64,000 nucleotides of DNA from Alphaproteobacteria bacterium. Lineage in GTDB: Bacteria; Pseudomonadota; Alphaproteobacteria; Methylaequorales; Methylaequoraceae. Shown in pieces: positions 1-64,000 of the stretch (positions within the stretch are counted from its first letter, which is position 1; every line of letters begins with the position of its first letter). The notes beneath the pieces were generated by a model, which saw only the letters and a program-made list of their open reading frames with translations, had not been told where the DNA came from and did no database searches. The stretch is from NCBI GenBank assembly GCA_045563055.1, contig JBJKUR010000012.1, positions 22,859 through 86,858 on the forward strand. The letters run 5' to 3'. The translations under genes were made by a program, and so were the position numbers.

Positions 1-304
1 CTGTGACTGCAAATTTTTTCTCTATATTATTTGGAAATATTATTGAACAAATCTTACTAATAAAAAACCTCACATCATTAACTTTAATAAAAATTATATT
101 TCCACTCTTTTTGAAATTCCTATCTACGAATGAATTTTTTGATATTACGACCACTAGATTCTTAATGTGCTGTAAATCAGCTACAAAGTCCTCACCATTT
201 TGTTTATTACCTTTTATTGCTCCAAAAATATAATTGTCTTTTACAGACTTTGAGTGAATAGAAAGACCTTTGATATTAAAATCTAAATTTTCTGAAACTT
301 CCAT
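1..304 (-). CDS. murE: UDP-N-acetylmuramoyl-tripeptide synthetase MurE, N-terminal part (runs off the window)
   Basis: This minus-strand ORF is not in the track and starts with ATG at 304. It reads MEVSENLDFNIKGLSIHSKSVKDNYIFGAIKGNKQNGEDF...EKKFAVT, which resembles a MurE N-terminus up to the start of the GTNGK P-loop. It lies directly downstream of ftsI, as in dcw clusters. Confidence 0.6.
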   Translation of the reverse strand, partial: MEVSENLDFNIKGLSIHSKSVKDNYIFGAIKGNKQNGEDFVADLQHIKNLVVVISKNSFVDRNFKKSGNIIFIKVNDVRFFISKICSIIFPNNIEKKFAVT

Positions 305-329
305 TTTAAAGTCACAGGCTTTTAGAATC

Positions 330-2018
330 TTATTTAATTTCATTTTTAACGCTTTTTATATATTTATTATGATAAATAATTGGGGAAATTTTTTTTACAA
401 TTCTGGAGAATGTTGGAGCTGCCGTATTTCCTCCAGTGTTGTCAAATTTTCCATAAATATTTCTTTTGGGTTCATCAAATAAGACAAATGTTAGATAATT
501 TGGTTGTTCGGCTGGAAATACTCCTATAAATGATGTTATGACTTTATTTTCTGAATAATTTCCAAGTTCAACTTTTTTTGAAGTCCCGGTTTTCCCCCCA
601 ACTGATATTCCGTCAACTAATGCTAGCTTTCCAGTTCCTTTATTGACAATTTTTGTGATTAGCTTATTTATTTTTATTGAGGTGTCTGAAGACAATATTT
701 TATCTGTTTTTTCAATTATATTTGATGAAATTATTTTAGGTTTGATTTTATATCCACCATTAACCAAAGTTGAAAATGCAGTTACCAAACTGATAGGAGA
801 AACAGAAATACCATAACCATAACTAATAAATTTTGAGTGAGCTTCCCAATTTTCAGGCAATTTATTAGAAACAACATTTAAACCTTCAATTTCAAGTTTC
901 TGAGTTAACCCAATCTTATTAAAAAATAATTCTTGTGATTCAAAACCTATGGATTCTAAAATCTTTACACTGCCAACATTTGAAGATTTAGTAAATATTT
1001 CATCAAAATTAAGACTTTCTTTTTTAATGTGTTTGTCAGATATATTTTTAATATTGTTAATTTGATATCCATTAGAAATATCAAACGACTCATTTAAAAT
1101 ATTTAAATTCAATTCGTATGCCATTGCAGCATTAAATATTTTTAAAGTTGAACCCATTTCGTATCTTGCTTCCGTTGCTAGATTATTCTCACTATTAGGT
1201 AGAATCTCATTAGGATAGTTAGGGTTAAAATCAGGGAGAGAAACAATAGAGTGTATTTCTCCACTATGAACATCCATAACAATAGCTAATGCAGACTTTG
1301 CCTCGTAAAATTCTATGCTTTTTGATAATTCGTCTCTAACAATATTTTGAATTCTAAGGTCAAGTGTTAATTTAATATCATGCCCTTTTTTTAAATATTC
1401 ATCAAAATTTTTTTCCAACTTACTACTCAAATTTTCAGTTTTTAGACCTGTTAAATGAGAAAAAATATTATGCTGTGGATAAACTCTTTTATTAGATTTA
1501 TGAAGTTTTATTGCTGGATCTCCCAGCATTTTAATTTTATTAAGATTTGATAATGAAATATCTCTAACAACTAAATGATATTGATTTTTATTAAATATTC
1601 TTTCAAAAAAGTATGGGTCTTTTTCAATAAATATTTGTTTTAAATCTTTTTTTAGTTTTTTTCGGTCTAACGAACTTTTAGGATCTAAATAAAAATCTTT
1701 AGTCTCCAACGAAGTGGCTACTATTTCATTGTGCTTATCTAAAATCTTACCTCTTTTCTTCCTAATCTCAGAAAGATTTGAGTTTTGTTTGCCGTCGTTA
1801 TTAAATGATGTGTTTATTAAATTAAAAGAAATAAATAATATAAATGAAGTTGTTATTAAAAACACCAACAGATTAAATGTTTTAGCAAACTTTACATTTT
1901 TTTCTTTATTAGCATTAATTAAAATATCATTTTTATCATTAAATTGTAATTTGCGAGACCCGGTAAACTGCTTGTTAGGTTTTACATTATCGTATGTGAT
2001 ATTTTCACTTTCAGGCAT
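330..2018 (-). CDS. ftsI: Peptidoglycan D,D-transpeptidase FtsI (PBP3)
   Basis: It has an N-terminal TM segment and the transpeptidase motifs SxxK (GSTLK), SxN (SSN) and KTG (GKTGTS). It starts directly after the ftsL stop. Confidence 0.85.
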   Translation of the reverse strand: MPESENITYDNVKPNKQFTGSRKLQFNDKNDILINANKEKNVKFAKTFNLLVFLITTSFILFISFNLINTSFNNDGKQNSNLSEIRKKRGKILDKHNEIVATSLETKDFYLDPKSSLDRKKLKKDLKQIFIEKDPYFFERIFNKNQYHLVVRDISLSNLNKIKMLGDPAIKLHKSNKRVYPQHNIFSHLTGLKTENLSSKLEKNFDEYLKKGHDIKLTLDLRIQNIVRDELSKSIEFYEAKSALAIVMDVHSGEIHSIVSLPDFNPNYPNEILPNSENNLATEARYEMGSTLKIFNAAMAYELNLNILNESFDISNGYQINNIKNISDKHIKKESLNFDEIFTKSSNVGSVKILESIGFESQELFFNKIGLTQKLEIEGLNVVSNKLPENWEAHSKFISYGYGISVSPISLVTAFSTLVNGGYKIKPKIISSNIIEKTDKILSSDTSIKINKLITKIVNKGTGKLALVDGISVGGKTGTSKKVELGNYSENKVITSFIGVFPAEQPNYLTFVLFDEPKRNIYGKFDNTGGNTAAPTFSRIVKKISPIIYHNKYIKSVKNEIK

Positions 2019-2270
2019 TTACTCTATTCTCTTTATTATGTCTGATTGCAGAATAGGTGACAATTGAAAATTTTCTTCATTAATTTTTTTTAATTGCTGT
2101 GGCCTTGTCGAATACGAGATATCTGCTTGTTTCTTTTCTATTTTCTCATGCACCTCATTTATTTGAGATTTTATTATCTTCAATTTTCCTTCTTGATTGG
2201 CTACAATCAATTTTATGGATATTGTCAAGAGAATCGCTCCAAATATTATTAAAAAACTTAAAAACTTCAT
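2019..2270 (-). CDS. ftsL: Cell division protein FtsL
   Basis: It is an 83-aa bitopic protein with an N-terminal TM helix and a coiled-coil region. It sits between rsmH and ftsI, and its start forms an ATGA overlap with the rsmH stop. Confidence 0.6.
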   Translation of the reverse strand: MKFLSFLIIFGAILLTISIKLIVANQEGKLKIIKSQINEVHEKIEKKQADISYSTRPQQLKKINEENFQLSPILQSDIIKRIE

Positions 2271-3163
2271 ATCTTTTCAGCAACCCTTAATTTAGCTGAC
2301 CTAGAGCTTGGGTTTTCTTTGATTTCTTGAGAAGACGGAGTCACGGGCTTTTTGGTAATCAATTTTAACCCATACTTTTGAGAGTTATCTTTCTTTTGAT
2401 TAGTCCTAAAAAAATTTTTAATTATCTTATCTTCAAGAGAATGAAATGCTAAAATTACAATTCTAGAGTTAGAGTTTAATATTCTCATGCTTAATTCTAG
2501 AATTTTTTCCAGTTCATCCAGCTCATCATTAACAAATATTCGCAACGCTTGGAAAACACGAGTGCTTGGATTTTTAAATTTACTTTTATTAATTTTTGAA
2601 ATAATTTCTGAAAGTATTTTTGTAGTATTTATTCTTTTTCTTTCTCTAAACTTTATAATTGATCTTGCAATTCTTCTGGAGTTTCTTTCTTCTCCATAGT
2701 AGAAAAAAATATTGGCTAATTCCTTTTCACTGTATTCGTTTATAACTATTTCAGCGGTAAGGTTGGTTTTATGTTGATCCATTCTCATGTCAAGAGGACC
2801 GTCGTTTGAAAAAGAAAAACCACGCATTGGATTTTTTAATTGAGTATTTGATATTCCTAGGTCAATTACTATACCGTCAAAAAAACTTACACCTTTCTTG
2901 GATAAAACGCTTTCCAAGGTACTAAACTTTTCGTTTTCAAAGTTAAATCTAGATCCATATTTCTTTTTCAAAACATCTGCAAATCCTATCGATTCCTTGT
3001 CTCTATCCAATGCAAAAACATTGCAGTTTGATTCCTCTAATATTTTTTTTGAGTAACCACCTTGACCAAATGTACAATCTAAAAGATTTTTTTTTTTTTT
3101 TAAATTAAGAAAAGAAACAACCTCGTTTACCATTACAGGTACATGCGATAAATCGCTATTCAT
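2267..3163 (-). CDS. rsmH: 16S rRNA (cytosine1402-N4)-methyltransferase RsmH/MraW
   Basis: The hallmarks of the MraW family are present: HVPVM, DCTFGQGGYS, DLGISN and FHSLEDK. Confidence 0.9.
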   Translation of the reverse strand: MNSDLSHVPVMVNEVVSFLNLKKKKNLLDCTFGQGGYSKKILEESNCNVFALDRDKESIGFADVLKKKYGSRFNFENEKFSTLESVLSKKGVSFFDGIVIDLGISNTQLKNPMRGFSFSNDGPLDMRMDQHKTNLTAEIVINEYSEKELANIFFYYGEERNSRRIARSIIKFRERKRINTTKILSEIISKINKSKFKNPSTRVFQALRIFVNDELDELEKILELSMRILNSNSRIVILAFHSLEDKIIKNFFRTNQKKDNSQKYGLKLITKKPVTPSSQEIKENPSSRSAKLRVAEKI

Positions 3164-3164
3164 A

Positions 3165-4667
3165 TTAGTTAGCTTGTCTTCTTAAGAAGGCAGGTATTTG
3201 AAGTAGATCTTCATTAACTTCACTTGTTTGATCACTAGTTTCATCATCTATTGAGTTAGACAGATGAGTTTCTTGAGCAGCTCTAAAACTCTCATCTTCT
3301 ATAACAATCTTATCTTCTTTATTGTTATTTATATCTGATATTTCCTGAATTTCGTTAAGAAATATTTTTTTACTTTCTACTTCCTGTTCAGTAGTATTAG
3401 ATTGATTATCTTTATTTCCATAGCTTTTTTCTTTGTCTTTTAGTCCAAAAATCCTTCCGAAAAGAGATTTTTTTACAGTTTTATTATTTTCTGGATGTTG
3501 ATCTTTGAGTATTTTGTCTTCTTCTAAAAGATTGGCCTCAGAACTAGTTTTTAATGGTTGACGTAAATCTACAAGGAAACTTGGTTGATCCTCGTTTGTC
3601 TTTAACTCATTCTGAGTTGAAGATAAATTTTGATTGCCTTCATCGGGTTGAATGACGGTTGATATTCTCTCATTATTTATAATATTCTGATGGTAATTTT
3701 CAGAATCTATCCCTGTCGAAATGACAGAAATTTTAAACTTCCCATTATAACTATCATCTTTTTGCAGGCCCCAAATAATATTTGCATTTTCATCTGCTTC
3801 TTCTCTAATTTTATTATTTGCTAAGTCAATATCTTGTAATGTAGTGTCATTACCGCAAGTAATATTTATTAGTACTCCCTTAGCTCCAGACATTGAATTA
3901 TTTTCAAGTAGAGGGTTGGAAATAGCTTTTTCAGTTGCTTCATTAACCCTATCTTCTCCTTCAGATATTCCTGTGCCAAGGTGTACTTTTCCAGTTTCAC
4001 TCATCACACTTTTAACATCAGCAAAGTCATGGTTCATTATTCCAGGTTTGACCATTAAATCTATTATGCTGCTAACACCGTCTATTAAAACATCATTTGC
4101 TAATTGCAATGAATCAGTTACTGGGGTGTCAGGTTTTGCAACGGCAAATATATTCTGGTTTGGTATCACTATTAGATTGTCAACAAATTTTTGTAGTTCT
4201 GTTACACCTTTCTCTGCTTTTTCAATTTTCCTTTTTCCTTCCATTTGGAATGGTTTTGTAACAACACCCACTGTTAAAATATTTTTTTCTTTAGCAATCT
4301 TAGCTATAACTGGTGTGGCACCTGTACCTGTTCCTCCTCCCATGCCAGCAGTCAGGAAAACCATATTTGCATTTTCAATGTATTCTTCAATTTCTTCTAA
4401 GACTTCTTCTGCCGCCTTTTTGCCCATATCTGGGTCTCCACCAGCACCTAAACCTTGAGTACAAGAGGGACCTAATTGTAGAGTTTTTTCAACTTTGGAA
4501 TGTTTTAATTGCTGACTGTCGGTATTAACGTTTAAGAAGTCTACACCTTCGATTCCTGAGTTAATCATACTGTTAATAATATTACCGCCTGTTCCGCCTA
4601 TCCCTATTACTAAGATTCTAGGCGAGAGATTATTACTTTGAGAGGGCATTTTTAGATGAAGGGTCAT
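3165..4667 (-). CDS. ftsZ: Cell division GTPase FtsZ with a long disordered C-terminal linker
   Basis: It carries the tubulin signature GGGTGTG, the motifs VIGIGGTGGN and NTDSQ, and the conserved C-terminal peptide DLLQIPAFLRRQ. Confidence 0.95.
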   Translation of the reverse strand: MTLHLKMPSQSNNLSPRILVIGIGGTGGNIINSMINSGIEGVDFLNVNTDSQQLKHSKVEKTLQLGPSCTQGLGAGGDPDMGKKAAEEVLEEIEEYIENANMVFLTAGMGGGTGTGATPVIAKIAKEKNILTVGVVTKPFQMEGKRKIEKAEKGVTELQKFVDNLIVIPNQNIFAVAKPDTPVTDSLQLANDVLIDGVSSIIDLMVKPGIMNHDFADVKSVMSETGKVHLGTGISEGEDRVNEATEKAISNPLLENNSMSGAKGVLINITCGNDTTLQDIDLANNKIREEADENANIIWGLQKDDSYNGKFKISVISTGIDSENYHQNIINNERISTVIQPDEGNQNLSSTQNELKTNEDQPSFLVDLRQPLKTSSEANLLEEDKILKDQHPENNKTVKKSLFGRIFGLKDKEKSYGNKDNQSNTTEQEVESKKIFLNEIQEISDINNNKEDKIVIEDESFRAAQETHLSNSIDDETSDQTSEVNEDLLQIPAFLRRQAN

Positions 4668-4678
4668 ATTGTCTCCTT

Positions 4679-5137
4679 TTAATATCCTTTAGGAATTGGT
4701 TTAAGTCTTGGGTTGAGGTTGTTTTTATTGGCTATTTTAATTGTCTCCTGTTTTTTCTTGTCATAGCATTTCGGATTCCACATTTGAAAAGTTGGCCCTA
4801 ATCCCACAAACAAAACTTCATTTTTAATTTCAGCATGTTTTATTAAATTTTTTGGTAAAATAATCCTGCCTTCCTTATCAAATGCAAGTTTTTCTGCTTC
4901 TCCAAAATATAATGAAATAAGGTCAAACTCATCTTGAGTATAATTTTCACTTCTATCTAAACTTTCTGATATGTTTTCCATTCTATCAATACCACAGGCA
5001 TCAATTGATTTATTATTATAAGAGGGAAAGGCTATAAGACCATTAAATGTTTGCTTGCTGAGATTGCTTCTAAAAGAAGATGGAACAGAAACTCTGCATT
5101 TAGCATCCATTTTATTTATAGTTGTAGACAAAAACAT
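4679..5137 (-). CDS. mraZ: Transcriptional regulator MraZ
   Basis: It has two MraZ half-repeats, MDAKCRVSVPSSFR and FDKEGRIILPKNL. It is the first gene of the dcw-like operon. Confidence 0.85.
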   Translation of the reverse strand: MFLSTTINKMDAKCRVSVPSSFRSNLSKQTFNGLIAFPSYNNKSIDACGIDRMENISESLDRSENYTQDEFDLISLYFGEAEKLAFDKEGRIILPKNLIKHAEIKNEVLFVGLGPTFQMWNPKCYDKKKQETIKIANKNNLNPRLKPIPKGY

Positions 5138-5154
5138 AAATCAAATTACCCCTA

Positions 5155-5199
5155 TATGGGATATTATGGGATTTTATGGAATTTACAACCACTTTTCAA
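5155..5199 (-). promoter_or_regulatory. Candidate mraZ promoter with three 10-bp-phased MraZ-box-like repeats
   Basis: The minus strand reads TTGAAA (5199-5194), a 17-nt spacer, then TAAAAT (5176-5171). On the plus strand, TATGGGAT, TATGGGAT and TATGGAAT have their TGGG/TGGA cores at 5157, 5167 and 5177, an exact 10-bp period overlapping and downstream of the -10. Confidence 0.45.
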
Positions 5200-5220
5200 C
5201 AAAAAAATTATACAATTATA

Positions 5221-5553
5221 CTAGATGGTCTGTAAGCCGGATTCTGTACCTAAAAAGGTTGTGACTATTAATCTTGAATTGCTGTTACCAACAATCTCTA
5301 GCGTCCCACCAAACCATTGTGCAGAGCCACACTTATTAGGCTATCTTGGACTTGCTCCCAAAGGGGTTTACAATGCCATTTTTGTTGCCAAAAACGCGGT
5401 GAGCTCTTACCCCACCATTTCAACCTTACCTTAAAAGGCGGTATATTTTCTGTTGCACTTTCCCTGAGGTTGCCCTCGCCGGGAATTACCCGGCTTTGGT
5501 GCTCTGATGAGTCCGGACTTTCCTCCTTAAAAGGCAGTCACACAACCATCTAG
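5221..5553 (-). ncRNA. rnpB: RNase P RNA (bacterial type A)
   Basis: The minus strand contains GGAGGAAAGTCCGGACTC (P4 5' strand) and ACAGAATCCGGCTTACAGACC (P4 3' strand). The termini TAGATGGT and ACCATCTA pair as P1. The region is locally GC-rich, and the two plus-strand ORFs listed here are artefacts. Confidence 0.85.
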
Positions 5554-5584
5554 TAATTCAATTAAATATCCAAATGATAATAAT

Positions 5585-6304
5585 TCAAGTTTTTTTTATT
5601 TTAAGAAGATCTATTGATTTTTGTAGACTTGAAATTTGTGGAAATTTTCCAATTAATTTTGGAAAAAAATGTCTGTGAAAAGCATCAATAATAATTTGGT
5701 TTTCTTTTTTTTGTTTAAAATCAATGATGTCTGGATAACCAATTTTTTTTAAATTGTCTAAAAGTTTTTCATACTGTTCTGAGTTCAAATCTTTACTTAA
5801 AAATTTGTCTTTGTTATTGACCCATAGGCCAATATTATTTTTATCTAAAGTCTCCCAAGGAAAATATTTTCCAGGATCCTGTTTTCTAAGAGGAGCAATA
5901 TCACTATGACCTAAAACCTTGTCTTTTCGAATTTTGTATTTCAACATAAGGATGTGAATGAGTTGCATTAAGGATGAAATTTGTATCTTTGGAAATTGTT
6001 TTTTACTTTCCCCTTCATAAACAATCTCAATGCCAACTGACCTACTGTTAATATCTTCCAAACCATCCCATCCTGATATCCCAGCATGCCATGCTCTCTA
6101 GGCGTCTGGAACTATATTGTAAATATCTCCATTTTTATCTACAACGTAGTGACAACTAACTTTTCTATACCTATCTGTCAGCAACCTTACAGCATCTATA
6201 AGTGTTTTCGTTTCTGTATAATGTAAGATTATAAATGTTATACTTTCACTTCTATTGTCAAAGTTTTCAGATTTGAAATTGTATAATATATTTAGTTGAC
6301 TCAT
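5585..6304 (-). pseudogene. ampD: AmpD-type N-acetylmuramoyl-L-alanine amidase (amidase_2) interrupted by an in-frame TAG
   Basis: ORFs 6098..6304 and 5585..6061 are in the same frame. Reading through gives ...DIYNIVPDA*RAWHAGISGWDGLEDINSRSVGIEI..., so the TAG at 6098-6100 sits immediately before the family's conserved RAWHAG motif. The downstream ORF's start is a TTG that is really an internal Leu codon. Confidence 0.7.
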
Positions 6305-6330
6305 TATTAAATGTCTTTATAAAAATTATT

Positions 6331-6921
6331 ATGAAAAATTTTTTATTTGTAATCATCCCATTATTTCTTTATCCGTTCAACATATTAAAAAGTGAAGAGA
6401 AACTTTATGCTGTAAAAACGGTTTCTAACTTTCACATGAACTCCTCTTTAGATTCTCCAGTTATTTATCCGATTGATCAAGGAAAAGAAATGATTCTTTT
6501 AACAAAAGAAAATGATTGGTTAAATCTTCTTGATAATAAAACCGGTCTAATGGGTTGGTCGCTTAATGAAAACTTTTCCAAGGTTAGGCCCGAAAATATT
6601 CTTACAAAAGATTATAGTAATGCATTTAAAGTTTTTGAAGAGAGAGTTTTAGAAATGAGCAAGTCAATAAAAGAGGCAATTTCCATAGAAACATTTCTTG
6701 AAGTAAAACATCTTGGGGGTGCTGCTGCAACTATTATTGCTGATGATGAATGGTTTAAAGGAAGAAGACATGCTAATCAGGCTTTCCAAGTTTATGAACT
6801 TTGGAAAAATCAAAATCAATCGCCGTCTTTCCTGTCATTTAAAGATACTTCTGGCAATGAAAAATTTATAATTTTATCTGGTCCACACAGACCAAGATAT
6901 TTAAAGTCATCAGATAAGTGA
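6331..6921 (+). CDS. Hypothetical exported protein
   Basis: It has an N-terminal signal-like hydrophobic segment. I recognised no family motif. Confidence 0.4.
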   Translation: MKNFLFVIIPLFLYPFNILKSEEKLYAVKTVSNFHMNSSLDSPVIYPIDQGKEMILLTKENDWLNLLDNKTGLMGWSLNENFSKVRPENILTKDYSNAFKVFEERVLEMSKSIKEAISIETFLEVKHLGGAAATIIADDEWFKGRRHANQAFQVYELWKNQNQSPSFLSFKDTSGNEKFIILSGPHRPRYLKSSDK

Positions 6922-8597
6922 TAAAAAAAATTCTGAAGTTTACTTTTTTTCTAACGGCTTCACTTATTTTAGTCTTAACACTTTCCCCTTTAATTCTTTT
7001 TGATAAGAAAGATGTAGTTAAGATAATAAATCAAAAGGTTAATGAGGAATTTAATTTAAATCTAAAATTTAATGAAGATATAAAAATTAATGTCTTTCCA
7101 TTTCCTAAAATAAAAATTTTAGATGTAAATTTCATAGATAAATCACTTGGTATTGAAGTTAAGTCAGAAAGTGTAAAGTTATCATCTAATTGGAGGACTC
7201 TTCTTAAACTAAAGCCTGAAATAGAAACTATTCAAATAAATAAACCTGAAATCTTTCTTACAAAAAAAAAATCTATATCTAAGCTAACATTAGTTAAAAA
7301 TGAAACTAGAAAGATAAAGATAGAAATATTTCAAAACCTTCTAGAAAAGTTTAAAAATATTAAAATCACAAATGGGAAAGTATTTTTTTTTATCTCTGGT
7401 GATAAAAATGAGCTTGATAATTTAAATTTTTCTGTTTCAAGTGAGGATGAAATTAAGGCTGAGCTAGAGTTCAACCATGTAAAATATAATTCCCTGATCA
7501 AAATTGATGCTAGTTCTAGAGAATTAAAAAAAATCGAATACAATATAAATCAACTTTTTAGTAATAGTAATGAAATATTTGGGTCAGGAATTTTAAATGT
7601 TAAAAACGATCAATTCTTTGTAAATGGAAACTTTAATAGCCAAAAGATTGATGTAAAACAGATTTTCGAGTTAGTTTCTCAACTGAATTTTTATGATAAA
7701 AAAAAAACTCAATTAGTGAGCACTAAAATTCCATCTCTGAACTTCGACTTTAATGTGGAGTTAGCTAATGTATCGTACAATAAATTAAAATTTAAAGATG
7801 TATCATCCAATATTTTAAAAAAAAGTAATGCGATATTTATCAAGGATTTAAGACTTAAATACCTAAAGTCGATGATGAAACTTGATGGAATATATTCTTA
7901 CAGCAACAAGAATTTCAATGGTGATTTAGCAATATATGATTTTTTTTATGAATCTCCAAAAATGGAATCTGATAAAATTTACCTTACCGATGCTTACTTT
8001 GACTGTGATGTTAAATTTAGTTTTACTAATTTAGCAAATCTTCAAAATATTTTGATCAACACTAAAGCCAAAGGCGAGTGTATAAACCAAAAATCCAGAT
8101 TAATAGGTGTGGATATTTCTGATTTAGTGAAGAGGGCAGATAATATTGAAACTTTCCAAGATTTCTTCAGTTTATTTAATAAAAATAAAATCAAAGGTTC
8201 ATCTGACATAGATTCGATCTCTTTAAATTTTAGATTAAATAAAGGAATTTTTACTCTCGATAATCTTCAAGCCGAGCAGAAAAATATGAGAATAAAATCA
8301 AAAGGTAACTACTCACTTTATAATGAAAAATTTAAAATTGACAATTCAGTTTATATCAGAACGAAAAAATTTAAAAACCTTCCTGAGTTTAATATTATAA
8401 TGAACGGCAATCCTGAGGATTATAATATTTCTTACGACTTTGAAAAAGTTAAAGACGCTTTACTCTCAGATGGTATAAATTCAATCTTAAAAAAAAAGAA
8501 AAAATTGACTTTGGATCCAAGTTCTTTGCAGAAAATAATAAAAAAAAAATCGAAGGAAATTGTGCCTGAAGATATTCTTGATCTATTTTTAGATTAA
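6918..8597 (+). CDS. AsmA-family outer-membrane biogenesis protein
   Basis: It has an N-terminal anchor followed by a long, repetitive, beta-rich region rich in N and K, which resembles an AsmA N-terminus. Its GTG start overlaps the upstream stop. Confidence 0.55.
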   Translation: MIKKILKFTFFLTASLILVLTLSPLILFDKKDVVKIINQKVNEEFNLNLKFNEDIKINVFPFPKIKILDVNFIDKSLGIEVKSESVKLSSNWRTLLKLKPEIETIQINKPEIFLTKKKSISKLTLVKNETRKIKIEIFQNLLEKFKNIKITNGKVFFFISGDKNELDNLNFSVSSEDEIKAELEFNHVKYNSLIKIDASSRELKKIEYNINQLFSNSNEIFGSGILNVKNDQFFVNGNFNSQKIDVKQIFELVSQLNFYDKKKTQLVSTKIPSLNFDFNVELANVSYNKLKFKDVSSNILKKSNAIFIKDLRLKYLKSMMKLDGIYSYSNKNFNGDLAIYDFFYESPKMESDKIYLTDAYFDCDVKFSFTNLANLQNILINTKAKGECINQKSRLIGVDISDLVKRADNIETFQDFFSLFNKNKIKGSSDIDSISLNFRLNKGIFTLDNLQAEQKNMRIKSKGNYSLYNEKFKIDNSVYIRTKKFKNLPEFNIIMNGNPEDYNISYDFEKVKDALLSDGINSILKKKKKLTLDPSSLQKIIKKKSKEIVPEDILDLFLD

Positions 8598-9983
8598 CTA
8601 TTTGATCATTTTCCTGGGATCAATAATTTCGTCAAATTCGCTTGATTTCAAATATTTAAGTTTTATTGCAGCCTGCTTAAGTGAAATACCTTCAGCGTGA
8701 GCTTTCTTTGCGATTTTCGCTGCTTTATCATATCCGATTTTTGGATTTAAGGCAGTTACAAGCATCAGTGAGTTATTAAGATTATCTCTAATTCTTTTTC
8801 TATTTAAATCCAAACCTTCAAGACATCTTTCAACAAATGAATTTATAGAATCACTTATTAAAGTCATAGATCTAATAACAGAGAAAATAATGACAGTTTT
8901 ATTAGCATTAAGTTGGAATTGTCCTTGACTACATGCAATGCCTAATGAGTAATTTAAACCCATGAGATGAATACAAACCTGACAAAGAGCTTCACATTGT
9001 GTAGGGTTAACTTTACCAGGCATTATTGAAGAACCAGGCTCATTTTCTGGAAGAATGATTTCTCCAATCCCAGATCTTGGACCTGATGCTAAAAGTCTTA
9101 TATCATTGGATATTTTATAGCAGGCAACTACAAGAGTATTTAAAGCGTTGGAAAAGTTTAGTAAAGATTCATGAGAGGATAACAGTTCAAATTTATTTGA
9201 AGCTTCTTTAAATGGGTATCCAGTAATGATCTTTATAGCTTCAATAAAACCTGAGGTGAATTTTTTAGAAGAATTAATTCCAGTACCTACTGCAGTGCCC
9301 CCTTGAGCAAGACTATAAATCTCATCCAATGAAACGGTTATTCTTTTTAAGGCATTAGATATTTGTGAGGAAAATCCAGAAAACTCTTGACCAAATGAAA
9401 GAGGAGTAGCGTCTTGTAAATGAGTTCTACCAATTTTTATAACATCTTGAAATTTTTTTTTTTTTTTTTCTAAAACGTTTACAAGCTTTTCTATTGATGG
9501 AATCAAAACTTTATTCGTTTTTAATACCACTGCAATATGCATTGCCGTTGGAAATGAATCATTAGAGGATTGACTTAAATTACAATGATCGTTTGGATGG
9601 ATAGGAGTATATGACCCAAGAGTTCCGCCCAACATTTGGTTAGCTTTGTTTGCGATAACTTCATTAAGGTTCATATTAGTTTGTGTTCCAGAACCGGTCT
9701 GCCATATTGATAGAGGGAAATTATCATCTAGTTTTCCATTTATTATTTCGTCACAGACATCAATTATTTTTTCACCAAGATTTGGCTTAAGTTTACCAAT
9801 GGCAATATTACTGATTGCCGAGGCTTTTTTTTGAATAGCAAAAGATTTAATGAGCTCTATTGGAACTTTATCATTTCCAATTGAAAAATTTTGAAGACTT
9901 CTTTGAGTTTGAGCTCCCCAAAACTTATCAGATGGGACATTTATTTCTCCTATACTATCTTTTTCAGTTCTGTAATCAGTCAT
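8598..9983 (-). CDS. fumC: Fumarate hydratase class II
   Basis: It carries the lyase signature GSSIMPGKVNP and full-length class II fumarase-like sequence. Confidence 0.95.
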   Translation of the reverse strand: MTDYRTEKDSIGEINVPSDKFWGAQTQRSLQNFSIGNDKVPIELIKSFAIQKKASAISNIAIGKLKPNLGEKIIDVCDEIINGKLDDNFPLSIWQTGSGTQTNMNLNEVIANKANQMLGGTLGSYTPIHPNDHCNLSQSSNDSFPTAMHIAVVLKTNKVLIPSIEKLVNVLEKKKKKFQDVIKIGRTHLQDATPLSFGQEFSGFSSQISNALKRITVSLDEIYSLAQGGTAVGTGINSSKKFTSGFIEAIKIITGYPFKEASNKFELLSSHESLLNFSNALNTLVVACYKISNDIRLLASGPRSGIGEIILPENEPGSSIMPGKVNPTQCEALCQVCIHLMGLNYSLGIACSQGQFQLNANKTVIIFSVIRSMTLISDSINSFVERCLEGLDLNRKRIRDNLNNSLMLVTALNPKIGYDKAAKIAKKAHAEGISLKQAAIKLKYLKSSEFDEIIDPRKMIK

Positions 9984-10428
9984 CTTTTTTCCTAAAGTCT
10001 GCTAAAGAAACAATTTTCTGTTTAATATTTTTTTTCTTTTTTTTTATAACTTTTTTTACTTGTTTTTTGTCGTCTTTTAAATCTAACTGAATACTAAACT
10101 TAACAAAAGGGTCATAAAACTTTGTTATGGAATTAAATGGTATTTTTAAATTTTCTTTTTTTTTGTTAAATAATAAAGAGACAGAAAAATCATTTTTTCT
10201 TATTTTTAAATCCCAAAATTGATTTTGCAAAACAATTGTAATTTCATTGGGATAGTCTTTTCTCAAATAGCTAGGAAATACAACCCCATTAGATTTTGTT
10301 TTAAAAGTTATGTAGAAACAATGATTAGAAGAAATTTTAGACCTTGATAGATCCTTTAAAATTTCTTTTATAACATCTAAAATTGCTTGATTAATTCTTG
10401 TTCCATAATCGATAAAAATCTTGTCCAT
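9976..10428 (-). CDS. sspB: ClpXP adaptor SspB-like protein
   Basis: It has an SspB-like core (CFYITFKT...GVVFPSYLRKDYPNEITIVLQNQFWDL) and a basic tail. Its end overlaps the fumC start by 8 nt. Confidence 0.55.
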   Translation of the reverse strand: MDKIFIDYGTRINQAILDVIKEILKDLSRSKISSNHCFYITFKTKSNGVVFPSYLRKDYPNEITIVLQNQFWDLKIRKNDFSVSLLFNKKKENLKIPFNSITKFYDPFVKFSIQLDLKDDKKQVKKVIKKKKKNIKQKIVSLADFRKKDD

Positions 10429-10583
10429 GATCTAATGGAAATTATTTTAGCAGAATTATAAAATTTTTTAAATACAAACATTTACTATATAAAAACTATC
10501 AAAGTTACTAGTAAAACAATAGATATCAAAACTATTGTGAAGAGTCTTAAAAATTCATACATAGTCCAGTATGTCTTAGATTA

Positions 10584-10919
10584 TTAAAAATTACTTGTGA
10601 TATATCTATGAACAAAGAAACCTAAAACTAAAAGAACTATTCCTAATAAATAAATATAAAAAAAATTCATAGATAAGTTTTTAGAGAAAAAGAAAGGTAT
10701 AAAAAACATCAAAGAAACTGGTATGCCCACTAAAATACTTTTTGCAAAAAGAACTGTTTTTTCAATATTCCTATGCTCGAAATATGAAAGTGCAATCGAG
10801 ATGATACTAACAATCGGAATAGATATGACAAAACCCGCCAGGGATGGTTTTTTTAAAGATAGCCAACTAGCAAATGACAAAATTATTGCTGAAATAAAAA
10901 CTTTAAAGATAAAAAACAC
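10584..10919 (-). CDS. Small multi-pass membrane protein
   Basis: It is 111 aa with about four hydrophobic helices. I recognised no motif. Confidence 0.4.
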   Translation of the reverse strand: MFFIFKVFISAIILSFASWLSLKKPSLAGFVISIPIVSIISIALSYFEHRNIEKTVLFAKSILVGIPVSLMFFIPFFFSKNLSMNFFYIYLLGIVLLVLGFFVHRYITSNF

Positions 10920-11354
10920 AGTTAGACTTATCCAAAAAAGTTTTTTATCTTCGAAATAGGACTTCTTAGGGGCTCGTATACTCTGTCAATAAACTCAATA
11001 TGGCTGGAGAGTTTTTTTTCCAACCTGGTTACGGACTTTTGGAGTTTGTCAATTTTCTCTTCAAGTGTCTTTAAATCTTCTGAATTAAATTCTCTATTCA
11101 TAATTATAATTTAGATTGTGAGTTAGAAATAGCAAACGATTTTTAAATTAAAATCTAGAAATATTAACTTTTTTTTTGGGCCTCAAGGTGTACATTTTGC
11201 TGAACTTTTCTGTGTAGTCAGTTGGCTCATTTTTTTTTGAGAAAATTAAATACAAACATATGCCAAAGATAAATATTGAATTTAAAAGCATAAAAAACTT
11301 TAACAAATCAGCGTACATAAAGTTCTAAACGACTTTATTAAAGTTTTGTTAAGA

Positions 11355-12314
11355 CTATTCCCATTCAAGTTCGGTATAAACCTTTGTAATATTGGAATAG
11401 TGATACTCTGTAAATAAAACCCAATCTTCCTTATTTACTGTTCTGGGGTTGATTATTTCGTTTTGTAGGATTGAGTTAATTGACTCTTGTAATGATTTAT
11501 TTTTGTTTTGAAAATTTCTAATTTGATATATTAATCTTTGAAAATATTTTAGCAAAGGCTTGATTGCAGCTTCTTTTCCCTTTGCTAAGCCATGGCCAGG
11601 TACAACTAGATTGATATCCATTTCCATTATTTCTTCTAAATTTTTCTTCCAACCCTTAATACTTGCCCTAATTGAGGGTATTCGTTTTATAAAAACATTT
11701 TCAGACCAGAAAGTTTTGGTTTTTTTATCATAAACCGAAAGGTCATTGTCAGTATGACCGCTATTCCAAGATTTTATTTCTATTATCCTATGCCCAAGAT
11801 CAATCTCTAAAATTTGATCGATTTTAACCAGTTCATCAGCCGTCACTAATTTGCTATCCTTAATTCTTTTATCTCCAATATTATTAAATTGAAGATCTCT
11901 ATAGAAATTAAAATTATTTATGAGAGACCTATTCAATCTTTCATGCCCAATTATTTTAGGATTTTCAGCCAAAAAAGCCTCTGTCCCAAAAAAGTGATCA
12001 GGGTGTGAGTGTGTAATAGCTATATGAGAAATAGGGAGCTGTGAAATTTCTCTAATTTTTTTTAATAAACTTTCACCTATTGATTTCGTTCCACCAGTGT
12101 CAATTACTAGAATTGATTTTGAACCAACTATAAAACCAATATTTGAAATATCTCCTTTGTTTTTTATGTTTGCATCTTCATGTATTCCATAGTGAACAAA
12201 TACACCTTTAGAAACCTCCTCTATATCAAATGATTTTGATTTTAAAGAGTAGAGAAGAAAAAAAAAAAACGTAATCAATAATTTTTTTCTAATTTTAGTT
12301 ATTCTAATGAACAT
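11355..12314 (-). CDS. Exported metallo-beta-lactamase-fold hydrolase
   Basis: It has a signal peptide and the HxHxDH motif (THSHPDH). Confidence 0.75.
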   Translation of the reverse strand: MFIRITKIRKKLLITFFFFLLYSLKSKSFDIEEVSKGVFVHYGIHEDANIKNKGDISNIGFIVGSKSILVIDTGGTKSIGESLLKKIREISQLPISHIAITHSHPDHFFGTEAFLAENPKIIGHERLNRSLINNFNFYRDLQFNNIGDKRIKDSKLVTADELVKIDQILEIDLGHRIIEIKSWNSGHTDNDLSVYDKKTKTFWSENVFIKRIPSIRASIKGWKKNLEEIMEMDINLVVPGHGLAKGKEAAIKPLLKYFQRLIYQIRNFQNKNKSLQESINSILQNEIINPRTVNKEDWVLFTEYHYSNITKVYTELEWE

Positions 12315-12368
12315 ATCCTTAAACTATCAAAAAAAACTCTTAATAAGGATAAAATATACTTTTTTAAA

Positions 12369-12485
12369 GATAATGATAATTATTATCAAAAAAAAGATTG
12401 ACAATCTTATTGAGATTCATTATCAATATAAATTGATAATAATTATCATTATTACATCCTTCCTTTGATAATGATTATTATACTC
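12369..12485. promoter_or_regulatory. Fur-box array and sigma70-like promoter in the divergent MBL/TonB-receptor intergenic region
   Basis: GATAATGATAATTATTATC at 12369-12387 matches 18 of 19 positions of the Fur consensus GATAATGATAATCATTATC. Further boxes lie at 12435-12453 (16/19) and 12467-12485, with a half-box over the -10. The promoter reads TTGACA (12398-12403), a 17-nt spacer, then TATCAA (12421-12426), and faces the receptor gene. Confidence 0.65.
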
Positions 12486-12559
12486 TTTATAAATTTAGCA
12501 AATCATGGAGGTAAAGTGGTAATTAAAAAATCAAGGTTGGTACTAAATATACCCATTGG

Positions 12560-14803
12560 ATGTCAAGGTTAACATTCATTGCCGGCGCTTTAATAGCTGG
12601 GAATTCTTTTGCACAGGATAACACTTATGTTGCTCCTGATGTAAATATCTTTGAATCACCAGAACAGGTTTTTGAATTACCGGGTTCTGGTGATTACATA
12701 GGTCCAGAGGAAATAAGAAAATATAACTTTAATAATATTAATGAGATCCTGAGAAATACGACAGGCGTTTACTCAAGAGAAGAAGATGGTTTAGGGATAT
12801 TCCCTAATATAAGTTTAAGGGGTGTTAATACGCTAAGATCTGCTCAGGTAAATATTATGGAAGACGAGATCAATATCATGCCAGCCCCATATTCAGCGCC
12901 AGATGCTTATTACTTTCCTATTCCAGGTAAAATGAACTCTATAGAAGTTTTAAAAGGAACAAGCCAATATAGATATGGACCTCACTCAACTGGTGGTGCA
13001 ATGAATTTTGTTACAACACCTATTGATTTTGGTCAGCGATATCATGGAAGTGTGTCTTATGGTTCAGGTAATGACATTATTACCCAAGATTATTTCAATT
13101 ATGGTATTTCAGGAAGATACGGTGCTTTAGCAATTTTAGGTGAAATGTATTATCGTAATAGTGGGGGTAATCAGAAAGAATTCAACCTCGAGCCTCCTGC
13201 AAGTTCACAACACAGAAAAGGTTATGATAGTGATGAGCTTGGTGGGATAAATCAAATTGCTCCAATGGTTAAGTTATTATGGCAACTTCCAACAACAAAA
13301 AATATTACCCTAGAACTTAAAGGTTCATACAATGATATGAATTATAATGAGGGTTACGCTGGATTAACCACAGCAGATTTTAATGTTAATCCTGACCAAA
13401 CGTACGTTGCACACCAACTCGACGAAATGAACTCTGAACAACAAACCTATTATGCAAAATTAAGAGCTGAATTAAATTCAAATATAACTAACAACTTAAC
13501 TGTATTTGCTAATCGTTTTACAAGAGATTGGTTCAAGCTAGCAGATGCTAATGGTGATTCTCTCACATCTATTATGTCTAAAGCTGGAAGTGCTGCTTCA
13601 TTAAATATTGTAAAGGGACTAGCAGCAGGTACTGTTAGATACGTAAACAATGATAGGCAATACACTTCATACGGTCTTAATAATGAAACAGAATTTAACT
13701 TTAATACAGATTATTTTGGAAAAAATATAAAGCATAATTTAAAAGTTGGATATGGTTACCATTATGATTACATAAATAGAGATCAACAACGTCATGCTTT
13801 TACTCAAGCAGTAGGGGGAGCTTTGACAGCAACTGGTGTGACTTACAAAGATGATAGACATGAAAAAGCAAAAGGTCATTCTGGTTACATAGAAGAATCA
13901 GCAACTATCAATAATTTTGTTGTTTCGTTAGGTGGTAGGTTTGAATATGTTGACTACCACTATAGAGATAAAGCCGGTGCTCAAAACTCAACCAGTAACA
14001 TGCATGAAGATATGTTTGCTTTTGCTCCAGGTGGTGGTTTAGTTTATAATCATGACGATAATTGGCAATGGTTTGGTGGGGTATATAAAGGATTTAACCT
14101 TCCAGGGCCTGGTTCAGCTAGAGATAATGGTAACCCCGTGGAAAAAGAAACAAGTATAGCTAAAGAAATCGGTGTAAGATACGCCTCTCCGACATTATTT
14201 TTATCTTGGACTGGTTTCCATACAGACTTTAAAGATCTAATAGTTCTTGATAACAGTAATGCTGATAGCGAACCTGATAATGCAGGTAATGTTGTTTCAA
14301 AGGGTTTTGAACTTTCCTCAACATACGCTCCAGAGGATTTTCTTCCCTTTAAAGGAGATATTTCATTCTTTGCGAATTATACATTTACAAATGCTAACTT
14401 AGATGGTGCAGCTAGTTCAACTGATTCTGAAACAGCTTTCGCTGGCGGTAGAGACGGGTCTAATGTACCTTATATTCCTGACCATCGTCTGTCATTTGGT
14501 GCTGATTATGAGTATAATGACTTTGATTTTGGAGTAAATATGACATATCACTCAGAATCACATGGCACGGCAGATGAAAGTGAAACAGAAGAATTTAATG
14601 GTTCTGCGGACGCTAGAAACGGAAAAATTGATGATGCTTTTCTACTTAATTTTTATGCAGGCTATGACTTCATGAATAATTATAGAATCTCAGCAGGCGT
14701 AAACAATGCTACAGATTTGGAATACATTGCTTCAAGGCATCCAAATGGGGCTAGAAGAGGTGCACCACTTACTGCATATATTAAGGCGGCAGCTAATTTT
14801 TAA
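12560..14803 (+). CDS. TonB-dependent outer-membrane receptor (probable iron/siderophore type)
   Basis: It has the signal peptide MSRLTFIAGALIAGNSFA, plug-domain motifs (NINEILRNTTGVY, ISLRGV) and a long beta-barrel. The protein ends in a terminal Phe (AAANF). Fur boxes lie upstream. Confidence 0.85.
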   Translation: MSRLTFIAGALIAGNSFAQDNTYVAPDVNIFESPEQVFELPGSGDYIGPEEIRKYNFNNINEILRNTTGVYSREEDGLGIFPNISLRGVNTLRSAQVNIMEDEINIMPAPYSAPDAYYFPIPGKMNSIEVLKGTSQYRYGPHSTGGAMNFVTTPIDFGQRYHGSVSYGSGNDIITQDYFNYGISGRYGALAILGEMYYRNSGGNQKEFNLEPPASSQHRKGYDSDELGGINQIAPMVKLLWQLPTTKNITLELKGSYNDMNYNEGYAGLTTADFNVNPDQTYVAHQLDEMNSEQQTYYAKLRAELNSNITNNLTVFANRFTRDWFKLADANGDSLTSIMSKAGSAASLNIVKGLAAGTVRYVNNDRQYTSYGLNNETEFNFNTDYFGKNIKHNLKVGYGYHYDYINRDQQRHAFTQAVGGALTATGVTYKDDRHEKAKGHSGYIEESATINNFVVSLGGRFEYVDYHYRDKAGAQNSTSNMHEDMFAFAPGGGLVYNHDDNWQWFGGVYKGFNLPGPGSARDNGNPVEKETSIAKEIGVRYASPTLFLSWTGFHTDFKDLIVLDNSNADSEPDNAGNVVSKGFELSSTYAPEDFLPFKGDISFFANYTFTNANLDGAASSTDSETAFAGGRDGSNVPYIPDHRLSFGADYEYNDFDFGVNMTYHSESHGTADESETEEFNGSADARNGKIDDAFLLNFYAGYDFMNNYRISAGVNNATDLEYIASRHPNGARRGAPLTAYIKAAANF

Positions 14804-14889
14804 CCAAGAATATGGGTGGAAGGAATCATTATTCTCCACAATAATTAATCATACTCTGATTTCTTCCATCTCATATACGTACTCTCCAA

Positions 14890-15213
14890 ATGAAAAAAGT
14901 AACTAACACCCACTCAGTAACTAATAATTTAATTAACGAGGATGATTTTCAACACATACTCATCAAGATAATCGATGAAGTAATAGTAAAAAGGAAAGAA
15001 ATACATCAAAAATATCACAAATTAATTCAAAGAGTCTCATGCTGTGAAAAATCACTAAATAAAAGAACACAAATATCTAAGTATCTTATGGCAAGAGTCA
15101 TTAGAGAATCTGATAAAGCATTTGATGATGCCCAAAATCTCGCAAAACATCTATGTCCAACATGTAAAAAAAGATTTGAAAGTTATAATTCATACTCCGA
15201 TAAACTTCACTAA
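14890..15213 (+). CDS. Hypothetical protein
   Basis: It is a 107-aa ORF with a CPTC pair and no recognisable family. Confidence 0.3.
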   Translation: MKKVTNTHSVTNNLINEDDFQHILIKIIDEVIVKRKEIHQKYHKLIQRVSCCEKSLNKRTQISKYLMARVIRESDKAFDDAQNLAKHLCPTCKKRFESYNSYSDKLH

Positions 15214-15320
15214 TATCGTTACATCATATATGTACTTAAGAAAATATACGTTTAAATAATCATACTTTTGAATTAGAAAACATATTGATTAACTTAAGAA
15301 AATTTATATTTTAAATTAGA

Positions 15321-16127
15321 ATGAAATATATAATTTTTCTCCTATTAATATTATTAAATAATTTTTCTTATCCAAAAGAATTTATTATTTTACAGTCAAC
15401 CACATCTACAAGAGATTCAGGTTTCTATGAGCATTTACTTCCAAAATTTGAAGAGAAATACGGTTTTGACGTAAGAGTTATTGCAGTCGGTACAGGTCAA
15501 GCTATTGCCAATGCAAAAAAATGTGATGCAGATGTTTTGATAACTCATCACAAAGATTCTGAGGAACAATTTGTAAAAGAAGGTTATGGTATATTCAGAA
15601 AAGAATTTATGTTTAATGATTACGTTATAATAGGACCTAAGAAAGATCCAGCGAGAATTAAAGAAGCAAATTCTATTAATGACGCTTTAAAAAGAATTGT
15701 AGACTCTAATTCTGTATTTGTATCCAGAGGAGACGACAGTGGAACATATAAAAAGGAGCGTGATCTGTGGCTTTTAACAGATAAACTACCTAATCCAAAA
15801 GAAAATAATTGGTACTTGTCAGTTGGACAAGGAATGGGAGGTACTTTAAATATTGCTATCAATAAAGATGCATATACCCTATCAGACAGAGCAACATGGG
15901 AAAGTTTTAGCAATAAAGCTGAACATAGGGTTTTAGTTTCAAACAAATCAATTTTATTAAATTATTATGGTGTGATCCCAATTAGCAAGCAAAAATGCCC
16001 GAATGCTAAATTAGGTCTAGCAAAGGTTTTTATAGAATGGTTGGTATCAAATAAAACCAAATTAATAATTAATAATTTTAGGATAAATAATAAACAGCTT
16101 TTTTTCTCTTTAGACGAAAGTAATTAA
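15321..16127 (+). CDS. Periplasmic substrate-binding protein, TupA-like (tungstate/oxyanion type)
   Basis: It has a signal peptide and the motifs LQSTTSTRDSGFYEHLLPKFEEKYG and VGTGQA, typical of TupA-type binding proteins. No permease or ATPase gene is adjacent. Confidence 0.55.
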   Translation: MKYIIFLLLILLNNFSYPKEFIILQSTTSTRDSGFYEHLLPKFEEKYGFDVRVIAVGTGQAIANAKKCDADVLITHHKDSEEQFVKEGYGIFRKEFMFNDYVIIGPKKDPARIKEANSINDALKRIVDSNSVFVSRGDDSGTYKKERDLWLLTDKLPNPKENNWYLSVGQGMGGTLNIAINKDAYTLSDRATWESFSNKAEHRVLVSNKSILLNYYGVIPISKQKCPNAKLGLAKVFIEWLVSNKTKLIINNFRINNKQLFFSLDESN

Positions 16128-16172
16128 TTTTCTTAATTTCAAAAAAAAAAAATAGGAGGAGTCTTTTTTTAA

Positions 16173-17783
16173 CTAGGAAATATAATTAAAACTTTTTGAG
16201 GAAACTTTATTCCAGTAGACATTTAATCTTGGATCGGCAACATTGATCTTTCCTTTCTTCATCAATGCTCCTTTCTCAACTTTAGGATATATTTGATCTG
16301 CCAACCTTATTTCACTCTCTGACAACCGCCTAACTACATGTCTTCTATTGAGTTGAGATGGATGATTTACTCCAACGGATTCTAAAAGTTCCTTAAATAC
16401 AAAAAGAGTGTTTTTATGAAAGTTATATGCTCTTAAAGATCTGTCGTCTATATCAATTGCTCTGTATCTCATAGGGTCCATTGTTGCAATACCACTTGGG
16501 CACTCTCCGGTATGACATGATCTACATTGAATACATCCTATTGCGAACATAAAGGGTCGCGCCATATTTATCCAATCTGCTCCTAAGGAACACATATGTG
16601 CTATATCGAATGCTGAAACTATTTTTCCAGAAACACCTATTTTAACTCTTTCTCTTAAATTTGAACCAATAAGTGCATTATCTACAAAAATAATAGCATC
16701 CTTAAGGGGTGAACCTAAATGGTCTGTAAATTCCGCTGGTGCAGCTCCGGTTCCTCCTTCTGCTCCATCAATTGTAATAAAATCTATATATTTTTTTGTA
16801 TTAACCATTGTCTTTACAATTGCTATCAGTTCCCATGGGTGACCAATACACATCTTAATCCCTACAGGCTTATTTCCAGAAAGTTTTCTAAGTTTTTCAA
16901 CAAAGTTAAGAAGTTGGATGGGATTTGAAAACTCCTTGTGTTTTGCAGGAGAAATACAATCTTTTCCAGATTCGATTCCTCTTGTATCAGCAATTTCTTC
17001 TGTAACTTTTGGTGCTAGAAGCATTCCGCCATGCCCGGGTTTTGCTCCTTGACTAATTTTTATTTCTATCATTTTAATCTGTTTTTTCTTTGCTTTTTTT
17101 GAAAAAGTATCACTACAAAAGTCACCACTTTTTTTTCTACATCCAAAATATCCCGATGAAATTTGCCAGATTGTATCTCCTTCTCCTCTTTCATGATATT
17201 TAGAAACTGAACCCTCTCCAGTATTGTGAGCAAATTTGCCAAGTTTTGCAGCTTTATTTAAAGATGTTATTGCTGGCGGTGAGATTGCTCCAAATGATGT
17301 TCCAGAAATATTTAGGACTGACATTTTATATGAGTTTTTGCCAATTCCCACCGATGTTCTAAAATCACTATCCTTTATTGAAGAAGGAGTGATTGAATGG
17401 TTTAACCAAACAAAATCATCATCGTACATTTTTTCTAGTGAACCAAAAGGTCGAACGCCTCCAATATTTTTTGAGCGTTGATAGACCATATCTCTCTGAT
17501 TCCTTGAATAAGGTACTTCATCATCATCATTTTCCCAGTAATATTGCCTAAGTTCCGGTCTAATACTCTCTAAGAAAAATCTAAATCTTCCTAAAAGAGG
17601 GAAGTTTGATAAGATTGATCTTTTTTTTTGTGTAAAATCTTTCAAAGCGATTAAGAATAAAAAAAAGAATACCGAACATAATATTAAGGCAATTTGGTTA
17701 ATAAAGGAAAAGATGAAAGCGACTATTGAAGCAATCGCTGTATAAAAAAGTAAAGAGTATCTTCCCCAAATAATGTCAATCAT
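16173..17783 (-). CDS. FMN-binding glutamate-synthase-family protein (GltB domain 2-like) with N-terminal TM helices
   Basis: The motifs IKISQGAKPGHGG, DGAEGGTGAAP and the Cys cluster CIQCRSCHTGECPSGIAT resemble glutamate-synthase-related oxidoreductases. Confidence 0.8.
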   Translation of the reverse strand: MIDIIWGRYSLLFYTAIASIVAFIFSFINQIALILCSVFFFLFLIALKDFTQKKRSILSNFPLLGRFRFFLESIRPELRQYYWENDDDEVPYSRNQRDMVYQRSKNIGGVRPFGSLEKMYDDDFVWLNHSITPSSIKDSDFRTSVGIGKNSYKMSVLNISGTSFGAISPPAITSLNKAAKLGKFAHNTGEGSVSKYHERGEGDTIWQISSGYFGCRKKSGDFCSDTFSKKAKKKQIKMIEIKISQGAKPGHGGMLLAPKVTEEIADTRGIESGKDCISPAKHKEFSNPIQLLNFVEKLRKLSGNKPVGIKMCIGHPWELIAIVKTMVNTKKYIDFITIDGAEGGTGAAPAEFTDHLGSPLKDAIIFVDNALIGSNLRERVKIGVSGKIVSAFDIAHMCSLGADWINMARPFMFAIGCIQCRSCHTGECPSGIATMDPMRYRAIDIDDRSLRAYNFHKNTLFVFKELLESVGVNHPSQLNRRHVVRRLSESEIRLADQIYPKVEKGALMKKGKINVADPRLNVYWNKVSSKSFNYIS

Positions 17784-17951
17784 ACAGTTTTAAAGGTTAA
17801 CAAATTTTAAAAGAAAGAAAACTTTTTTTTAAACTTAGTTGTAATCAAATAAATTTTATTTTTACAAAGGTAATTTTTGTTTATACTTAATTATATTACT
17901 TATAAAATATTAATACGTAATTTTTATATTTTACTACTTTAGAAATACATA

Positions 17952-18344
17952 ATGCCGTACTTACAATTTGATGTTAATAAAAAATTAGATGGGAAAATAA
18001 AAGAAAAATTCATCAATTTTATTCAAATCAAATTTTCTGAAATTATGGAAACAGGAACTAGTCATATTGCAGTTTGCATAAAAGAGTTCCCTAAAAACGG
18101 ACTTGCATTAGGCCTTAAAAAGAAGACCCATTTTGTATGTTTTATGAATTTAGATGTGAGAGGTGGTAGATCCAACAAAAAAAAAAGAGATCTTGTAAAA
18201 TGTTATATGAAGGCAATAACAAAATATTTCGGAATAAGTCAAGAAAATCAATACCTTACGTTTACATCACATCCAGGAAATGACTTTAATACTTATGAAA
18301 AACCTCTAGGAAAGTGGGTAAAAAATGATTCTCCGCTAGATTAA
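17952..18344 (+). CDS. Tautomerase/MIF-superfamily-like protein
   Basis: It begins MP, giving Pro1 after Met removal. The length and alternating pattern are compatible with the MIF/tautomerase fold. Support is weak. Confidence 0.35.
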   Translation: MPYLQFDVNKKLDGKIKEKFINFIQIKFSEIMETGTSHIAVCIKEFPKNGLALGLKKKTHFVCFMNLDVRGGRSNKKKRDLVKCYMKAITKYFGISQENQYLTFTSHPGNDFNTYEKPLGKWVKNDSPLD

Positions 18345-18348
18345 AAAA

Positions 18349-18630
18349 ATGATTATAGAAGTTGATAAAATAAATAAAGATAGATTTAAAGTAACACTGA
18401 ATTGTAAAACAAAAACCGAACACCATGTTTTATTAACTGATTTTTTACACGTAAAACTTACAAAAAAAAAAGTTAGTAAAAAAGAATTAATTGTTTTTAG
18501 TTTTGAGTTCCTTTTAAAAATGGAGTCAAATACATCAATTTTATCTGAATTTGACTTAAGTGAGATATCTAAATATTTTCCAATCTTTTACAAAGATATT
18601 GAGTGTTGGTGTTCGAATATGGAATCATAG
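18349..18630 (+). CDS. Hypothetical protein
   Basis: It is a 93-aa ORF that starts 4 nt after the upstream stop. I recognised no motif. Confidence 0.3.
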   Translation: MIIEVDKINKDRFKVTLNCKTKTEHHVLLTDFLHVKLTKKKVSKKELIVFSFEFLLKMESNTSILSEFDLSEISKYFPIFYKDIECWCSNMES

Positions 18631-18710
18631 GTGAAAATCTATAACTTGCTTTAGCCAATCATCATAAATATATATATATTAATATTAATTTTTATAAAGG
18701 AGGTGATCTG

Positions 18711-18788
18711 ATGTCTAGTATTACAGATTTTATACAACTAAAGTTATCTAGTATTTTATCAGAGCAACCTTTGGTAAAATCTTCATAA
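18711..18788 (+). CDS. 25-codon small ORF behind an extended Shine-Dalgarno
   Basis: The sequence AAGGAGGTGATC precedes the ATG at 18711. The peptide is MSSITDFIQLKLSSILSEQPLVKSS. It has its own promoter-like TTGCTT-N17-TATATA (18646-18674) and a downstream terminator. Confidence 0.35.
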   Translation: MSSITDFIQLKLSSILSEQPLVKSS

Positions 18789-18816
18789 TTACCTTAGTTG
18801 GATAAACTTTAATGCG

Positions 18817-18846
18817 AAAGGGGAGGCAACTCCCCTTTAATTTGTT
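18817..18846 (+). terminator. Intrinsic terminator
   Basis: The stem AAGGGGAG / CTCCCCTT encloses a GCAA loop and is followed by TAATTTGTT. Confidence 0.5.
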
Positions 18847-18856
18847 ATAATTAATA

Positions 18857-19375
18857 ATGTATATTAAATTAATTACAGTTTTATTTTTCTTTCTTGTTCT
18901 AGAGTCAAGTGCTGATGAAATTAATTCATGGGGCGAACTTTTAAAAAAAGGAAATACTTACTTTAAAAAATCGGATAATCAACCATTTACAGGAGTGCTT
19001 AAAAATTTTTTTCCCACGGGTGAAATCTCTGTGATAGACCATTTCAAAGATGGAAAACAGCATGGTGAATTTGTAAGTTTTCACAAAAATGGTGAAATAA
19101 GTATGAAAGGTAATTTTTTTGAAGGAAAACAAAATGGTGATTGGTATGAATATTATGAAAATGGTGCACTGTATTGGAAATTAAATTATAAAAATGGTGT
19201 GAAGAAGGATGGTTTATTTGAAATGTTCCATCAGAATGGTAAATTAAAGTCAAAGGTATTTTATAAAAATAATAATCCCTCCACAAATTGGTTGTATTTC
19301 GACAAAAATGGAAAAAAAATAAGAGAGGATATTTATAAAGATGGTAAATTCTTCTACGAAAAATATTTTGATTAA
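18857..19375 (+). CDS. Exported MORN-variant repeat protein (YwqK-like)
   Basis: It has a signal peptide and repeated G-x-W-x-x-Y-x-x-G / K-x-G units, for example DGKQHGEF, EGKQNGDWYEYYENG and KDGLFEMFHQNG. Confidence 0.7.
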   Translation: MYIKLITVLFFFLVLESSADEINSWGELLKKGNTYFKKSDNQPFTGVLKNFFPTGEISVIDHFKDGKQHGEFVSFHKNGEISMKGNFFEGKQNGDWYEYYENGALYWKLNYKNGVKKDGLFEMFHQNGKLKSKVFYKNNNPSTNWLYFDKNGKKIREDIYKDGKFFYEKYFD

Positions 19376-19443
19376 AACAAAATTTCCAATTGTAAATTAA
19401 TATTATTCATTACTTTCATTATATATATTTTAAAAAGTTTCAA

Positions 19444-19860
19444 ATGCATCTTCTCTTCATGTTAATAGTTATCTTTTTCTCGTATTCTAATTCAAGAGAA
19501 TTAGTTCTTACATGTTTTATAAATAAGGAACTCGAAAACAATATCAAAGCGAATATGAAAATTTATGAAGATGACCGATTAAATATTTTTTTTGATAAAG
19601 AGAATAAATGGATAAATGACTTTAGTTTTAATGATTGGAAAAAACAAAAGGATAATTATTTTGATATAAAATTCATCAATTCATCTGATGCCTTTTTATT
19701 CAAATTAAAAAGATTTCACAATAAAGAAAAAAAAAATTTAGAATCTGTTTCGAAAATTTCAATTAACAAAAAGACTAAATATCTAGAATTCAAAAAATAT
19801 TATTATAATTTTAATCAGGAAATATTTTTTACCTCTGAAGTAAGAGGGAATTGCAAGTAG
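19444..19860 (+). CDS. Hypothetical exported protein
   Basis: It is a 138-aa ORF with an N-terminal hydrophobic segment. I recognised no motif. Confidence 0.3.
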   Translation: MHLLFMLIVIFFSYSNSRELVLTCFINKELENNIKANMKIYEDDRLNIFFDKENKWINDFSFNDWKKQKDNYFDIKFINSSDAFLFKLKRFHNKEKKNLESVSKISINKKTKYLEFKKYYYNFNQEIFFTSEVRGNCK

Positions 19861-19865
19861 ACTCT

Positions 19866-20924
19866 TTATCTTTTGTTTGAGATTGTAATGTCAATGATTT
19901 CATTTTTAGAACCTATTCTAATTTTTGGTCCCCAGCAACCAACTCCTGAAGAAACATATAGATTCGAGTCGTCTTTCTTATATAATCCATAAATATTAGG
20001 AAACTTTATTTTCACTAAAAGGTTAAAGGGGAAAATTTGACCATTGTGTGTGTGACCCGATAGCATCAAATCAATATGGTTCGAATAATATTTCCACAAT
20101 AAAGGTTTGTGAACAATAATCAGATTGAAAGCATTGCTAATTAAATCATGATTTTTAATATTATTTTTTTGACTTTCCAACATCCCATCACCTACCCCAA
20201 TAAGATTGATCTCATGAAATTTAACAGATTGTCCATCAATTAATTTGATGTTAAAGTCGTTTAACTTATTTTTGATTTTTTTCCAGTTTTTTAGGTAAAG
20301 TTCGTGATTTCCTGTCACAAAAAAAATAGGCTTATTTAGTGTTTTAAATTCAGCTAAATCATTAAAGTTAAACTTATCAGAATCCAATAAATCGCCACCA
20401 ATAATTACAACATCAGATCTAAGACTTTGGATTATATCAATAACCTTAATGAGATGATTTTTTGAATTTGAACCCAAATGTAGATCGCTTAGAAAAATAA
20501 TTTTCACCCTTTTCTTTACTTTTCTAGAGAAGAAATTTAATCGTTTTAATCGAATTGAATTAGCGTTGATTAATCCATATAACACAAGAATAGAAATCAA
20601 TGCCAAGGCTGTCATACCTATAATTTCTTGATTAATTTTAGTTACAGTTTTTACTACTAACATCAAAGTTATCACACATAAACTTATAAAACCAATACCC
20701 ATTCCCTCAAAAATAATTACTTTGAAGAATGTATTTGAAACTTTATTTTTAAAATATAAAATTATAATTAGATAAAATAGAAACGACGAAATTATTGAGA
20801 AAATTTGGAGAATTGGTTTGTTGAATATAAAATAAAAAAGAACATCAAATGGAAAAAAGTAAATTAAATATGTAAAAAATGTTCCAAGTAAATAATTAAA
20901 AAACTTTCTAGTTATCAAAAACAT
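19866..20924 (-). CDS. Membrane-anchored metallophosphoesterase
   Basis: It has several N-terminal TM helices followed by the calcineurin-like motifs SDLHLG, GGDLLD, GNHE and GHTHNG. Confidence 0.8.
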   Translation of the reverse strand: MFLITRKFFNYLLGTFFTYLIYFFPFDVLFYFIFNKPILQIFSIISSFLFYLIIILYFKNKVSNTFFKVIIFEGMGIGFISLCVITLMLVVKTVTKINQEIIGMTALALISILVLYGLINANSIRLKRLNFFSRKVKKRVKIIFLSDLHLGSNSKNHLIKVIDIIQSLRSDVVIIGGDLLDSDKFNFNDLAEFKTLNKPIFFVTGNHELYLKNWKKIKNKLNDFNIKLIDGQSVKFHEINLIGVGDGMLESQKNNIKNHDLISNAFNLIIVHKPLLWKYYSNHIDLMLSGHTHNGQIFPFNLLVKIKFPNIYGLYKKDDSNLYVSSGVGCWGPKIRIGSKNEIIDITISNKR

Positions 20925-20999
20925 ATCAATCTTATAGAAGTTTTACTGCTAGAATGTAACCTTTTCAAAAATAATTTTTGTGGTGAAGTCGAAAAAAAA

Positions 21000-21521
21000 A
21001 TGAAATTAAGAAGAATAGAAAAAATAATCGAAAATATGATGTTTGCCTCTCGATGGTTATTGGCACCGTTTTATTTTGGTTTGATAATATCATTAATTTT
21101 CTTGCTTATAGTTTTTATCAAAGAAATTGTGCATTTCACTCTACATTTTAATGCAAACGAAACAGAATTAATTCTGTTTGTTTTGACTTTGATTGACTTA
21201 TCATTTGCTGGTAATTTATTAATAATAGTTATTTTTTCTGGTTACGAAAATTTTGTATCTAAAATAAATGTTGCAAATCATGAGGATAAACCTGAATGGA
21301 TGGGAACCGTTGATTTTGGTGGATTAAAATTAAAACTTATTTCATCTATTGTTGCTATTTCTGGAATTCATTTATTAAAAGTATTTTTTGGTTTACAAAA
21401 TTATACTGAAAATGAAATAATTTTATTTATTGCCGTACATTTTACATTTGTAATAAGTGGAGTTCTACTTGCATATATGGATTATTTAGTAACTAAGGTA
21501 AAAAAAATAAATAAAGTTTGA
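21000..21521 (+). CDS. yqhA: UPF0114/YqhA-family membrane protein
   Basis: The N-terminus ...FASRWLLAPFYFGLI and the four-TM layout are typical of YqhA. Confidence 0.65.
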   Translation: MKLRRIEKIIENMMFASRWLLAPFYFGLIISLIFLLIVFIKEIVHFTLHFNANETELILFVLTLIDLSFAGNLLIIVIFSGYENFVSKINVANHEDKPEWMGTVDFGGLKLKLISSIVAISGIHLLKVFFGLQNYTENEIILFIAVHFTFVISGVLLAYMDYLVTKVKKINKV

Positions 21522-21586
21522 TATGTTAAGTGGAATTTAAAAAGTATTGCTTGCAAGTATTTGTAGATAAACAATTTATTGAGTAA

Positions 21587-22210
21587 ATGTCATTTAAATT
21601 AATTAATATAGAATTAAGTATTGGAAATTATAAGATTCTCAAGAGAAAGAGCATGGATCTGCTCGAAGGTCAACATGTTTTAATCTATGGACCATCAGGG
21701 AGTGGAAAAACCACTCTTATTAATCTAATGGCTGGTTTGCTAAAACCGACGAAAGGAAAAATCTATTTTAAGGACATTGACTACTCGTCTTTAGATGAGT
21801 TAGAAATAGATAATTTAAGAAAGGAAAAATTTGGCTTTATCTTTCAAAAACTTCATCTAATGGAACATTTGAATGTTGAACAAAATATTTCCTTAGGTCA
21901 AAATACTACAAATCCCCATCACGTGAGTAAGCTTATAGATTTACTTGGATTATCTGAAAGGAAAAAATCTTTAGCAAGAAACCTAAGCCTTGGAGAGGCT
22001 CAAAGAGTAGCAATTGCTAGGGGAGTAGTAAAAAAACCTGAAGTGATATTCGCTGATGAACCTACTTCAGCACTTGATGATAATAACGCCAAAAAATTTA
22101 TTAAGTTAATTCTCTCAGAAGCAGAGCAAAACAATGCAAATGTTATTATTTCATCGCATGATAGTAGAATAAAAGCATATTTTTCAAAAGTTTTGGTGGT
22201 TTCGAAATGA
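21587..22210 (+). CDS. ABC transporter ATP-binding protein (MacB/LolD-type)
   Basis: It has Walker A (GPSGSGKTT), the signature LSLGEAQR and Walker B (VIFADEPT). Confidence 0.85.
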   Translation: MSFKLINIELSIGNYKILKRKSMDLLEGQHVLIYGPSGSGKTTLINLMAGLLKPTKGKIYFKDIDYSSLDELEIDNLRKEKFGFIFQKLHLMEHLNVEQNISLGQNTTNPHHVSKLIDLLGLSERKKSLARNLSLGEAQRVAIARGVVKKPEVIFADEPTSALDDNNAKKFIKLILSEAEQNNANVIISSHDSRIKAYFSKVLVVSK

Positions 22211-22479
22211 GTGATCTTAGTTTTGTTTTCTTATCCATAAAGTCACGATTTTTAAACTGCCTTTTGTCAATTCTTTTAACTGCTTTTGGAGTATCAATTG
22301 CGCTAATAATTTTACAATTTAGTAATCATCTAGATGAAAGACTCAAAAAAGATAACGGGGGAGTGGATATTGTAGTTGGAGCTAAAGGTAGTCCTCTTCA
22401 ACTGGTACTTTCTTCTATCTATCACATTGATTATCCAAACGGAAATATTCCATTTGAAGGGGTAGAAAAAAAATTATGA
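22207..22479 (+). CDS. FtsX/MacB-type ABC permease, N-terminal fragment (TM1 plus the start of the periplasmic domain)
   Basis: It is 90 aa and ends in an A8 run. Its TGA forms an ATGA overlap with the next ORF, which continues the same protein family. Confidence 0.6.
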   Translation: MSDLSFVFLSIKSRFLNCLLSILLTAFGVSIALIILQFSNHLDERLKKDNGGVDIVVGAKGSPLQLVLSSIYHIDYPNGNIPFEGVEKKL

Positions 22480-23522
22480 ATAACCCTCAAGTCGACAAAG
22501 CCATTCCAATTGCGTTGGGAGATAATTGGAAAAGATATAGAATTGTAGGAACGCAGTATGATTTTCTAGATCTATACAATGCCAAAATTGATAGAGGTCA
22601 GATCTGGAAAAATAAGTATGAGATTGTAGTTGGATCTGATGTAGATTTAAATCTTTTAGATGAAATTCATGGGTCTCACGGACTTTATGAAAGTGATAAT
22701 ATTCACGAAAATGAGAAATATATTGTTGTTGGTAAGTTAAATAGTACCGGCACAGTGATAGATAGATTGATAATCACCTCTATAAATTCAGTTCTTGATA
22801 TTCATGGTTTTAGTAATATTGAAACCCATCATGACCATGAAGAACACGAAGATGATAAACATAAACATGAAGAACACAAAGATGGTTTTACGGAGATACA
22901 TGAAGAGGATCACGCAGAACATCAACATGATACGCAAGATCGAGAGTATGATGAAAATGAAGACAAAAAAACATTTTCAGCTGAAATAACAGCCTTATTG
23001 ATAAAAACCAAGTCACCTGTTTCAAATATCAACTTACCTCGACAAATCAATCGTGAAAATTCATTTCTAGCAGCTGTTCCAGCTAATGAAATAACTCGTT
23101 TTGTATCCATGTTAGGTTTTGGTTCAAAAAGTTTTAAACTACTTTCAATTATATTAATAATAGTTGCAGCATTAAGTATTTTTTCAGGATTAGCCGCTAA
23201 TCTTCAAAATAGAATGACAGACCTTGCAATATTGAGAGCTTTGGGTTATTCCAAGAATAGGATATTTAAAATGATATGTATTGAGGGAATCACGATAGTT
23301 ACAATGGGTCTTATAGTTGGAATTTTATTTGGTCTTATTTTGTTAAGTTTTTTTATTGGGATAATTTCCCCGTTAAATCAATCAAATATGGGTTTTATTT
23401 TTGCATATGATTTATTATTTCTGATAATAGTTGTATTGTTTTCTGGGTTGCTGGCTGCATTGTTTCCAGCATATAAAGCATCGAAAGTTAGTGTTGCAGA
23501 TCAACTCTCAAGAAATGTATAA
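22476..23522 (+). CDS. FtsX/MacB-type ABC permease, main fragment with a His-rich periplasmic insert
   Basis: It continues the periplasmic domain (VDKAIPIALGDNWKRYRIVGT). A His/Glu/Asp-rich stretch follows (HHDHEEHEDDKHKHEEHKDGFTEIHEEDHAEHQHD), then a C-terminal FtsX module of three TM helices. Confidence 0.75.
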   Translation: MNNPQVDKAIPIALGDNWKRYRIVGTQYDFLDLYNAKIDRGQIWKNKYEIVVGSDVDLNLLDEIHGSHGLYESDNIHENEKYIVVGKLNSTGTVIDRLIITSINSVLDIHGFSNIETHHDHEEHEDDKHKHEEHKDGFTEIHEEDHAEHQHDTQDREYDENEDKKTFSAEITALLIKTKSPVSNINLPRQINRENSFLAAVPANEITRFVSMLGFGSKSFKLLSIILIIVAALSIFSGLAANLQNRMTDLAILRALGYSKNRIFKMICIEGITIVTMGLIVGILFGLILLSFFIGIISPLNQSNMGFIFAYDLLFLIIVVLFSGLLAALFPAYKASKVSVADQLSRNV

Positions 23523-23552
23523 ACGAAATATTTTTATATTCTAGGTAAATTC

Positions 23553-24137
23553 ATGTTAAAATATCATTTATTAATTTGTTTTCTAACATTAATTTATTTA
23601 TTTAAAACTCCTAACCTAAAAGCACTAGATAAGAACTCCTTTGCTATTCAAAATGACGAGGAACTCGTAGAAACAAACTCCGAAGAAGATTTCGATATAT
23701 CACAAGAAGAACTTATTTCTAACATAGACGATTTTGTTAGCTTGCCTAAAGGGGGAACACATTGGAAAATTTTCGGAGAAACTATAATGGATGAATATAA
23801 ATTTATAGATAAACAGGGTTTTGAATGGGTGGGGGTCCGCCCAATATTCTCAGATGAAATTAAAAGTCTTGAATCTACAAAAATTTTAATTCAGGGCTAT
23901 ATGTTTCCTTTGGATCAAGATGATAAACAAAAAACTTTTCTTCTTGTTCCATTTCCTGCAACCTGTCCATATCACCCTCATGTTTCATCGAATTTAATTA
24001 TTGAAGTCCACGCCAAATCATCCATTAAATATTCCTACGAACCAGTAAATATCAGGGGTATTTTAGAACTAGTTCCAAAGGACGATATATTTAATGTCTT
24101 TTTTCGTTTAAATAAAGCAGTGTTAGTTTCGAATTGA
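23553..24137 (+). CDS. Exported DUF3299-like protein
   Basis: It has a signal peptide, and the C-terminal half (ILIQGYMFPLD...FLLVPFPATCPYHPH...IRGILEL) resembles the DUF3299 family that accompanies MacB-type transporters. Confidence 0.6.
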   Translation: MLKYHLLICFLTLIYLFKTPNLKALDKNSFAIQNDEELVETNSEEDFDISQEELISNIDDFVSLPKGGTHWKIFGETIMDEYKFIDKQGFEWVGVRPIFSDEIKSLESTKILIQGYMFPLDQDDKQKTFLLVPFPATCPYHPHVSSNLIIEVHAKSSIKYSYEPVNIRGILELVPKDDIFNVFFRLNKAVLVSN

Positions 24138-24147
24138 ATTATTAAAA

Positions 24148-24573
24148 TTAAGAGCATTCATTGCAAGTACCGTTTATTTCAAGATTCCATTTTTCTGGTG
24201 TAAACATTTTACTTTTTGTAGTTTTTACGAAAATTTTTGGAAGCTCACAAAAATGAGATTCAATTACTTTGCCACAATCGTTGCAGATCATGAATTGAAA
24301 ACCTTTATGTACATGATCAGCTTCACAAACCGAGTAGGCATTTAAACTTTCAATTCTATGTATGAAGTTATGTTTATGCCAAAATGAAATTGCTCTATAG
24401 GCAGTAGGTGGTTTTGGGTTGCTAACAAATTCACCTAATTTTTCTAAAATGTCGTAAGCTTTAATAGGTCTATTACTTAAAGTAATTATTTGTAGAACTT
24501 TTTGTCTTGGACCAGTAAACCTATGATTGTTTTCTAGGCAAAATCGGGCAGCTTTTTTTAATATATTTTCCAT
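24148..24573 (-). CDS. zur: Fur-family regulator, probably Zur
   Basis: It has a winged-helix N-terminus and the pattern HxH...CNDCG...CNEC, with two CxxC pairs. It neighbours a His-rich ABC transporter and a Cys-rich peptide gene. The Zur-versus-Fur assignment is inferred from this context. Confidence 0.7.
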   Translation of the reverse strand: MENILKKAARFCLENNHRFTGPRQKVLQIITLSNRPIKAYDILEKLGEFVSNPKPPTAYRAISFWHKHNFIHRIESLNAYSVCEADHVHKGFQFMICNDCGKVIESHFCELPKIFVKTTKSKMFTPEKWNLEINGTCNECS

Positions 24574-24912
24574 TATAAATACAGTTAATTATTATAACAT
24601 AACATACAAACTATAAATAATTTTTAAAAAATGAAAATAAAAAAAATCTAAGAAAAATTTTAACTTTACAGATAGTTAATGAAATAAATTTTATTCTAGT
24701 AAGAGGTAAAACAAACAAAAAAAGTGTGTCTTTTTAATCCAATTTCATAAACTACTACTGTACGAACTACTTTATTATCATGGTAATCTGAGAATAATTT
24801 ATTGTGGTCATTTCTTAAAAAAAACGAAGTGGAAATGAAGTTGATTGAAATGGATAAGGAAACATGAACTAATTTCTCTTTACTACAAAAATGTCAGAGA
24901 ATAGGCTTGTGT

Positions 24913-25062
24913 CTATGAACAGCAGTTTTCTGAATCGCTACAACATCCGTCTTTGCAACAACCACTGCTGCACTTTCCTGTTTCGCAACCATCACTACAA
25001 CAGCCATCTGCACAACAAGTGAACTTGCAACAAGTCTCTTCGATATTATTCATTTTAGTCAC
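24913..25062 (-). CDS. Unlisted Cys-rich small protein, metallothionein-like
   Basis: AAGGAG (25074-25069) lies 6 nt before a GTG at 25062, with an in-frame ATG at 25053. The peptide is MNNIEETCCKFTCCADGCCSDGCETGKCSSGCCKDGCCSDSENCCS, with 14 Cys in 46 aa, six of them as CC doublets. A promoter-like TTGATA-N16-TAAAAT lies at 25118-25091. Confidence 0.5.
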   Translation of the reverse strand: MTKMNNIEETCCKFTCCADGCCSDGCETGKCSSGCCKDGCCSDSENCCS

Positions 25063-25152
25063 TATAAACTCCTTTATTTTATTCAATTTAATTTTACTAT
25101 AAATTCAATAAGTATCAATTAAAAATACATTTTTTATCATTTATGAGTCTCT

Positions 25153-25204
25153 CTAAAACAAACAAGGGCGAACAATTGCCCGCCCTTGCCGATGAGACTT
25201 CTGT
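25153..25204. repeat. 52-bp perfect direct repeat, copy A (duplicate of the tmRNA gene 3' end and terminator)
   Basis: CTAAAACAAACAAGGGCGAACAATTGCCCGCCCTTGCCGATGAGACTTCTGT is identical to 26654-26705. Similarity continues imperfectly for about 10-25 nt on both sides. Confidence 0.9.
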
Positions 25205-25315
25205 GTCTCGGTGTATGGTCTAAGACCCTCTGTTTCTGGGGAGTTCTCAAAAAGTGTCTGTAAAAGTGTCTGTAAATTGAGGTCATTTTTTGCACGACTT
25301 CTGCACGGACTACTT
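25153..25315 (-). ncRNA. Candidate sRNA of about 160 nt ending in the tmRNA-type terminator
   Basis: A minus-strand promoter-like TTGAAC (25349-25344)-N16-TATTAT (25327-25322) lies upstream. The body contains a tandem 12-mer (ACAGACACTTTT twice) and small hairpins. The 3' end is CAAGGGCG-N10-CGCCCTTG followed by TTTGTTTT. The 77-aa ORF listed here runs through the terminator and looks non-coding. Confidence 0.3.
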
Positions 25316-25413
25316 TTTATCATAATAATCTGGGAACAGTTTAGTTCAATAAACAACCAAGTATTCATTTTCTGATTTACAGGCAATAATTGAAGATAAT
25401 TTTTAGTTCCAGA

Positions 25414-25845
25414 TTATTCCTTATTATCTTCTAAATAGACTCTATTTCCTCTAAGTGCAAAAAATAGTCCTCCACAATAAAGCATTACGTGAAAATTATC
25501 ATATAACAATACATCCAAAAAACTTTCTGGTTCTTGCATCAAAATAATACCTGTCATAATGCCACATATAACAATACCGCAGAACCTTGTTATTAATCCA
25601 CCATAACTATTAAGTTTTTTTGTTACTAACAATCCACCAATTAGCAACCCAATCCCTGAAAGAAGTTCTCCCCATGTAACAAAAAACCAGACGGTCATTG
25701 GCAAACCAAAAGATTCTGCATCAGAAATATTAAGAGGTAACTTTGATAATCCTTGCAAAATAAATACAACTGCAAGCGGGACTCTTATAAGAAAATTTGC
25801 ACCTTTGAAGTCTGGAATTTTTTTTAAAACACTTTTTATTGACAT
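25414..25845 (-). CDS. DoxX-family membrane protein
   Basis: It is 143 aa with four TM helices and a DoxX-like N-terminus (LIRVPLAVVFILQGLSKL). Confidence 0.55.
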   Translation of the reverse strand: MSIKSVLKKIPDFKGANFLIRVPLAVVFILQGLSKLPLNISDAESFGLPMTVWFFVTWGELLSGIGLLIGGLLVTKKLNSYGGLITRFCGIVICGIMTGIILMQEPESFLDVLLYDNFHVMLYCGGLFFALRGNRVYLEDNKE

Positions 25846-26314
25846 ATGTTATTTTGTTATATTAATGATGAAACAAACATTTGACTAGTTTTTCATTGTT
25901 TTTTAAAACTTACATCTGTTTAAAACTCTAGTTTTATACTGTACAATTTTGCAACATAAAATCATATAGACCAAATTACAATGACTACTAATAATTTTTC
26001 AGTAAAGGTGATTTTGATTAGTTTAGATAAATCCATAATAATAAGTGATAATTGGTATAGACATAAAAAATATATCCAGAGATTAATTTATTACTATATA
26101 AATAATGGCGTCTATACCAATTCCTTCCTTTTGCGAGTGGTTTAGGCGCTTTATTCTTTTATTTTCGCAATTTTAAAATAACAAACGAAGAATGTCTGTG
26201 TTTATTATCTGAGTATGTTCATTATTGAAAATTATAACAAATATACAGAAGATAAATTTCCAAAAAAATTAAAGATTTATTAAAATATAACTTTAACCTT
26301 TATTGGAGATACAC

Positions 26315-26476
26315 ATGAAAAATTTCTACTTTTTATTCTTCGCCTTAGCAATTTTAATTTCTTCTGAATCCATAAGAGCGGACGGACACGGAGAAAAAAA
26401 AGAAGTTGTAGAAGAAAAAACTGAAGATACTTCTGAAGAAAAAGAAGAAGAGTCAACAGAAGAAAAAAAAGAATAA
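26315..26476 (+). CDS. Unlisted 53-aa secreted acidic peptide
   Basis: GGAG precedes the ATG at 26315. The peptide is MKNFYFLFFALAILISSESIRA-DGHGEKKEVVEEKTEDTSEEKEEESTEEKKE, a signal peptide followed by an E/K-rich tail. A strong hairpin follows the gene. The listed antisense ORF 26280..26501 is a low-complexity shadow. Confidence 0.4.
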   Translation: MKNFYFLFFALAILISSESIRADGHGEKKEVVEEKTEDTSEEKEEESTEEKKE

Positions 26477-26488
26477 AATAAATTATAA

Positions 26489-26536
26489 TTGGTTCAAGCA
26501 AAATATCGTAATTTTTAATGCTTGAACCAATGTTTT
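26489..26536 (+). terminator. Hairpin terminator after the acidic-peptide ORF
   Basis: An 11-bp perfect inverted repeat, TTGGTTCAAGC (26489-26499) and GCTTGAACCAA (26520-26530), is followed by TGTTTT. Confidence 0.45.
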
Positions 26537-26653
26537 AAGATTAAAATAAATCTTTAAGAAAATAAGAACAAACAAAAGTGTGTTGCACTGAAATTGTCTT
26601 GTTTTCCCTATTTTTTTTAAGAGTGCATCCTCTGAAATCTCTTGAGAGTCTTC

Positions 26654-26705
26654 CTAAAACAAACAAGGGCGAACAATTGCCCGCCCTTGCCGATGAGACT
26701 TCTGT
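26654..26705. repeat. 52-bp perfect direct repeat, copy B (the 3' end of the tmRNA gene itself)
   Basis: It is identical to 25153-25204, offset by 1501 bp. Confidence 0.9.
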
Positions 26706-26940
26706 TGCCCGGTGTCATCATGACCGCGCTTTCTTAATTAATTAAGCAGCGAGTGCCATTTCATTATCGTTGGCAATTATAAAGTTTGGTCCGATAACGT
26801 TGGTACCATTCCGAGCAAAGTTTTGACCCATCCCACGCACGTCGATCCTATTTCGCCCCCATTGGTGGAGGCGCCGGGTACCGCCCCCGGGTCCGTATCG
26901 GTTCAAAATCAAACATTTATCGCCATAGCTGCAAAGCAGC
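26654..26940 (-). ncRNA. ssrA: tmRNA (ssrA), circularly permuted two-piece form; the 5' boundary is approximate
   Basis: The minus strand reads CCGGG-GGCGGTA-CCCGG (T-arm), then CGCCTCC-ACCA. After AT comes GGGGGCGAAATAGGATCGACG (5' acceptor strand and conserved GGAUCGACG). The two strands pair, including a G3:U70 wobble. The tag frame GCC AAC GAT AAT GAA ATG GCA CTC GCT GCT TAA gives ANDNEMALAA (26774->26742). The gene ends in a stem-loop plus TTTGTTTT. The acceptor piece preceding the coding piece matches the alphaproteobacterial permuted arrangement. Confidence 0.85.
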
Positions 26941-27024
26941 ATTTCAATCATAAATTATCTATAAAAAAATAAAACCAATAAATTGTTTTAATTAAAAAAT
27001 CAGTTATCCTCTATAATAAATTAA

Positions 27025-27951
27025 ATGAATAAGCGATCACAAAATCAAACTGAAATTGAAAGATTAAGGAAGAATAGTTTTTCAACAAAAAGAGTTACAG
27101 TTAGAGGCTTGGAAAAGGAATTGTATAAGTCTTTTAATGTTTTAGATCACGGGTTCGTTAGAGTTGTTGATTACATGGGCGATGACTCATCAATTGTTCA
27201 AGCAGCGAGAGTTTCTTACGGTAAGGGAACTAAAAAATTAAATCAGGACAAAAATTTAATAAATTACTTAATTAGCCATAGGCACTCAACACCCTTTGAA
27301 ATGAATGAAATAAAATTTCATGTCAAACTACCAATTTTTGTGGCGAGGCAGTGGATTCGCCACAGAACAGCAAATGTTAATGAATATTCTGCAAGATATT
27401 CAATTTTGGAAAATGAATTTTATATCCCCAAAAATAAAGACTTAAAACCTCAATCTATAATAAACAATCAAGGAAGATCAGGAAAATTACAACCAAGGGA
27501 AATTAAAGAATACTCTAAAATTATTAAAGATAATTCACAGCTGAGTTTTGATAATTATGCACAACTTCTTAATGAAGATGAAACTGGAAAAAAATTAAAA
27601 GAGGATAAAAATGGATTGGCAAGAGAACTTGCAAGAATGACTTTGCCTTTGAATGCATACACACAATGGTATTGGAAAATCGATCTTCATAACTTTATGC
27701 ATTTTTTATCTTTAAGATTTGATGAGCATGCCCAATTTGAAATCAGAGTTTATGCAGAAGTAATGATGAATATCATGAAAAAGTGGGTTCCATTGACATA
27801 TGAAGCATTCTTAAATAATAGGTTAAGGGGATTAACTATTTCCGAGAATGGAGTTTCTTATTTGAAGTCTCTTATTCACGGAAAAAAACCAAATTCAGGT
27901 AAAATTTCAAAAAGAGAATTAGAGAAGATAAAAAATATTTTTAATTGTTAA
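27025..27951 (+). CDS. thyX: FAD-dependent thymidylate synthase ThyX
   Basis: The ThyX motif RHR-x7-S-x-R is present as RHRTANVNEYSAR. Confidence 0.9.
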   Translation: MNKRSQNQTEIERLRKNSFSTKRVTVRGLEKELYKSFNVLDHGFVRVVDYMGDDSSIVQAARVSYGKGTKKLNQDKNLINYLISHRHSTPFEMNEIKFHVKLPIFVARQWIRHRTANVNEYSARYSILENEFYIPKNKDLKPQSIINNQGRSGKLQPREIKEYSKIIKDNSQLSFDNYAQLLNEDETGKKLKEDKNGLARELARMTLPLNAYTQWYWKIDLHNFMHFLSLRFDEHAQFEIRVYAEVMMNIMKKWVPLTYEAFLNNRLRGLTISENGVSYLKSLIHGKKPNSGKISKRELEKIKNIFNC

Positions 27952-28717
27952 TTTTAACATCACTTAGGGACTTGTCTTGAATAGAATTTATGAGGTTGTT
28001 ACAAATTTCTTCAAATATATTTAAAATTTTAGAATTTTTATCAAATGTTATTGGTTTTCCATTATCTCCAGAAACTGGTATCTCAGGAAAAATTGGAATT
28101 TCACCTAAAAACCTTAGTTTTTGTTTTTTAGATTCATTGATAACTCCGTTCTTACCAAAAATGTAATTTTTCTTGTCGTTAATAAGAAGATAACTCATGT
28201 TTTGTACCATTCCTAAGATTGGAACATTAACTTTTTTGAACATATTAATTGCCTTCCTAACATCAATTAAAGAAACCTCTTGAGGAGTAGAGACAATAAC
28301 AGCTCCATTTATTTTAATGTTTTGGCATAGCGAAAGTTGAATATCTCCAGTACCTGGAGGAAGATCTATTATTAAAATGTCTAGTTCACCCCATTCAACA
28401 TCACCAAGAAGTTGTCTGATAGCTCCTGAAGCCATTGCACCTCTCCAAATAATGGCTTTATCATCTGGGACCATATTGCCAATTGACATAGATTTTATAT
28501 TAAATTTTGAATATGGTAATATTTTTTTTTTTTCTGATGAGGATGGTTTTTCTGAAATTCCAAGCATTTTTGGGATTGAAGGACCGTAAACATCTGCATC
28601 CAATAACCCAATTTTAAGGTTTTTGGTGTTGGCTAGGCTAACAGCTAAATTTACAGATAAGGTGGATTTTCCCACACCTCCTTTGCCTGAGGCTACAGCA
28701 ATAATTTTTTTAATCAT
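27941..28717 (-). CDS. apbC: Fe-S cluster carrier ATPase Mrp/ApbC
   Basis: It has the deviant Walker A GKGGVGKST and the motifs DLPPGTGD and VSTPQ. Confidence 0.9.
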   Translation of the reverse strand: MIKKIIAVASGKGGVGKSTLSVNLAVSLANTKNLKIGLLDADVYGPSIPKMLGISEKPSSSEKKKILPYSKFNIKSMSIGNMVPDDKAIIWRGAMASGAIRQLLGDVEWGELDILIIDLPPGTGDIQLSLCQNIKINGAVIVSTPQEVSLIDVRKAINMFKKVNVPILGMVQNMSYLLINDKKNYIFGKNGVINESKKQKLRFLGEIPIFPEIPVSGDNGKPITFDKNSKILNIFEEICNNLINSIQDKSLSDVKINN

Positions 28718-28817
28718 ATTTATTAAGTTTAAATAAAAAAAAATAAAATTAAATTAGAAAATTATTCTTTGCATGCTCAAACTAATTCTTATATATAAGT
28801 TATCGAAAGTAAAAAAT

Positions 28818-29930
28818 ATGTCTTGGTCATCAAACGATAATAATAGTCCTTGGGGTAAAAAACCCAGTGGAAAAAATAAAAACTCCAATAATTCTGGTGG
28901 GGGTTACAATGATGATTATATAAATGGGTTGCAAGACAAATTAAAAGACATGTTCCCCAAAAACAACCCTGCTAGTTTTGGTCTTATAGTATTAATAGCT
29001 TTATCTATCTGGACTTTGAGTGGATTTTACCGTGTCGGAACCGATGAACAAGGTGTTGTAACTAGATTTGGTGAATACGTTCGAACAACAGAGCCAGGAC
29101 TGCATTATCATCTTCCTTACCCTATTGAGTCTGCTTTTAAACCAAAGGTTACTAAAGTTAATAGGATCGAAGTTGGGTTTAGAACTTCTCAATCACAATT
29201 TTCTCAAACCCCTCAGACCAGACAAACTCCTGAGGAAGCATTAATGTTAACTGGTGATGAAAATATAGTTGATTTAAACTTTACTATTTTTTGGATTATT
29301 AATGATGCTAAAGATTTCCTATTCAACGTTAGGAACCCTGAAATTACCATTAAAAGTATAGGAGAAAGTGTGATGAGGGAAAAAATAGGCCAGACGCCAA
29401 TTGATCCGATTTTATCTGAAGGAAAATCAATTGTCGAAGAAGATGTGAAAAATGATGTCCAGAATGTTTTGAATTATTATCAAGCAGGTGTTTTAGTAAC
29501 TCAAGTCCAATTGCAAAAAGCCGATCCTCCTGAACTTGTAATTGAATCCTTTAGAGACGTTCAAAGGGCTAAAACAGATGAACAAAGATTGAGAAATGAA
29601 GCCGAGGCATACAGAAATGATATAATTCCTAGAGCAAGAGGTGAAGCTGAAAAAAAAATACAAGAAGCTGAAGCATACAAGCAAGGAGTAGTTGCGAAAG
29701 CTGAAGGTGAAGCTCAGAGGTTTCTGTCTGTGTATGATTCTTACAAAAACTCTAAAGATGTAACTAGGGAGAGAATTTACCTAGAAACTTTAGAAAAAAC
29801 TCTTGGAAAAATTGACAAAGTTATTGTTGATAATAAAGCTGGAGGTGGGGTCGTTCCCTACTTGCCACTTCCTGAGTTAAAAAAAAAATTAAAAAATAAT
29901 AATCAGAACCCAAATCAAGACAATGAGTAA
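28818..29930 (+). CDS. hflK: Protease modulator HflK
   Basis: It has an SPFH/band-7 domain after a TM helix and lies upstream of hflC. The probable start is the ATG at 28818 (MSWSSNDNNSPWG) rather than the ORF-track start at 28773. Confidence 0.85.
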   Translation: MSWSSNDNNSPWGKKPSGKNKNSNNSGGGYNDDYINGLQDKLKDMFPKNNPASFGLIVLIALSIWTLSGFYRVGTDEQGVVTRFGEYVRTTEPGLHYHLPYPIESAFKPKVTKVNRIEVGFRTSQSQFSQTPQTRQTPEEALMLTGDENIVDLNFTIFWIINDAKDFLFNVRNPEITIKSIGESVMREKIGQTPIDPILSEGKSIVEEDVKNDVQNVLNYYQAGVLVTQVQLQKADPPELVIESFRDVQRAKTDEQRLRNEAEAYRNDIIPRARGEAEKKIQEAEAYKQGVVAKAEGEAQRFLSVYDSYKNSKDVTRERIYLETLEKTLGKIDKVIVDNKAGGGVVPYLPLPELKKKLKNNNQNPNQDNE

Positions 29931-30792
29931 AACTAGCATCTACTTAACACTAATAATTATAACTATATTTATTTTACTTAATTCATTATTTACTATGAAT
30001 GAAAGAGAACAAGGATTAGTTCTTCAATTTGGAGAACCAAAAAGAGTTGTTAAATCTTCAGGATTACACTTTAAGCTTCCATTAATTCAGAATGTTATTA
30101 GATACGATAGAAGAATACTTGAATATGACTTGCCAGTAGAGGAAGTTATAGCTGTTGATAAAAAAAGAATGTTGATAGATTCCTTCACTAGATTCAAGAT
30201 AACAGATCCACTCGAATTTTATAAAACTGTAGGTAATGAGATCAACGTCCGTAACAGATTAAATTCTAATGTCATTTCTTCTCTAAGGAGGGTTGTTGGT
30301 AGAGTTACTCTTGACGAATTGTTATCACAGGAAAGAAGCAATATCATGGAAAATATAAAAGTAGAAGTTAACAATGAGGCCTTTAGATTTGGAATTGAAA
30401 TTGTGGATGTTAGAATTAGAAGAGCTGACTTACCTGAAGCTAATAGTCAGGCAATATATGAAAGAATGATTAGTGAAAGGGTAAGAGAAGCAAAAGAATT
30501 TAGAGCCAAAGGATCTGAAATTGCTCAGAAAATCACTGCTGAAGCTGACAAAGAAAGAACGGTAATTTTGGCTGAGGCTGATAGAAAATCTGAAATTCTT
30601 AGAGGTGAGGGCGAGTCAATAGCTATTGATGTTTACGCCGATGCATTCGAGCAGGATGCAGATTTTTACTCATTTTATAGATCAATGCAAGCATACGGAA
30701 ATGTTTTAGGAGAGGATGGAACAACAATGATCCTTTCTCCGGATAGTGAATTCCTTGAATTTTTTAATAATTCCAAGGGAAGACAAAGATGA
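29923..30792 (+). CDS. hflC: Protease modulator HflC
   Basis: It has an SPFH domain and an N-terminal anchor, and it overlaps the end of hflK. Confidence 0.9.
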   Translation: MSKTSIYLTLIIITIFILLNSLFTMNEREQGLVLQFGEPKRVVKSSGLHFKLPLIQNVIRYDRRILEYDLPVEEVIAVDKKRMLIDSFTRFKITDPLEFYKTVGNEINVRNRLNSNVISSLRRVVGRVTLDELLSQERSNIMENIKVEVNNEAFRFGIEIVDVRIRRADLPEANSQAIYERMISERVREAKEFRAKGSEIAQKITAEADKERTVILAEADRKSEILRGEGESIAIDVYADAFEQDADFYSFYRSMQAYGNVLGEDGTTMILSPDSEFLEFFNNSKGRQR

Positions 30793-32252
30793 AGAGTTTG
30801 AAAAACACATTATCGTTTCTTTTAATAATTTTTATTCTAAACTTTAAGTATATCAATGCACATCCTTTGTCAGATGATTTTGCTGATTTGGTAGCTAAAA
30901 AATCACCGAGCGTTGTTAACGTATTTACTGTTCAAAAACCAAAGCAGCCAACAAACAACCAAGATCCACTTGATGGAATCCCTCCACAATTTAGAGATTT
31001 TTTTAAAAATTTTCCTCCAGGATTCCCTTTTGGTCCCCCACAACAATCCCCTAACCAACAAGAAAGTGAGAGACCTCAAGCTCTTGGCTCAGGGTTTGTC
31101 ATAGACCCCACGGGTTATATAGTCACTAATAATCATGTTATTGAGCAAGCCAATGAGATAAAAGTTAAATTTCAAGATGACACTGAACTTGAAGCAAAAC
31201 TTGTTGGAACTGATAAATTAACTGATATTGCCTTGCTTAAAGTGGAATCAAAAAAACCTTTACCATATTTGAAGTTTGCTGACTCTGATAAAGCAAGAGT
31301 TGGACACTCAGTTTTTGCAATCGGTAATCCTTTTGGACTTGGTGGAACAGTAACATCAGGGATCATATCAGCTTTTAATAGAGATATAAATGCAGGTCCT
31401 TATGATAGTTTTATACAAACGGATGCATCAATTAACAGAGGAAATTCAGGAGGTCCTCTCTTTAATCTAGATGGTGAGGTATTAGGAATTAATACTGCGA
31501 TATTCTCCCCCACAGGTGGGAGTGTCGGTATTGGATTTTCAATTCCTTCAAACTTGGCTAAGCCGATAATTGAACAACTCAGGAAATTTGGTAAAACACA
31601 AAGAGGCTGGCTTGGAGTAAGAATTCAGGAATTGACTCCAGAAATAGCAAAAAGTTTAGGCCTTAATAATGAAGAAGGAGTTTTGATATCAATGGTAAAC
31701 CCTGGTGAACCAGCGGAAAAAGGTGGCCTTAAATCCGGAGATGTAATCATAGAATTTAATGGAAAAAAAATAAAAGATGTGAAATCGCTACAAAGAACCG
31801 TTGCTGAATCAGCTGTTGAAAGTAAAGCTAAAGTTAAGGTTTGGAGAGATAAAAAAGCACAGTCATTTACGGTTCAGTTGGGAGAGCTGGAAAAATTTAA
31901 TACAACAAAAGATGACTCGGCTGAAACCAATAAGGACGTAGTTAGTGATGAAGTTGAGATCGATAAAATAGGGTTGCGTTTGCTTGGACTTAACAAAGAA
32001 ACAAGAGCCAAGTATGATATTGCAAAAAGTGTAAATGGAGTTGTTATCACTGCAGTTAAAAGAGATTCTTTTGCTGCAAAAGCAGGGTTGAATGTTGGAA
32101 ATGTAATATCTCAAATTGCTCAGAAAGACATTAAAATGCCAGAACAAGCAAAAGAGATTTTTGAAGAGTTTTTAAAAAAGAAATCGGACTCGGCTTTACT
32201 TCAGGTTTTTGAGGGTGAATTTTCAAGGTTCTTAATTCTTAAACTTAAGTAA
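30789..32252 (+). CDS. degP: Periplasmic serine endoprotease DegP/HtrA family
   Basis: It has a signal peptide, trypsin-like motifs (TNNHV, DIALLK, GNSGGPL) and two PDZ domains. Confidence 0.9.
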   Translation: MKSLKNTLSFLLIIFILNFKYINAHPLSDDFADLVAKKSPSVVNVFTVQKPKQPTNNQDPLDGIPPQFRDFFKNFPPGFPFGPPQQSPNQQESERPQALGSGFVIDPTGYIVTNNHVIEQANEIKVKFQDDTELEAKLVGTDKLTDIALLKVESKKPLPYLKFADSDKARVGHSVFAIGNPFGLGGTVTSGIISAFNRDINAGPYDSFIQTDASINRGNSGGPLFNLDGEVLGINTAIFSPTGGSVGIGFSIPSNLAKPIIEQLRKFGKTQRGWLGVRIQELTPEIAKSLGLNNEEGVLISMVNPGEPAEKGGLKSGDVIIEFNGKKIKDVKSLQRTVAESAVESKAKVKVWRDKKAQSFTVQLGELEKFNTTKDDSAETNKDVVSDEVEIDKIGLRLLGLNKETRAKYDIAKSVNGVVITAVKRDSFAAKAGLNVGNVISQIAQKDIKMPEQAKEIFEEFLKKKSDSALLQVFEGEFSRFLILKLK

Positions 32253-32257
32253 AAGTT

Positions 32258-33154
32258 TTGTTACCTTTTGCAATTTTGATCGGTGGTGCAACAGCAACTG
32301 GAAAAACCAGGTTAGCATTTGAAATACAAGAAAAAATTCCCAGCATTATATTAAATGCAGATAGTATGCAAGTCTACGAAGATTTGCAAACTTTAACAAA
32401 CATGCCAGATAAGAAAGACATTATTAAACATTCTTGTAATTTATTTGGCTACATTCAATACCCTGATAAATGTAGCGTAGGAAATTGGCATAAAAATGTA
32501 AAAAGTATACTAGAAGTTAAAAAAAATAAGATTCCAATCTTTGTTGGTGGTACAGGGTTATACTTAGATAGTTTAAACGGAAATATGTCAAATATTCCAG
32601 AAATAAATCTAAGAGTTCAAAGAAATGTAGAAGAAATTCACGCTAAATTTGGTAATAATTATTTTTATGAAAAATTAAAAAAAATTGATAAATCTTACTC
32701 TAAAATTATCTCTAAAAATGATTCTCAAAGACTAATTAGAGCCATTAGTGTTAAACTATCAACAGGTAGGAATTTATCATATTGGCATTTGAAAAAAACA
32801 AAAAAACTCTTTAAAAAAATTGTTTACGTTTCGGTTGTAAAGGATAGAAAAGAATTATATGAAATAATAAACTTAAGGTGCAAAAAAATCCTCAATTCAG
32901 ATGTAAAAAATGAAATAATCAGTTTTATGAAAAAAAAAAAAAATATCAATCATCCTCTTCATAAATCAATTGGATTAGCTATCCTATTTGATTTTTTTTC
33001 TGGTAAAATTGGATTTGATCAGGCCTTAGAAATTTTTAGTCAAGAAACAAGACAATATGCAAAAAGGCAATTTACATGGTTTAAAAATAGATCTATAGAT
33101 TCAAAAAAATTAGAGTATCAGGAAGCAAAAAAATTTGTGTTGAAAAATATTTGA
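32258..33154 (+). CDS. miaA: tRNA dimethylallyltransferase MiaA
   Basis: It has the P-loop GGATATGKT, the motif LNADSMQVY and GGTGLY. The start codon is TTG. Confidence 0.85.
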   Translation: MLPFAILIGGATATGKTRLAFEIQEKIPSIILNADSMQVYEDLQTLTNMPDKKDIIKHSCNLFGYIQYPDKCSVGNWHKNVKSILEVKKNKIPIFVGGTGLYLDSLNGNMSNIPEINLRVQRNVEEIHAKFGNNYFYEKLKKIDKSYSKIISKNDSQRLIRAISVKLSTGRNLSYWHLKKTKKLFKKIVYVSVVKDRKELYEIINLRCKKILNSDVKNEIISFMKKKKNINHPLHKSIGLAILFDFFSGKIGFDQALEIFSQETRQYAKRQFTWFKNRSIDSKKLEYQEAKKFVLKNI

Positions 33155-33210
33155 TAATTTTTGTATTTTTTTGATGTGTAAAAAATGATTTTAGTTTACT
33201 TTAAAGTATT

Positions 33211-34968
33211 ATGAAAAAAATAACAGGAGCAAGAATTGTCATTGAGTCTTTAATTCAGGAAAATGTCAAAGTTATATTTGGTTATCCTGGAGGTGCAGTT
33301 CTTCCTATTTATGATGAACTATTTAAACAAAATCAGATTCGTCATATCTTAGTAAGACACGAACAAGCTGCGGTCCATGCTGCAGAGGGATATGCAAGGT
33401 CGACAGGAAAAGTTGGTGCAGTTCTTGTTACTTCTGGGCCAGGTGCAACTAATACGGTAACTGGACTTACTGATGCAATGATGGACTCTGTTCCTCTGGT
33501 TTGTATTTCCGGTCAAGTTCCAACACACATGATTGGTAACGATGCATTCCAAGAGGCTGATATCGTTGGAATAACAAGACCATGTACGAAACACAATTAT
33601 TTAGTAAAAGATATAAATAAGCTTGCAAGTAGTATCCATTCCGCTTTTTTTATAGCTAAGAATGGAAGGCCAGGTCCAGTGCTTGTTGATATACCAAAAG
33701 ATATTCAAACTTTCAAAGCTCCATACTATGGAAAAAATAAAACAAAAAGTTATACATTCTATAAACCAAAAGTTAAACCTGATCTAGAAAAGGTAAAAGA
33801 GTTTGTTAATTTACTGAGTCTTGCAAAGAAACCTATTTTTTATGTTGGGGGAGGTATCATAAATTCTGGGACAAAAGCTTCATCATCGTTGAAAGCATTA
33901 CTTGATATTACAGGCTTTCCATGCACTCAAACACTAATGGGATTGGGGGCAACACCAACTTCAGACAAACAATTCATAGGTATGTTGGGGATGCACGGAA
34001 CATATGAAGCTAATCTAGCAATGAACCAATCAGACTTAATGGTTTGTGTTGGCGCTAGATTTGATGATCGAATAACTGGCAAAGTATCTGGTTTTTCCCC
34101 GAGATCAAAGAAAGTTCACATGGATATTGATGCCTCGTCATTCAACAAAAGTGTTAATGCAAATTTATTAATTCAAGGTGATTTATCAAGAATACTAGAT
34201 TTAACATTAAAAGTTATAAATGAGAAAAAATTAAAATTTGAAAGAAAAAAAATAAAAAAATGGTGGGAACAAATTAATAAGTGGAGATCTAGGGACTGCC
34301 TTAAATATAAAAATTCAAATGAAATAATAAAACCCCAATACGCCCTGCAAAGGCTTGATTGCCTGACAAAGAAATTAAATCCATACATAACTACTGAAGT
34401 GGGTCAGCATCAAATGTGGGCCGCACAATTTCTTACATTCAATAAGCCTAGACATTGGATGACCTCTGGAGGGCTAGGAACAATGGGTTATGGTTTACCA
34501 GCTGCAATGGGTGTGCAAATTGCTTATCCAAGAGATCTTGTTATTGACGTGGCTGGCGAAGCTTCTATTCTTATGAATATACAAGAAATGTCCACAATTA
34601 AACAGTATAGGCTTCCAGTAAAGATTTTCATACTAAATAATCATTACATGGGTATGGTAAGGCAATGGCAAGAATTATTACATGGAAATAGATTGTCAGA
34701 ATCATACATGGATTCATTACCTGATTTTGTGAAGCTAGCAGAATCATTTGGAGCGACAGGCTTAAGGGTCACCAAACCTGGTGATGTTGATGATTTGATA
34801 AATGAAATGATTAAAATTAAAGGGCCGGTTATATGTGATGTTATTGTAGATCCTAAAGAAAACTGTTTTCCAATGATTCCATCTGGTGCAACACATGATC
34901 AAATGCTCCTTGGACCAAATGATAAATTAGAAGGGGAAATTTCTGAAGAAGGCATGGTTCTTGTTTAA
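33211..34968 (+). CDS. ilvB: Acetolactate synthase large subunit
   Basis: It has ThDP-enzyme motifs (GYPGGA, GPGATN, GGLGTMGYGLPAA) and sits upstream of the small subunit and ilvC. Confidence 0.95.
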   Translation: MKKITGARIVIESLIQENVKVIFGYPGGAVLPIYDELFKQNQIRHILVRHEQAAVHAAEGYARSTGKVGAVLVTSGPGATNTVTGLTDAMMDSVPLVCISGQVPTHMIGNDAFQEADIVGITRPCTKHNYLVKDINKLASSIHSAFFIAKNGRPGPVLVDIPKDIQTFKAPYYGKNKTKSYTFYKPKVKPDLEKVKEFVNLLSLAKKPIFYVGGGIINSGTKASSSLKALLDITGFPCTQTLMGLGATPTSDKQFIGMLGMHGTYEANLAMNQSDLMVCVGARFDDRITGKVSGFSPRSKKVHMDIDASSFNKSVNANLLIQGDLSRILDLTLKVINEKKLKFERKKIKKWWEQINKWRSRDCLKYKNSNEIIKPQYALQRLDCLTKKLNPYITTEVGQHQMWAAQFLTFNKPRHWMTSGGLGTMGYGLPAAMGVQIAYPRDLVIDVAGEASILMNIQEMSTIKQYRLPVKIFILNNHYMGMVRQWQELLHGNRLSESYMDSLPDFVKLAESFGATGLRVTKPGDVDDLINEMIKIKGPVICDVIVDPKENCFPMIPSGATHDQMLLGPNDKLEGEISEEGMVLV

Positions 34969-34979
34969 TACCATTCAAG

Positions 34980-35492
34980 ATGACAGAATCTAATTCCAAA
35001 CATATTCTCTCAATAATGGTGGATAATGAACCTGGAGTGCTAGCAAGAGTTGTTGGGTTGTTTTCAGGTCGAGGCTACAATATTGAAAGCTTGTCAGTTT
35101 CAGAGGTTGATTCAGACAAATTTTTATCAAGAGTAACAATAGTTACCTCTGGAACTAAAATAATAGTTGATCAGATTAAAGCTCAATTAAAAAAACTTAT
35201 CCCAGTGCATAATTTGATTGATATATCTGAATTAGAAACCTTTATAGGAAAAGAGTTGATTTTCATTAAATTGAATGTAAAAAGTAAAGAAGTTTCAAAA
35301 GTTAAAGAGCTAGTTAAAAAATTTGGAGCAAAAGTTTTACTTATTAAGAAATTTGAGTTTATCATTGAGTTCGCTGGCACACCATCTGAGATCACTTTGA
35401 TTATAAAGAAACTTGGAAGCTTCAAAATAATTGAACTTACTAGATCTGGCTTAGTTTCGATGGCTTTAGGAACTGAATATATAAAAAAATAA
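34980..35492 (+). CDS. ilvH: Acetolactate synthase small (regulatory) subunit
   Basis: It has an ACT domain (ILSIMVDNEPGVLARVVGLFSGRGYNIESL). Confidence 0.9.
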   Translation: MTESNSKHILSIMVDNEPGVLARVVGLFSGRGYNIESLSVSEVDSDKFLSRVTIVTSGTKIIVDQIKAQLKKLIPVHNLIDISELETFIGKELIFIKLNVKSKEVSKVKELVKKFGAKVLLIKKFEFIIEFAGTPSEITLIIKKLGSFKIIELTRSGLVSMALGTEYIKK

Positions 35493-35499
35493 GGATTAA

Positions 35500-36522
<1,023 letters not shown>

Positions 36523-36534
36523 TTTTTGAAATTT

Positions 36535-38115
36535 ATGAATAAAGACAAAGTTATAATATTTGATACAACTTTGAGAGACGGTGAGCAATCTGCAGGTGCT
36601 TCCATGTCTGTTGAAGATAAAGTGGAGATAGCTATAAGGCTCAATGAGATGAAAGTTGATGTTATCGAAGCAGGCTTTCCTTTTGCTTCAAAAGGTGATT
36701 TTCAAGCAGTAAAGAAAATTGCTGAGATTTCTAAATATTCAATAATTTGTGGATTAGCTAGAGCACAGTTTAATGATATTGACACAGCTGGAGAAGCGAT
36801 TCAAAAAGCAAAACAAAAAAGGATCCATACTTTTATCTCAACGAGTGATTTACATATGAAGTATAAGCTCAAAATGAGCAAGGAGGAGGTTATTGATTCA
36901 ATAAAGAAAAGTATTAATAGAGCCGCTAAATATACCAATGATATAGAGTGGTCACCAGAAGACGCTTCAAGAACTAACCTTGATTTCCTCTACAAAAGCA
37001 TAGAAGTAGCTATATCATCAGGAGCTCGGACAATTAATATTCCTGACACAGTGGGTTACGCTATACCAAGTGAATTTGGAAGTTTAATAAAAAAGATTAA
37101 AAATAATGTAAAAAACATAGACAAAGCAATTATATCTGTCCATTGTCATAATGACCTTGGCCTTGCAGTTTCAAACTCATTATCAGCTGTAATTGAGGGA
37201 GCTAGACAAGTTGAGTGTACAATAAATGGTATTGGTGAAAGGGCTGGTAATGCAGCTCTTGAGGAAGTAGTTATGTGCTTGAAAACTAGGTCTGATAAAT
37301 TACCTTTTTATACCAATGTCGATTCTAAGAAAATAACGAACATATCTCATTTGGTGTCAACCATCACTGGTTTTTCGGTTCAACCGAATAAAGCAATTGT
37401 AGGAAAAAACGCATTTGCTCATGAATCGGGTATTCATCAAGATGGTATGTTGAAAAATGCAAATACCTATGAGATAATTACACCAGAATCGGTGGGACTA
37501 TCTTCTTCAGAATTAGTTTTAGGAAAGCATTCAGGTAGGCATGCCTTTAAAGTTAAATTGGAAGAACTTGGCTATAAGTTTAGTGAGAAAAATATTAATT
37601 TGTTCTTCAAGAAATTCAAAGATCTAGCAGACAGAAAAAAACAGATTTTTGAGGAAGATTTATATGCGCTTGTTGATAGTGAAAAAAACTTTCAGAAGAA
37701 AAGTTTTATCGAGTTGATTGACCTACAAGTTAATTGCGGATCCTCCAAGGTATCAGAAGCCAAGTTAAAACTAAATATCTTTGGTGAGAAAAAAACTATT
37801 ACAAAATCTGGTAATGGGCCAATTGATGCAATTTTTAATGCTTTAAAGGCACTTCTTCCGAATAAATCAAATCTAATTGTTTACCAAGTTAATGCGATTA
37901 CAAAAGGTACGGACGCTCAAGCTGAAGTTAATGTAAGATTGGAAGAGGACAATATTAGTGTTCAAGGACAAGGGAATGATGTTGATACCATGGTTTCATC
38001 AGCAAAAGCTTATATAAATGCCATGAATAAACTAATCATGAAAAGGAAGAAAGTAGAAGATTCAAAATCTTTACTTCAAACATCTGATACAAAAATTGAT
38101 AAACATGTGATTTAA
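36535..38115 (+). CDS. leuA: 2-isopropylmalate synthase
   Basis: It has the motifs DTTLRDGEQ, HCHNDLGLA and GERAGNA, plus the C-terminal LeuA regulatory domain. The ATG at 36535 is preferred over the TTG at 36526. Confidence 0.95.
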   Translation: MNKDKVIIFDTTLRDGEQSAGASMSVEDKVEIAIRLNEMKVDVIEAGFPFASKGDFQAVKKIAEISKYSIICGLARAQFNDIDTAGEAIQKAKQKRIHTFISTSDLHMKYKLKMSKEEVIDSIKKSINRAAKYTNDIEWSPEDASRTNLDFLYKSIEVAISSGARTINIPDTVGYAIPSEFGSLIKKIKNNVKNIDKAIISVHCHNDLGLAVSNSLSAVIEGARQVECTINGIGERAGNAALEEVVMCLKTRSDKLPFYTNVDSKKITNISHLVSTITGFSVQPNKAIVGKNAFAHESGIHQDGMLKNANTYEIITPESVGLSSSELVLGKHSGRHAFKVKLEELGYKFSEKNINLFFKKFKDLADRKKQIFEEDLYALVDSEKNFQKKSFIELIDLQVNCGSSKVSEAKLKLNIFGEKKTITKSGNGPIDAIFNALKALLPNKSNLIVYQVNAITKGTDAQAEVNVRLEEDNISVQGQGNDVDTMVSSAKAYINAMNKLIMKRKKVEDSKSLLQTSDTKIDKHVI

Positions 38116-38145
38116 ATCATTGATTTTTATTGAAGATATAGGTAG

Positions 38146-39201
<1,056 letters not shown>

Positions 39202-39204
39202 TCT

Positions 39205-40044
39205 ATGATATATAAGTCGTCTTTTGGAAGAGGATTTAATTCAAGTATACTTAATAGCTATATTTTGGGTTTATTAACTTATATTTTTATCTCTTTTATT
39301 TTAATTATACTTTCTTTTATTGAGAGTTCTTTCTTAACTTCTCTACGTTATAAAACGATTTCAATTAGCAAACCCTTTTTTATAATGGTCAGCAAACCTT
39401 TTAGCATGCTTAATGATTCTTTTTTATACACTCGCAATCTTAAAGATATTAAATCTATAAATAATGAACTAATAAGAGAGAATAAAACTCTAAAGAAACA
39501 ATTAAACGAATCTAATTTTTTATTACTAGAAAACCATCGACTAAAAAAACTTTTGGAAATTAAAGACATAACTTATGTGAAAAAATTGACAGCAAGAATT
39601 TTAATTGATGCCTACAAGGATAGCAATTCTGAAATCTATATCGACCTTGGAAAGAATGATGGTTTAAAGATTAATGATATTGTTTTCAATGAAAATGGTT
39701 TCATTGGAAGAATTGCTGAGCTTGGCAGTAAGTCTGCTAAAGTGTTAACTTTGTTAAATGAAAACTCTGTTATTCCTGTGACATCAATCAACACAAAAAA
39801 ATCATTTTTTGTCAAAGGAAATGGTAATAAATTAACTCTCAAGCACGTTGATAATAAGTTTAGCCTTAAACATGGAGAATTAGTTGTATCAACTAGTGCA
39901 GCTGGTTATTTTAAAGAAGGTATAAACATTGGTAGAATTTACAAAACTTTAAATGATGTTTACGTAATCCCGTTTGCAAAGAAAACGGATTCAATCTATG
40001 TTAATGTTTTGATTTATAATTTTATTAATGAATTTAATGATTAG
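39205..40044 (+). CDS. mreC: Rod-shape protein MreC
   Basis: It has an N-terminal anchor, a coiled coil (NELIRENKTLKKQLNE) and a beta-rich C-terminus. It sits after mreB. Confidence 0.8.
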   Translation: MIYKSSFGRGFNSSILNSYILGLLTYIFISFILIILSFIESSFLTSLRYKTISISKPFFIMVSKPFSMLNDSFLYTRNLKDIKSINNELIRENKTLKKQLNESNFLLLENHRLKKLLEIKDITYVKKLTARILIDAYKDSNSEIYIDLGKNDGLKINDIVFNENGFIGRIAELGSKSAKVLTLLNENSVIPVTSINTKKSFFVKGNGNKLTLKHVDNKFSLKHGELVVSTSAAGYFKEGINIGRIYKTLNDVYVIPFAKKTDSIYVNVLIYNFINEFND

Positions 40045-40055
40045 TTTTTTGTTAT

Positions 40056-40553
40056 ATGCTTGGTAATCTTTTTTTTAGAGCTGTTCCATATCTATTTATA
40101 TCTTTTTTCATTTTTTTTGAGTTCACTCCTAATTACTTATTTGATGCAAAGCTTGTCAAACCGTATATGTTTTTCATAGTTTTTTATTGCTGGTTAATAA
40201 GTGATTCAAAAAGGTTTTCTTCTTTATCTATATTTATTTTTTCTATTTTTTACGATCTTATTCAAGGTGGTGTTGTTGGGATAACATCATTATTCTTTCT
40301 ACTCATGCAATATTCTCTTAGAAAAAAATATAATGAATTAATTTCAAATGATTTAAAGGAAATTTGGGTTAAATTTATATTAAGTTTTACTCTGTACTTG
40401 TCAATAATGTTGGTTCTTAATATATTTTTGAAAAACAACGAGATAGCCTTTAAGAATGTGGCAATAAGTTTTATAATAACGATTGCTTTGTTTCCACTCT
40501 TTTTTTCAATCGTGGATAAATTAAGTTATAAATTTAAAAAATATCATGAGTAA
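40056..40553 (+). CDS. mreD: Rod-shape protein MreD
   Basis: It is a polytopic membrane protein located between mreC and mrdA. Confidence 0.6.
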   Translation: MLGNLFFRAVPYLFISFFIFFEFTPNYLFDAKLVKPYMFFIVFYCWLISDSKRFSSLSIFIFSIFYDLIQGGVVGITSLFFLLMQYSLRKKYNELISNDLKEIWVKFILSFTLYLSIMLVLNIFLKNNEIAFKNVAISFIITIALFPLFFSIVDKLSYKFKKYHE

Positions 40554-42324
40554 AGATCTAAATATAGAGAAAAAGCTAAGAAGAAGATCCCTTTTACTTG
40601 GAATTTCAAAATCTTTTTTCACTTTTTTAGTTTTTGGAAAGTTGTACTACCTTCAAATTCTTCAAAAATCAAAGTATGGAAAACTTTCTGATTTAAACAG
40701 AACTAAAATTAAAATTTTATATCCTGAAAGAGGAATAATCTTTGATCTACATGACAAGCCAATTGCATCAAATAAAGTTGATTACCAACTGAGTATTTTT
40801 AAGGAAAAAAAAAAATTAATCGGTAAATATATAAATAACCTGGATGGACACATAAATTTTAATGCTAAGGACCTATCTGAAATAAAAAAAAATCTCAAGC
40901 AACAAGATCTGTCAGACTTTGTAACCATAAAAACAGGTCTAACTTGGAATGAATTAGAGTTTTTTGAATTTATGAGAAATAAATTTCCTTTTTTGATAAT
41001 AACTAAAGAGAAAGTAAGAAATTATAATGAAAATTTAGTTTTCTCTCACGTTCTGGGTTATGTCGGGTTCAAAAAAGAAGTTAGTAAAAAACAGCTTACT
41101 AATTTAAAGTTTGGCATTTCAGGTATTGAGAAAAAACTTGATTCAAGGCTACTTGGAAAAGATGGTTGGATAAAGTTTGAGACCGATTCGCGAGGAGTTA
41201 TTAAAAAAGAATTAAATAAGAAGAACTCTTTACCAGGTAAAGATATCAAAACATTCTTAATAAGTGAAATCCAAAAGAAAGCTTTCTCTGAGATGGAAGG
41301 TATTAATGGAGCTGTAGTGATGATAAATTGTCGTGATGGGGGGGTTAATTGTTTGGTTTCCTCACCTTCTTTTGATAATAATGAATTTAGTGATGGAGTT
41401 AGTCAAAGTAAATGGAGGAAACTTTTAGAAGATCAATTCAACCCTCTTTTAAACAGATCTATTGCGGGACTATATTCCCCAGGATCAACATATAAATTAA
41501 TTAGCGCATTACATGTATTAGAAAATACTAACTTTGATAGAAAAAAAATTTTTTTTTGCAGTGGACACGTAAAATTTGGAAATAGAAAGTTTCATTGTTG
41601 GAAAAAAGAAGGACATGGTAACGTAGATCTTCATGATGCAATAAAGAAATCATGTGATTGTTATTTTTATAATTTAGCAAAAACACTAAATATCGATAGT
41701 TTAGCAAAATTTTCTAATTTATTTTCCTATGGTAAGAATACTGGTATTGACATGCTAAATGAACAAATAGGTATAATGCCTAATACAAATTGGAAAATTA
41801 ATAATCGAGGCGAGATATGGCAAAAAGGAGAAACATTAAATACCGTTATCGGGCAAGGTTTTATGTTATCAACTCCACTTCAAATAGCAGTGATGACAGC
41901 TCGCTTAGCATCTGGCTTGAAAATAATACCAAGTATTATTTATAAGAAATCAAAATTCGAAAAGTTATACGTAGACTCTAGTAATATTGAGTTTATAAAA
42001 AGAGCTATGTTTTCCGTTGTCAATGACAATACTGGAACTGCCTTTAGTTCAAGAATTTTTGGTTCAAAAAAAATGGCTGGAAAAACTGGAACATCCCAAG
42101 TAAGAAAAATAAGTTTAGAGGAAAGGGAGAGAAAGGATGGAGTTATGAAGAATGAAGATTTATTATATAAGTTACGTGACCATTCAATCTTCACTTGCTT
42201 TGCCCCTTTTGATAATCCAAAGTTTGCATTATCAGTTATTGCAGAACACATGGGTAGTGGATCAAAGGTAGCCGCCCCTATTGCTAAAAGAATAATGAAA
42301 CTAGCACTTGAAAAATATTATTGA
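40546..42324 (+). CDS. mrdA: Peptidoglycan D,D-transpeptidase MrdA (PBP2)
   Basis: It has the motifs SxxK (SPGSTYK), SxD (KSCD) and KTG (GKTGTSQ), and it precedes rodA. Confidence 0.9.
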   Translation: MSKDLNIEKKLRRRSLLLGISKSFFTFLVFGKLYYLQILQKSKYGKLSDLNRTKIKILYPERGIIFDLHDKPIASNKVDYQLSIFKEKKKLIGKYINNLDGHINFNAKDLSEIKKNLKQQDLSDFVTIKTGLTWNELEFFEFMRNKFPFLIITKEKVRNYNENLVFSHVLGYVGFKKEVSKKQLTNLKFGISGIEKKLDSRLLGKDGWIKFETDSRGVIKKELNKKNSLPGKDIKTFLISEIQKKAFSEMEGINGAVVMINCRDGGVNCLVSSPSFDNNEFSDGVSQSKWRKLLEDQFNPLLNRSIAGLYSPGSTYKLISALHVLENTNFDRKKIFFCSGHVKFGNRKFHCWKKEGHGNVDLHDAIKKSCDCYFYNLAKTLNIDSLAKFSNLFSYGKNTGIDMLNEQIGIMPNTNWKINNRGEIWQKGETLNTVIGQGFMLSTPLQIAVMTARLASGLKIIPSIIYKKSKFEKLYVDSSNIEFIKRAMFSVVNDNTGTAFSSRIFGSKKMAGKTGTSQVRKISLEERERKDGVMKNEDLLYKLRDHSIFTCFAPFDNPKFALSVIAEHMGSGSKVAAPIAKRIMKLALEKYY

Positions 42325-43418
42325 AGTACGGTATGGACTTTTATTTAAAATTAAAAAATATCAATTGGTTTTTTGTATCACTTATTTGTTTTCTATCTTT
42401 CATAGGCTTGGTAATGATTTATAGTGCAACTATTGGCGATGAGTCTAGAATTTTTTTGTCTCACATTTATAAAATTGTCTTTGGCTTAATGTTAATGTTT
42501 TTAATAAGTCTTTTAGATATAGAGTTTTGGAAAAGAAACGCATATTTATTTTATTTTTTGGGACTCATTCTTTTAATTTGGGTGTCGTTTTATGGATATT
42601 TAGGAAAAGGTGCAAGAAGATGGATAAATGTTTTTGGATTTAATTTTCAACCATCAGAAATAATGAAAATATTTATAATAATATCTCTCGCAAAATTTTT
42701 TGATGAGAAAAAAATTCAAGAACCACGAGATTATTTATTTTTAATACTTCCAATAATTTTAGTTCTAATCCCATTTTCTTTAATTCTTTCTCAGCCAGAT
42801 CTAGGAACAGCTATGTTAATATTATTTGTAAGTATAATAATTTTTTTCATTTCAGGAATAAATTGGAAGTTTTTTGCTTTTTTCGGAATATTAGGTTTGA
42901 TGGTCGCACCGTATTTGTGGGGAGCGCTTAAAGAATATCAAAAACAAAGAATATTAACGCTTTTTAACCCTGAAAATGATCCTTTAGGATCTGGATATCA
43001 TATTATTCAGTCTCAGATCGCTGTTGGTTCAGGTGGTTTTTTTGGCAAAGGTTGGTTAAAAGGAACACAGTCTCATCTTGATTTTCTTCCAGAAAAACAT
43101 ACAGATTTCATATTTTCTATGTTAGGAGAAGAATTTGGTTTTTTTGGAACATTGTCAGTAATTGGTCTGATTTGCTTGATAACATATTTGGCATATAACA
43201 TTACTGGAAGATTTATTCATGATAATTTTAATAGAACTTTAGGATATGGCATTATTTCGAATTTCTTTTTTGCATCTCTAATTAATATGTCAATGGTAAT
43301 TGGCATTCTTCCAATAGTTGGCTTGCCTTTGCCGCTAGTTTCATATGGAGGGTCCTCAATGATTACCTATTTTATTGGATTTGGTATAATTTTATCTTTA
43401 GATAGATCAAGACAGTGA
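42321..43418 (+). CDS. rodA: Peptidoglycan glycosyltransferase RodA (SEDS family)
   Basis: It shows the FtsW/RodA/SpoVE pattern (QPSE, PDLGTA, LPEKHTDFIF, PLPLVSYGGSS). Confidence 0.9.
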   Translation: MKYGMDFYLKLKNINWFFVSLICFLSFIGLVMIYSATIGDESRIFLSHIYKIVFGLMLMFLISLLDIEFWKRNAYLFYFLGLILLIWVSFYGYLGKGARRWINVFGFNFQPSEIMKIFIIISLAKFFDEKKIQEPRDYLFLILPIILVLIPFSLILSQPDLGTAMLILFVSIIIFFISGINWKFFAFFGILGLMVAPYLWGALKEYQKQRILTLFNPENDPLGSGYHIIQSQIAVGSGGFFGKGWLKGTQSHLDFLPEKHTDFIFSMLGEEFGFFGTLSVIGLICLITYLAYNITGRFIHDNFNRTLGYGIISNFFFASLINMSMVIGILPIVGLPLPLVSYGGSSMITYFIGFGIILSLDRSRQ

Positions 43419-43424
43419 AATGTT

Positions 43425-44450
43425 TTAAACCTTTTCAGATAAAAAGATAGCAACTTTTTTTAAAGATCTTATATTTCTCATAATTATAAGTAATACTACC
43501 AGAAAAGGAACACTTAGGAACATTCCTGCTACTCCCCAGATTTTACCCATAAGAGCTAAAAAGATTATCATTATTAGAGGGCTAATGTTTAATGTTTTTC
43601 CCATTAATTTTGGTTCCAAGAAGTTTCCTATAAATATTTGAATTAAAACTAGAACAATAAAAGTTGTTATTGGTTCGTAAAAATCAACGAATTGTATAAT
43701 AGAAAATAGTGAAGGCAAAACAACTGAAATAAGAGAGCCAAGAAAAGGAATAAAATTTAATAGAAAAGATAAGATTGCAAAAGAAGGAGCTAACTCATTT
43801 CCTATTATCTCTAAAGAAAGGAATGTTAGCAAGGCGGTAAAGAAGCTAGTTAAAGATTTAAGTTGAAAATAATTAAAAATATCATTGTTAATCTTTTGGA
43901 TAATGCCCATGTTCCGTTTTTCAATAATTAACTCAATTTTTTTTAGAAAATTTTTTTTTTCTGCAACAATAAATATAAAAAAAATCAAAATAAATGTAAA
44001 ATTACCTGCAAAATTTGTAAAACCGTTTAATAGTTTTGATAAAAAATTTACAAAATTAAGAGAATTTATAAATTTTTCTATAGGAACTAATTCACTGATG
44101 TGTTGTATTGAAGAAAACTCAAATATTTTTTCCAAATTTTTTTGATAAGATGAAGAGTTATCAATTACATGCAGAATGTTAAATTTAAATATGACCGAAA
44201 TTAAGTAAGAAAGAACGATAATTATAAAGAACATCAAAAGAATTGAAATTAACTCTCCTAGCTGGAATTTTAAGTATTTTTTTGTATAATATAATAATTT
44301 TGCAGATAGTGATTTAACTATTATAAAAACAAATAATGCGAGCGATAAAGGCAATAATATAAACTGTCCAAAATACATTACAAAAATGAATAAAATTAAA
44401 AGAAGTAATATTTTACCTAAATTCATTCTAGTTAAATTGATAGTTTTCAA
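43425..44450 (-). CDS. AI-2E/PerM-family transporter
   Basis: It is a polytopic protein of about 8 TM helices with the C-terminal pattern G...G...G.FL.VP typical of AI-2E transporters. Confidence 0.7.
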   Translation of the reverse strand: MKTINLTRMNLGKILLLLILFIFVMYFGQFILLPLSLALFVFIIVKSLSAKLLYYTKKYLKFQLGELISILLMFFIIIVLSYLISVIFKFNILHVIDNSSSYQKNLEKIFEFSSIQHISELVPIEKFINSLNFVNFLSKLLNGFTNFAGNFTFILIFFIFIVAEKKNFLKKIELIIEKRNMGIIQKINNDIFNYFQLKSLTSFFTALLTFLSLEIIGNELAPSFAILSFLLNFIPFLGSLISVVLPSLFSIIQFVDFYEPITTFIVLVLIQIFIGNFLEPKLMGKTLNISPLIMIIFLALMGKIWGVAGMFLSVPFLVVLLIIMRNIRSLKKVAIFLSEKV

Positions 44451-45123
44451 GAAGTTGGGTCATTTTAGTTGTTCCGAAAAGATCAGAATCTGTTTTCTCT
44501 GTTCTAATAGTTTTAACAAGTCCTATTCCCTTGGCATACCATTCATCCGATGTAATATTTATTTCAATTGAGCCTATTTCACTATCTCCAATAAATTTAG
44601 TTTTTCCTACTCCTTTTACTAAAAGGCAATCTTTAAACTTCCCCATTGGTGTGTTCACAACCTCTGTTTTAGATACAATTTCATATTCTATATCAAAGTT
44701 TGTTGTTGCCCTGTAATCATAGTAAGGGTATCTTTTTAATATCAAAAAAGTTTTGCTTTCAACTGCCCACTTTCTTCCAATTTCAAGTGGAATCGGAAGA
44801 ACCAATCTTTTTGCTTTTTCTGAACTAATTCTTTTATCTTTTGAGAAGGCAGAACCATTCCTATAGATTCCACTCTTATCAATATTATAGAGGTAAATAG
44901 AGCCATCTTCTCTTAAAAATGGATAGAAAAATGTTTTATTTCCATCTATCTCTAATTTTCTTTTTCCTAGAGCAATATTTATTTTTTTATATGTAGTTTT
45001 TTTTTCGATTTCAGGTTGTATTTCAACTTGATAGGACCAGGACTTAACTTTTTCCAATGGAAAGTATGGATTGTTCTGATTTGAACAACCGATTATGAAT
45101 AAAATAAAAAACAAGAATTTCAT
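44428..45123 (-). CDS. Lipoprotein of unknown function
   Basis: It has the lipobox FIIGC|S. Its end overlaps the start of the AI-2E gene by 23 nt. Confidence 0.5.
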   Translation of the reverse strand: MKFLFFILFIIGCSNQNNPYFPLEKVKSWSYQVEIQPEIEKKTTYKKINIALGKRKLEIDGNKTFFYPFLREDGSIYLYNIDKSGIYRNGSAFSKDKRISSEKAKRLVLPIPLEIGRKWAVESKTFLILKRYPYYDYRATTNFDIEYEIVSKTEVVNTPMGKFKDCLLVKGVGKTKFIGDSEIGSIEINITSDEWYAKGIGLVKTIRTEKTDSDLFGTTKMTQLLENYQFN

Positions 45124-45644
45124 TATTTTTCAGGTAGTAGTTGATTCGGCATATCAAAGAAATTTAATTTAGAGCTTACAGTTGAAGCTTTTTCTTTTTT
45201 TAAAACAGATGAAATTATGTTTTTTTTATTCTCATCAATATTTTCCCCCATTTGAGGTATTCCATTCTTCAAGCTAACCAAGGCCTTTGAAATTTTTTCG
45301 TGGGCTTCTTTATTATAATTTAAGCTATAAGATCTAGGTGTACTTAAACCAGCTAAATCATTCATGTCTGTTATCCACAAGTAAATATTTCCTTCAGAGT
45401 TTATCAATGCATTTGGTTCGTATATCTGAGCTGCCACCAACCTAAACCTATCAGGGAGGTCGTCATTAGATGGCCACCCTACAAGATTTTTAAATGAGTC
45501 GTATGTTAGCACACAAAATATGGTTGTTATGATTATCATCGATGATTTTATAATCCAGTGAAATGTGGTTCTAAGATTAAATAACACCAATAAGAATGCT
45601 AAGATCGCATAGCATATAATAATAAAAAAAATTACTGAATTCAT
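45123..45644 (-). CDS. Membrane protein of unknown function
   Basis: It has two N-terminal TM helices and a soluble domain. It overlaps the lipoprotein gene start by 1 nt. Confidence 0.4.
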   Translation of the reverse strand: MNSVIFFIIICYAILAFLLVLFNLRTTFHWIIKSSMIIITTIFCVLTYDSFKNLVGWPSNDDLPDRFRLVAAQIYEPNALINSEGNIYLWITDMNDLAGLSTPRSYSLNYNKEAHEKISKALVSLKNGIPQMGENIDENKKNIISSVLKKEKASTVSSKLNFFDMPNQLLPEK

Positions 45645-45657
45645 ATTTTACCTTTCT

Positions 45658-46254
45658 TTAATTTTCCGGAACTAGTTTTTTAAATAAGTTACCAGAAACA
45701 CTTACAATACCGTTCTGAGTTATATTAAATCTTGTGGCAGTTTTTTCTACACCTTTTTTTTCCAATTTAATAGTTCCGTAATAAATTACTTCGAGTTTTG
45801 GATTAACTTTTTCAACTTTTACGTTAACATCAATTGGTTGTTCAGTTTTAGTGGCATAGTAATGTACATTTACAATGTATTCTCCTGGGACAACAGCACG
45901 AATAGTTACTACCTCTTGGTTAAGAGGATTTTGAATTTTTTCACCACCAACTTCAATAGTATCATTTAATAGTCCACGATCATCTCTATCTAAATGAACG
46001 AAACCAGCTTCTTTTCCTCTAAACCATACCAGATCACCGGTTGGGCTTTGGACATACGTATCAATATCATCAGGATTATTATCTTTCCAGCTGACTGTTA
46101 TTATGTACTCTGCCTTAGGATTAATCACTCCTGTCTTAGGTATAGGATTCATGAAAATAATTGCTAAAAACATGAGAAGTGTAAATGATAAGAGAATATT
46201 GAAAAGTAAATCAGTGAAAGGATCTGCCCTTAGTCTTCTACCTGAATATGACAT
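45658..46254 (-). CDS. ExbD/TolR-like anchored protein with a divergent beta-rich periplasmic domain
   Basis: The N-terminus RRLRADPFTDLLFNILLSFTLLMFLAIIF has an Asp at the start of a single TM helix, as in ExbD/TolR. It directly follows the MotA/ExbB-like gene with a 1-nt overlap. The C-terminal domain is not ExbD-like. Confidence 0.4.
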   Translation of the reverse strand: MSYSGRRLRADPFTDLLFNILLSFTLLMFLAIIFMNPIPKTGVINPKAEYIITVSWKDNNPDDIDTYVQSPTGDLVWFRGKEAGFVHLDRDDRGLLNDTIEVGGEKIQNPLNQEVVTIRAVVPGEYIVNVHYYATKTEQPIDVNVKVEKVNPKLEVIYYGTIKLEKKGVEKTATRFNITQNGIVSVSGNLFKKLVPEN

Positions 46255-46964
46255 TATAAACTATTATCGATACTAACTTCTGAAATTTGATTTAAAACTG
46301 AAAATAGTTCCTCACATCCACTTTCAAGATTATAATATTGAATTGCAACCATAACACCAGCAACAAGTGCTGATAGGGTTGTATAAAGAGCAACCCCCAT
46401 TCCACTTCCCATGGTTGTTAAAACGCCTTGCAATAAGGTGACATCAAAAGTTGTTATGTCTGAAAGAGAACCTAACATTATTATAAAACCAATTACTGTG
46501 CCGATTAATCCTAACTTAAGCATTATGTCGGAACAAAACCAACCAAATTCATAGAAACCAACTGTCTTTTTTACGTAGCTATCAAGTATCTGAACATGAG
46601 AAGTCGCACCATTTTTCTTCAAACCAATTAAATCTTTAAAATATTCACTGACAATCCCATCTGAAATTTCTCCCTTTGAAGTTAAAATTAGTGACCCTTC
46701 GATTATTCTGAGTTTAATATTTTCGTCAAGAAGACTTTTTTTAATAACATGAGCTTTATTCAATTCACCTGAAATCAAGAAGGTATGATAAAAACAATGC
46801 ATGCTAATTACTATGAAAGAAACTAGAATTAAACTAGTTATGTAGCTTTTATCTGAGCTTACTATTTTATAAATCAGGCCTTGATCGAAAATAAAAAAAA
46901 TAAAAAAGGTAATTATACTAAATTGTAATAACCACTTTAAAAATAATTTGTGTACTCTAGTCAT
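46254..46964 (-). CDS. MotA/TolQ/ExbB-family proton channel protein
   Basis: The C-terminal helices carry LGLIGTVIGFI...MGVALYTTLSALVAG, typical of the family. Confidence 0.75.
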   Translation of the reverse strand: MTRVHKLFLKWLLQFSIITFFIFFIFDQGLIYKIVSSDKSYITSLILVSFIVISMHCFYHTFLISGELNKAHVIKKSLLDENIKLRIIEGSLILTSKGEISDGIVSEYFKDLIGLKKNGATSHVQILDSYVKKTVGFYEFGWFCSDIMLKLGLIGTVIGFIIMLGSLSDITTFDVTLLQGVLTTMGSGMGVALYTTLSALVAGVMVAIQYYNLESGCEELFSVLNQISEVSIDNSL

Positions 46965-46980
46965 TCAGTTTATAAATCCT

Positions 46981-47496
46981 TTAATACTGTATTAGAGTTT
47001 CAATGGGTATTACAATGTTTTTTCTTCCACTTAAAAAATCTAATTCGATAAGTGATATGAAACATACTGGGTCTCCGCCGGATTTTTCAATTAGTTTAAT
47101 TGCAGCTTTAGCTGTCCCGCCAGTAGCTAATAGATCATCAACTAATAATATTTTTTTATTTTGTAAATTTACATTGACCTCTAGGGTGTCTTTCCCATAC
47201 TCAAGTTCATATTCAATGTGAACTTTATTATTTCCTGGTAATTTATTTTTTTTTCTAATCATTACCATGCCCTTATTTAAATCTAAAGCTAATGCTGAGG
47301 CAAAAATAAAGCCTCTAGCATCTATTCCCGCAATCAAGTCACAATCATATTTGGATGCTAAACCTGATAACTGAATGATAGATGCCTTGAATGCTAGGCT
47401 GTCAGATATCAATGTAGATACATCATAAAATAGTATACCTTTTTTTGGGAAATCTGGTACTTTGCTTATACAACGCTCGATATCTTTAATATGCAT
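46981..47496 (-). CDS. apt: Adenine phosphoribosyltransferase
   Basis: It has the PRPP-binding motif LLVDDLLATGGTA and Apt-like length and sequence. Confidence 0.9.
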   Translation of the reverse strand: MHIKDIERCISKVPDFPKKGILFYDVSTLISDSLAFKASIIQLSGLASKYDCDLIAGIDARGFIFASALALDLNKGMVMIRKKNKLPGNNKVHIEYELEYGKDTLEVNVNLQNKKILLVDDLLATGGTAKAAIKLIEKSGGDPVCFISLIELDFLSGRKNIVIPIETLIQY

Positions 47497-47624
47497 TTCT
47501 AACTTACTATTCTACAATTTAAAAAAATGATTTTGAATGATCAGAAAAACTGTATTGACCTTGATTAAAATTTATATACAACGCTAATAGAATATATATA
47601 AATACATGTTTTACAACTAAATAT

Positions 47625-48209
47625 ATGAAATCAGTAGATAAAAAATTTAACCTAATCGATTGCTCATTCAAGCTCATTGAAGCTCAGGGATGGAAAGCAT
47701 TTTCATTGGAGAAACTATCACGCAAGGAAGGAATTCCATTAGAGGAAATAGTAAAAAGTTTAGGTTCAAAGGGTAATTTGTTAGGTGAGTTTTCCAAAAT
47801 GATTGATATCAAGGTGGAAGGATCATTTTGTTTTGAAGATGCAGCAAATACTTCACCAAAAGATAATTTATTTGAACTAATTATGTTGAGACTAGAACAT
47901 ATGGAAATTTATAAGAAGGCACTTAAAAAGATTATCGCAGATTTAGATCAAAACCCATTGCCTTTAAAAAAGGTTTTAATTACTGTTACCAATTCACTTG
48001 ATTTTTATTTGGAATTAGCAGGAGCTTATGACAACTCATTTTTTGATATTTTTAAAAAGAAAGTAATTTTATTTTTATATGGTTTAATTTTCAAAACATG
48101 GCTTAAGGACGACTCTCAAGATCTATCATCCACAATGGCAGAATTGGACAAGTTTTTAACATACTCAGAGAAGTTAGCTCAAAAATTTAAAGATTACACT
48201 CCATTTTAA
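47625..48209 (+). CDS. COQ9-like / RpsU-divergently-transcribed family protein
   Basis: It has a TetR-like N-terminal helix bundle (GWKAFSLEKLSRKEGIPLEE) and a helical C-terminus. It lies next to ubiB and ispB. The assignment is tentative. Confidence 0.45.
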   Translation: MKSVDKKFNLIDCSFKLIEAQGWKAFSLEKLSRKEGIPLEEIVKSLGSKGNLLGEFSKMIDIKVEGSFCFEDAANTSPKDNLFELIMLRLEHMEIYKKALKKIIADLDQNPLPLKKVLITVTNSLDFYLELAGAYDNSFFDIFKKKVILFLYGLIFKTWLKDDSQDLSSTMAELDKFLTYSEKLAQKFKDYTPF

Positions 48210-49518
48210 CCTTCTTAAGAGCCAGGATTTGTTTTTTCTTTAAATTTTTAACATCAAAATTTTCGATAAGTTTATGAAATAGTCTATACCAGTTAACTTC
48301 AGCATCGAGGTGTAAAAAAACGGAGCCAAGACCAATTGCCGCTCTATCCATAAAAACAAATTCACGTGGTGGTTTAACACCACCAATTTTTTTTAATTCC
48401 TTATGAACTTTTGCCGCAGCCTCAGCACCATATGTTGATGAATTAGTTTCTTGCATTTTTCTAAGTTTATCTTCCATGAGCGGTGAATAAAGAAATTTTG
48501 CCCATATATTTAGAATATTTATTAAATCTTTTGATATGTTTTCAAACCCCCAACTTTCGTATGCGTGAACAGCTAATTCTTCATTTTTATCTTTTATGGC
48601 AAAGTATAGGTCTATCACACCTTTAACAAATGATGGTTTGAAGATTCTAATACATCCGAAATCTAAAAGATTAATATTCGTTTTATCATCTGATGTATAA
48701 TTCCCTAGGTGCGGGTCTCCATGAATAACTCCATATTTGTAAAATGGGAGATACCAGGCCTTAAACATATTCGTTGCGATCTTTTTCCTTACATTATGTG
48801 GACTATTTTTGAATGCTAATAATTTCTTTCCTTTTAAGAAATTCATGCTTAACAACCTCTTTGTTGAAATACCTTCATAAACTTTTGGAACATTAACTTC
48901 CTTTGTTTCAGCAAAAATTAGTTGAAATAATTTAATGTGTTTATGTTCTTTGTTATAATCAAGCTCCTCTTTAATTCTTGTGCTGATTTCCTTTTGAATT
49001 TCAGTAGTATCAATGCTTTTGTCTATCCTTTTATAAATTGCAAAAATTAACTTTAACTGGTTTATATCTGCTTGGACTATAGAGCTCATATCTGGATATT
49101 GGAGTTTGCATACTACTTCATCACCCTTGTGAACGGCTCTATGAACTTGTCCCAAGGAAGCTGCTGCAAATGGTTCTTTATCAAAAGAATCAAAATTATC
49201 TAGCCAGTTAAAATTCAGTTCATTTTTCATTCTTCTTTTCACAAAGTTCCATCCCATAGGTGGGGCATTAGACTGAAGTTTTGCAAGCTCTTTCATGTAC
49301 TCTTCAGGTAAAAGATCTGGAACGGTTGAAAGAAGTTGTGCTATCTTCATTATAGGTCCCTTGAGACCACCCAAAATATTTTTCAGATCCTGAGCATTTT
49401 TTTCATGCTCCTTCTTTAAAAATTTAGTTCCGATAATTTTAACTGCTATATTTCCTGCAGATGTGCCTAAGTTGGCATATCTTTGAACTCTTTTAGAAAA
49501 TTTATTAATCTCATCCAT
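48187..49518 (-). CDS. ubiB: ABC1/UbiB-family atypical kinase
   Basis: It has the motifs KIAQLLSTVPDLLPEEY and AAASLGQVHRA, plus HGDPHLGN. Confidence 0.85.
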   Translation of the reverse strand: MDEINKFSKRVQRYANLGTSAGNIAVKIIGTKFLKKEHEKNAQDLKNILGGLKGPIMKIAQLLSTVPDLLPEEYMKELAKLQSNAPPMGWNFVKRRMKNELNFNWLDNFDSFDKEPFAAASLGQVHRAVHKGDEVVCKLQYPDMSSIVQADINQLKLIFAIYKRIDKSIDTTEIQKEISTRIKEELDYNKEHKHIKLFQLIFAETKEVNVPKVYEGISTKRLLSMNFLKGKKLLAFKNSPHNVRKKIATNMFKAWYLPFYKYGVIHGDPHLGNYTSDDKTNINLLDFGCIRIFKPSFVKGVIDLYFAIKDKNEELAVHAYESWGFENISKDLINILNIWAKFLYSPLMEDKLRKMQETNSSTYGAEAAAKVHKELKKIGGVKPPREFVFMDRAAIGLGSVFLHLDAEVNWYRLFHKLIENFDVKNLKKKQILALKKVKMECNL

Positions 49519-49698
49519 TACTGATAAGTTAATAGAAAAAAAAAAAAATTAAATGAAAAACATCAAAACGATAGAAATAACGGAAATTAGAATATAATTT
49601 TTCGAGACAAATTCTAGGGTTTTAGCCTTTAAATAGTTTGTGGGGGTAAAATTATTCATCTCATTCATAATGGAAGATTGCAAATTTTGTTCCAAAAT

Positions 49699-50709
49699 TT
49701 AAGAAGTTCTTTGAACAAGATGGTCAAGGAGATTAATTAGTCTTTCCTTTTCAGTAGATTTGGAAAAAGAACCTAAACTATCTTTTGCCATTGTCGAAAA
49801 ATGGTAAGCTTTTTTAACACAATCCATTTTAACATTATACTTATTCATCAGATCTACAACCTTCTCGAAATCATTATTTTCACATTGGTCTTTTGAAATT
49901 ACATATTCTATTATTTTTTTCTCTACTTTGTTACATCTCTTGTAACAAAGTATAAGTGGTAATGACATTTTCCCCTCTTTAAGATCATTTCCAGTATTTT
50001 TTCCGAATTCGTTAAAATTTGAGAAATAATCCAATGTATCATCTATAATTTGGTATGCTATACCAAGAAATATTCCAAACTCTTCCAGGCTTTTCTTTTT
50101 TTCAGAATCGATCTCACTGATTTCACCACCTATTTGGCATGCAGCGGAGAAAAGTTCAGCAGTTTTATGGGTTATTATATCTAAATACTCACTTTCACTT
50201 GTATGCAGGTTTTTGATGGAAACTAGTTGTTTAACCTCACCATGTGAAATTTTAATTGACGCTTGAGAAATTATATCCAGACATTTTAGAGATCCATCAT
50301 TTATAAGCATTCTAAAAGCTTTACTTAGAAGGTAATCACCAACTAAGATGCTAGATTTATTATCCCAAATAAAATTTGCTGTAGATTTACCTCTTCTTTT
50401 TTTGCTGTTATCAACTACATCATCATGAAGAAGTGTCGCGGTATGAATAAACTCAACTGCTGACGCCAGTGGGATGTGCCTATTCCCTGTGTATTTACAT
50501 AGTTTGGAGCATGCAATAGTTAATAGGGGGCGTATCCTTTTACCTCCAGAATTAATGATGTGACTTGATAGATCTGTAATTAAAGAAGCACTTCCTACAA
50601 GGTTGTCTAAGATTGTCTGATTGATCTTTAAGATATCTGGCTCTAGCCAGTGCATAAAAACCTCTAAGGAGTTAGGAGATAGATTTTTATTTAGATTAAT
50701 AGTATTCAT
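49699..50709 (-). CDS. ispB: Polyprenyl diphosphate synthase (octaprenyl type)
   Basis: It has two Asp-rich motifs, LLHDDVVD and DDTLD. Confidence 0.9.
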   Translation of the reverse strand: MNTINLNKNLSPNSLEVFMHWLEPDILKINQTILDNLVGSASLITDLSSHIINSGGKRIRPLLTIACSKLCKYTGNRHIPLASAVEFIHTATLLHDDVVDNSKKRRGKSTANFIWDNKSSILVGDYLLSKAFRMLINDGSLKCLDIISQASIKISHGEVKQLVSIKNLHTSESEYLDIITHKTAELFSAACQIGGEISEIDSEKKKSLEEFGIFLGIAYQIIDDTLDYFSNFNEFGKNTGNDLKEGKMSLPLILCYKRCNKVEKKIIEYVISKDQCENNDFEKVVDLMNKYNVKMDCVKKAYHFSTMAKDSLGSFSKSTEKERLINLLDHLVQRTS

Positions 50710-50806
50710 TAATGTTATTTATTTGATTTTTTTCTTTTGATAACTGTGTTTATGAATATAGTATCCTTAAATTGAATTTTAAATTAATATTTTATAATAA
50801 TTTATA

Positions 50807-51652
50807 ATGTTAAGTTTTCAGCAGATCATTAATAACCTTCAAAATTATTGGGAAAAAAAAGGTTGCTTAATAACCCAACCATATGACTTAGAAATGGGAG
50901 CTGCAACGTTTCACCCAGCTACTACACTAAGAGCGCTAGGACAAAAACCTTGGAAGTCAGTTTTTATTCAACCCTGTAGAAGACCATCAGATGGAAGATA
51001 TGGAAAAAACCCAAATAGATTACAACAGTATTATCAACTTCAAGTAATAATCAAACCGAGTCCAGAAAATTGTCAGGAATTATATTTAGATAGTCTAAAA
51101 TCAATAAATATTAATAAAGAAGACAATGATATAAAATTTATAGAAGACGATTGGGAGAGCCCAACCTTAGGAGCAACAGGGTTAGGCTGGGAGGTTCAAT
51201 GTAACGGTATGGAGATAAGTCAATTCACTTATTTCCAACAAATTGGTGGAATAGATTGCAAGCCAGTGAGTTTAGAACTAACTTATGGTCTTGAAAGGAT
51301 TGCTTGCTTTGTTCAAAATGCCGATAGTGTTTTTGATATAATAATGAACGACTCGGGTATAAGATATAAAGAGATTTTCTATGAAAATGAAAAACAAATG
51401 TCAGCATACAATTTTGAACACGCCCCTGAAGAATACCTATTTGGATCTTTTAGTCATTTTGAGAAAAATTCATCCAATCTGATTTCAAAGAATCTGCCAA
51501 TACCTGCATACGAACAATGCATAAAAGCAAGTCATTCTTTTAATTTATTGGATTCAAGGGGCTTGGTTTCAGCTACAGAAAGGCAGGCCTATATTTTAAG
51601 AATAAGGTCTCTGGTACAAAAATGTTGTAAAATGATTTTAGAAAATGATTGA
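50807..51652 (+). CDS. glyQ: Glycine--tRNA ligase alpha subunit
   Basis: It has a highly conserved GlyQ sequence (FQQII..LQ.YW...GC...QPYD.E.GA.TFHP). Confidence 0.95.
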   Translation: MLSFQQIINNLQNYWEKKGCLITQPYDLEMGAATFHPATTLRALGQKPWKSVFIQPCRRPSDGRYGKNPNRLQQYYQLQVIIKPSPENCQELYLDSLKSININKEDNDIKFIEDDWESPTLGATGLGWEVQCNGMEISQFTYFQQIGGIDCKPVSLELTYGLERIACFVQNADSVFDIIMNDSGIRYKEIFYENEKQMSAYNFEHAPEEYLFGSFSHFEKNSSNLISKNLPIPAYEQCIKASHSFNLLDSRGLVSATERQAYILRIRSLVQKCCKMILEND

Positions 51653-53666
51653 ATTTTTACTTGAAATTTATGGGGAGGAGATACCTTATTCATCTCAAAT
51701 ACTTATTGAAAAACAGCTTAAATTATTGTTTGAGAACCTACTAGATAAAATTGGGATAAAATATAAAGGAATACAAACTTTTTCTACTTCAAGAAGAGCA
51801 ACAATAATAATTAATAATCTCCAAGAATACACAAATGTAAAGTTTAAGGAGTTTAGAGGCCCAAAAGTTGGTGCAGATGATAAAGCACTTCAGGGTTTTC
51901 TGAGGTCAAAAAATTTAAAAAATATTAATTCATTAGATACAAAAATAATTAATAAGAACACATATTATATTTATAAAGAAAAATTAAATAGAGAAAATGT
52001 TGCTAAAATTCTGGAAATAAATATTCCAATAATCCTTGATTCTATAAAATGGAAAAAATCAATGAGATGGGGTGTTAATAAAGAGAGATGGATTAGACCA
52101 ATTAAAAATATTATGGCCATCTTTGGAAACAAAGTTATAAAATTTGAGTTTGCGGGAATTAAATCAAATAATATTACTTATGGTAATTACCAGTTTACTT
52201 CTGAAAAGTTTAAGTGTTCGAATTTCAAAGAATATAAAAAAATAATGTTAAAAAATAAAGTTATTTTAGAGAAAGAAAAAAGAGAAGAAAAAATATTAAA
52301 GGAGATCAATAAATTTTGTATTAAAGAAAACCTTTTATTCCAAGAAAATAATGACCTTTTAAATAGAGTTGCCGGCTCAGTTGAGTTTCCCAATGTTTTT
52401 TTTGGAACATTTGATAAAGAGTATTTTAAATTACCAGATTTTTTATTAGAAAATATACTCTCGCATATTCAGAACTACTTTTCGTTCAAACAAAAGGATA
52501 ATAGGCTCTCAAATACGTTTTGCTTTGTTTCCAATTTACCAAAAGAAAAAAAAAATAATTTAGTTAAGGGTAATCAAAACGTACTTAAGGCAAGATTTAA
52601 TGATGCTGATTTTTTTATTAATGAGGATTTGAAGAAAAGATTAGATGAAAGAATGTTGTATTTAGAGAGAATAGTTTTTTATAAAAACGTAGGAACACTA
52701 TTTCAAAGAGCCAAAAGAATTCAACTATTGGTTGGAAAAATATTAGAAAAAAATAATAAAAACCACAAGGATGTAAATCACTTGAATCTATCGAATGCAG
52801 ATCTTACAACTGATTTAGTTAAAGAGTTTCCAAATTTACAAGGAAAAGTTGGCGGCTATTATGCTAAAAAGGAGAATCTTCCTCCAGAGCTTTGTTTAGC
52901 AATCTCTGACCAATATGAATATGAATTTGGCAGTTCATACTCAAACTATTTAACATATATTTTATCTATATCTCAAAAATTTGACTCTTTATTTGGTTAT
53001 TTTGTTTCATATCATAAATTGTCTGGAGCTGGAGATCCATTTGGAATCAGACGTTCAGCTTTATCAATTATAAAAATATGTATAGACAAAGAAATTGATA
53101 TTAACTTCTCTGAACTTTTTATTTTTATTAGGAGTTTATACGAAGAGCAAAATATTAAAGTTAATATTGAATTCAAATTAATTGAGGAATTCTTTAAAAA
53201 AAGAATTGAAGTTCTGTTTTCTGAATTAAAATTTAGTAGCAATATAATATCAGCATCATTAAAAAAGTCCTCAATGAATCCCTATCTGATTTCGAAAAAA
53301 ATAAAGAGTTTGTCAATATTTATTAGTTCAAAAATAGGTCGGGATTTTCTTATGGCATTTAAAAGACTTGACTCGATGATTGAAACTTATTTAGATGAAA
53401 ATATTGATGTAAAATTACTAACTATGAACGAGGAAAAAGCTCTACATAGACTAATCATTGAATTTGATAGAAACGAATTGCCAAGAAGAAATATAATTAG
53501 CAACGCAGACCTTATTATTAAAATAACAGTTTCATTAAATAAATTTTTTGATTCGGTGATAGTAAATGATAAAGACTTTAAGATTAAGAATAATAGAAAA
53601 GTTTTAATTTCTAACTTTCATAAAGAACTTAATAAAGAGTTCCATTTTTCACTTTTGGTAAAATAA
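51645..53666 (+). CDS. glyS: Glycine--tRNA ligase beta subunit
   Basis: It overlaps the glyQ end. It has a GlyS-like N-terminus (LLEIYGEEIPY) and the expected length. Confidence 0.9.
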   Translation: MIEFLLEIYGEEIPYSSQILIEKQLKLLFENLLDKIGIKYKGIQTFSTSRRATIIINNLQEYTNVKFKEFRGPKVGADDKALQGFLRSKNLKNINSLDTKIINKNTYYIYKEKLNRENVAKILEINIPIILDSIKWKKSMRWGVNKERWIRPIKNIMAIFGNKVIKFEFAGIKSNNITYGNYQFTSEKFKCSNFKEYKKIMLKNKVILEKEKREEKILKEINKFCIKENLLFQENNDLLNRVAGSVEFPNVFFGTFDKEYFKLPDFLLENILSHIQNYFSFKQKDNRLSNTFCFVSNLPKEKKNNLVKGNQNVLKARFNDADFFINEDLKKRLDERMLYLERIVFYKNVGTLFQRAKRIQLLVGKILEKNNKNHKDVNHLNLSNADLTTDLVKEFPNLQGKVGGYYAKKENLPPELCLAISDQYEYEFGSSYSNYLTYILSISQKFDSLFGYFVSYHKLSGAGDPFGIRRSALSIIKICIDKEIDINFSELFIFIRSLYEEQNIKVNIEFKLIEEFFKKRIEVLFSELKFSSNIISASLKKSSMNPYLISKKIKSLSIFISSKIGRDFLMAFKRLDSMIETYLDENIDVKLLTMNEEKALHRLIIEFDRNELPRRNIISNADLIIKITVSLNKFFDSVIVNDKDFKIKNNRKVLISNFHKELNKEFHFSLLVK

Positions 53667-54565
53667 TGATAAATTCATTAAAAAAGAAGATAGAACTATC
53701 TAATTTACTTGGAAGAATTGAGACAGATTTTAATTCAAAAGAAATAGTCAGTGATCTTGACAAATGTCATGGACTTCCAAAAGCACATGTCATTGGAATT
53801 ACAGGGGCTCCTGGGGCTGGTAAATCGTCAATGATTGATAAATTAATTAAATATATGAGAAAAAAAAAAAAATCAGTTGGAGTGATCGCTATTGACCCGT
53901 CTTCAGAAAAATCTGGAGGCGCATTATTAGGAGATAGAACTAGACTTTTATTGGACCCTATGGATGAAAACATTTTTGTAAGATCTATGGCATCAAAAAA
54001 TATGTTGGGGGGTATTTCAGAATTAACATTTCCAACTATGGTTGTAATGAGGTCGATTTTTGATTTTATAATTATTGAGACGGTTGGCGTTGGGCAATCT
54101 GAAATTTTTATAAGAGATATCGCTGATACAGTAATCCTTGGAGTTCAACCAGGAAGCGGCGATACTATCCAATTTATGAAGTCTGGTATATTTGAGATAC
54201 CAGATATAATTGTTGTCACAAAAAGCGATATTACTAAATTAGCAGACATTACTTATGCAGATTTGTCAGGGAGCAAAGGGTATTTTCAGAATCAGGATGC
54301 CTGGAATATCAATATTATTATGATATCATCTTTTAAAGACATTGGTTTTGATAGTTTATATAATGAGCTAACCTTGAGATGGAAGTGGCTGGGAGAAAAA
54401 AATAATCTTTACAAAATGCGTTTAAATCAAGATTTAAAGTGGATCAAAAATAAAATTTCTAAAAGTTATGGAGAGAAGGGTCTTCAAAAAGTGGAAAATG
54501 ATATTGATTATCAAGGTTTGCCTTTTTCGACTCTTAAGAAAATTTCCGAAAAGTTGGATTTATGA
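53666..54565 (+). CDS. meaB: MeaB/ArgK-family G3E GTPase
   Basis: It has the P-loop GITGAPGAGKSS, the motif ETVGVGQSE and NKSD-like TKSD. Confidence 0.75.
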   Translation: MINSLKKKIELSNLLGRIETDFNSKEIVSDLDKCHGLPKAHVIGITGAPGAGKSSMIDKLIKYMRKKKKSVGVIAIDPSSEKSGGALLGDRTRLLLDPMDENIFVRSMASKNMLGGISELTFPTMVVMRSIFDFIIIETVGVGQSEIFIRDIADTVILGVQPGSGDTIQFMKSGIFEIPDIIVVTKSDITKLADITYADLSGSKGYFQNQDAWNINIIMISSFKDIGFDSLYNELTLRWKWLGEKNNLYKMRLNQDLKWIKNKISKSYGEKGLQKVENDIDYQGLPFSTLKKISEKLDL

Positions 54566-55420
54566 TTATGATTTGCTCCACCAGACTTCTGTTGGAGTTA
54601 TAATGGAGTCTCCACTAATTAATTTTTTATTAAAATAAGAATTTATGTTTTTTAGATTAAAATATGCCAAACCAAAATCCGTATTATAACTTGTTATATA
54701 ACCCACAACTTCCTGGTCGTTGTAAATTTCTTTTTTAATTTCACGTTTAAACCCTATTTCTATTTTAAATATTTTTCTTTTCATGAGATTTCTATACTTC
54801 ATTCTCGCTGTAATTTCTTGTCCCATGTAACAACCTTTATCCCAAGAAATACCATTTAATTCGTCAAATCTCATTTCCATAAGAAGAGATTTATTTTGAG
54901 TGGCATCAACATTAAAATCTGGAACAGAGTGTTGTAACCTTAAATCATCGTAAGTTTTCTGCGAAATACTCTTTATATTGATTTTTACAAGATTCTCATG
55001 ATTAAAAACATACAGTCTATTGAAAAATTTTTTAAACCTTGGGTCTTCGAAAATTAAATATTTAAGATTAGATACGGTAATATTTTTAATACTATTATTA
55101 GAGGTTAAGTAAACACTCACATTTTTTAAAGGTAATAATTCTACTTCACAACGAAGTCTATACATTTTGAGTTTTTGTAATATGAGTTCTTCATCTTTTG
55201 ATTCAATTTCCATTAAAAAAGAATCTTGGTGATTTGTTAAAAAAAAGTCGGCAATGAATCTTCCTTGAGGAGTCAAAATAGAGGAATAAATTGATGAATT
55301 ATTTTCTAAATGATAAATGTCATTTGATATTATACCTTGAAAAAAACCAAACCTATCTTTTCCTGAAATCTTAATTAAAGTTCTTTTCTTCAGGTTATAA
55401 AATTGTTTATTATCAAACAT
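54566..55420 (-). CDS. ygfZ: YgfZ-family folate-binding protein
   Basis: It has the signature KGCYMGQEITAR. Confidence 0.75.
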   Translation of the reverse strand: MFDNKQFYNLKKRTLIKISGKDRFGFFQGIISNDIYHLENNSSIYSSILTPQGRFIADFFLTNHQDSFLMEIESKDEELILQKLKMYRLRCEVELLPLKNVSVYLTSNNSIKNITVSNLKYLIFEDPRFKKFFNRLYVFNHENLVKINIKSISQKTYDDLRLQHSVPDFNVDATQNKSLLMEMRFDELNGISWDKGCYMGQEITARMKYRNLMKRKIFKIEIGFKREIKKEIYNDQEVVGYITSYNTDFGLAYFNLKNINSYFNKKLISGDSIITPTEVWWSKS

Positions 55421-55464
55421 AATTTAAATTACACTAAATTATATATTTTAAAATTATTATTTAA

Positions 55465-56427
55465 ATGAAAAAAATTCTCATAATTACATCGAATAGACTT
55501 GGCGATTGTATTCTTTCATCCGGATTAAATAAATACTTCAAACAAAAGTATAGCAACTGTCATTTGACATTCGTTTGTGGAACATTGCCTTCGGAACTAT
55601 TCAAATACTGTAACTTCATAGATAAACTTATTGTTTTAAATAAAAAGAAATATTCGTTACATTGGATCTATTTATGGTACAAAGTTTTTTTCACAAAGTG
55701 GTTTTATGTGATAGACTTGAGAGGGACAGGTTTAAGTTTTTTTTTACTTTCAAAAAAAAGAACTATTTATAGAAAATCACTCAACAGTGAGGAACACAAA
55801 GTATCCGAATTAACAAGGAAAGTAACAGGGAAAATTTTAAGTCCATCATTTAAAATTGTCGATAAAATAAACTCTAGAACTGAATATTTAAATGAAATTT
55901 TAAAAGCAAAAAAAAATAAAAAGATAATTATTGTTGCCCCAACGGCAAACTGGATAGGGAAAATATGGCCTATTGAAAGATATCTGGAATTAACGAATAG
56001 CCTTAGAAAGAAAAAGATATTTTGTAACAGTATATTTATATTTGTAGGCCCATCGGAGGAAAAGTTAGGGTCTGAAATTCTCTTAAAAAAAAAGAGAAAA
56101 TATATTTATGATTTATTTGGAAAGCCATCTGTGATCGAAATATTCAAGATAATGGAAATAGCAGACTTTTTTATTGGAAATGATTCCGGACTAATGCACA
56201 TGGCAGCTTTGGCTAAAACAAAAACAATTGGGCTATTTGGTCCGAGTAATAGTAAAAAGTATGGTCCATGGGGTAAAGGAAACTTGGTGGTTTCAAGTCC
56301 CAAAACTCCGGACCAACTTATGGGTTTCAAAGGCTTTAATCCCAAAAAATGTGGGTCATTAATGCTTGATTTAAAAACTGACGAAGTTTTAAAAAAAATA
56401 TTAAATTATAGTAGAAATAATGAGTGA
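55465..56427 (+). CDS. Glycosyltransferase family 9 (heptosyltransferase-like)
   Basis: It has the GT9 C-terminal motif IGNDSGLMHMAA and the N-terminal LGD. Confidence 0.75.
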   Translation: MKKILIITSNRLGDCILSSGLNKYFKQKYSNCHLTFVCGTLPSELFKYCNFIDKLIVLNKKKYSLHWIYLWYKVFFTKWFYVIDLRGTGLSFFLLSKKRTIYRKSLNSEEHKVSELTRKVTGKILSPSFKIVDKINSRTEYLNEILKAKKNKKIIIVAPTANWIGKIWPIERYLELTNSLRKKKIFCNSIFIFVGPSEEKLGSEILLKKKRKYIYDLFGKPSVIEIFKIMEIADFFIGNDSGLMHMAALAKTKTIGLFGPSNSKKYGPWGKGNLVVSSPKTPDQLMGFKGFNPKKCGSLMLDLKTDEVLKKILNYSRNNE

Positions 56428-57175
56428 TTTATCCGTATTAATTATTATCAAAGATGAAGAAAAGCAGATTGAGAGATGTCTACAGTCAGTAAGTTTCGCT
56501 GATGAAATAGTAGTAATTCTAGACAAATGTAAAGATGGTTCAAAAAAAATTGTCAAAAAATTTACTAAAAACCATTTTTCTGGTAATTGGAAGCTTGAAG
56601 GAGAAAGAAGAAATTATGGCATTAAGAAATGTACTAAGAAGTGGATTCTTGAAGTTGATGCAGATGAGAGAGTGCCAGATGAGCTTAAGACGGAAATTAT
56701 TAATATAATTAATTCAAGTAAAAGTGATTGGCATAAAATAAGGGTAAATAATTTTCTTGGAAAGGATATAATTAACTTTGGGTGGGGAGCATATTTTGGT
56801 AAATCTGCTTATGCAGGCCTATTTAAAAAGGGTATGAAAATTTGGGGGAATGAAAGAGTTCACCCTAAGATAGTATTATTAGGGTCAGAAGGAAATACTC
56901 TGCGAAATAGATTGAATCATTTTTACTGTAAAAATATAGAAGATTTATTTATAAAATTAGATAGTTATTCATCAGCAAGAGCTTTGGATCTTTATAACTC
57001 TGATCATAAAGAGACTTTAGTTAAAAACGTTAAGAGGATATTTTCTAGATTTTGGAAGTGTTTTTTTTTAAGAAAAGGATATAGAGAAAAAGATGTCGGA
57101 TTTGTAATAGCGCTTGTTGCTTCAATATATCCACTTATTTCATACCTTAAATATGTTAGCTTGAAAAATGACTAA
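56420..57175 (+). CDS. Glycosyltransferase family 2
   Basis: It has an N-terminal GT-A pattern (LSVLIIIKDEE) and a DxD-like motif (VDADE). Confidence 0.75.
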   Translation: MSDLSVLIIIKDEEKQIERCLQSVSFADEIVVILDKCKDGSKKIVKKFTKNHFSGNWKLEGERRNYGIKKCTKKWILEVDADERVPDELKTEIINIINSSKSDWHKIRVNNFLGKDIINFGWGAYFGKSAYAGLFKKGMKIWGNERVHPKIVLLGSEGNTLRNRLNHFYCKNIEDLFIKLDSYSSARALDLYNSDHKETLVKNVKRIFSRFWKCFFLRKGYREKDVGFVIALVASIYPLISYLKYVSLKND

Positions 57176-58205
57176 AATACTATTCATTGATGACGGCGTT
57201 GAATTTGACTCTAAAATATTTCGGGAAAAACCCTTGGGTGGTGCTGAAGTTGCTTTTGTAAATTTGGTAGAAAGTTTAGCAAAAACTGGATTTGAAGTTG
57301 TTGTTTATAATAATTGTATCAATCAAGGAAAAATCAATTCTGTTTTTTGGAAAAAAATTGATAAAAATTTGTTTAAAGAAACTTTTGATACATTAGTGAT
57401 AAATAGAGGGGATAAATATTTGGATTTTAAAAAGGAATGTAAAAATAGAATTTTTTGGATTCATAATCCTGCCAAATATTTATTAAAATTTAGATATTTA
57501 TCAAAACTTTTTTTTAATAACACAAAGATAGTCTTTTCGAGCAAATATCATTTAAAAACATATCCGTGGTGGGCACCAGCAGAAGAAAAAATAGTGATAC
57601 CTTATGGTATAGATAATAATCTTTTAAAAAAAAAAAAAACAAATTATTTAAAAAATAAACATGCAATATTTACTTCTAATCCAATGAGAGGGCTAGACTG
57701 GGTTTTAGACAATTGGGAAAAAGAAATTCATCCAGCATGTAAAAATTCTAAACTATTTATATATGCAGGGTTTCAGACTTACGGAAAGTTTGGAAAGAAA
57801 CACTCTAAGAATATTAAGAAAATTCTTAAAAAAGCGAACTCACTAAAAGATAAAGGAGTTGTATTGAACCAACCTGTAAAAAGAAAAGAGCTTTTTAATA
57901 GAATAAAAAAATCTAGAGTATTTATTTATAAAGGAAGTGAGGACGAAACCTTTTGTATGGCAGTTGCAGAATCTCTTGTTTCTGGAGTTCCGGCTGTGGT
58001 AGGAGATTACGGTTGTCTTAATGAGCGGGTAATAAATAATAAAACTGGATTTGTATGTAAAAATGATGTGGAGTTTTATTCAAATACTATTAATCTTCTT
58101 AAAGACGATGATTTATGGAAAAGAATGAGTAAAGAGTGCCAAGAAAAAAAGAATTATTATTCTTGGAATGAAGTCGCAGAAAAATGGAAAAAAATTTTAA
58201 TTTAA
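57168..58205 (+). CDS. Glycosyltransferase family 4 (GT-B)
   Basis: It has the C-terminal E-x7-E-like motif EDETFCMAVAESLVSGVPAV. Confidence 0.7.
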   Translation: MTKILFIDDGVEFDSKIFREKPLGGAEVAFVNLVESLAKTGFEVVVYNNCINQGKINSVFWKKIDKNLFKETFDTLVINRGDKYLDFKKECKNRIFWIHNPAKYLLKFRYLSKLFFNNTKIVFSSKYHLKTYPWWAPAEEKIVIPYGIDNNLLKKKKTNYLKNKHAIFTSNPMRGLDWVLDNWEKEIHPACKNSKLFIYAGFQTYGKFGKKHSKNIKKILKKANSLKDKGVVLNQPVKRKELFNRIKKSRVFIYKGSEDETFCMAVAESLVSGVPAVVGDYGCLNERVINNKTGFVCKNDVEFYSNTINLLKDDDLWKRMSKECQEKKNYYSWNEVAEKWKKILI

Positions 58206-59236
58206 AAGTTCTAAATATTATTGCAGGTTCAAAATATGGAGGTGCAGAAATTTTTTTTGAAAGATTAGCTAAATCCTTTGAAAAAAATAGAAATATTAAA
58301 CAGAAAATTATTCTGAGGTCTGCTAATGATAGGTTTGCTAATTTAAAAAAAATAATTCCAGACGTTGAGCAAATAAAACTATTTAACAACATTAATTTAT
58401 TCTGTCATTTCAAAATAGAGAGTATAATTAAGAAATTTGGACCTGATATAATTCTCACATGGATGAATCGTGCTTCTAAACTTTTACCCTATAAGAAGTT
58501 TAAAAATGAAGTGAGGGTTGGAAGATTAGGAGGGTATTACAAAATTAAAAATTATCTAAAATGTGACTACCTGGTAACCAATACTTTAGATATTAGAAAA
58601 TATGTTATTTCGCAAGGTTGGGATAATAAAAAGGTTGAATTCATTCCAAATTTTGTTCCAGAAAATAAGAGCATTGTAAATAAAAGTACAAATAAAAATA
58701 AAATTAAACTTCTTTGTATGGGAAGGTTCCATGAAAACAAGGCATTTGAAACTTTAATAAGAGGGATGTCTTTTTTACCATCATATGAACTTAGTATAGT
58801 TGGAAGTGGACAACTTAAAGGTTTATATGAACTTTTAATTAAAAAGTATAAATTAAGTAACAGAGTTAAAATATATAATTGGAGTAACGATATTTCTGAG
58901 TTTTTAAATAAAAGTTCCATTTTAGTTTGTCCTTCTAGACATGAACCATTTGGAAATATTATTATTGATGGCTGGGCACATAAAATACCTGTAGTTGCAT
59001 CTAATACAGGAGGACCAGCTAAAATGATAAAGCATAAATATAATGGTATGAAATTTGAAAAAGATAATGTCTTTGATTTGACAACCAAAATCAAAGAAAT
59101 AGTATCAAATCCTATCCTAAAAAACAAAATAATTAAAAATGGATATAACTCATTCAAAATAAATTATTCAGAGGATGTTATTGTGCAAAAATATATTAGT
59201 TTTTTTAATAAGATAAGTAGAATATGTGCGGAATAG
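58184..59236 (+). CDS. Glycosyltransferase family 4 (GT-B)
   Basis: It has SRHEPFGNIIIDGWAHKIPVVAS and an N-terminal GGAE. Confidence 0.75.
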   Translation: MEKNFNLKVLNIIAGSKYGGAEIFFERLAKSFEKNRNIKQKIILRSANDRFANLKKIIPDVEQIKLFNNINLFCHFKIESIIKKFGPDIILTWMNRASKLLPYKKFKNEVRVGRLGGYYKIKNYLKCDYLVTNTLDIRKYVISQGWDNKKVEFIPNFVPENKSIVNKSTNKNKIKLLCMGRFHENKAFETLIRGMSFLPSYELSIVGSGQLKGLYELLIKKYKLSNRVKIYNWSNDISEFLNKSSILVCPSRHEPFGNIIIDGWAHKIPVVASNTGGPAKMIKHKYNGMKFEKDNVFDLTTKIKEIVSNPILKNKIIKNGYNSFKINYSEDVIVQKYISFFNKISRICAE

Positions 59237-60960
59237 CAGGGTTTTCTTTTCAGAAATCAAATCCTAAAAAGTCTAAGGAGTTCCTTAGTATAAAAAAATA
59301 TCTTGATCATAGAGGGCCAGATAACTCTGATTTTTACAGAGATAATTTTATATCTTTGGTTCATACAAGGTTATCAATTGTTGATTTAGATGGAGGAAAT
59401 CAACCAATTATAAACAAAAAAAAAGTTTTAGTTGCTAATGGTGAAATCTATAATGATCAAAAAATCAGAAAAGAATATTCAGATTTTAATTTCAATACTA
59501 ACTCAGATTGTGAGTCTATCCTGGCACTTTATGAATCTCACGGTATTGATGGATTTAGTAAATTAAGCGGAATGTATTCTTTTGCAATTTTTGATAGAGA
59601 AAGAGAAGAAATAATTCTTTGTAGAGATATTTTTGGTATTAAGCCACTCTATTATTCCGTAAGTGAAGAAGGTATAATGTTTTGTTCGGAAATTAAACCA
59701 TTTATATTAATGAAGAAGAATAAAGGTGAAATTAATAATTTTAAATTTAATGAGTTTATGCAGTTACAATATTGTTCGGGCTCTAAAACAATCTTCGAAG
59801 GTATAAATAGAGTTTTACCCGGACAAATTATTATTATAAAGAAGGGAAAAATAATTAGGAGTTTTTCAAACAAATTACCAAAAAAAATAAAGCATCATAA
59901 TAAATTAGAGCATGAATATATCGATAAATGTTTATCAGAAAGTGTATCTAATCATCTTAGAAGTGATGTGCCATATTGTATATTTTTTTCAGGTGGTATC
60001 GACTCAATGTTACTTGCACATTATGTGAAAAAACTAAACAAAAAAAATATAACAGCCTTTTCAATTAAATTCACTCAAGATGATTACATATCGGATTCGG
60101 AGAAAATAATTAAAAAATTTGATTTTGATCTTGTTAAAGAAGAATTCAAGGAGGAAGACTTTTGGAATTGGATTCTCTTTGCTGCATACCATATTGATGA
60201 ACCAATAGCAGACTATGCAGTGCTTCCGACGTTTAAGTTGGCATCAGTTGCATCAAAAAAATTTAAGGTGGCTTTGACAGGTGAAGGTGGCGATGAATTG
60301 TTTGGAGGTTATGGTAGGTATAAAAAAAATCAAAGATTTCTTTTTAAAAGAAAAAACCTAATACCAAGAGGTGCATTTCATAAATTATTTAAATATAAAT
60401 TTAGCAACTGGGATTTTTATTTGAAAAATAATTATAATTCACATTATGTTAAAAACTCTAAACTAACAGATTTTCAAATCTTTGATTATAAGAATTGGTT
60501 GCCTAATGACTTGTTAGTAAAACTTGATAGATGCTTAATGACATATGGAATGGAAGGAAGAACTCCTTTTATAGATAAAACACTTTTTCAAAAACTATTC
60601 TATACAAATAATAAGAATAAAATAAATAAAGGATTTGCGAAATATTATATAAGAGAATTTTTATCTAAGGAGATCCCTGAATATGAATCATTTAAAAAAA
60701 AAAGGGGGTTTACAGTTCCTATTTATGATTGGATTCCAAATAAAATCGATCAATTAGAGCGTCTTCTTTTAAAAGTAAATTTTTTGAAGCAATATTTTTC
60801 AACTAAAGAGATTCAATTTATTTGTGATAATGTTAGGATAAACAAAAAGTTTGCAAAACCTTTATGGCATATAATCTTTTTCACTTCATGGTATTTTGTA
60901 AATATAAAAAAAATAGATAAAAAGGGTAATTTTTTTGATGTTATTTCTCGATATATTTAA
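59224..60960 (+). CDS. asnB: Asparagine synthase (glutamine-hydrolysing) family amidotransferase
   Basis: It has the N-terminal nucleophile MCGIAGF and the PP-loop SGGIDS. Confidence 0.85.
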   Translation: MCGIAGFSFQKSNPKKSKEFLSIKKYLDHRGPDNSDFYRDNFISLVHTRLSIVDLDGGNQPIINKKKVLVANGEIYNDQKIRKEYSDFNFNTNSDCESILALYESHGIDGFSKLSGMYSFAIFDREREEIILCRDIFGIKPLYYSVSEEGIMFCSEIKPFILMKKNKGEINNFKFNEFMQLQYCSGSKTIFEGINRVLPGQIIIIKKGKIIRSFSNKLPKKIKHHNKLEHEYIDKCLSESVSNHLRSDVPYCIFFSGGIDSMLLAHYVKKLNKKNITAFSIKFTQDDYISDSEKIIKKFDFDLVKEEFKEEDFWNWILFAAYHIDEPIADYAVLPTFKLASVASKKFKVALTGEGGDELFGGYGRYKKNQRFLFKRKNLIPRGAFHKLFKYKFSNWDFYLKNNYNSHYVKNSKLTDFQIFDYKNWLPNDLLVKLDRCLMTYGMEGRTPFIDKTLFQKLFYTNNKNKINKGFAKYYIREFLSKEIPEYESFKKKRGFTVPIYDWIPNKIDQLERLLLKVNFLKQYFSTKEIQFICDNVRINKKFAKPLWHIIFFTSWYFVNIKKIDKKGNFFDVISRYI

Positions 60961-60974
60961 ATTAAATAAATAAA

Positions 60975-62306
60975 ATGGGTAGTACGTTTGATATAATTCT
61001 TGCTGGAGGTGATGTTGTCCTTCCTTCGATGAAAATAGAGAAGTTAGATGTAGGGATAACGAGCTCAAAAGTCAGTGAATTGGGTGATCTTTCCCGCGCA
61101 AATTGTAAAGAAAGAATTAATTTAAAAGGTTTATTAATTATTCCAGGAGCTATTGATACGCAAGTTCATTTTAGAGAACCTGGTCTAACTCATAAGGAAG
61201 ATATATTCCATGGAACTAAGGGAGCCATACTTGGCGGAGTTACAACAATCTTCGAGATGCCTAATACAAATCCACCAACAACTAACTCGATTGAGTTAAA
61301 AAAGAAGGTGCAAATAGCTGAAAAAAATGCATTCTGTAATTTTAGTTTTTTTATTGGAGCAAGCAAAGAAAATATAGAAAACATAAATAAACTGGAGAAT
61401 GAGCCTGGTTGCTGTGGTGTTAAAATATTTATGGGTTCTTCTACTGGAGATCTTTTAGTTGAGGACGATGAGCATATCCTTAGAATTCTTAAAGTAGCAA
61501 AAAGAATGGTTGCTGTACATAGTGAGGATGAATTCAGACTTAGAGAGAGGAAAAATCTTTTTTCTAATAACGATATTTCTGTTTTAGATCATCCTAAGAT
61601 TAGAGATGTATTATCAGCTGTAACGAGCACAAAAAGACTTATAAATTCAGCTAAAAGAGCAAATAAAAAAATTCATATATTGCATATTTCAACCAAAGAG
61701 GAAATTCCAATATTAAGAGAAAATAAAGAAATATCATCGTGTGAAGTAACACCTCAACATTTATTTTTTAGTTCACCTGAATGTTATGAGACTCTTGGTA
61801 GTCTGACTCAAATGAACCCTCCAATAAGAGATAAATCACACAAAGAAAGCCTATGGAGGGCTCTTGCTGATGGTGTTATAGATGTGATTGGCTCTGATCA
61901 CGCTCCTCATACTTTAGATGAAAAAAAAAGAAAATACCCAAGTTCACCATCTGGTATGACTGGAGTTCAAACTTTACTTCCTATAATGTTAAACTTTGTA
62001 AATCAAGGTAAGCTATCGATCTTTGATCTTGTGAGGATGGTTGCTGTCAAACCAAGTGAAATTTATAATATTAAAAATAAAGGTAAAATAAAAGTTGGGT
62101 TTGATGCAGATCTAGCAATCATTGACATGAAACAGGAATTCAGGGTTTCGAATGAATGGATAGCGAGTAAATCCAAGTGGACACCTTATGACAATGTTAA
62201 AATTAAAGGCATACCAGTTTTCACTATTGTGAACGGAAAAATAGTGATGCGTGATCATGATGTTGTTCAGAATTCAGCTGGTCAAAAAGTTCAGTTTAAA
62301 GCTTAA
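60975..62306 (+). CDS. pyrC: Dihydroorotase (cyclic amidohydrolase family)
   Basis: The metal ligands are present: DTQVHFREPG, KIFMG and GSDHAPH. Confidence 0.8.
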   Translation: MGSTFDIILAGGDVVLPSMKIEKLDVGITSSKVSELGDLSRANCKERINLKGLLIIPGAIDTQVHFREPGLTHKEDIFHGTKGAILGGVTTIFEMPNTNPPTTNSIELKKKVQIAEKNAFCNFSFFIGASKENIENINKLENEPGCCGVKIFMGSSTGDLLVEDDEHILRILKVAKRMVAVHSEDEFRLRERKNLFSNNDISVLDHPKIRDVLSAVTSTKRLINSAKRANKKIHILHISTKEEIPILRENKEISSCEVTPQHLFFSSPECYETLGSLTQMNPPIRDKSHKESLWRALADGVIDVIGSDHAPHTLDEKKRKYPSSPSGMTGVQTLLPIMLNFVNQGKLSIFDLVRMVAVKPSEIYNIKNKGKIKVGFDADLAIIDMKQEFRVSNEWIASKSKWTPYDNVKIKGIPVFTIVNGKIVMRDHDVVQNSAGQKVQFKA

Positions 62307-62469
62307 TTTCTTTTATTTTTGTAACAAAGATGGATCTTCCATCAAAGTTGTATTGAGTCTCAGCTTTTCTAATAGCAATCTTCTTAGCAATTTCTAGGTC
62401 TGAAGCTTGAACTGTTTCAAATGTTTTTCCATAAATTGGAATTTCTAATTCAACATCGTACCATTTCAT
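62296..62469 (-). CDS. Unlisted 57-aa small protein, translationally coupled to the upstream symporter
   Basis: Its ATG forms an ATGA overlap with the symporter stop at 62466-62469. The peptide is MKWYDVELEIPIYGKTFETVQASDLEIAKKIAIRKAETQYNFDGRSIFVTKIKEIKL. Its 3' end overlaps the convergent pyrC end by 11 nt. Confidence 0.4.
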   Translation of the reverse strand: MKWYDVELEIPIYGKTFETVQASDLEIAKKIAIRKAETQYNFDGRSIFVTKIKEIKL

Positions 62470-63674
62470 TTTTCACCCTTGTTAACGACAATTGATACCA
62501 TTGCATCTCCAGAAATATTTACGGAGGTTCTTAACATATCTAAAAATCTGTCAACTCCCATCACTATGGCAATACCTTCTAGTGGTAAACCAACCTGATT
62601 TAAAACCATTCCCAACATAATAATGCCTACTCCAGGAACTCCTGCAGTTCCAATTGAAGCAAGAGTTGCGGTGATAATTATTGATATATAATCTAAAAAT
62701 AAAAGCTCTATACCATAAATGTTAGCAATGAAAACGGTTGCAATACCCTGCATAATGGCTGTTCCATCCATATTGATTGTTGCACCTAATGGGACTGTAA
62801 AAGCTGCAACATTTTCCTTAATAGAAAAGTTTTTTTTTAAACAATTTAAAGTGACTGGTATCGTAGCAGTACTGCTTGAAGTTGAAAAAGAAAATAATAA
62901 AGCATCCTTAATTCCTAAAAAGAAATTCTTATAGGTAACTTTTCCATAGAACTTTATTACTGGTAAATAAATTAAAAAAACATGAAGGAATAAAACAAAA
63001 GCTACTAAAAGAAAATATTTGAGTAACTCCAAAATCGAATTTAATCCTTGAGTTGCAAAAGTCTTTGATATTAAACAAAAAATACCAAAAGGGGCTATAG
63101 TCATTACAAATGATAAAATTTGCATTACTACCTGGTTAAATTCGTTGAAAAATTTTTTGATTACCATTGTATTCTTTAAAACTGATATTGAACTTCCAAT
63201 TAAAATTGAAAACAGAATTACTTGAAGCATTTCTCCTTCTACAAGTGATGCAAAAGGATTGTTCGGAATAATATTTAGTAAAATATCAAAGAAAGAGGGT
63301 GGGTTTGTTATTTCAATATCTGTTGCAACAGAGTTTCTTCCAAAACCCTGCCCTGGTTGTATGATATTAGCCAAAAACAAAGACATTGTTATAGCAATGC
63401 AGGTAGTTAAGAGGTAGATCAAAATTGATTTAGACCCAATTCTACCAAGTGATGCAATATTCCTAAGATTTGCAACACCATTTACTAACGAGAAAAAAAC
63501 AATTGGAACTACAAGCATTTTAATTGTTTTTAAAAAAACATCTCCACCGAAAGAGAGAAAAACTAATAAATTATTATGTATATGAACTGGTAAATTTGAA
63601 ACATTCAAGATAACTCCAAAAAAAACTCCTAGCATGAAGCCAATGAAAATATTTTGTGTAAGATTGTTTTTCAT
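62466..63674 (-). CDS. Dicarboxylate/amino acid:cation symporter (DAACS family)
   Basis: It is a polytopic protein with the DAACS motifs FLKTIKMLVVPIVF, the SSSTATIPV hairpin and NMDGTA. Confidence 0.85.
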   Translation of the reverse strand: MKNNLTQNIFIGFMLGVFFGVILNVSNLPVHIHNNLLVFLSFGGDVFLKTIKMLVVPIVFFSLVNGVANLRNIASLGRIGSKSILIYLLTTCIAITMSLFLANIIQPGQGFGRNSVATDIEITNPPSFFDILLNIIPNNPFASLVEGEMLQVILFSILIGSSISVLKNTMVIKKFFNEFNQVVMQILSFVMTIAPFGIFCLISKTFATQGLNSILELLKYFLLVAFVLFLHVFLIYLPVIKFYGKVTYKNFFLGIKDALLFSFSTSSSTATIPVTLNCLKKNFSIKENVAAFTVPLGATINMDGTAIMQGIATVFIANIYGIELLFLDYISIIITATLASIGTAGVPGVGIIMLGMVLNQVGLPLEGIAIVMGVDRFLDMLRTSVNISGDAMVSIVVNKGEK

Positions 63675-63676
63675 AT

Positions 63677-63750
63677 TGGTGCCCTCTACTGGTTACGCTC
63701 CAGTGGCTGAGTCTTACCAAGACCCTGTTTTACTATTAAACTAAGAGGGC
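63677..63750 (-). tRNA. tRNA-Thr(GGU)-shaped gene or element with non-canonical D and T loops
   Basis: It folds as a 74-nt cloverleaf. The parts in order are GCCCTCT, TA, GTTT-AATAGTA-AAAC, A, GGGTC-TTGGTAA-GACTC, AGCC, ACTGG-AGCGTAA-CCAGT, AGAGGGC, A and CCA. U8, A14, A21, U33, A37, C56 and G57 are present. The T-loop is not TTCRANN and the D-loop lacks GG. Confidence 0.55.
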
Positions 63751-64000
63751 AAATGAGTTTGCCCATTCTAACTTTTTTAAACCTTACAAACATTAAACAT
63801 TTAAGCAAACAATTTTATTTGATTTAATTATTCCACCGTTAATAAAAATATCACATAAAAGTTACTTTTATTATTGTTGATAACAAGTTTTATTTAAATA
63901 TTTAACTAAAATTTTAATATTTAATGATATTGTATTGGCAAAATTATTATGAAAAATAATAGAGAAATAAATTTAAAAGTAATTTTAAAAAAGGTCAAAG

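What the first reader, a model, noticed from the sequence alone, without database searches (positions are those of the whole stretch)
25145..26715. The tmRNA gene's 3' end is duplicated 1.5 kb away, bracketing an integrase-less islet
The last 52 nt of ssrA (26654-26705, including its terminator hairpin) recur perfectly at 25153-25204 in the same orientation. Similarity decays over about 10-25 nt on both flanks; for example ACACCGGGCAACAGAAG matches ACACCGAGACACAGAAG. Direct repeats of the ssrA 3' end are the classic footprint of site-specific integration at tmRNA genes. The 1449-bp segment between the copies carries a DoxX-family gene, a small secreted acidic peptide gene and an 11-bp inverted repeat, but no integrase. 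This suggests a decayed or minimal island, or a duplication maintained for another reason. The zinc/Cys-rich locus begins immediately beyond the distal copy.
Basis: partly seen in the sequence, partly recalled or inferred. Interest (0 to 1): 0.6.

Follow-up and report, generated by a model that had tools for sequence, protein, structure and literature searches.

The report
Integrase-less gene cassettes at tmRNA gene
The repeat is the scar of mobile DNA inserted into the end of the tmRNA gene: the window holds small integrase-less cassettes from a shuffling, order-wide array, and the missing integrase turns up in one related genome and in seawater metagenomes.

Summary
A 52-nt perfect direct repeat (79 nt at 89%) of the 3' end of a two-piece ssrA lies 1501 bp downstream, and the genome has no other copy.

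It is not a simple duplication. In 21 of the 42 species genomes of this marine alphaproteobacterial order, ssrA is followed by 0-6 cassettes of 0.26-4.3 kb. Each cassette ends in a roughly 330-nt att-like module, which has a P arm, a core (GAGAC-ACAGAA-GTCTC) and a P' arm. ssrA itself always carries GGGCAAC at the core position.

Cassette content and order differ between genomes. Identical cargo (98-99.6% nt) occurs in genera whose thyX genes are only 72-75% identical.

None of the 62 array loci first surveyed encodes a recombinase. However, 6.9-9.8-kb elements bounded by the same modules were later found in one relative and in metagenome contigs. They encode a roughly 397-aa tyrosine integrase whose stop codon abuts the P arm. 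Remnants of its last codons survive in integrase-less cassettes, including the window's (TKLFPDYYDKK*).

The window's islet is two fused cassettes (acidic peptide plus DoxX). The Cys-rich gene beyond it is a third, decayed cassette.

This is a new member of a known kind, with unexplained cassette-specific iterons.

The parts
26691..26978 (-). Two-piece (permuted) tmRNA gene ssrA. This is the integration target (attB side of attL).
   Evidence: Rfam RF01849 scores 200.8 bits, E = 9e-58. ARAGORN calls a permuted tmRNA with tag ANDNEMALAA.
26690..26715 (-). attL core ACACCGGGCAAC-AGAAG-TCTCATCGG. It has the ssrA-type left half (GGGCAAC) joined to the shared right half.
   Evidence: All 24 ssrA copies carry GGCAACAGAAG, and none of the 86 distal copies does.
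26654..26705 (-). Proximal copy of the 52-nt perfect repeat. It comprises the ssrA 3' end plus the terminator hairpin at 26666-26689.
26520..26653 (-). P' arm (ssrA-proximal end) of the first cassette. It holds the conserved ...GGGTTTCAGAGGATgCACTCTT...GGGAAAA... sequence and one iteron, GCAACACAC-TTTT-GTTTGTTC (plus strand 26566-26586).
   Evidence: The module profile matches ssrA end plus P' arm at window 26715-26524, E = 2e-42. See also the alignments.
26303..26476 (+). Cargo 1: a secreted, extremely acidic 53-57-aa peptide gene, with its own terminator hairpin at 26491-26531.
   Evidence: ORF and hairpin. The same cassette stands alone (~0.85-0.9 kb) in L037, L041 and L042. Metatranscriptome contigs match exactly at 26303-26659, and other contigs over the gene reach depth 110-160.
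25926..25968 (.). Fusion junction. Homology to the stand-alone acidic-peptide cassette ends here and homology to the stand-alone DoxX cassette begins. The ~0.5-kb att module (P arm, core, terminator, P' arm) that separates the two in relatives is missing.
   Evidence: BLAST and MAFFT comparison against L035, L037, L039 and L042.
25414..25845 (-). Cargo 2: a DoxX-family membrane protein gene.
   Evidence: Pfam PF07681, E = 9e-7. It recurs as a cassette in 10 other loci. It is 93% nt identical to L040, whose thyX is 74% identical.
25311..25346 (-). Remnant of the 3' end of the integrase gene: ACT AAA CTG TTC CCA GAT TAT TAT GAT AAA AAG TAG = TKLFPDYYDKK*.
   Evidence: It matches the C-terminus of the element integrase (P0019 ends ...KLFPDYYDKK). 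The same remnant was seen at >=14 of 73 distal sites.
25215..25312 (-). P arm of the DoxX cassette. It holds AGTCCGTGCAGAAGTCGTGCA (a direct repeat of CGTGCAGAA), two tandem iterons ACAGACAC-TTTT (plus strand 25250-25273), a CCC-N10-GGG motif and the GGTCTTAGACC palindrome.
   Evidence: The module profile matches window 25370-25080, E = 2.6e-75. See also the alignments. The P arm is found in 21 of 42 genomes of the order, and every listed hit lies on an ssrA-array contig.
25189..25214 (-). attR core ACACCGAGAC-ACAGAA-GTCTCATCGG. It is the attP-type perfect 5-bp inverted repeat around a 6-nt spacer.
   Evidence: 69 of 86 distal sites have exactly GAGACACAGAAG (the metagenome loci were selected with this word). 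The rest are decayed variants.
25153..25204 (-). Distal copy of the 52-nt perfect repeat, including the terminator hairpin at 25165-25188. It also serves as the terminator downstream of DoxX.
24913..25086 (-). Cargo 3 (older cassette): a Cys-rich, metallothionein-like peptide gene.
   Evidence: ORF. It lies between attR and a decayed P-arm remnant.
24721..24813 (-). Decayed distal end of the third cassette: an int 3' remnant plus the start of a P arm (AAATGACCACAATAAATTATTCTCAGATTACCATGATAATAAAGTAGTTCGTACAG...). The core and terminator are lost.
   Evidence: This was the only other nhmmer hit to the module profile in the genome, E = 1.3e-3. Equivalent 33-nt remnants lie ~400 nt beyond the last repeat in other genomes of the genus.

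Best explanation
The two copies are attL and attR of DNA that integrated site-specifically into the 3' end of the two-piece tmRNA gene.

A family of 7-10-kb integrative elements in this alphaproteobacterial order encodes a ~397-aa tyrosine integrase. These elements carry a ~330-nt attP made of three parts:
- a P arm with two tandem iterons;
- a core, GAGAC-ACAGAA-GTCTC;
- a replacement ssrA 3' end with terminator, followed by a P' arm with 1-3 iterons.

Strand exchange in or just after ACAGAAG joins the element's replacement 3' end to ssrA and displaces the previous 3' end to the far side of the insert. This step is inferred from the sequence pattern. Repeated insertion next to ssrA builds a tandem array. 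Internal deletions then remove int and most element genes, leaving 0.3-4-kb cassettes of cargo that keep both att arms.

The window shows three such insertions:
- the Cys-rich peptide cassette, which is the oldest and has a decayed distal site;
- the DoxX cassette, which still has 11 codons of int;
- the acidic-peptide cassette, which is nearest to ssrA.
A ~0.5-kb deletion later fused the last two.

The genome has no cognate integrase, so the islet cannot move by itself. Its attL and attR are intact. I infer, but have not shown, that it could be excised as a 1501-bp circle and moved by an integrase supplied in trans by an incoming element. Homologous recombination between the ~330-nt modules is a second route for exchange.
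For: Shown:
1. The repeat is real, and the genome has only these two copies.
2. Arrays of 0-6 distal copies follow ssrA between conserved flanks (degP-hflCK-mrp-thyX upstream; the zur/ABC locus downstream). Cargo and order vary between genomes.
3. All 24 ssrA copies have GGGCAAC at the core. None of the 86 distal copies does, and 69 have GAGACAC, which forms a perfect inverted repeat with GTCTC.
4. Distal copies share ~100 nt of P arm that ssrA lacks. ssrA and all non-terminal copies are followed by a shared P' arm, while terminal copies run into native flank.
5. The P' and P arms of the same cassette share their variable iteron in 11 of 49 cassettes, against 2.4 +/- 1.4 in shuffles (p <= 5e-5). 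Arms flanking the same site match in only 4 of 72.
6. Cargo moves between genera. The PhoD-like cassette is 98-99.6% nt identical where thyX is 72-74%. The 387-aa Cys-rich protein cassette is 98% against 75%. DoxX is 93% against 74%.
7. Elements of 6.9-9.8 kb, bounded by ssrA or a distal copy on one side and a distal copy on the other, occur in G029 and in metagenome contigs L145, L146 and L153-L155 (module profile E down to 1e-103). Each carries a tyrosine integrase (PHROG_1, E = 2e-25; weak PF00589) at a constant position. The distance from its start codon to the core is 1288-1344 nt at all Int N-termini mapped next to a detected core (9 tblastn rows).
8. The int stop codon TAG overlaps the first bases of the P arm. 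C-terminal int remnants precede the P arm in integrase-less cassettes of six other genomes and at >=14 of 73 sites, including the window.
Against: - No excised circle or empty-site junction was seen. The public runs that hold the islet are kept as short unitigs that break at the repeat.
- No virgin attB was found in any genome.
- An intact integrase is present in only 1 of 42 species genomes, and none is in the window's genome. Mobilisation in trans is therefore an inference.
- The integrase family is absent from IMG/VR contigs, so the transfer vehicle is unknown.
- The cassette-specific iterons are not explained. In the few elements available, the integrase N-terminal sequence does not visibly track iteron type.
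- Several metagenome contigs that carry the elements are long-read assemblies with frameshifts.
Confidence: 0.85

Rival explanations
1. This is an additive island maintained only by homologous recombination. The ~330-nt modules act as portable homology, cassettes are gained, lost and swapped by RecA after DNA uptake, and no site-specific recombinase acts today.
For: 41 of 42 genomes lack the integrase. The modules are long and 80-95% identical. Fused and reshuffled cassettes, and mismatched P'/P iterons in about half of the cassettes, show recombination or deletion inside arrays. Authors working on similar streamlined bacterioplankton favour homologous recombination (PMC10734472; bioRxiv 10.64898/2026.10.07.757358).
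Against: This does not explain the origin of the modules, the absolute ssrA-type versus attP-type core split, the int remnants or the integrase-bearing elements with the same arms. It is best seen as a second process acting on arrays that integration built.
Confidence: 0.3
2. This is an ancient, fixed duplication of the ssrA terminator region, kept because it terminates the DoxX gene or insulates the zinc locus.
For: The distal copy does sit 210 nt downstream of DoxX in the sense orientation, and it contains an intact terminator hairpin.
Against: Copy number (0-6), spacing and intervening genes all vary among relatives. The copies carry non-ssrA arms and a non-ssrA core variant. Cargo phylogeny conflicts with core genes.
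Confidence: 0.02
3. The distal module is a small-RNA gene family (promoter, ~160-190-nt transcript, ssrA-like terminator) that happens to share the tmRNA 3' module.
For: A -10-like TATTAT/TATGAT sits ~8 nt upstream of the conserved block, and the terminator is intact. A metatranscriptome contig covers 25243-25491.
Against: The '-10' is the codons YYD/YYG of the integrase C-terminus. That RNA contig is continuous with the DoxX 3' end. RNAalifold finds no consensus structure over the last ~54 nt of the P arm across 60 distinct copies. Rfam finds nothing there at E <= 1.
Confidence: 0.05
4. This is an integron-like system: a dedicated chromosomal recombinase next to the array captures promoterless cassettes at an attI-like site.
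For: The tandem array of short cassettes separated by a structured repeat looks superficially like an integron.
Against: No recombinase gene flanks the array in any of 21 genomes; the flanks are thyX/mrp and zur/ABC. Cargo lies in both orientations and often has its own promoter and terminator. The repeat is a lambda-type attP with arms, not an attC.
Confidence: 0.03

Closest known systems
tRNA/tmRNA-gene-targeting genomic islands and prophages mobilised by tyrosine integrases (as defined for the Islander database, PMC4383910)
   Same: The target gene is intact at one end. A displaced 3' fragment lies in direct orientation at the other end. The element supplies a replacement 3' end. Tandem arrays occur at one target. 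The integrase gene sits next to the att site in the full-length elements.
   Different: The window's islands have no integrase, so Islander's filter would reject them. The target is the 3' end of a permuted two-piece ssrA, that is, the end of the coding piece plus terminator, not the tRNA-like T-loop or acceptor end. The integrase is divergent: it scores below Pfam PF00589's cut-off and has no solved relative.
CIMEs (cis-mobilisable elements: att-flanked, recombinase-less derivatives of integrative elements, described in streptococci). This comparison rests on my own knowledge.
   Same: Both are flanked by functional-looking attL/attR of a cognate integrative element, lack int/xis, derive from the autonomous element by deletion, and lie in tandem (accretion) with it.
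   Different: Mobilisation in trans is untested here. These cassettes are much smaller (0.3-4 kb) and far more numerous than the autonomous element.
Additive flexible genomic islands and tycheposon-type islands of streamlined aquatic bacteria (Methylophilaceae fGI-2, PMC10872708; SAR11 gMED islands, PMC11796062; Prochlorococcus tycheposons, from my own knowledge of Hackl et al. 2023)
   Same: The islands lie next to a tRNA or tmRNA gene and contain recurring partial repeats of its 3' end that mark cassette insertions. Cargo consists of niche and defence genes, and integrases are rare or absent.
   Different: The repeat here is a ~330-nt composite module with conserved arms and iterons, not a ~20-50-nt tDNA fragment. 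The cognate integrase and the deletion origin of the cassettes could be traced. No replication module was recognised in the full-length element.
Phage lambda attP architecture (my own knowledge)
   Same: A core with inverted core-type sites around a short overlap is flanked by arms that carry direct-repeat sites: two in the P arm and up to three tandem sites in the P' arm. Total size is ~250-330 bp.
   Different: The iterons vary between cassettes yet are identical among copies and often between the two arms of one cassette. Integrase binding to them is untested.
Integron gene-cassette arrays
   Same: Both are tandem arrays of short, shuffling cassettes at one chromosomal site, with new cassettes expected at the proximal end.
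   Different: There is no adjacent intI, attI or Pc and no attC-type sites. Cargo lies in mixed orientation and is self-expressed.

Membership tests
tDNA-targeting integrative genomic island (Islander-type definition) | Intact tRNA/tmRNA gene at one boundary | tested here: met
   RF01849 scores 200.8 bits over the full model, positions 1-355.
tDNA-targeting integrative genomic island (Islander-type definition) | Direct-orientation fragment of the gene's 3' end at the other boundary | tested here: met
   A 52-nt perfect repeat (79 nt at 89%) in the same orientation, with 0 expected by chance.
tDNA-targeting integrative genomic island (Islander-type definition) | Tyrosine integrase gene inside the island | tested here: not met
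   There is none in the window's islet or anywhere else in the genome apart from Xer-type genes. Only 11 terminal codons remain. The feature is met in the full-length relatives L132, L145, L146 and L153-155.
tDNA-targeting integrative genomic island (Islander-type definition) | Presence or absence and content vary among related genomes | tested here: met
   0-6 cassettes with different cargo and order occur in 21 genomes. Cargo identity conflicts with core identity.
CIME-like cis-mobilisable derivative | Flanked by the att sites of a cognate autonomous element and lacking its recombination genes | tested here: met
   The same module profile hits the boundaries of integrase-bearing elements (E 1e-77 to 1e-103) and of integrase-less cassettes.
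CIME-like cis-mobilisable derivative | Derived from the autonomous element by deletion | tested here: met
   int C-terminal remnants of varying length (8 to >20 codons) abut the P arm.
CIME-like cis-mobilisable derivative | Excised or transferred when the autonomous element supplies integrase in trans | not testable with these tools
   There is only indirect support: near-identical cassettes in different genera and array positions and matched arms.
Integron | intI gene with attI and Pc adjacent to the array | tested here: not met
   The array flanks are thyX/mrp/hflKC and zur/ABC. No recombinase is encoded on the array loci.
Integron | attC sites (imperfect palindromes R''-L''...L'-R') between cassettes | tested here: not met
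   The inter-cassette module is ~330 nt with a core, a terminator and asymmetric arms. No consensus fold was found for the P-arm segment tested.
Tycheposon (as I recall the definition: tRNA/tmRNA-adjacent, integrase plus replication module plus cargo) | Integrase next to a tDNA-derived att site, with cargo genes | tested here: met
   This holds for the full-length elements only.
Tycheposon (as I recall the definition: tRNA/tmRNA-adjacent, integrase plus replication module plus cargo) | Replication module (primase/helicase-type) | tested here: inconclusive
   Ten ORFs of the G029 element gave no Pfam or PHROG hit other than the serine recombinase.

The most novel reading that the evidence does not exclude
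The integrase-less cassettes may not be mere wreckage. They may be the normal working units of an integron-like gene-exchange system, in which a rare helper element supplies the integrase in trans. In that reading, the variable iterons, which match between the two arms of a cassette (two in P, up to three in P'), act as a specificity code. The code would decide which integrase variant can mobilise which cassette and would ensure that the two ends of the same cassette are paired at excision.
Probability: 0.25. Interest if true: 0.75.

Novelty: new member of a known kind. Interest (0 to 1): 0.55.

Why it matters
Studies of streamlined marine bacterioplankton repeatedly report flexible islands next to tRNA or tmRNA genes that have 'no canonical mobile elements'. 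They leave the mechanism open or assign it to homologous recombination (PMC11796062, PMC10734472, bioRxiv 10.64898/2026.10.07.757358).

In this lineage the missing machinery can be named. A divergent tyrosine integrase is intact in only 1 of 42 species genomes, but it recurs in ocean metagenomes. Its att module and gene remnants mark dozens of integrase-less cassettes. The cassettes carry restriction-modification systems, phosphatases, envelope enzymes and small secreted or metal-binding peptides.

This gives a concrete, testable model for how such cells trade single genes. It also supplies a defined attP/attB/integrase trio that could be reconstituted in E. coli. The co-varying arm iterons are an unexplained feature worth a direct binding test.

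Tried and rejected
1. Phage origin. The attP-type core, the shared core, the P-arm word and the integrase protein all gave no hit in IMG/VR viral contigs.
2. Reads across the junctions. DNA runs holding the islet are stored as unitigs that end in the repeat. No empty-site or circle joint was seen, and one odd joint (26290 to 25073) looked like a low-complexity artefact.
3. Small-RNA reading of the P arm. It was rejected because the supposed -10 box is integrase codons and no consensus fold exists.
4. XerCD as the recombinase. The core has no resemblance to a dif-type site (by inspection). The Xer genes are the only universal tyrosine recombinases in the order.
5. Serine recombinase as the integrase. 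A 196-233-aa resolvase/invertase-type gene rides in the full-length elements. However, the gene abutting the att arm is the tyrosine integrase, so the serine enzyme is more likely an internal invertase or resolvase.
6. My first guess that ACAGACATTCTTCGTTTGTT (26199-26180) was the DoxX cassette's P' remnant was wrong. It lies inside the acidic-peptide cassette.
7. L146 as an excised circle. Its ends do not overlap, so it is better read as two elements in tandem.
8. Correlating integrase N-terminal variants with iteron types. There were too few elements, with frameshifts, and no pattern emerged.
9. Naming the taxon. Records are titled only 'uncultured Alphaproteobacteria' or 'Rickettsiales bacterium'. 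The order has 42 species genomes in one family. HIMB59/AEGEAN-169 papers did not list these SAG ids.
Full report
**Observation.** The 52-mer occurs exactly twice in the window, at 25153-25204 and 26654-26705, with none expected in shuffles. It extends to 79 nt at 89% identity with 1501-bp spacing, and the 1.43-Mb assembly has no further copy. The upstream copy ends a two-piece alphaproteobacterial tmRNA gene on the minus strand (RF01849, 200.8 bits, 26978..26691; ARAGORN permuted tmRNA). The repeat comprises the last bases of the gene, its terminator hairpin and a few bases beyond. Between the copies lie a DoxX-family gene and a small acidic secreted-peptide gene with an 11-bp-stem terminator. 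There is no recombinase.

**Comparative picture.** A search with ssrA in relatives showed that many genomes of the same family carry two to seven hits, the extra ones matching only query positions ~266-339. I fetched 20 loci and oriented them on ssrA.
- The upstream genes are invariant (degP-hflC-hflK-mrp-thyX-ssrA).
- A conserved block follows downstream (a 93-aa membrane protein, the Cys-rich peptide, zur, DUF3299, FtsX/ABC and more).
- Between these flanks lies an array of 0-6 units, each closed by a distal repeat 'R'.
- Unit length is 264-4274 nt, with a median of 1438.
- The same cargo recurs in different genomes at different positions and in different combinations. DoxX occurs in 11 loci. 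The acidic peptide stands alone as a 0.85-0.9-kb unit in L037, L041 and L042. DoxX and the acidic peptide are two separate units in L035.
- Pfam-supported cargo includes three type II restriction-modification pairs (MvaI/BcnI, SacI and Tsp45I endonucleases with C5 or N6/N4 methylases). It also includes a PhoD-like phosphatase, FkbM methyltransferases, a MetA-pathway-type outer-membrane channel, an AT3-SGNH acyltransferase and a formyltransferase.

**The repeat is a composite att-like module, not a copy of ssrA.**
- *Core.* All 24 ssrA copies read CCGGGCAAC-AGAAG at the left edge. None of the 86 distal copies does, and 69 read CCGAGACAC-AGAAG. The metagenome loci were selected with that word, but the split also holds in the 21 genome-derived loci. 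With the following GTCTC this makes a perfect 5-bp inverted repeat around a 6-nt spacer (GAGAC-ACAGAA-GTCTC). That is the usual shape of a tyrosine-recombinase core, and it is better formed in the attP-type copy than in the attB-type copy.
- *P arm.* Distal copies share about 100 nt to the left that has no counterpart in ssrA. Its elements are AGTCCGTGCAGAAGTCGTGCAGAAAA, two tandem 'iterons' (an 8-9-mer NCANNCAC followed by T3-4), a CCC-N10-GGG motif and GGTCTTAGACC.
- *P' arm.* ssrA and every non-terminal distal copy are followed by a shared ~130-190-nt right arm. It ends in one to three tandem iterons and TTTTGTTTGTTC. The last copy of each array leaves this consensus soon after the terminator and runs into native flank.

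This is the pattern expected if circles carrying P-core-P' recombine with ssrA at or just after ACAGAAG. ssrA then always keeps its own left half and receives the newcomer's P' side, and each older 3' end is pushed outward behind the newcomer's P arm.

**Iterons.** The variable 8-9-mers are identical among tandem copies but differ between cassettes (GCAGACAC, ACAGACAC, GCACACAC, TCAATACAC, GCAACGCAC, GCGACCCAC and others). The P' arm and P arm of the same cassette share an identical string of at least 11 nt spanning the iteron in 11 of 49 cassettes. Shuffled pairings gave 2.4 +/- 1.4, with a maximum of 9 in 20,000 (p <= 5e-5). The arms on either side of one site match in only 4 of 72. Cassettes therefore behave as discrete units with matched ends, as they would if each had been a circle with one complete attP. 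What reads the iterons is not known. Two sites in P and up to three in P' recall lambda's arm-type sites (my own knowledge). In the few full-length elements available, however, the integrase N-terminus does not visibly track iteron type.

**Horizontal movement.** Nucleotide identity of cargo conflicts with that of flanking core genes.

| Cargo | Genomes compared | Cargo identity | thyX identity |
|---|---|---|---|
| PhoD-like gene | different genera | 98.0-99.6% | 72-74% |
| 387-aa Cys-rich protein gene | different genera | 98.0% | 75% |
| DoxX | window vs L040 | 93% | 74% |
| DoxX | two genomes | 87% | 96% |

**The recombinase.**
- No ORF in the 62 array loci first surveyed resembles a tyrosine recombinase (six-frame scan, E <= 10, profile built from the family's own Xer and phage-type integrases).
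- Genomes of the order have XerC and XerD plus sporadic unrelated integrases on other contigs.
- A scan for serine recombinases found one in G029, about 5.6 kb downstream of ssrA. That locus starts with a canonical P' arm carrying three CAATACAC iterons. It runs through about a dozen ORFs without family hits plus a resolvase/invertase-type gene. At the contig edge it ends in a 371-aa open frame with integrase motifs.
- Homologues of both proteins led to metagenome contigs in which the element is bounded on both sides. L145 has the ssrA core and a full distal module 6.9 kb apart. In L153 the spacing is 9.8 kb, inside a 497-kb contig next to thyX. L154 and L155 hold two or three such elements in tandem.
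- The ~397-aa protein matches PHROG_1 'integrase' (E = 2e-25). It matches Pfam PF00589 and Phage_int_M only weakly and has no solved relative.
- Its start codon lies 1288-1344 nt from the core at all Int N-termini mapped next to a detected core (9 tblastn rows).
- Its stop codon is the TAG of ...AAG TAG TCC GTG CAG, so the gene ends where the P arm begins.

**Integrase-less cassettes are deletion derivatives.** An intact integrase occurs in one of the 42 species genomes. Fragments of its last 24-80 residues lie just upstream of P arms in integrase-less cassettes of G007, G014, G016, G022, G025 and G027, and at 14 or more of 73 distal sites overall. In the window the minus strand at 25346-25311 reads TKLFPDYYDKK*, and P0019 ends KLFPDYYDKK. 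This also explains the '-10-like' TATTAT/TATGAT noted earlier: it is the codons for YYD.

**Anatomy of the window.**
- *Module hits.* A profile of the module finds only three places in the genome: the distal site (25370-25080), the ssrA end with its P' arm (26715-24), and a weak hit at 24813-24721. The weak hit (E = 1.3e-3) lies between the Cys-rich gene and zur. It reads as a decayed int-end plus the start of a P arm.
- *Third cassette.* Equivalent 33-nt remnants lie ~400 nt beyond the last repeat in other genomes of the genus. The Cys-rich peptide gene is therefore an older cassette whose distal core has been lost.
- *Fusion.* Within the islet, homology to stand-alone acidic-peptide cassettes runs from 26715 to about 25968. 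Homology to stand-alone DoxX cassettes runs from about 25940 to 25140. The ~0.5-kb module that separates them in L035 is absent.

**Distribution and context.**
- The order has 42 species genomes in one family and 14 genera. The P arm, which is not part of ssrA, is present in 21 of them (7 genera), and every listed hit lies on an ssrA-array contig.
- The attP-type core word occurs in 16 stretches of genome contigs titled 'uncultured Alphaproteobacteria' or 'Rickettsiales bacterium' and in 37 marine metagenome contigs.
- At least 20 marine metagenome runs hold the window's islet nearly identically.
- Metatranscriptome contigs show that the acidic-peptide gene and the DoxX 3' end with its P arm are transcribed.

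**What is shown and what is inferred.**
- *Shown:* the repeat; the variable arrays; the composite module and its ssrA-type versus attP-type split; matched arms; inter-genus near-identity of cargo; integrase-bearing elements with the same module; and int remnants in integrase-less cassettes.
- *Inferred:* the crossover position; the order of the three insertions in the window; and mobilisation of integrase-less cassettes by an integrase supplied in trans.

Homologous recombination between modules surely also acts, as fusions and mismatched arms show. It may be the main route of exchange today.

**Comparison with known systems.** The system works like the classic tDNA-targeting integrative islands (PMC4383910). 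Its integrase-less units correspond to cis-mobilisable derivatives and to the cassettes of 'additive' flexible islands marked by partial tRNA repeats in other streamlined aquatic bacteria (PMC10872708, PMC11796062). It is not an integron, because there is no adjacent intI, attI or attC. I file it as a new member of a known kind. The co-varying iterons and the sheer dominance of integrase-less units over the autonomous element are its unusual features.

Noticed in passing
window 24721-25086: The Cys-rich, metallothionein-like peptide gene next to zur lies between the distal ssrA repeat and a decayed int-end/P-arm remnant (24813-24721). It therefore looks like an old, fixed cassette rather than an original member of the zinc locus.
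   Followed up: partly
window 26303-26660: The small acidic secreted-peptide gene is well represented in metatranscriptomes. One contig matches 26303-26659 exactly, and other contigs over the gene reach depths of 110-160, far above the DoxX region (2-15). The gene recurs as a stand-alone cassette in many genomes, and its function is unknown.
   Followed up: partly
L132 (G029:C7) 1147-1180, 2427-2460, 5195-5228 and 8500-8535: The integrase-bearing element contains four copies of a ~34-nt motif (AATCAAAAATAGGGTGTTCCCCCAGTTGTGCATA). One copy lies directly upstream of the serine recombinase gene and one at the end of the P' arm. Similar TATATGCAAC-TGGG..AACAC sequences end the P' arms of several cassettes. 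These are possibly promoters or sites for the serine recombinase.
   Followed up: no
L154 and L155 (metagenome contigs): Two or three integrase-bearing elements sit in tandem, each with its own integrase, serine recombinase and att module. This shows that accretion at ssrA also happens with full-length elements.
   Followed up: partly
G000 contig C3:4-246: A partial tyrosine recombinase sits at a contig edge. It is a close relative of the genome's own XerC/D-type gene (phmmer E = 3e-49), so it is probably a duplicate or a contaminating strain, not a phage-type integrase.
   Followed up: partly
L089 283-5142 (metagenome contig): A single 1619-aa ORF fills one cassette. By eye it has helicase and N6-methyltransferase motifs like a type ISP/IIG restriction enzyme. 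It was not checked against Pfam.
   Followed up: no
all ssrA loci: No genome shows a 'virgin' ssrA downstream region. Every ssrA, even where no distal repeat is detectable (for example L048, L049, L051), is followed by a P'-type arm. Every lineage sampled has therefore been hit at least once.
   Followed up: partly

Follow-up and report, generated by a model that had tools for sequence, protein, structure and literature searches.

A conserved three-gene cassette of bacteria and large bacteriophages joins a MotA/TolQ/ExbB-family channel subunit to an ExbD-type helix with a different ectodomain

Background

The stretch of DNA analysed here (64,000 nucleotides, hereafter the window) contains a run of closely packed minus-strand genes, in which a channel protein of MotA/ExbB type is followed by an ExbD-like protein, a further membrane protein, a lipoprotein and an AI-2E transporter. 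The locus raises the question of which of these genes belong together, and of what a motor-like set of this kind would drive. The first four genes are called A, B, C and D in the order of the run (Table 1).

Gene order and the extent of the conserved unit

When the window was re-read, all five open reading frames were located, and the packing described in an earlier note was largely borne out. The 1-nt overlaps at 46254 (A/B) and 45123 (C/D) both consisted of a TAATG stop/start, and B was separated from C by a 13-nt gap. The 23-nt overlap between D and the AI-2E transporter gene (44428-44450) holds with a TTG start at 44450 and disappears with an ATG at 44426 (MNLGK...); the latter is probably the true start, and leaves a 1-nt spacer after the D stop codon. 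The operon had been counted as five genes, but an apt-like gene in the same orientation precedes A by 16 nt, and the co-oriented run therefore comprises six.

Nor was the five-gene unit upheld elsewhere. Conservation of the neighbourhood, which the earlier note had itself put forward as a check, was found for A, B and C and not for the remaining genes: synteny of the AI-2E transporter (loci L004-L038) and of apt (L004-L046) was confined to close relatives resembling Pelagibacter, and a homolog of D followed C in only 11 of 48 clustered loci. Across the 83 related bacterial loci, A-B-C synteny was broken only by the end of a contig. Given enough flanking sequence, every locus had an A homolog directly upstream of B and C directly downstream, in constant order and with stop/start overlaps or tiny gaps, which is an arrangement far beyond chance. 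The conserved unit consists of the first three genes only, with the AI-2E transporter outside it; since the flanking genes are variable, the trio was taken to be the functional unit.

Table 1. Coordinates in the window of the genes and features discussed in the text
Feature	Position	Strand	Basis
TonB-dependent receptor	12560-14803	opposite to cassette	
AI-2E family transporter, 341 aa	43425..44450	-	Pfam AI-2E_transport, 132 bits
D, lipoprotein, DUF3108-like, 231 aa	44428..45123	-	lipobox IIGC
D, lipobox Cys13 codon	45085-45087	-	
C, third subunit, 173 aa	45123..45644	-	alignments A2, A3; AF2 model
C, C-terminal peptide F162-F-D-M-P-N-Q-L-L-P-E-K173	45126..45161	-	26-sequence alignment
C, two-TM hairpin, residues 3-51	45492-45638	-	
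B, ExbD/TolR-like axle subunit (putative), 198 aa	45658..46254	-	alignments A1, A5; AF2 model
B, predicted periplasmic beta-sandwich, residues 45-187	45694..46122	-	AF2 model
B, TM helix, residues 12-35, motif D-P-F-T-D15-L-L-F-N	46150..46221	-	alignments A1, A5
B, Asp15 codon	46210-46212	-	
A, MotA/TolQ/ExbB-family channel subunit, 236 aa	46254..46964	-	Pfam PF01618; family profile A6
A, Thr156 codon (G-L-x-G-T motif, TM3)	46497..46499	-	paired by alignment with Thr145 in the pore-lining threonine ring of TolQ
Phosphoribosyltransferase (apt-like)	46981..47496	-	Pfam Pribosyltran

The channel subunit

The assignment of the first gene to the MotA/TolQ/ExbB family was confirmed. Protein A scored 31.4 bits against the Pfam MotA_ExbB model (cutoff 22.9), although the match covered only TM3-TM4, and its family profile recovered the solved structures of MotA (8gqy, E = 6.5e-6, the best PDB match), TolQ (8odt, E = 8.6e-5) and ZorA (E = 3e-3). 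Four TM helices were predicted with the N-terminus inside, a topology shared with MotA and PomA, together with a cytoplasmic loop of about 75 aa. TolQ TM1-TM3 aligned with TM2-TM4 of A, which differs from TolQ and ExbB by one more TM helix at the N-terminus and by a cytoplasmic domain that is much shorter, and missing in phages. Both pore threonines were conserved. HMMER alignment of A with E. coli TolQ paired GLlGTviG with GLFGTVWG and AlyTTltGl with ALIATAIGL, the GLxGT and ALxxT threonines were in register with the solved MotA, TolQ and ZorA pentamers, and G152, G155 and T156 were invariant in 25 diverse homologs including phage versions.

An ExbD-type helix with a different ectodomain

The second gene had been described as an Asp-bearing TM helix of ExbD/TolR style attached to a different, beta-rich periplasmic part, and both halves of that description stood. 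In protein B, a short basic N-terminus leads into a single TM helix that contains Asp15, and about 10 linker residues separate this helix from the beta-sandwich ectodomain. F13, T14, D15, L16, L17, F18 and N19 were invariant among the 30 homologs in alignment A1, and among 89 more remote homologs (A5) at least 90% kept D15; one viral contig (L100) had Glu in its place. B has in common with ExbD and TolR its basic N-terminus, its lone TM helix and the motif P-(F/L)-x-D; its P-F-x-D pattern matches TPFID of E. coli ExbD and VPLLD of TolR. B itself did not reach threshold against the Pfam ExbD model, or against any other family in a Pfam and NCBIfam scan, and weak ExbD matches were seen in 3 of the 89 distant members (best E = 5e-3). 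The searches gave 1916 homologs of B and, separately, 2088 clusters at 50% identity.

The AF2 model of B, of moderate confidence (pLDDT 69.5), placed a helix at residues 12-35 and strands at 45-187. An ExbD/TolR or MotB domain was ruled out for this region, the model giving a beta-sandwich, where ExbD and TolR have an alpha/beta fold, and the corresponding profiles failing. The best Foldseek match was to a TerD-family structure (2qng, E = 2.4e-4; also 2qz7), although hhalign of B against TerD was not significant (E = 0.5). Weak PPC matches occurred in 8 of the 89 members (best E = 6e-4) and sub-significant ones to the Tk-SP jelly-roll domain (3afg/9ues), but no solved structure was matched significantly by sequence or profile. 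The motif named in the earlier note (W-x-D..DxD..PG..G-x-Y-x-V) corresponds to a weak PPC/DUF2135-type jelly-roll signature, although it forms one domain and not a repeat. B shares W-x-D..D-x-D-L-(W/Y)-V..D-P-x-G and P-G-x-Y-x-V-x-V with PPC and Tk-SP domains. Its conserved acidic motifs are W56..D63-x-D65, H87-L-D-R-D-D-R-G94 (45973-45996) and N109-P-L-N-Q-E114, of which HLDRDDRG and NPLNQE are specific to the B family and distinguish it from PPC and TerD. The nearest folds and signatures, TerD and PPC/jelly-roll, are both Ca2+-binding sandwich types, and the model suggests that the ectodomain may be a Ca2+-binding, PPC/jelly-roll-like binding module; the putative metal site is conjectural because the HLDRDDRG loop fell below pLDDT 50. 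ExbD-type helices are not known to occur in fusion with a PPC or TerD domain.

The third membrane protein

Protein C consists of a two-TM hairpin, a small alpha/beta domain (residues about 56-135) and a variable, low-confidence linker leading to a conserved tail (AF2 pLDDT 68.7, again moderate). R25 and K33 in the loop between the helices would, by the positive-inside rule, place the domain in the periplasm. The domain carries the motifs GWP, LP..F.L, EP, PR..LPY..LH and G.PQ.GE. Foldseek returned no match for the model (best E = 0.7), no family was found in Pfam, NCBIfam, PADLOC or PHROG, and no relative with an assigned function was detected. Among 26 sequences sharing 23-40% identity, K173 was invariant and F162 and P171 were at least 90% conserved, giving the pattern F-D-x-P-x-x-L-P-E-K; phage C proteins had related YDFP....IPK tails. 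Such constancy at the end of the protein suggests a docking motif.

Distribution in bacteria and phages

A-B-C is common to many marine and soil Proteobacteria. Alpha- and Gammaproteobacteria had it, as did a single Rhodothermales MAG, and at least 39 species-level representatives with streamlined, SAR11-like genomes retain it. Beyond these it was present in 3 cultured-phage or chromid loci, the chromid being that of an Azospirillum and the phages falling into two Rhizobium phage lineages unrelated to each other, and in IMG/VR, where 15 viral contigs carried it; 29 phage records matched B. The phage genomes concerned are large and of lytic type. Synteny and coupling of the three genes were strict from SAR11-like bacteria to phages, and B was 49-67% identical to its distant homologs, compared with 25-44% for A and 26-41% for C.

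Viral A proteins are only 143-180 aa long. Of five phage copies tested (143-163 aa), three passed the Pfam cutoff, a fourth scored 22.6 bits against 22.9, and that of L100 gave no match; profile positions about 80-140, which correspond to the cytoplasmic loop, were missing. Judged by sequence, they are nonetheless genuine MotA/ExbB-family members. All named homologs of the cassette proteins were annotated 'hypothetical protein', Pfam and NCBIfam hold no family covering B or C, and a literature search found no paper on the cassette. A-B-C is thus a compact cassette without an earlier description, and its presence in large bacteriophages was unexpected.

A proposed machine and its alternatives

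On balance, and with rather better than even confidence, A, B and C were interpreted as a single inner-membrane machine, complete in itself and belonging to the MotA/ExbB-ExbD (5:2 rotary motor) superfamily; the best reading is a new, three-component branch of 5:2-type ion-driven motors that would act on the periplasmic side. The ion-conducting ring would be built of five A subunits, with the conserved threonines on TM3 and TM4, and would enclose the Asp15-bearing helices of two B subunits at its centre. Flow of H+ or Na+ through the Asp/Thr pathway would then rotate A around B. This stoichiometry and the A-B and A-C contacts are extrapolated from homology. The output does not look cytoplasmic, because the cytoplasmic loop of A is short and is deleted in phage versions. 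With a linker of about 10 residues, the very highly conserved, acid-rich beta-sandwich of B would be held right against the periplasmic face of the ring. C, whose domain would also lie next to the membrane, is proposed as a peripheral partner or transducer, by functional analogy with TonB and TolA, its flexible tail and C-terminal peptide docking onto a target. This target could be the B head, a general component of the envelope or, in loci that encode them, lipoprotein D or a Sel1-repeat protein. The machine probably serves to maintain or manipulate the envelope or its periplasmic face, rather than to drive TonB-dependent uptake.

The cassette resembles TolQRA and ExbBD-TonB in combining a channel, an Asp-bearing axle and an extra membrane-anchored periplasmic protein under translational coupling. 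It might accordingly be an ordinary ExbBD/TolQR paralogue in which C is a divergent TonB or TolA, energising an outer-membrane receptor or forming a Tol-Pal-like tether with D as Pal. The family of A, the helix of B, the anchored periplasmic C with its flexible tail, the coupling of D to C and the genuine TonB-dependent receptor in the window are all in keeping with this, yet it was considered very improbable. The earlier note was right that TonB, Pal/TolB, MotB peptidoglycan-binding and flagellar components are lacking; TolA and OmpA-like domains were also not found. C has neither a TonB_C nor a TolA_C domain, has two TM helices without the SHLS motif of TonB/TolA, and lacks a Pro-rich or long helical spacer. 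The ectodomain and short linker of B are not those of ExbD or TolR, D is mostly absent, and phmmer searches with E. coli ExbB, ExbD, TolQ and TolR found neither A nor B at E < 10. The suggestion that the cassette energises the receptor at 12.5 kb was not sustained: the receptor gene is separated from the cassette by about 30 kb and lies on the opposite strand, nothing resembling TonB is present, no receptor is linked or syntenic in other genomes, and A-B-C also sits in unrelated genomic contexts and in large, lytic-type phages. MotAB and PomAB share the Asp-bearing helix, but A lacks their torque-generating cytoplasmic domain, B has no plug/linker or OmpA-like peptidoglycan-binding domain, and the cassette has no flagellar genes nearby and occurs in phages. 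TolQ-like motors with TM-anchored vWA proteins, found by synteny and functionally uncharacterised, have no ExbD-like gene, the vWA protein supplying the trans-pore helix (Mol Biol Evol 2025, PMC12204202). They are similar in pairing a TolQ-like protein with an Asp-bearing partner that has a non-ExbD ectodomain (PMC12204202), and differ from the present case, where the jelly-roll protein B, about 200 aa long, is encoded separately and C is an obligatory third gene.

Movement of the cassette between bacteria and phages, the distant relationship of A to ZorA, and the Foldseek link from B to TerD, whose operon is associated with phage inhibition, might instead indicate a conflict system, i.e., Zorya-like envelope-sensing anti-phage defence in bacteria and a superinfection-exclusion or anti-defence module in phages. 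There is little to recommend this, since PADLOC gave no significant match for any of the four proteins searched, and the long ZorA tail, the ZorB peptidoglycan-binding domain, ZorC/D/E and any nuclease-type effector are missing; the identity of B across classes and the stable housekeeping synteny are atypical of defence islands, and the cassette is retained in streamlined SAR11-like genomes. It is also unlikely, if less so, that A-B is no rotary force generator but a gated H+/Na+ pathway under the control of Ca2+ or a ligand, the B head serving as plug or sensor and C regulating it, and that cells and phages use it to tune membrane potential or periplasmic ion homeostasis. The position of the B head near the membrane, its invariant acidic loops, the dispensability of the cytoplasmic domain of A in phages and the lack of a conserved downstream effector would fit a gated pathway, and a phage could plausibly gain by controlling the proton motive force. 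However, the conserved tail of C suggests docking onto a target over pure gating and, to our knowledge, every characterised MotA/ExbB-family member couples ion flow to mechanical work.

The lipoprotein and other neighbours

The genomic neighbours of A-B-C gave no consistent pointer to an output across loci. D matched Pfam DUF3108_like narrowly (28.4 bits, cutoff 27; 37.1 bits in L069), and its TAATG junction with C implies translational coupling. It was found in both alpha and gamma lineages and was absent from phage loci and most gamma loci, and is a lineage-variable accessory component. In some gamma loci a VWA-FHA protein or a MoxR-DUF58-BatA operon directly followed A-B-C, such vWA neighbours being confined to a few lineages. 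The wider neighbourhood was stable within groups, comprising tilS-accA-dnaE in gamma lineages and apt in SAR11-like genomes.

Conservation of a three-gene unit

Five minus-strand open reading frames were packed into 43425-46964, as the earlier note had described, and the spacing that it reported was confirmed in the raw sequence: TAATG stop/start overlaps joined A to B (at 46254) and C to the lipoprotein gene D (at 45123), while a spacer of 13 nt, with AAAGG ahead of it, separated B from C. The 23-nt overlap claimed between the AI-2E transporter gene and D holds if translation begins at the TTG at 44450; however, the start was probably the ATG at 44426 (MNLGK...), which leaves a spacer of 1 nt and so removes the overlap. 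Immediately upstream of A, on the same strand and 16 nt away, lay a phosphoribosyltransferase gene (apt). The window had a G-C content of approximately 30%, and a scan of the operon for promoters and terminators gave counts that were not above those of shuffled controls in this AT-rich DNA. Its closest relatives were marine 'Pelagibacteraceae/Rickettsiales' MAGs and single-cell genomes.

The proposal that all five genes constitute a unit did not survive comparison. When 83 genomic loci were compared by tblastn and ORF mapping, A, B and C stood side by side on one strand, in a constant order, in all of them, except where a contig ended. These loci spanned Pelagibacter-like and other Alphaproteobacteria (including Hyphomicrobiales), many Gammaproteobacteria (including Granulosicoccus, Chromatiales and Thiotrichaceae) and one Rhodothermales MAG. 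Synteny of the AI-2E gene (loci L004-L038) and of apt (L004-L046) was confined to close relatives, and an AI-2E transporter (PF01594) was absent beside the cassette from every distant locus compared. Clustering of all neighbours in 48 loci identified recurrent additional genes: one for a Sel1-repeat protein (about 174 aa; 13 loci) next to A on its upstream side, a DUF3108-like lipoprotein corresponding to D (11), YkuD (10), DUF302 (6) and a VWA-FHA protein (4). Since these varied by lineage, the unit is A-B-C with lineage-variable accessories.

Homologs of B numbered 1916 in a word-indexed search, with about 65% identity in Gammaproteobacteria, and for B alone an exhaustive profile search returned 2088 clusters (50% identity); the cassette is therefore widespread, and it is kept in streamlined SAR11-like genomes. 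Identity to homologs was 49-67% for B, against 25-44% for A and 26-41% for C. The features are collected in the table.

Coordinates of the features discussed; positions refer to the window, or to the locus fetched for comparison where an L number is given
Feature	Position	Strand	Description
A	46254-46964	-	236 aa; MotA/TolQ/ExbB family by Pfam PF01618
B	45658-46254	-	198 aa; ExbD/TolR-type signal-anchor and beta-sandwich
C	45123-45644	-	173 aa; two N-terminal TM helices, soluble domain, conserved C-terminal peptide
D	44428-45123	-	231 aa; lipoprotein, lipobox IIGC13
AI-2E gene	43425-44450	-	341 aa; AI-2E transporter, 132 bits (Pfam)
apt	46981-47496	-	phosphoribosyltransferase
mreB-mreC-mreD-PBP2(mrdA)-rodA	38158-43418	+	complete elongasome operon
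TonB-dependent receptor	12560-14803		Plug and beta-barrel domains
Division cluster	330-5137	-	
mraZ	4679-5137	-	Pfam
ftsZ	3165-4667	-	Pfam
rsmH/mraW	2267-3163	-	Pfam
ftsI-like PBP	330-2018	-	Pfam
Sel1-repeat genes	L054:4718-5242; L065:4750-5274; L083:4740-5249		examples; 10 other loci in addition
vWA-type neighbours	L083:7271-11077; L001:9180-10697; L044:7005-8669		directly downstream of C
Consecutive C paralogues	L062:6606-7139; L062:7224-7718		gammaproteobacterial locus, after B
Trio of phage RHph_N3_19	L085:4511-5977		MN988527.1
Trio of phage RHph_I1_9	L086:3426-4915		MN988532.1
Trio of Azospirillum brasilense Sp7 chromid p1	L084:4258-6102		NZ_CP012915.1

Protein A

The Pfam match of A (MotA_ExbB) lay across its last two TM helices and scored 31.4 bits against a cutoff of 22.9, with homologs at 36-38 bits; NCBIfam gave weak matches to MotP, PomA and ZorA only. 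A profile built from 25 diverse homologs of A was closest to MotA among solved structures (8gqy, E = 6.5e-6), followed by TolQ (8odt, E = 8.6e-5), ZorA (E = 3e-3) and ExbB (E = 0.16). The HMMER alignment with TolQ covered A from the second hydrophobic segment through the last, and A is thus a TolQ-like three-helix core with one extra N-terminal helix. In that alignment the invariant G-L-x-G-T156 of A was in register with GLFGT of TolQ, and A-L-x-T-T196 with ALIAT, taking the pore-lining threonines of TolQ to be T145 and T178; T156 was invariant and T196 at least 90% conserved among the 25 homologs. Both the N-terminus and the loop at 65-135 were basic, and by the positive-inside rule they would be cytoplasmic, in a topology of the MotA type. 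Homology would predict a 5:2 assembly, in which a pentameric ring of A surrounds a dimer of B.

Protein B

B began as an ExbD/TolR-type signal-anchor (RRLRADPFTD15LLFN...), with the basic RRLR placed before P-F-T-D15, as in ExbD/TolR, where an N-in single TM helix has its essential Asp close to the cytoplasmic end. Residues F13-N19 were invariant in 30 homologs; D15 was likewise invariant in that set, was kept in at least 90% of the 89 homologs that were more distant, and gave way to Glu in viral contig L100. The AF2 model (pLDDT 69.5) comprised a helix at 12-35, a gap of about 10 residues and an all-beta sandwich at 45-187, of which the loop at 80-97 was poorly modelled. The alpha/beta periplasmic domain of ExbD/TolR was not found in this sandwich, and neither ExbD nor TolR was among the best 50 Foldseek matches, which were led by TerD-family and other sandwiches. 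No Pfam or NCBIfam family matched B, including the OmpA-like peptidoglycan-binding families that mark MotB/PomB, and there was no sequence match in the PDB. MotB/PomB also have a plug helix; the linker between helix and sandwich in B was about 10 residues.

The nature of the head was pursued through three resemblances. The best Foldseek matches were the TerD-family structures 2qng (E = 2.4e-4) and 2qz7 (E = 1.8e-3), with TM-scores of 0.41-0.47. A motif parallel with TerD, a family with the Ca2+ motif GDN(R/L)TGEGDGDDE, was seen by eye in B, and hhalign of the shallow and deep B profiles against four TerD structures (alignment built from these structures; TerD sequence checked against 2kxt) returned the same register at E of about 0.5. 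Pfam TerD (PF02342) matched none of the 89 distant members, and the TerD lead was retained as a fold-level resemblance only. The Pfam scan of these 89 members instead gave PPC in eight (E of 0.1 or better, best 6e-4), DUF2135 in three and ExbD in three. Window B scored 12.9 bits against PPC (PF04151), below the threshold of 25.9, so that its relation to PPC is one of resemblance that does not reach membership. A further, sub-significant match of the deep profile (E of about 0.4) was to the C-domain of Tk-SP subtilisin, a jelly roll that binds Ca2+, the two having in common W-D..D-x-D-L-Y..D-P-x-G and G-x-W/Y-x-I-x-V.

B therefore carries an unclassified PPC/TerD-like sandwich with acidic motifs of its own: W56, D63, D65, D91, G94 and E114 were invariant among the 89 distant homologs, while D92, N112 and R119 were conserved in at least 90%. 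This extreme conservation, together with the invariant acidic clusters, suggests that B binds Ca2+ and/or an invariant ligand.

Protein C

A first homolog search with C reached close relatives only, and a profile search then extended the set. An alignment of 26 sequences (23-40% identity) showed two N-terminal helices with conserved Y12, K33 and Y48, a domain with the motifs G56-W-P, LP..F.L, E-P, P103-R..LPY..LH and G133, a variable stretch, and a conserved tail, F-D-x-P-x-x-L-P-E-K, in which K173 was invariant. In the AF2 model (pLDDT 68.7) the helices spanned 3-25 and 30-51 and were followed by a beta-beta-beta-alpha-beta domain, with disorder at 138-158. Basic residues near the helices were confined to the loop between them, and the soluble part is accordingly most likely periplasmic. 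Searches of Pfam, NCBIfam, PADLOC and PHROGs identified nothing for C, nor did Foldseek find a neighbour in the PDB; two of the three cassette proteins are thus without a Pfam or NCBIfam model.

Phages and chromids

The most unexpected element of the cassette is its minimal, phage-borne form. A tblastn search with B matched 29 Rhizobium and Sinorhizobium phage records in GenBank and, among plasmids, seven Azospirillum chromids. The trio of RHph_N3_19 (68 kb) consisted, in order, of an A-like ORF of 143 aa, for which the record gives a shorter CDS (EVB99_065), the B-like EVB99_066 and the 154-aa C-like EVB99_067; in the unrelated phage RHph_I1_9 (154 kb, Pootjesviridae), it was EVC04_146, 147 and 148. 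All six genes were annotated 'hypothetical protein'. HMMs built from the bacterial alignments recovered all three proteins from each of these phages and from the chromid of Azospirillum brasilense Sp7, where the trio was divergent (B about 32% identical). Two places were reported by tblastn on each chromid, which would imply that a second copy or paralogue of the trio exists there.

Scans of IMG/VR, one with the alignment of 30 B homologs and one with a phage B protein, yielded 15 viral contigs, the longest of 230 kb, and the order A (145-180 aa)-B-C was found in all 15; neighbouring genes included gp32-type SSB, Hsp20 and dTMP kinase. When B was compared by Foldseek with the viral models of BFVD, the matches were all unnamed or unrelated proteins. 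Three of five phage A proteins passed PF01618 (26.7-30.3 bits), that of RHph_I1_9 scored 22.6 against the cutoff of 22.9, and that of viral contig L100 gave no match. Phage A proteins are devoid of the cytoplasmic loop and, at 143-163 aa, are near the lower size limit for the MotA/ExbB family; for structural studies of the core mechanism they are thus promising subjects. The Rhizobium phages are cultured and genetically manipulable, and A. brasilense Sp7 is a cultured, tractable carrier of the divergent trio.

Interpretation and alternatives

Through A the cassette belongs to the MotA/ExbB superfamily, whereas B departs from both ExbD and MotB, and C from TonB and TolA. The earlier reading, of a non-canonical MotA/ExbD-type motor with an envelope output, is reasonable. 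Together, the pore threonines of A, an always-adjacent B with its Asp-bearing helix, an obligatory membrane protein C and translational coupling fit an ion-driven motor of the 5:2 type.

Three rivals bear on this reading. A paralogue of Ton/Tol would draw on the TolQ-like core of A and the ExbD-type helix of B. Pfam ExbD/TolR (PF02472) was matched weakly by 3 of the 89 distant B homologs (best E = 5e-3), and window B itself gave no match to that model at E up to 1. TonB and TolA combine one N-terminal TM helix bearing the SHLS motif with an extended spacer and a TonB_C or TolA_C domain; C had two TM helices with no His, no Pfam match and no structural match. Canonical partners were also sought across the 64-kb window by phmmer with E. 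coli ExbB, ExbD, TolQ and TolR, and rejected when no exbB-, exbD- or tonB-like gene was found; the ExbB, ExbD and TolR query sequences may be inexact, while that of TolQ matched the E. coli TolQ alignment over the region shown. The window does contain a genuine TonB-dependent receptor, which had been suggested as a target of the cassette, and this link found no support. A conflict system would have its counterpart in Zorya, and ZorA was indeed the best PADLOC match of A (E = 0.017), over the common TM region only; PADLOC returned nothing for B, C and D, and the combination of ZorA/ZorB profiles with ZorC/D or ZorE did not occur; Zorya or another defence system was set aside as unlikely on the negative PADLOC result. 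The third rival is a gated conductance.

Under the motor reading, the ring would be the MotA/TolQ-like A, pared down in phages almost to its four TM helices; the axle would be the ExbD-like B, capped by a putative Ca2+-binding jelly-roll head; and the dedicated 2-TM C would act as adaptor through a candidate docking peptide. The cytoplasmic domain of A is small, and dispensable in phages, which should place the output on the periplasmic or membrane side. Given its short linker, the head of B would be pinned atop the ring and, unlike MotB, TolR-TolA or ExbD-TonB, could not span the periplasm. Of the three, C, which is membrane-adjacent and yet has a flexible tail with an invariant end-peptide, would best suit the part of a component moved by the motor, or of one coupling it to a target. 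Capture of the trio by phages may then permit manipulation of the host envelope, or of its energisation, during infection. In its entirety, as an unrecognised minimal ion-driven machine that forms a separate 5:2 branch, performs a periplasmic job and was captured by large phages for host envelope manipulation or energisation, this proposal is put forward tentatively, as a possibility we would rate somewhat below an even chance. Every new branch of 5:2 motors so far has led to a new cellular function, and if phages really deployed such a motor in infection, this would be a novel type of auxiliary function or host takeover.

A full-text literature search found no description of this cassette family or of phage-encoded MotA/ExbB homologs. 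Members of the B clusters were unnamed or 'hypothetical protein'; among the homologs of B that had a name, all were 'hypothetical protein', with one JGI entry given as YfaP/DUF2135. The nearest published concept is a proposed pairing of TolQ-like and vWA proteins (PMC12204202), which has a different architecture. The accessible portion of a 2025 survey of MotAB homologs (PMC12505986) mentions neither a beta-sandwich or jelly-roll nor Pelagibacter, and the three listed uses of 'phage' in it relate to Zorya defence.

Neighbouring genes

The vWA-type genes that recur directly downstream of C recall the TolQ-like/vWA pairing of PMC12204202. In the Granulosicoccus MAG locus (L083), A-B-C continued into a MoxR-DUF58-unknown-BatA/VWA operon; the other vWA neighbours (about 505-554 aa) combined a VWA domain at the N-terminus with an FHA domain at the C-terminus. 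The Sel1-repeat gene, found in both gamma- and alphaproteobacterial loci, often overlapped A by 4 nt, and its product is a possible fourth subunit, alternating with D. D itself gave a DUF3108_like match just over threshold. Two consecutive paralogues of C followed B in L062.

A gene for a YkuD L,D-transpeptidase preceded A in several Gammaproteobacteria, and in the window the 3' ends of the elongasome operon and the AI-2E gene were 7 nt apart. A link between the cassette and either YkuD or the mreBCD-PBP2-rodA cluster is unproven, since the cluster is convergent with the cassette and synteny is confined to certain lineages. The division cluster of the window was in an unusual order, with ftsZ between mraZ and rsmH rather than distal in the dcw cluster.

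Follow-up and report, generated by a model that had tools for sequence, protein, structure and literature searches.

The contacts T54·A58, G18·Ψ55 and G19·C56 are regarded as near-universal in tRNA, and the last of these, G19:C56, provides the flat face on which RNase P and the ribosome stack. The D and T loops are altered in the cell-wall tRNA-Gly species of staphylococci. In E. coli, thrT is part of the thrU-tyrU-glyT-thrT-tufB operon, and in the tRNA punctuation of mitochondria tRNAs are excised from polycistronic transcripts to release leaderless mRNAs. Eukaryotic initiator tRNA with A54·A58 and eukaryotic tRNA-Ala with A54/A58 are functional (PMC7912444, PMC7566577). The bacterial threonine identity set includes G1:C72 and C2:G71, with G4:C69 and G5:C68 as accessory pairs, and the thrS operator, which acts on ThrRS itself, mimics the anticodon arm only, without an acceptor arm or CCA (PMC9976931).

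In this study, we analysed a 64-kb stretch of DNA (the window) from an uncultured, marine, AT-rich (about 30% GC) alphaproteobacterium with a very compact genome. An earlier note on this DNA had described a tRNA-Thr(GGU)-shaped RNA with an unusual elbow that ends just before the start codon of an amino-acid symporter, and had offered two readings: a genuine but atypical tRNA co-transcribed with the transporter, or a tRNA-mimic leader that couples transporter expression to threonine tRNA charging or its enzymes.

The tRNA gene and its threonine identity

63677..63750, minus strand: tRNA-Thr(GGU) gene, 74 nt, CCA encoded, alternative elbow (ARAGORN, Rfam, fold, conservation, covariation)

ARAGORN calls a tRNA-Thr(ggt) at 63677-63750 (minus strand), and RF00005 scores the region, searched on its own, at 49.4 bits (E 1.2e-9, over 63680-63750; gathering score 29); two of the tools that the earlier note had suggested for scoring the element call a tRNA. 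A whole-window run of RF00005 with the Rfam fast filters did not list it. The cloverleaf is the minimum-energy fold of 63677-63750 (-24.5 kcal/mol, z -2.58), and direct reading gives stems of 7 bp (acceptor), 4 bp (D), 5 bp (anticodon) and 5 bp (T), which together with a score above the gathering threshold places the element in RF00005. The anticodon loop is UUGGUAA, the variable loop is AGCC (4 nt), and the 3' end carries discriminator A followed by an encoded CCA. The general features of tRNA, namely U8, A14, A21, U33, a purine at 37 and a 3' CCA, are all present in the sequence and the covariance-model alignment. Direct reading, ARAGORN, Rfam and folding thus agree on the 74-nt cloverleaf (minus strand, 63750 to 63677) that had been proposed, with its two unusual loops and CCA.

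The departures lie in the elbow. By direct reading, the D-loop is AAUAGUA, with A at position 18 and G19 retained, and the T-loop is AGCGUAA (A54, G55, C56, G57, U58). G19 and C56 of the canonical elbow are present, but positions 18/54/55/58 read A/A/G/U. Threonine identity is carried by G1:C72, C2:G71 and anticodon G34/G35/U36, as had been read previously for G1:C72, C2:G71, G35 and U36; the accessory pairs G4:C69 and G5:C68 are absent, the window tRNA having C4:G69 and U5:A68.

The role of this tRNA would be to decode ACU and ACC. These codons account for 383 of the 741 threonine codons in the window (52%), so a tRNA-Thr(GGU) is needed, and no second Thr(GGU) was found in the 64-kb window or in clade contigs that cover this locus and total about 400 kb. 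Pelagibacter genomes have only about 32 tRNAs (bioRxiv 10.64898/2026.04.03.716430). The sequence evidence makes it nearly certain that 63677-63750 encodes a functional threonine tRNA and not a regulatory mimic.

Conservation and covariation of the alternative elbow

Not one of the 74 nt, CCA included, differs among 36 distinct genomic contexts (100% identity), in which the accompanying symporters are 52-100% identical and the flanks of the tRNA are unalignable; the CCA is encoded in 41/42 tRNA-Thr copies. The loop pair AGCGUAA plus AAUAG-type occurs in 27 distinct tRNA-Thr(GGU) sequences, drawn from the window clade, SAR11 (Pelagibacterales) and large phage tRNA arrays. C2:G71 is found in all 27 members of this class and G1:C72 in 26, neither pair having formed part of the search pattern, and the D-loop A-U-A-G-A is invariant without having been selected for. 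Across the 27 sequences, 96.6% of stem cells are paired, double-sided changes occur in 18 of 21 pairs, and the covariation score is 0.815, compared with 0.23 for shuffled and 0.06-0.13 for slid alignments.

The elbow changes were evaluated in about 1,260 other tRNAs, from which all Thr(GGU) were excluded. Among those with a D-loop AG or GG, tRNAs with G55 carry AG in 55 of 58 cases and tRNAs with T55 carry GG in 1075 of 1091 (Fisher p = 2e-75 for the association of G55 with A18). Within loci chosen by the canonical pattern, the 18/55 association has p = 5e-28. At positions 54/58 the counts are TA 1187, AT 41, AA 9 and TT 2, such that the A54/U58 swap outnumbers single-sided changes. The changes at 18/55 and at 54/58 are real covariations, as their joint appearance had suggested from this one sequence. 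Because the substitutions covary across other tRNAs, the departure of the elbow looks compensated rather than degenerate. In structural terms, G18·Ψ55 would be exchanged for A18·G55, and the reverse-Hoogsteen T54·A58 for A54·U58, with the outer G19:C56 kept; given this retention and the covariation, the L-shape should persist despite the alternative elbow. We found no structure that shows either the A18·G55 or the A54·U58 geometry.

The alternative elbow is not confined to threonine tRNAs. The full combination AGCGUAA plus AAUAG is also carried by tRNAs for Thr, Ile, Val and His in uncultured phages, and a close variant of the T-loop, AGCGUUA, by Met and Glu tRNAs there; together with Pro, the phage isoacceptors that carry the alternative elbow comprise Ile, Val, His, Met, Glu and Pro, which argues for a general structural alternative and not a special function. 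Nor is the elbow a lineage-wide quirk, since the tRNA-Phe of the same clade has a canonical elbow (69 bits, RF00005); the suggestion that all tRNAs of the lineage might share the odd loops is therefore false. Phage arrays contain up to 30 tRNAs, and the class member is the only Thr(GGU) called in them, beside Thr(UGU) and Thr(CGU). In SAR11-type contigs, the class tRNA is unlinked to any symporter and is flanked on both sides by att-like 3'-half repeats, which also bracket real tRNA genes. A blastn search of GenBank phages (50,697 records) returned no match to the window or SAR11 tRNA, nor an attP half-site, and 13 pooled phage variants gave only a weak match, to the tRNA-Ile of the T5-like Klebsiella phage OY979429.1. 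No tRNA class with A18-G55 or A54-U58 was described in the full-text literature searched, which does not prove that the class is unpublished; likewise, tRNA-Thr as a SAR11 integration site was not found there, and may still have been published before.

These data bear on two alternatives to a functional decoder. A decaying pseudogene or a chance cloverleaf might score below a canonical tRNA in the covariance model, as this element does (49 vs 69 bits), and might escape standard filters, which do miss it in larger searches. Perfect identity in a clade with protein identities down to 52-60%, together with strong compensatory changes throughout the class, refutes this explanation, to which we assign a negligible probability. 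We also consider it highly unlikely that the tRNA is a specialised species kept off the ribosome or EF-Tu while a canonical tRNA-Thr(GGU) does the decoding. The loss of G18, T54 and Ψ55 does resemble the staphylococcal cell-wall tRNA-Gly, but the class supplies the sole GGU threonine tRNA called in phage arrays next to UGU and CGU species, the same elbow recurs in phage tRNAs for six other amino acids, and a complement of about 32 tRNAs per such genome leaves scant room for duplicates.

The junction with the symporter gene and its transcription

63765..63770, minus strand: TAGAAT, -10-like hexamer, candidate promoter element, 14 nt 5' of tRNA +1 (direct reading)
63747..63764, minus strand: hairpin GGGCAAA-CTCA-TTTGCCC, 3' arm over tRNA positions 1-4 (pattern scan)
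63675..63676, minus strand: spacer AT, 2 nt, from the CCA end to the start codon (direct reading)
62466..63674, minus strand: symporter, 402 aa, sodium/proton:dicarboxylate family, GltP/GltPh type (Pfam SDF PF00375, 415 bits)
62296..62469, minus strand: 57-aa ORF, 4-nt overlap with the symporter stop (gene-caller calls on public contigs)
62329..62343, minus strand: terminator-like hairpin 3' of the symporter, within the 57-aa ORF (weak evidence, pattern scan)
5217-5553: class A RNase P RNA, within the same window

The ATG at 63674 opens a 402-aa ORF and, given an in-frame TAA 21 nt upstream, is its first possible start; alignments to homologues from other phyla begin at residue 1-4. The tRNA is linked to the symporter in 33/33 clade contexts having enough sequence, with a spacer of 1-16 nt, so the structure is not missing upstream of orthologous symporters within the clade, an outcome that the earlier note had named as counting against it. 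Spacers are A/T-rich and variable in sequence; 6 contexts have 1 nt, 19 have 2 nt, 10 have 3-8 nt and one has 16 nt, and a sister tRNA variant (L214) is also symporter-linked (13 nt). The absence of a Shine-Dalgarno (SD) sequence, noted previously, is true of the 2-nt spacer and is no peculiarity of this gene, as SD-like motifs precede only a handful of the about 58 ORFs in the window. An SD-like GAGG occurs 8 nt ahead of the ATG, on the 3' side of the acceptor stem; the idea that the stem sequesters it as an SD was dropped, because of this rarity and because the tRNA dictates these nucleotides in any case. The tRNA-Thr lies directly against a same-strand start codon, and the tRNA-Phe of the clade is followed by an ORF start after 4-7 nt in 6/6 loci, and that ORF is lipoprotein-like and unrelated to the symporter. 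Intergenic spacers in the window are tiny and many genes overlap. On these arrangements, abutment of tRNA and ORF is normal for this very compact genome and not a threonine-specific regulatory device, since tRNA-Phe is placed likewise.

The transporter itself probably carries aspartate/glutamate. Its NCBIfam scores are 253 bits for GltP, 222 for DctA and 128 for SstT, and as all of these lie under the cut-offs (308 bits for SstT), the substrate is deduced and not assigned. Among PDB entries, 'Aspartate transporter' 9bgz matches best (E 2e-102) and GltPh reaches an E-value of about 1e-78; the motif DRFLDMLRTSVNISGD (...LDMLRT...), read by eye, has the Asp and Arg that we take to be the GltPh TM8 residues binding the amino and side-chain carboxylate groups of the substrate. 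A Ser/Thr transporter identity, which had been raised on the grounds that the DAACS family includes such transporters, was rejected on these matches, SstT falling far below its cut-off.

The symporter is followed by the 57-aa ORF, which is called in the L222-L227 gene tables, has no match in Pfam and may be transcribed together with the tRNA and the symporter. These tables also place divergent genes upstream and a convergent gene downstream of the unit, whose only sizeable non-coding DNA is the A/T-rich stretch of about 100-200 nt 5' of the tRNA. A promoter 5' of the tRNA is therefore the most likely driver of both genes, and a single one, within the ~200 nt upstream of the tRNA, most likely serves tRNA and symporter. 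The TAGAAT reported previously is present at 63770-63765 (minus strand) and is a candidate element; TAGAGT/TAGAAT-like hexamers lie 9-15 nt 5' of the tRNA in several subgroups, not all. A promoter scan found 10 sites, at the level of chance (8.7 ± 3.1 expected), and with unalignable upstream regions a conserved promoter 5' of the tRNA could not be demonstrated. The hairpin GGGCAAA-CTCA-TTTGCCC does overlap positions 1-4, as described; it recurs only in L180 and L222, the closest relatives, is lacking in L001-L003 and in some 30 further contexts, and is probably incidental. A switch in which it competes with the acceptor stem was ruled out by its absence from most of the 36 contexts. The scan for terminator-like patterns gave 2 sites, with 0.9 expected.

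We consider it likely, and hold with good confidence, that a functional alternative-elbow tRNA-Thr(GGU) heads a unit of tRNA, symporter and 57-aa ORF, and that its abutment on the symporter is a habit of the genome. The unit would run from the tRNA across 1-8 nt to the GltP-like Asp/Glu symporter and on to the 57-aa ORF. RNase P and a 3' cut beside the CCA would free the tRNA, presumably leaving a symporter mRNA with a 0-8-nt leader for SD-independent translation, like most genes here. A 3' cut 1-2 nt before the AUG could equally destroy the mRNA, which makes the near-leaderless message a conjecture. The first of the two earlier readings, a genuine atypical tRNA-Thr(GGU) that is probably co-transcribed, thus holds, with the near-leaderless mRNA as a prediction.

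The junction has two rival accounts. The second earlier reading, a cis-acting tRNA-mimic leader through which symporter expression would depend on ThrRS, RNase P or the charging state of tRNA-Thr, draws on the constancy of the linkage in all 33 contexts and in the sister variant L214, and on an AUG so near that the folded tRNA would have to affect initiation on unprocessed transcript. It is nonetheless very improbable. The downstream gene is GltP/GltPh-like and not SstT, which removes the tie to threonine; the class also exists apart from the symporter, in SAR11 and phage arrays, and so is no dedicated leader; tRNA-Phe abuts an unrelated lipoprotein-like ORF in the same way; the competing hairpin is unconserved; and invariance of all 74 nt suits a decoder better than a leader. 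Known aminoacyl-tRNA synthetase operators, moreover, mimic anticodon arms, without acceptor arm and CCA (PMC9976931). The evidence thus gives no support to a tRNA-mimic riboregulator acting on a threonine transporter. It is also possible, though we think it unlikely, that a genuine tRNA is only adjacent to the symporter, whose transcription would start within the tRNA gene or at its 3' end. Tiny spacers and overlapping genes throughout the window are compatible with this, and an invariant tRNA could hide an internal promoter, as conservation cannot separate promoter and tRNA roles. Against it, a consensus scan of 63677-63750 (minus strand) returned no promoter-like site, a transcript beginning at the ATG itself would need GAGGGC as its -10, unlike any sigma-70 -10 hexamer, and the unit's one sizeable stretch of non-coding DNA (~100-200 nt) lies upstream of the tRNA.

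Implications and comparison with known systems

These data point to a natural, compensated alternative to two of the three elbow contacts, fixed in very abundant ocean bacteria and recurrent in phage arrays. It offers structural biology a defined natural variant, and enzymology a tRNA whose usual TruB, TrmA/TrmFO and TrmH sites are closed to modification. Annotation is affected as well: the SAR11-type gene and several of the phage copies go uncalled by ARAGORN, the window copy is lost under default Rfam filtering, and genomes may thus wrongly seem to be without tRNA-Thr(GGU). The layout of tRNA, 1-8 nt and ORF, seen for Thr and Phe, bears on leaderless, SD-less gene expression in streamlined oligotrophs. 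A broader reading, which combines a selected elbow architecture, phage-cell spread, displacement of the canonical tRNA-Thr(GGU) and tRNAs as punctuation, is speculative and as a whole improbable. Were it true, the elbow could not receive the universal modifications T54, Ψ55, Gm18 and m1A58, and would have spread between phage and cells, for instance by att-site replacement of tRNA 3' halves. The canonical tRNA-Thr(GGU) would have been replaced in SAR11 and the neighbouring marine clade, perhaps via escape from a nuclease or toxin that targets the elbow or T-loop. A strong tRNA promoter would drive the transporter, excision would produce a leaderless mRNA, and a free-living alphaproteobacterium would offer a parallel to mitochondrial tRNA punctuation.

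Compared with a canonical tRNA-Thr(GGU) such as thrT, the window tRNA shares the anticodon, G1:C72, C2:G71, G35, U36, A37 after U36 and an encoded CCA, and, like thrT, is followed by a protein gene with which it is probably co-transcribed. It differs in its elbow (A18/G55/A54/U58, where the canonical one is G18/Ψ55/T54/A58), in a minimal 7-nt D-loop with a variable loop of 4 nt, and in the distance to the ORF, 1-8 nt here, whereas the ORF after thrT follows at about 100 nt and has a ribosome-binding site of its own. The E. coli thrS operator likewise places a threonine-anticodon stem-loop 5' of a start codon, whereas the window has a complete tRNA before an Asp/Glu-type transporter. Mitochondrial tRNA punctuation shares with this locus a tRNA set against a start codon, the lack of an SD, reduced loop conservation and an alphaproteobacterial link. 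Mitochondrial tRNAs, however, have no encoded CCA, and RNase Z cleaves them 3' of the discriminator, whereas here CCA is encoded and processing is predicted; the window cloverleaf and G19:C56 are intact, and such junctions so far number two, Thr and Phe. Eukaryotic A54 tRNAs also substitute a purine for T54 and keep the T-loop fold, but they retain A58, in a purine-purine pair, and G18/Ψ55, whereas here A54·U58 is a swap and 18/55 are changed as well. The annotated tRNA-Ile of the cultured T5-like Klebsiella phage OY979429.1 shares the A54/U58 swap, and IMG/VR phage tRNA arrays share the full elbow combination. What sets the present case apart from these is that the combination is fixed in free-living cellular lineages, where the alternative-elbow tRNA is apparently the standing tRNA-Thr(GGU) of SAR11 and the window clade.

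A conserved tRNA-Thr(GGU) with an alternative elbow

The RNA directly 5' of the symporter is a tRNA-Thr, a gene of known kind that presumably is already annotated by NCBI's pipeline in the source MAG. Read directly from 63750→63677 (-), it runs GCCCUCU-UA-GUUU-AAUAGUA-AAAC-A-GGGUC-UUGGUAA-GACUC-AGCC-ACUGG-AGCGUAA-CCAGU-AGAGGGC-A-CCA. The earlier note had described a cloverleaf tRNA-Thr(GGU) with odd loops and an encoded CCA, and three approaches agree with it: ARAGORN calls tRNA-Thr(ggt), a search of this region by itself with the Rfam tRNA model scores 49.4 bits (gathering score 29), and the cloverleaf is the minimum-energy fold. The Rfam alignment places A at the expected G18 and A-G-C-G-U at the expected T54-Ψ55-C56-R57-A58. 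The tRNA is absent from the output of a whole-window Rfam run with default filters, as is the identical tRNA in comparison loci L001 and L003.

63677-63750 (-): tRNA-Thr(GGU), from ARAGORN, the Rfam tRNA model and the fold
5217-5553 (-): class A RNase P RNA, 283 bits
26651-26978 (-): two-piece (permuted) alphaproteobacterial tmRNA, tag ANDNEMALAA
L001 2883-2966 (-): tRNA-Phe(GAA) of the window's clade; also in L002, L150, L154, L172 and L202

The 64-kb window holds just one tRNA gene. Among 185,579 species genomes searched, the symporter's nearest relatives are in two 'Alphaproteobacteria bacterium' assemblies at 71% identity and one at 60%. The same tRNA occurs in 3/3 of these assemblies, ending exactly 2 nt 5' of the symporter ATG, and 74/74 of its nucleotides are identical in an alignment where both flanks are unalignable. 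A metagenome scan yielded at least ~40 further copies; among the matches listed, the tRNA is invariant over 36 distinct upstream contexts, with symporter identity there ranging from 52% to 100%. Judged by sequence conservation, the gene is a genuine tRNA on which purifying selection is as strong as it can be. The odd loops are peculiar to this tRNA, and the earlier reservation that they might be common to all tRNAs of the lineage does not hold, because the clade's tRNA-Phe(GAA) has an ordinary GG D-loop and a GGTTCAATTCC T-arm and scores 69 bits. Of the threonine codons counted in 52 window ORFs, 52% are ACU or ACC, which calls for a tRNA with anticodon GGU.

Distribution of the class and its SAR11 type

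A pattern comprising the anticodon loop and T-loop core only (TTGGTAA-N12/13-GGAGCGTAACC) matched 21 IMG/VR contigs and gave at least 120 matches in metagenomes. Nearly all IMG/VR matches fall within phage tRNA arrays, which number up to 30 genes and in which this class is the sole Thr(GGU) called, alongside Thr(UGU) and Thr(CGU); canonical-T-loop Thr(GGU) is commoner in IMG/VR, at no fewer than 120 matches versus 21. All full-length class matches listed have the D-loop A-(A)-U-A-G-N-A, though it is absent from the search pattern. The 27 distinct class sequences among the matches listed differ widely in all four stems, with 96.6% of cells paired, both-sided changes in 18/21 pairs, and a covariation score of 0.815 versus 0.23 for shuffles and 0.06-0.13 for slid partners. 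The threonine identity pairs C2:G71 and G1:C72 (PMC9976931) are kept in 27/27 and 26/27, respectively. On these alignments, the odd elbow marks a widespread class. In the full-text literature searched, we found no description of this class, of its being fixed in SAR11 and in another marine clade, or of the conserved tRNA-ORF abutment.

Two sequence types dominate the marine matches listed: type A, the window's tRNA, and type B, GCCCCUAUCGCUUAAUAGUAAAGCAGGUCAUUGGUAAUGAUCAGCCGCUGGAGCGUAACCAGCUAGGGGCACCA, which shares its loops and variable loop with type A but differs in the acceptor, D and anticodon stems. Type B is the SAR11 version, because proteins adjoining one copy fall, at ≥90%, into a cluster that includes an NCBI protein labelled 'Pelagibacterales bacterium'. 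It scores ~50 bits with the Rfam tRNA model, and ARAGORN makes no call for it or for three further variants; the default Rfam filters also lose the class copy in phage array L096. Because each tool misses copies, one-tool pipelines may report genomes as being without tRNA-Thr(GGU). Pelagibacter genomes have only 30-36 tRNAs (bioRxiv 10.64898/2026.04.03.716430), so that a second GGU gene would hardly fit.

L103 9924-9994 (-) and L120 12083-12153 (-): copies, of type B or another variant, uncalled by ARAGORN
L118, L201 and L214: also listed among loci with an ARAGORN-uncalled tRNA-Thr(GGU)
L110 72-126 and 7317-7371: island direct repeats; also in L121, L151, L169, L182 and L196

Islands on SAR11-type contigs are flanked by direct repeats, one being the tRNA-Thr(GGU) itself and the other a duplicate of its 3' portion. 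This duplicate spans the anticodon loop to CCA, often with AGGAAACC just before it, and genes for a Type I restriction-modification system (HsdR/M/S) lie in the L110 island. Two variants of the T stem, GCTGG/CCAGC and ACCGG/CCGGT, share one 5' half in these contigs, as would follow from replacement of the tRNA 3' half by integrating elements. The pelagiphage integration sites reported in bioRxiv 10.1101/410191 do not include tRNA-Thr. One type B metagenome locus has a different tRNA-Thr(ggt)-like gene called by ARAGORN, TCTCCCTTAGTTTAATGGTAAAACACGTCCTTGGTAAGGACGAGCTTCGAGTTCAATTCTCGAAGGGAGAA, with canonical loops and without an encoded CCA, which may be carried by an integrated element.

Compensated substitutions at the elbow

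Our own script, working by simple rules, parsed the T and D loops of every tRNA that ARAGORN had called in these loci. The statistics cover 1,259 tRNAs from a caller that under-detects the alternative-elbow class, and every Thr(GGU) was excluded because the loci had been chosen by Thr(GGU) patterns.

Table. Position 55 and the D-loop
Position 55; D-loop AG; D-loop GG
G55; 55; 3
T55; 16; 1075

The association in this table has a Fisher p of 2e-75, and it is also seen in the loci chosen through the canonical Thr pattern, where p = 5e-28. At 54/58 the combinations are TA 1187, AT 41, AA 9 and TT 2, the double swap being several times commoner than either single change. This covariation bears out the claim that the 18/55 and 54/58 partners changed together, and the structural inference drawn from it was therefore right. 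The window tRNA joins these two recurrent compensated substitutions and retains G19:C56; RNase P and the ribosome recognise the outer face that this pair forms (PMC4810234). The manner in which A18·G55 and A54·U58 would pair in it is one that we infer; we found no structure showing either.

A cultured T5-like Klebsiella phage has one annotated tRNA-Ile in which 54/58 are swapped to A54/U58 but G18, G19 and U55 are normal. In other phage tRNAs, the 19:56 Watson-Crick pair is replaced by A:U, U:A or C:G, and phage tRNAs hold further recurrent compensated elbow classes. Within phage tRNA arrays L081-L101 and L228-L347, the U56 T-loop UUUGAAU accompanies an A19 D-loop, the A56 T-loops UUAAAAU/UUAGAGU accompany U19, the G55 G56 T-loop UGGGACU accompanies A18 C19, and the G55 T-loop UGCAAGU accompanies A18. 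The TTCRA T-loop is missing in ~30% of tRNAs of the first 21 phage arrays. A GOLLD RNA (Rfam RF02032, 175 bits; L081 759-1226 (+)) lies within one array and encloses a tRNA-Asn call at 822-895. CUA-anticodon tRNAs labelled 'tRNA-Pyl' by ARAGORN (L081 3910-3984, L083 10626-10701, L097 4803-4877) are probably amber-suppressor tRNAs. Arrays L082 and L083 have permuted (two-piece) tmRNA genes, and L088 a standard one.

The tRNA-symporter unit and its expression

Two nucleotides, AT, separate the CCA of the window tRNA from the ATG that opens a 402-aa SDF-family ORF. This junction, as first described, was upheld by direct read, start check and homologue alignment: no start earlier than this ATG is possible, and alignments with homologues from other phyla begin at residues 1-4. 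Unit boundaries were read on contigs encoding an identical symporter protein, in the order ~198 nt spacer, tRNA, 2 nt, symporter, 57-aa ORF, then a convergent amidohydrolase; divergent genes upstream are a 34-aa ORF, a MazG-like gene, dCTP deaminase, an EPSP-synthase-family gene and HisG.

62296-62469 (-): 57-aa ORF, overlapping the symporter stop by 4 nt and the amidohydrolase 3' end by 11 nt
60975-62306 (+): 443-aa amidohydrolase/dihydroorotase-like gene, convergent with the unit

The 57-aa ORF is called on all public contigs bearing this symporter, and a family match was sought without success. Across clade contexts, the symporter is always 3' of the tRNA and always starts with ATG, most often after 2 nt (19 contexts); the other spacers are of 1 nt (6 contexts), 3-8 nt (10) and 16 nt (1). 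Orthologous symporters missing the structure upstream, a possibility raised earlier, were thus not seen in the clade. A sister tRNA variant, in L214, also has the symporter downstream, 13 nt away. The tRNA is the first gene of a small unit that also holds a GltP-like symporter, and a separate leader has no space there. Only about 10/58 long window ORFs have a Shine-Dalgarno-like motif (GGAG/GAGG/AGGA/AAGG) in the 25 nt before them, and translation initiation in this organism has to be mostly SD-independent. Many window genes overlap or sit a few bases apart.

A single promoter upstream of the tRNA would transcribe both tRNA and symporter, RNase P and a cut beside the CCA would free the tRNA, and the symporter mRNA would then be translated with a 0-8 nt leader. 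Alternatively, each transcript could yield either tRNA or translatable mRNA, setting the tRNA:mRNA ratio. That the symporter is instead driven by an independent promoter internal to the tRNA is unlikely: a promoter scan found no promoter-like site within it. Upstream of the tRNA, matches in that scan are at chance level.

The suggestion that the RNA is a tRNA-mimic leader is highly improbable. It had leaned on a link to Ser/Thr transporters, yet the symporter is nearest GltP/GltPh and an aspartate transporter, not SstT. The hairpin over tRNA positions 1-4 is present, but in the nearest relatives only, and is not a conserved competitor of the acceptor stem. Nor is the abutment threonine-specific, because the clade's tRNA-Phe has a conserved ~231-aa ORF 4-7 nt downstream in 6/6 loci (N-terminus signal-peptide/lipobox-like, no Pfam match). 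A non-proteinogenic role for the tRNA is very doubtful given that phage arrays have this class as their only called Thr(GGU), and the chance of a pseudogene is negligible for a sequence unvarying across so many contexts, in a class whose stem pairs change on both sides.

The regulatory hypothesis falls, whereas the structural observation on the elbow stands and generalises.
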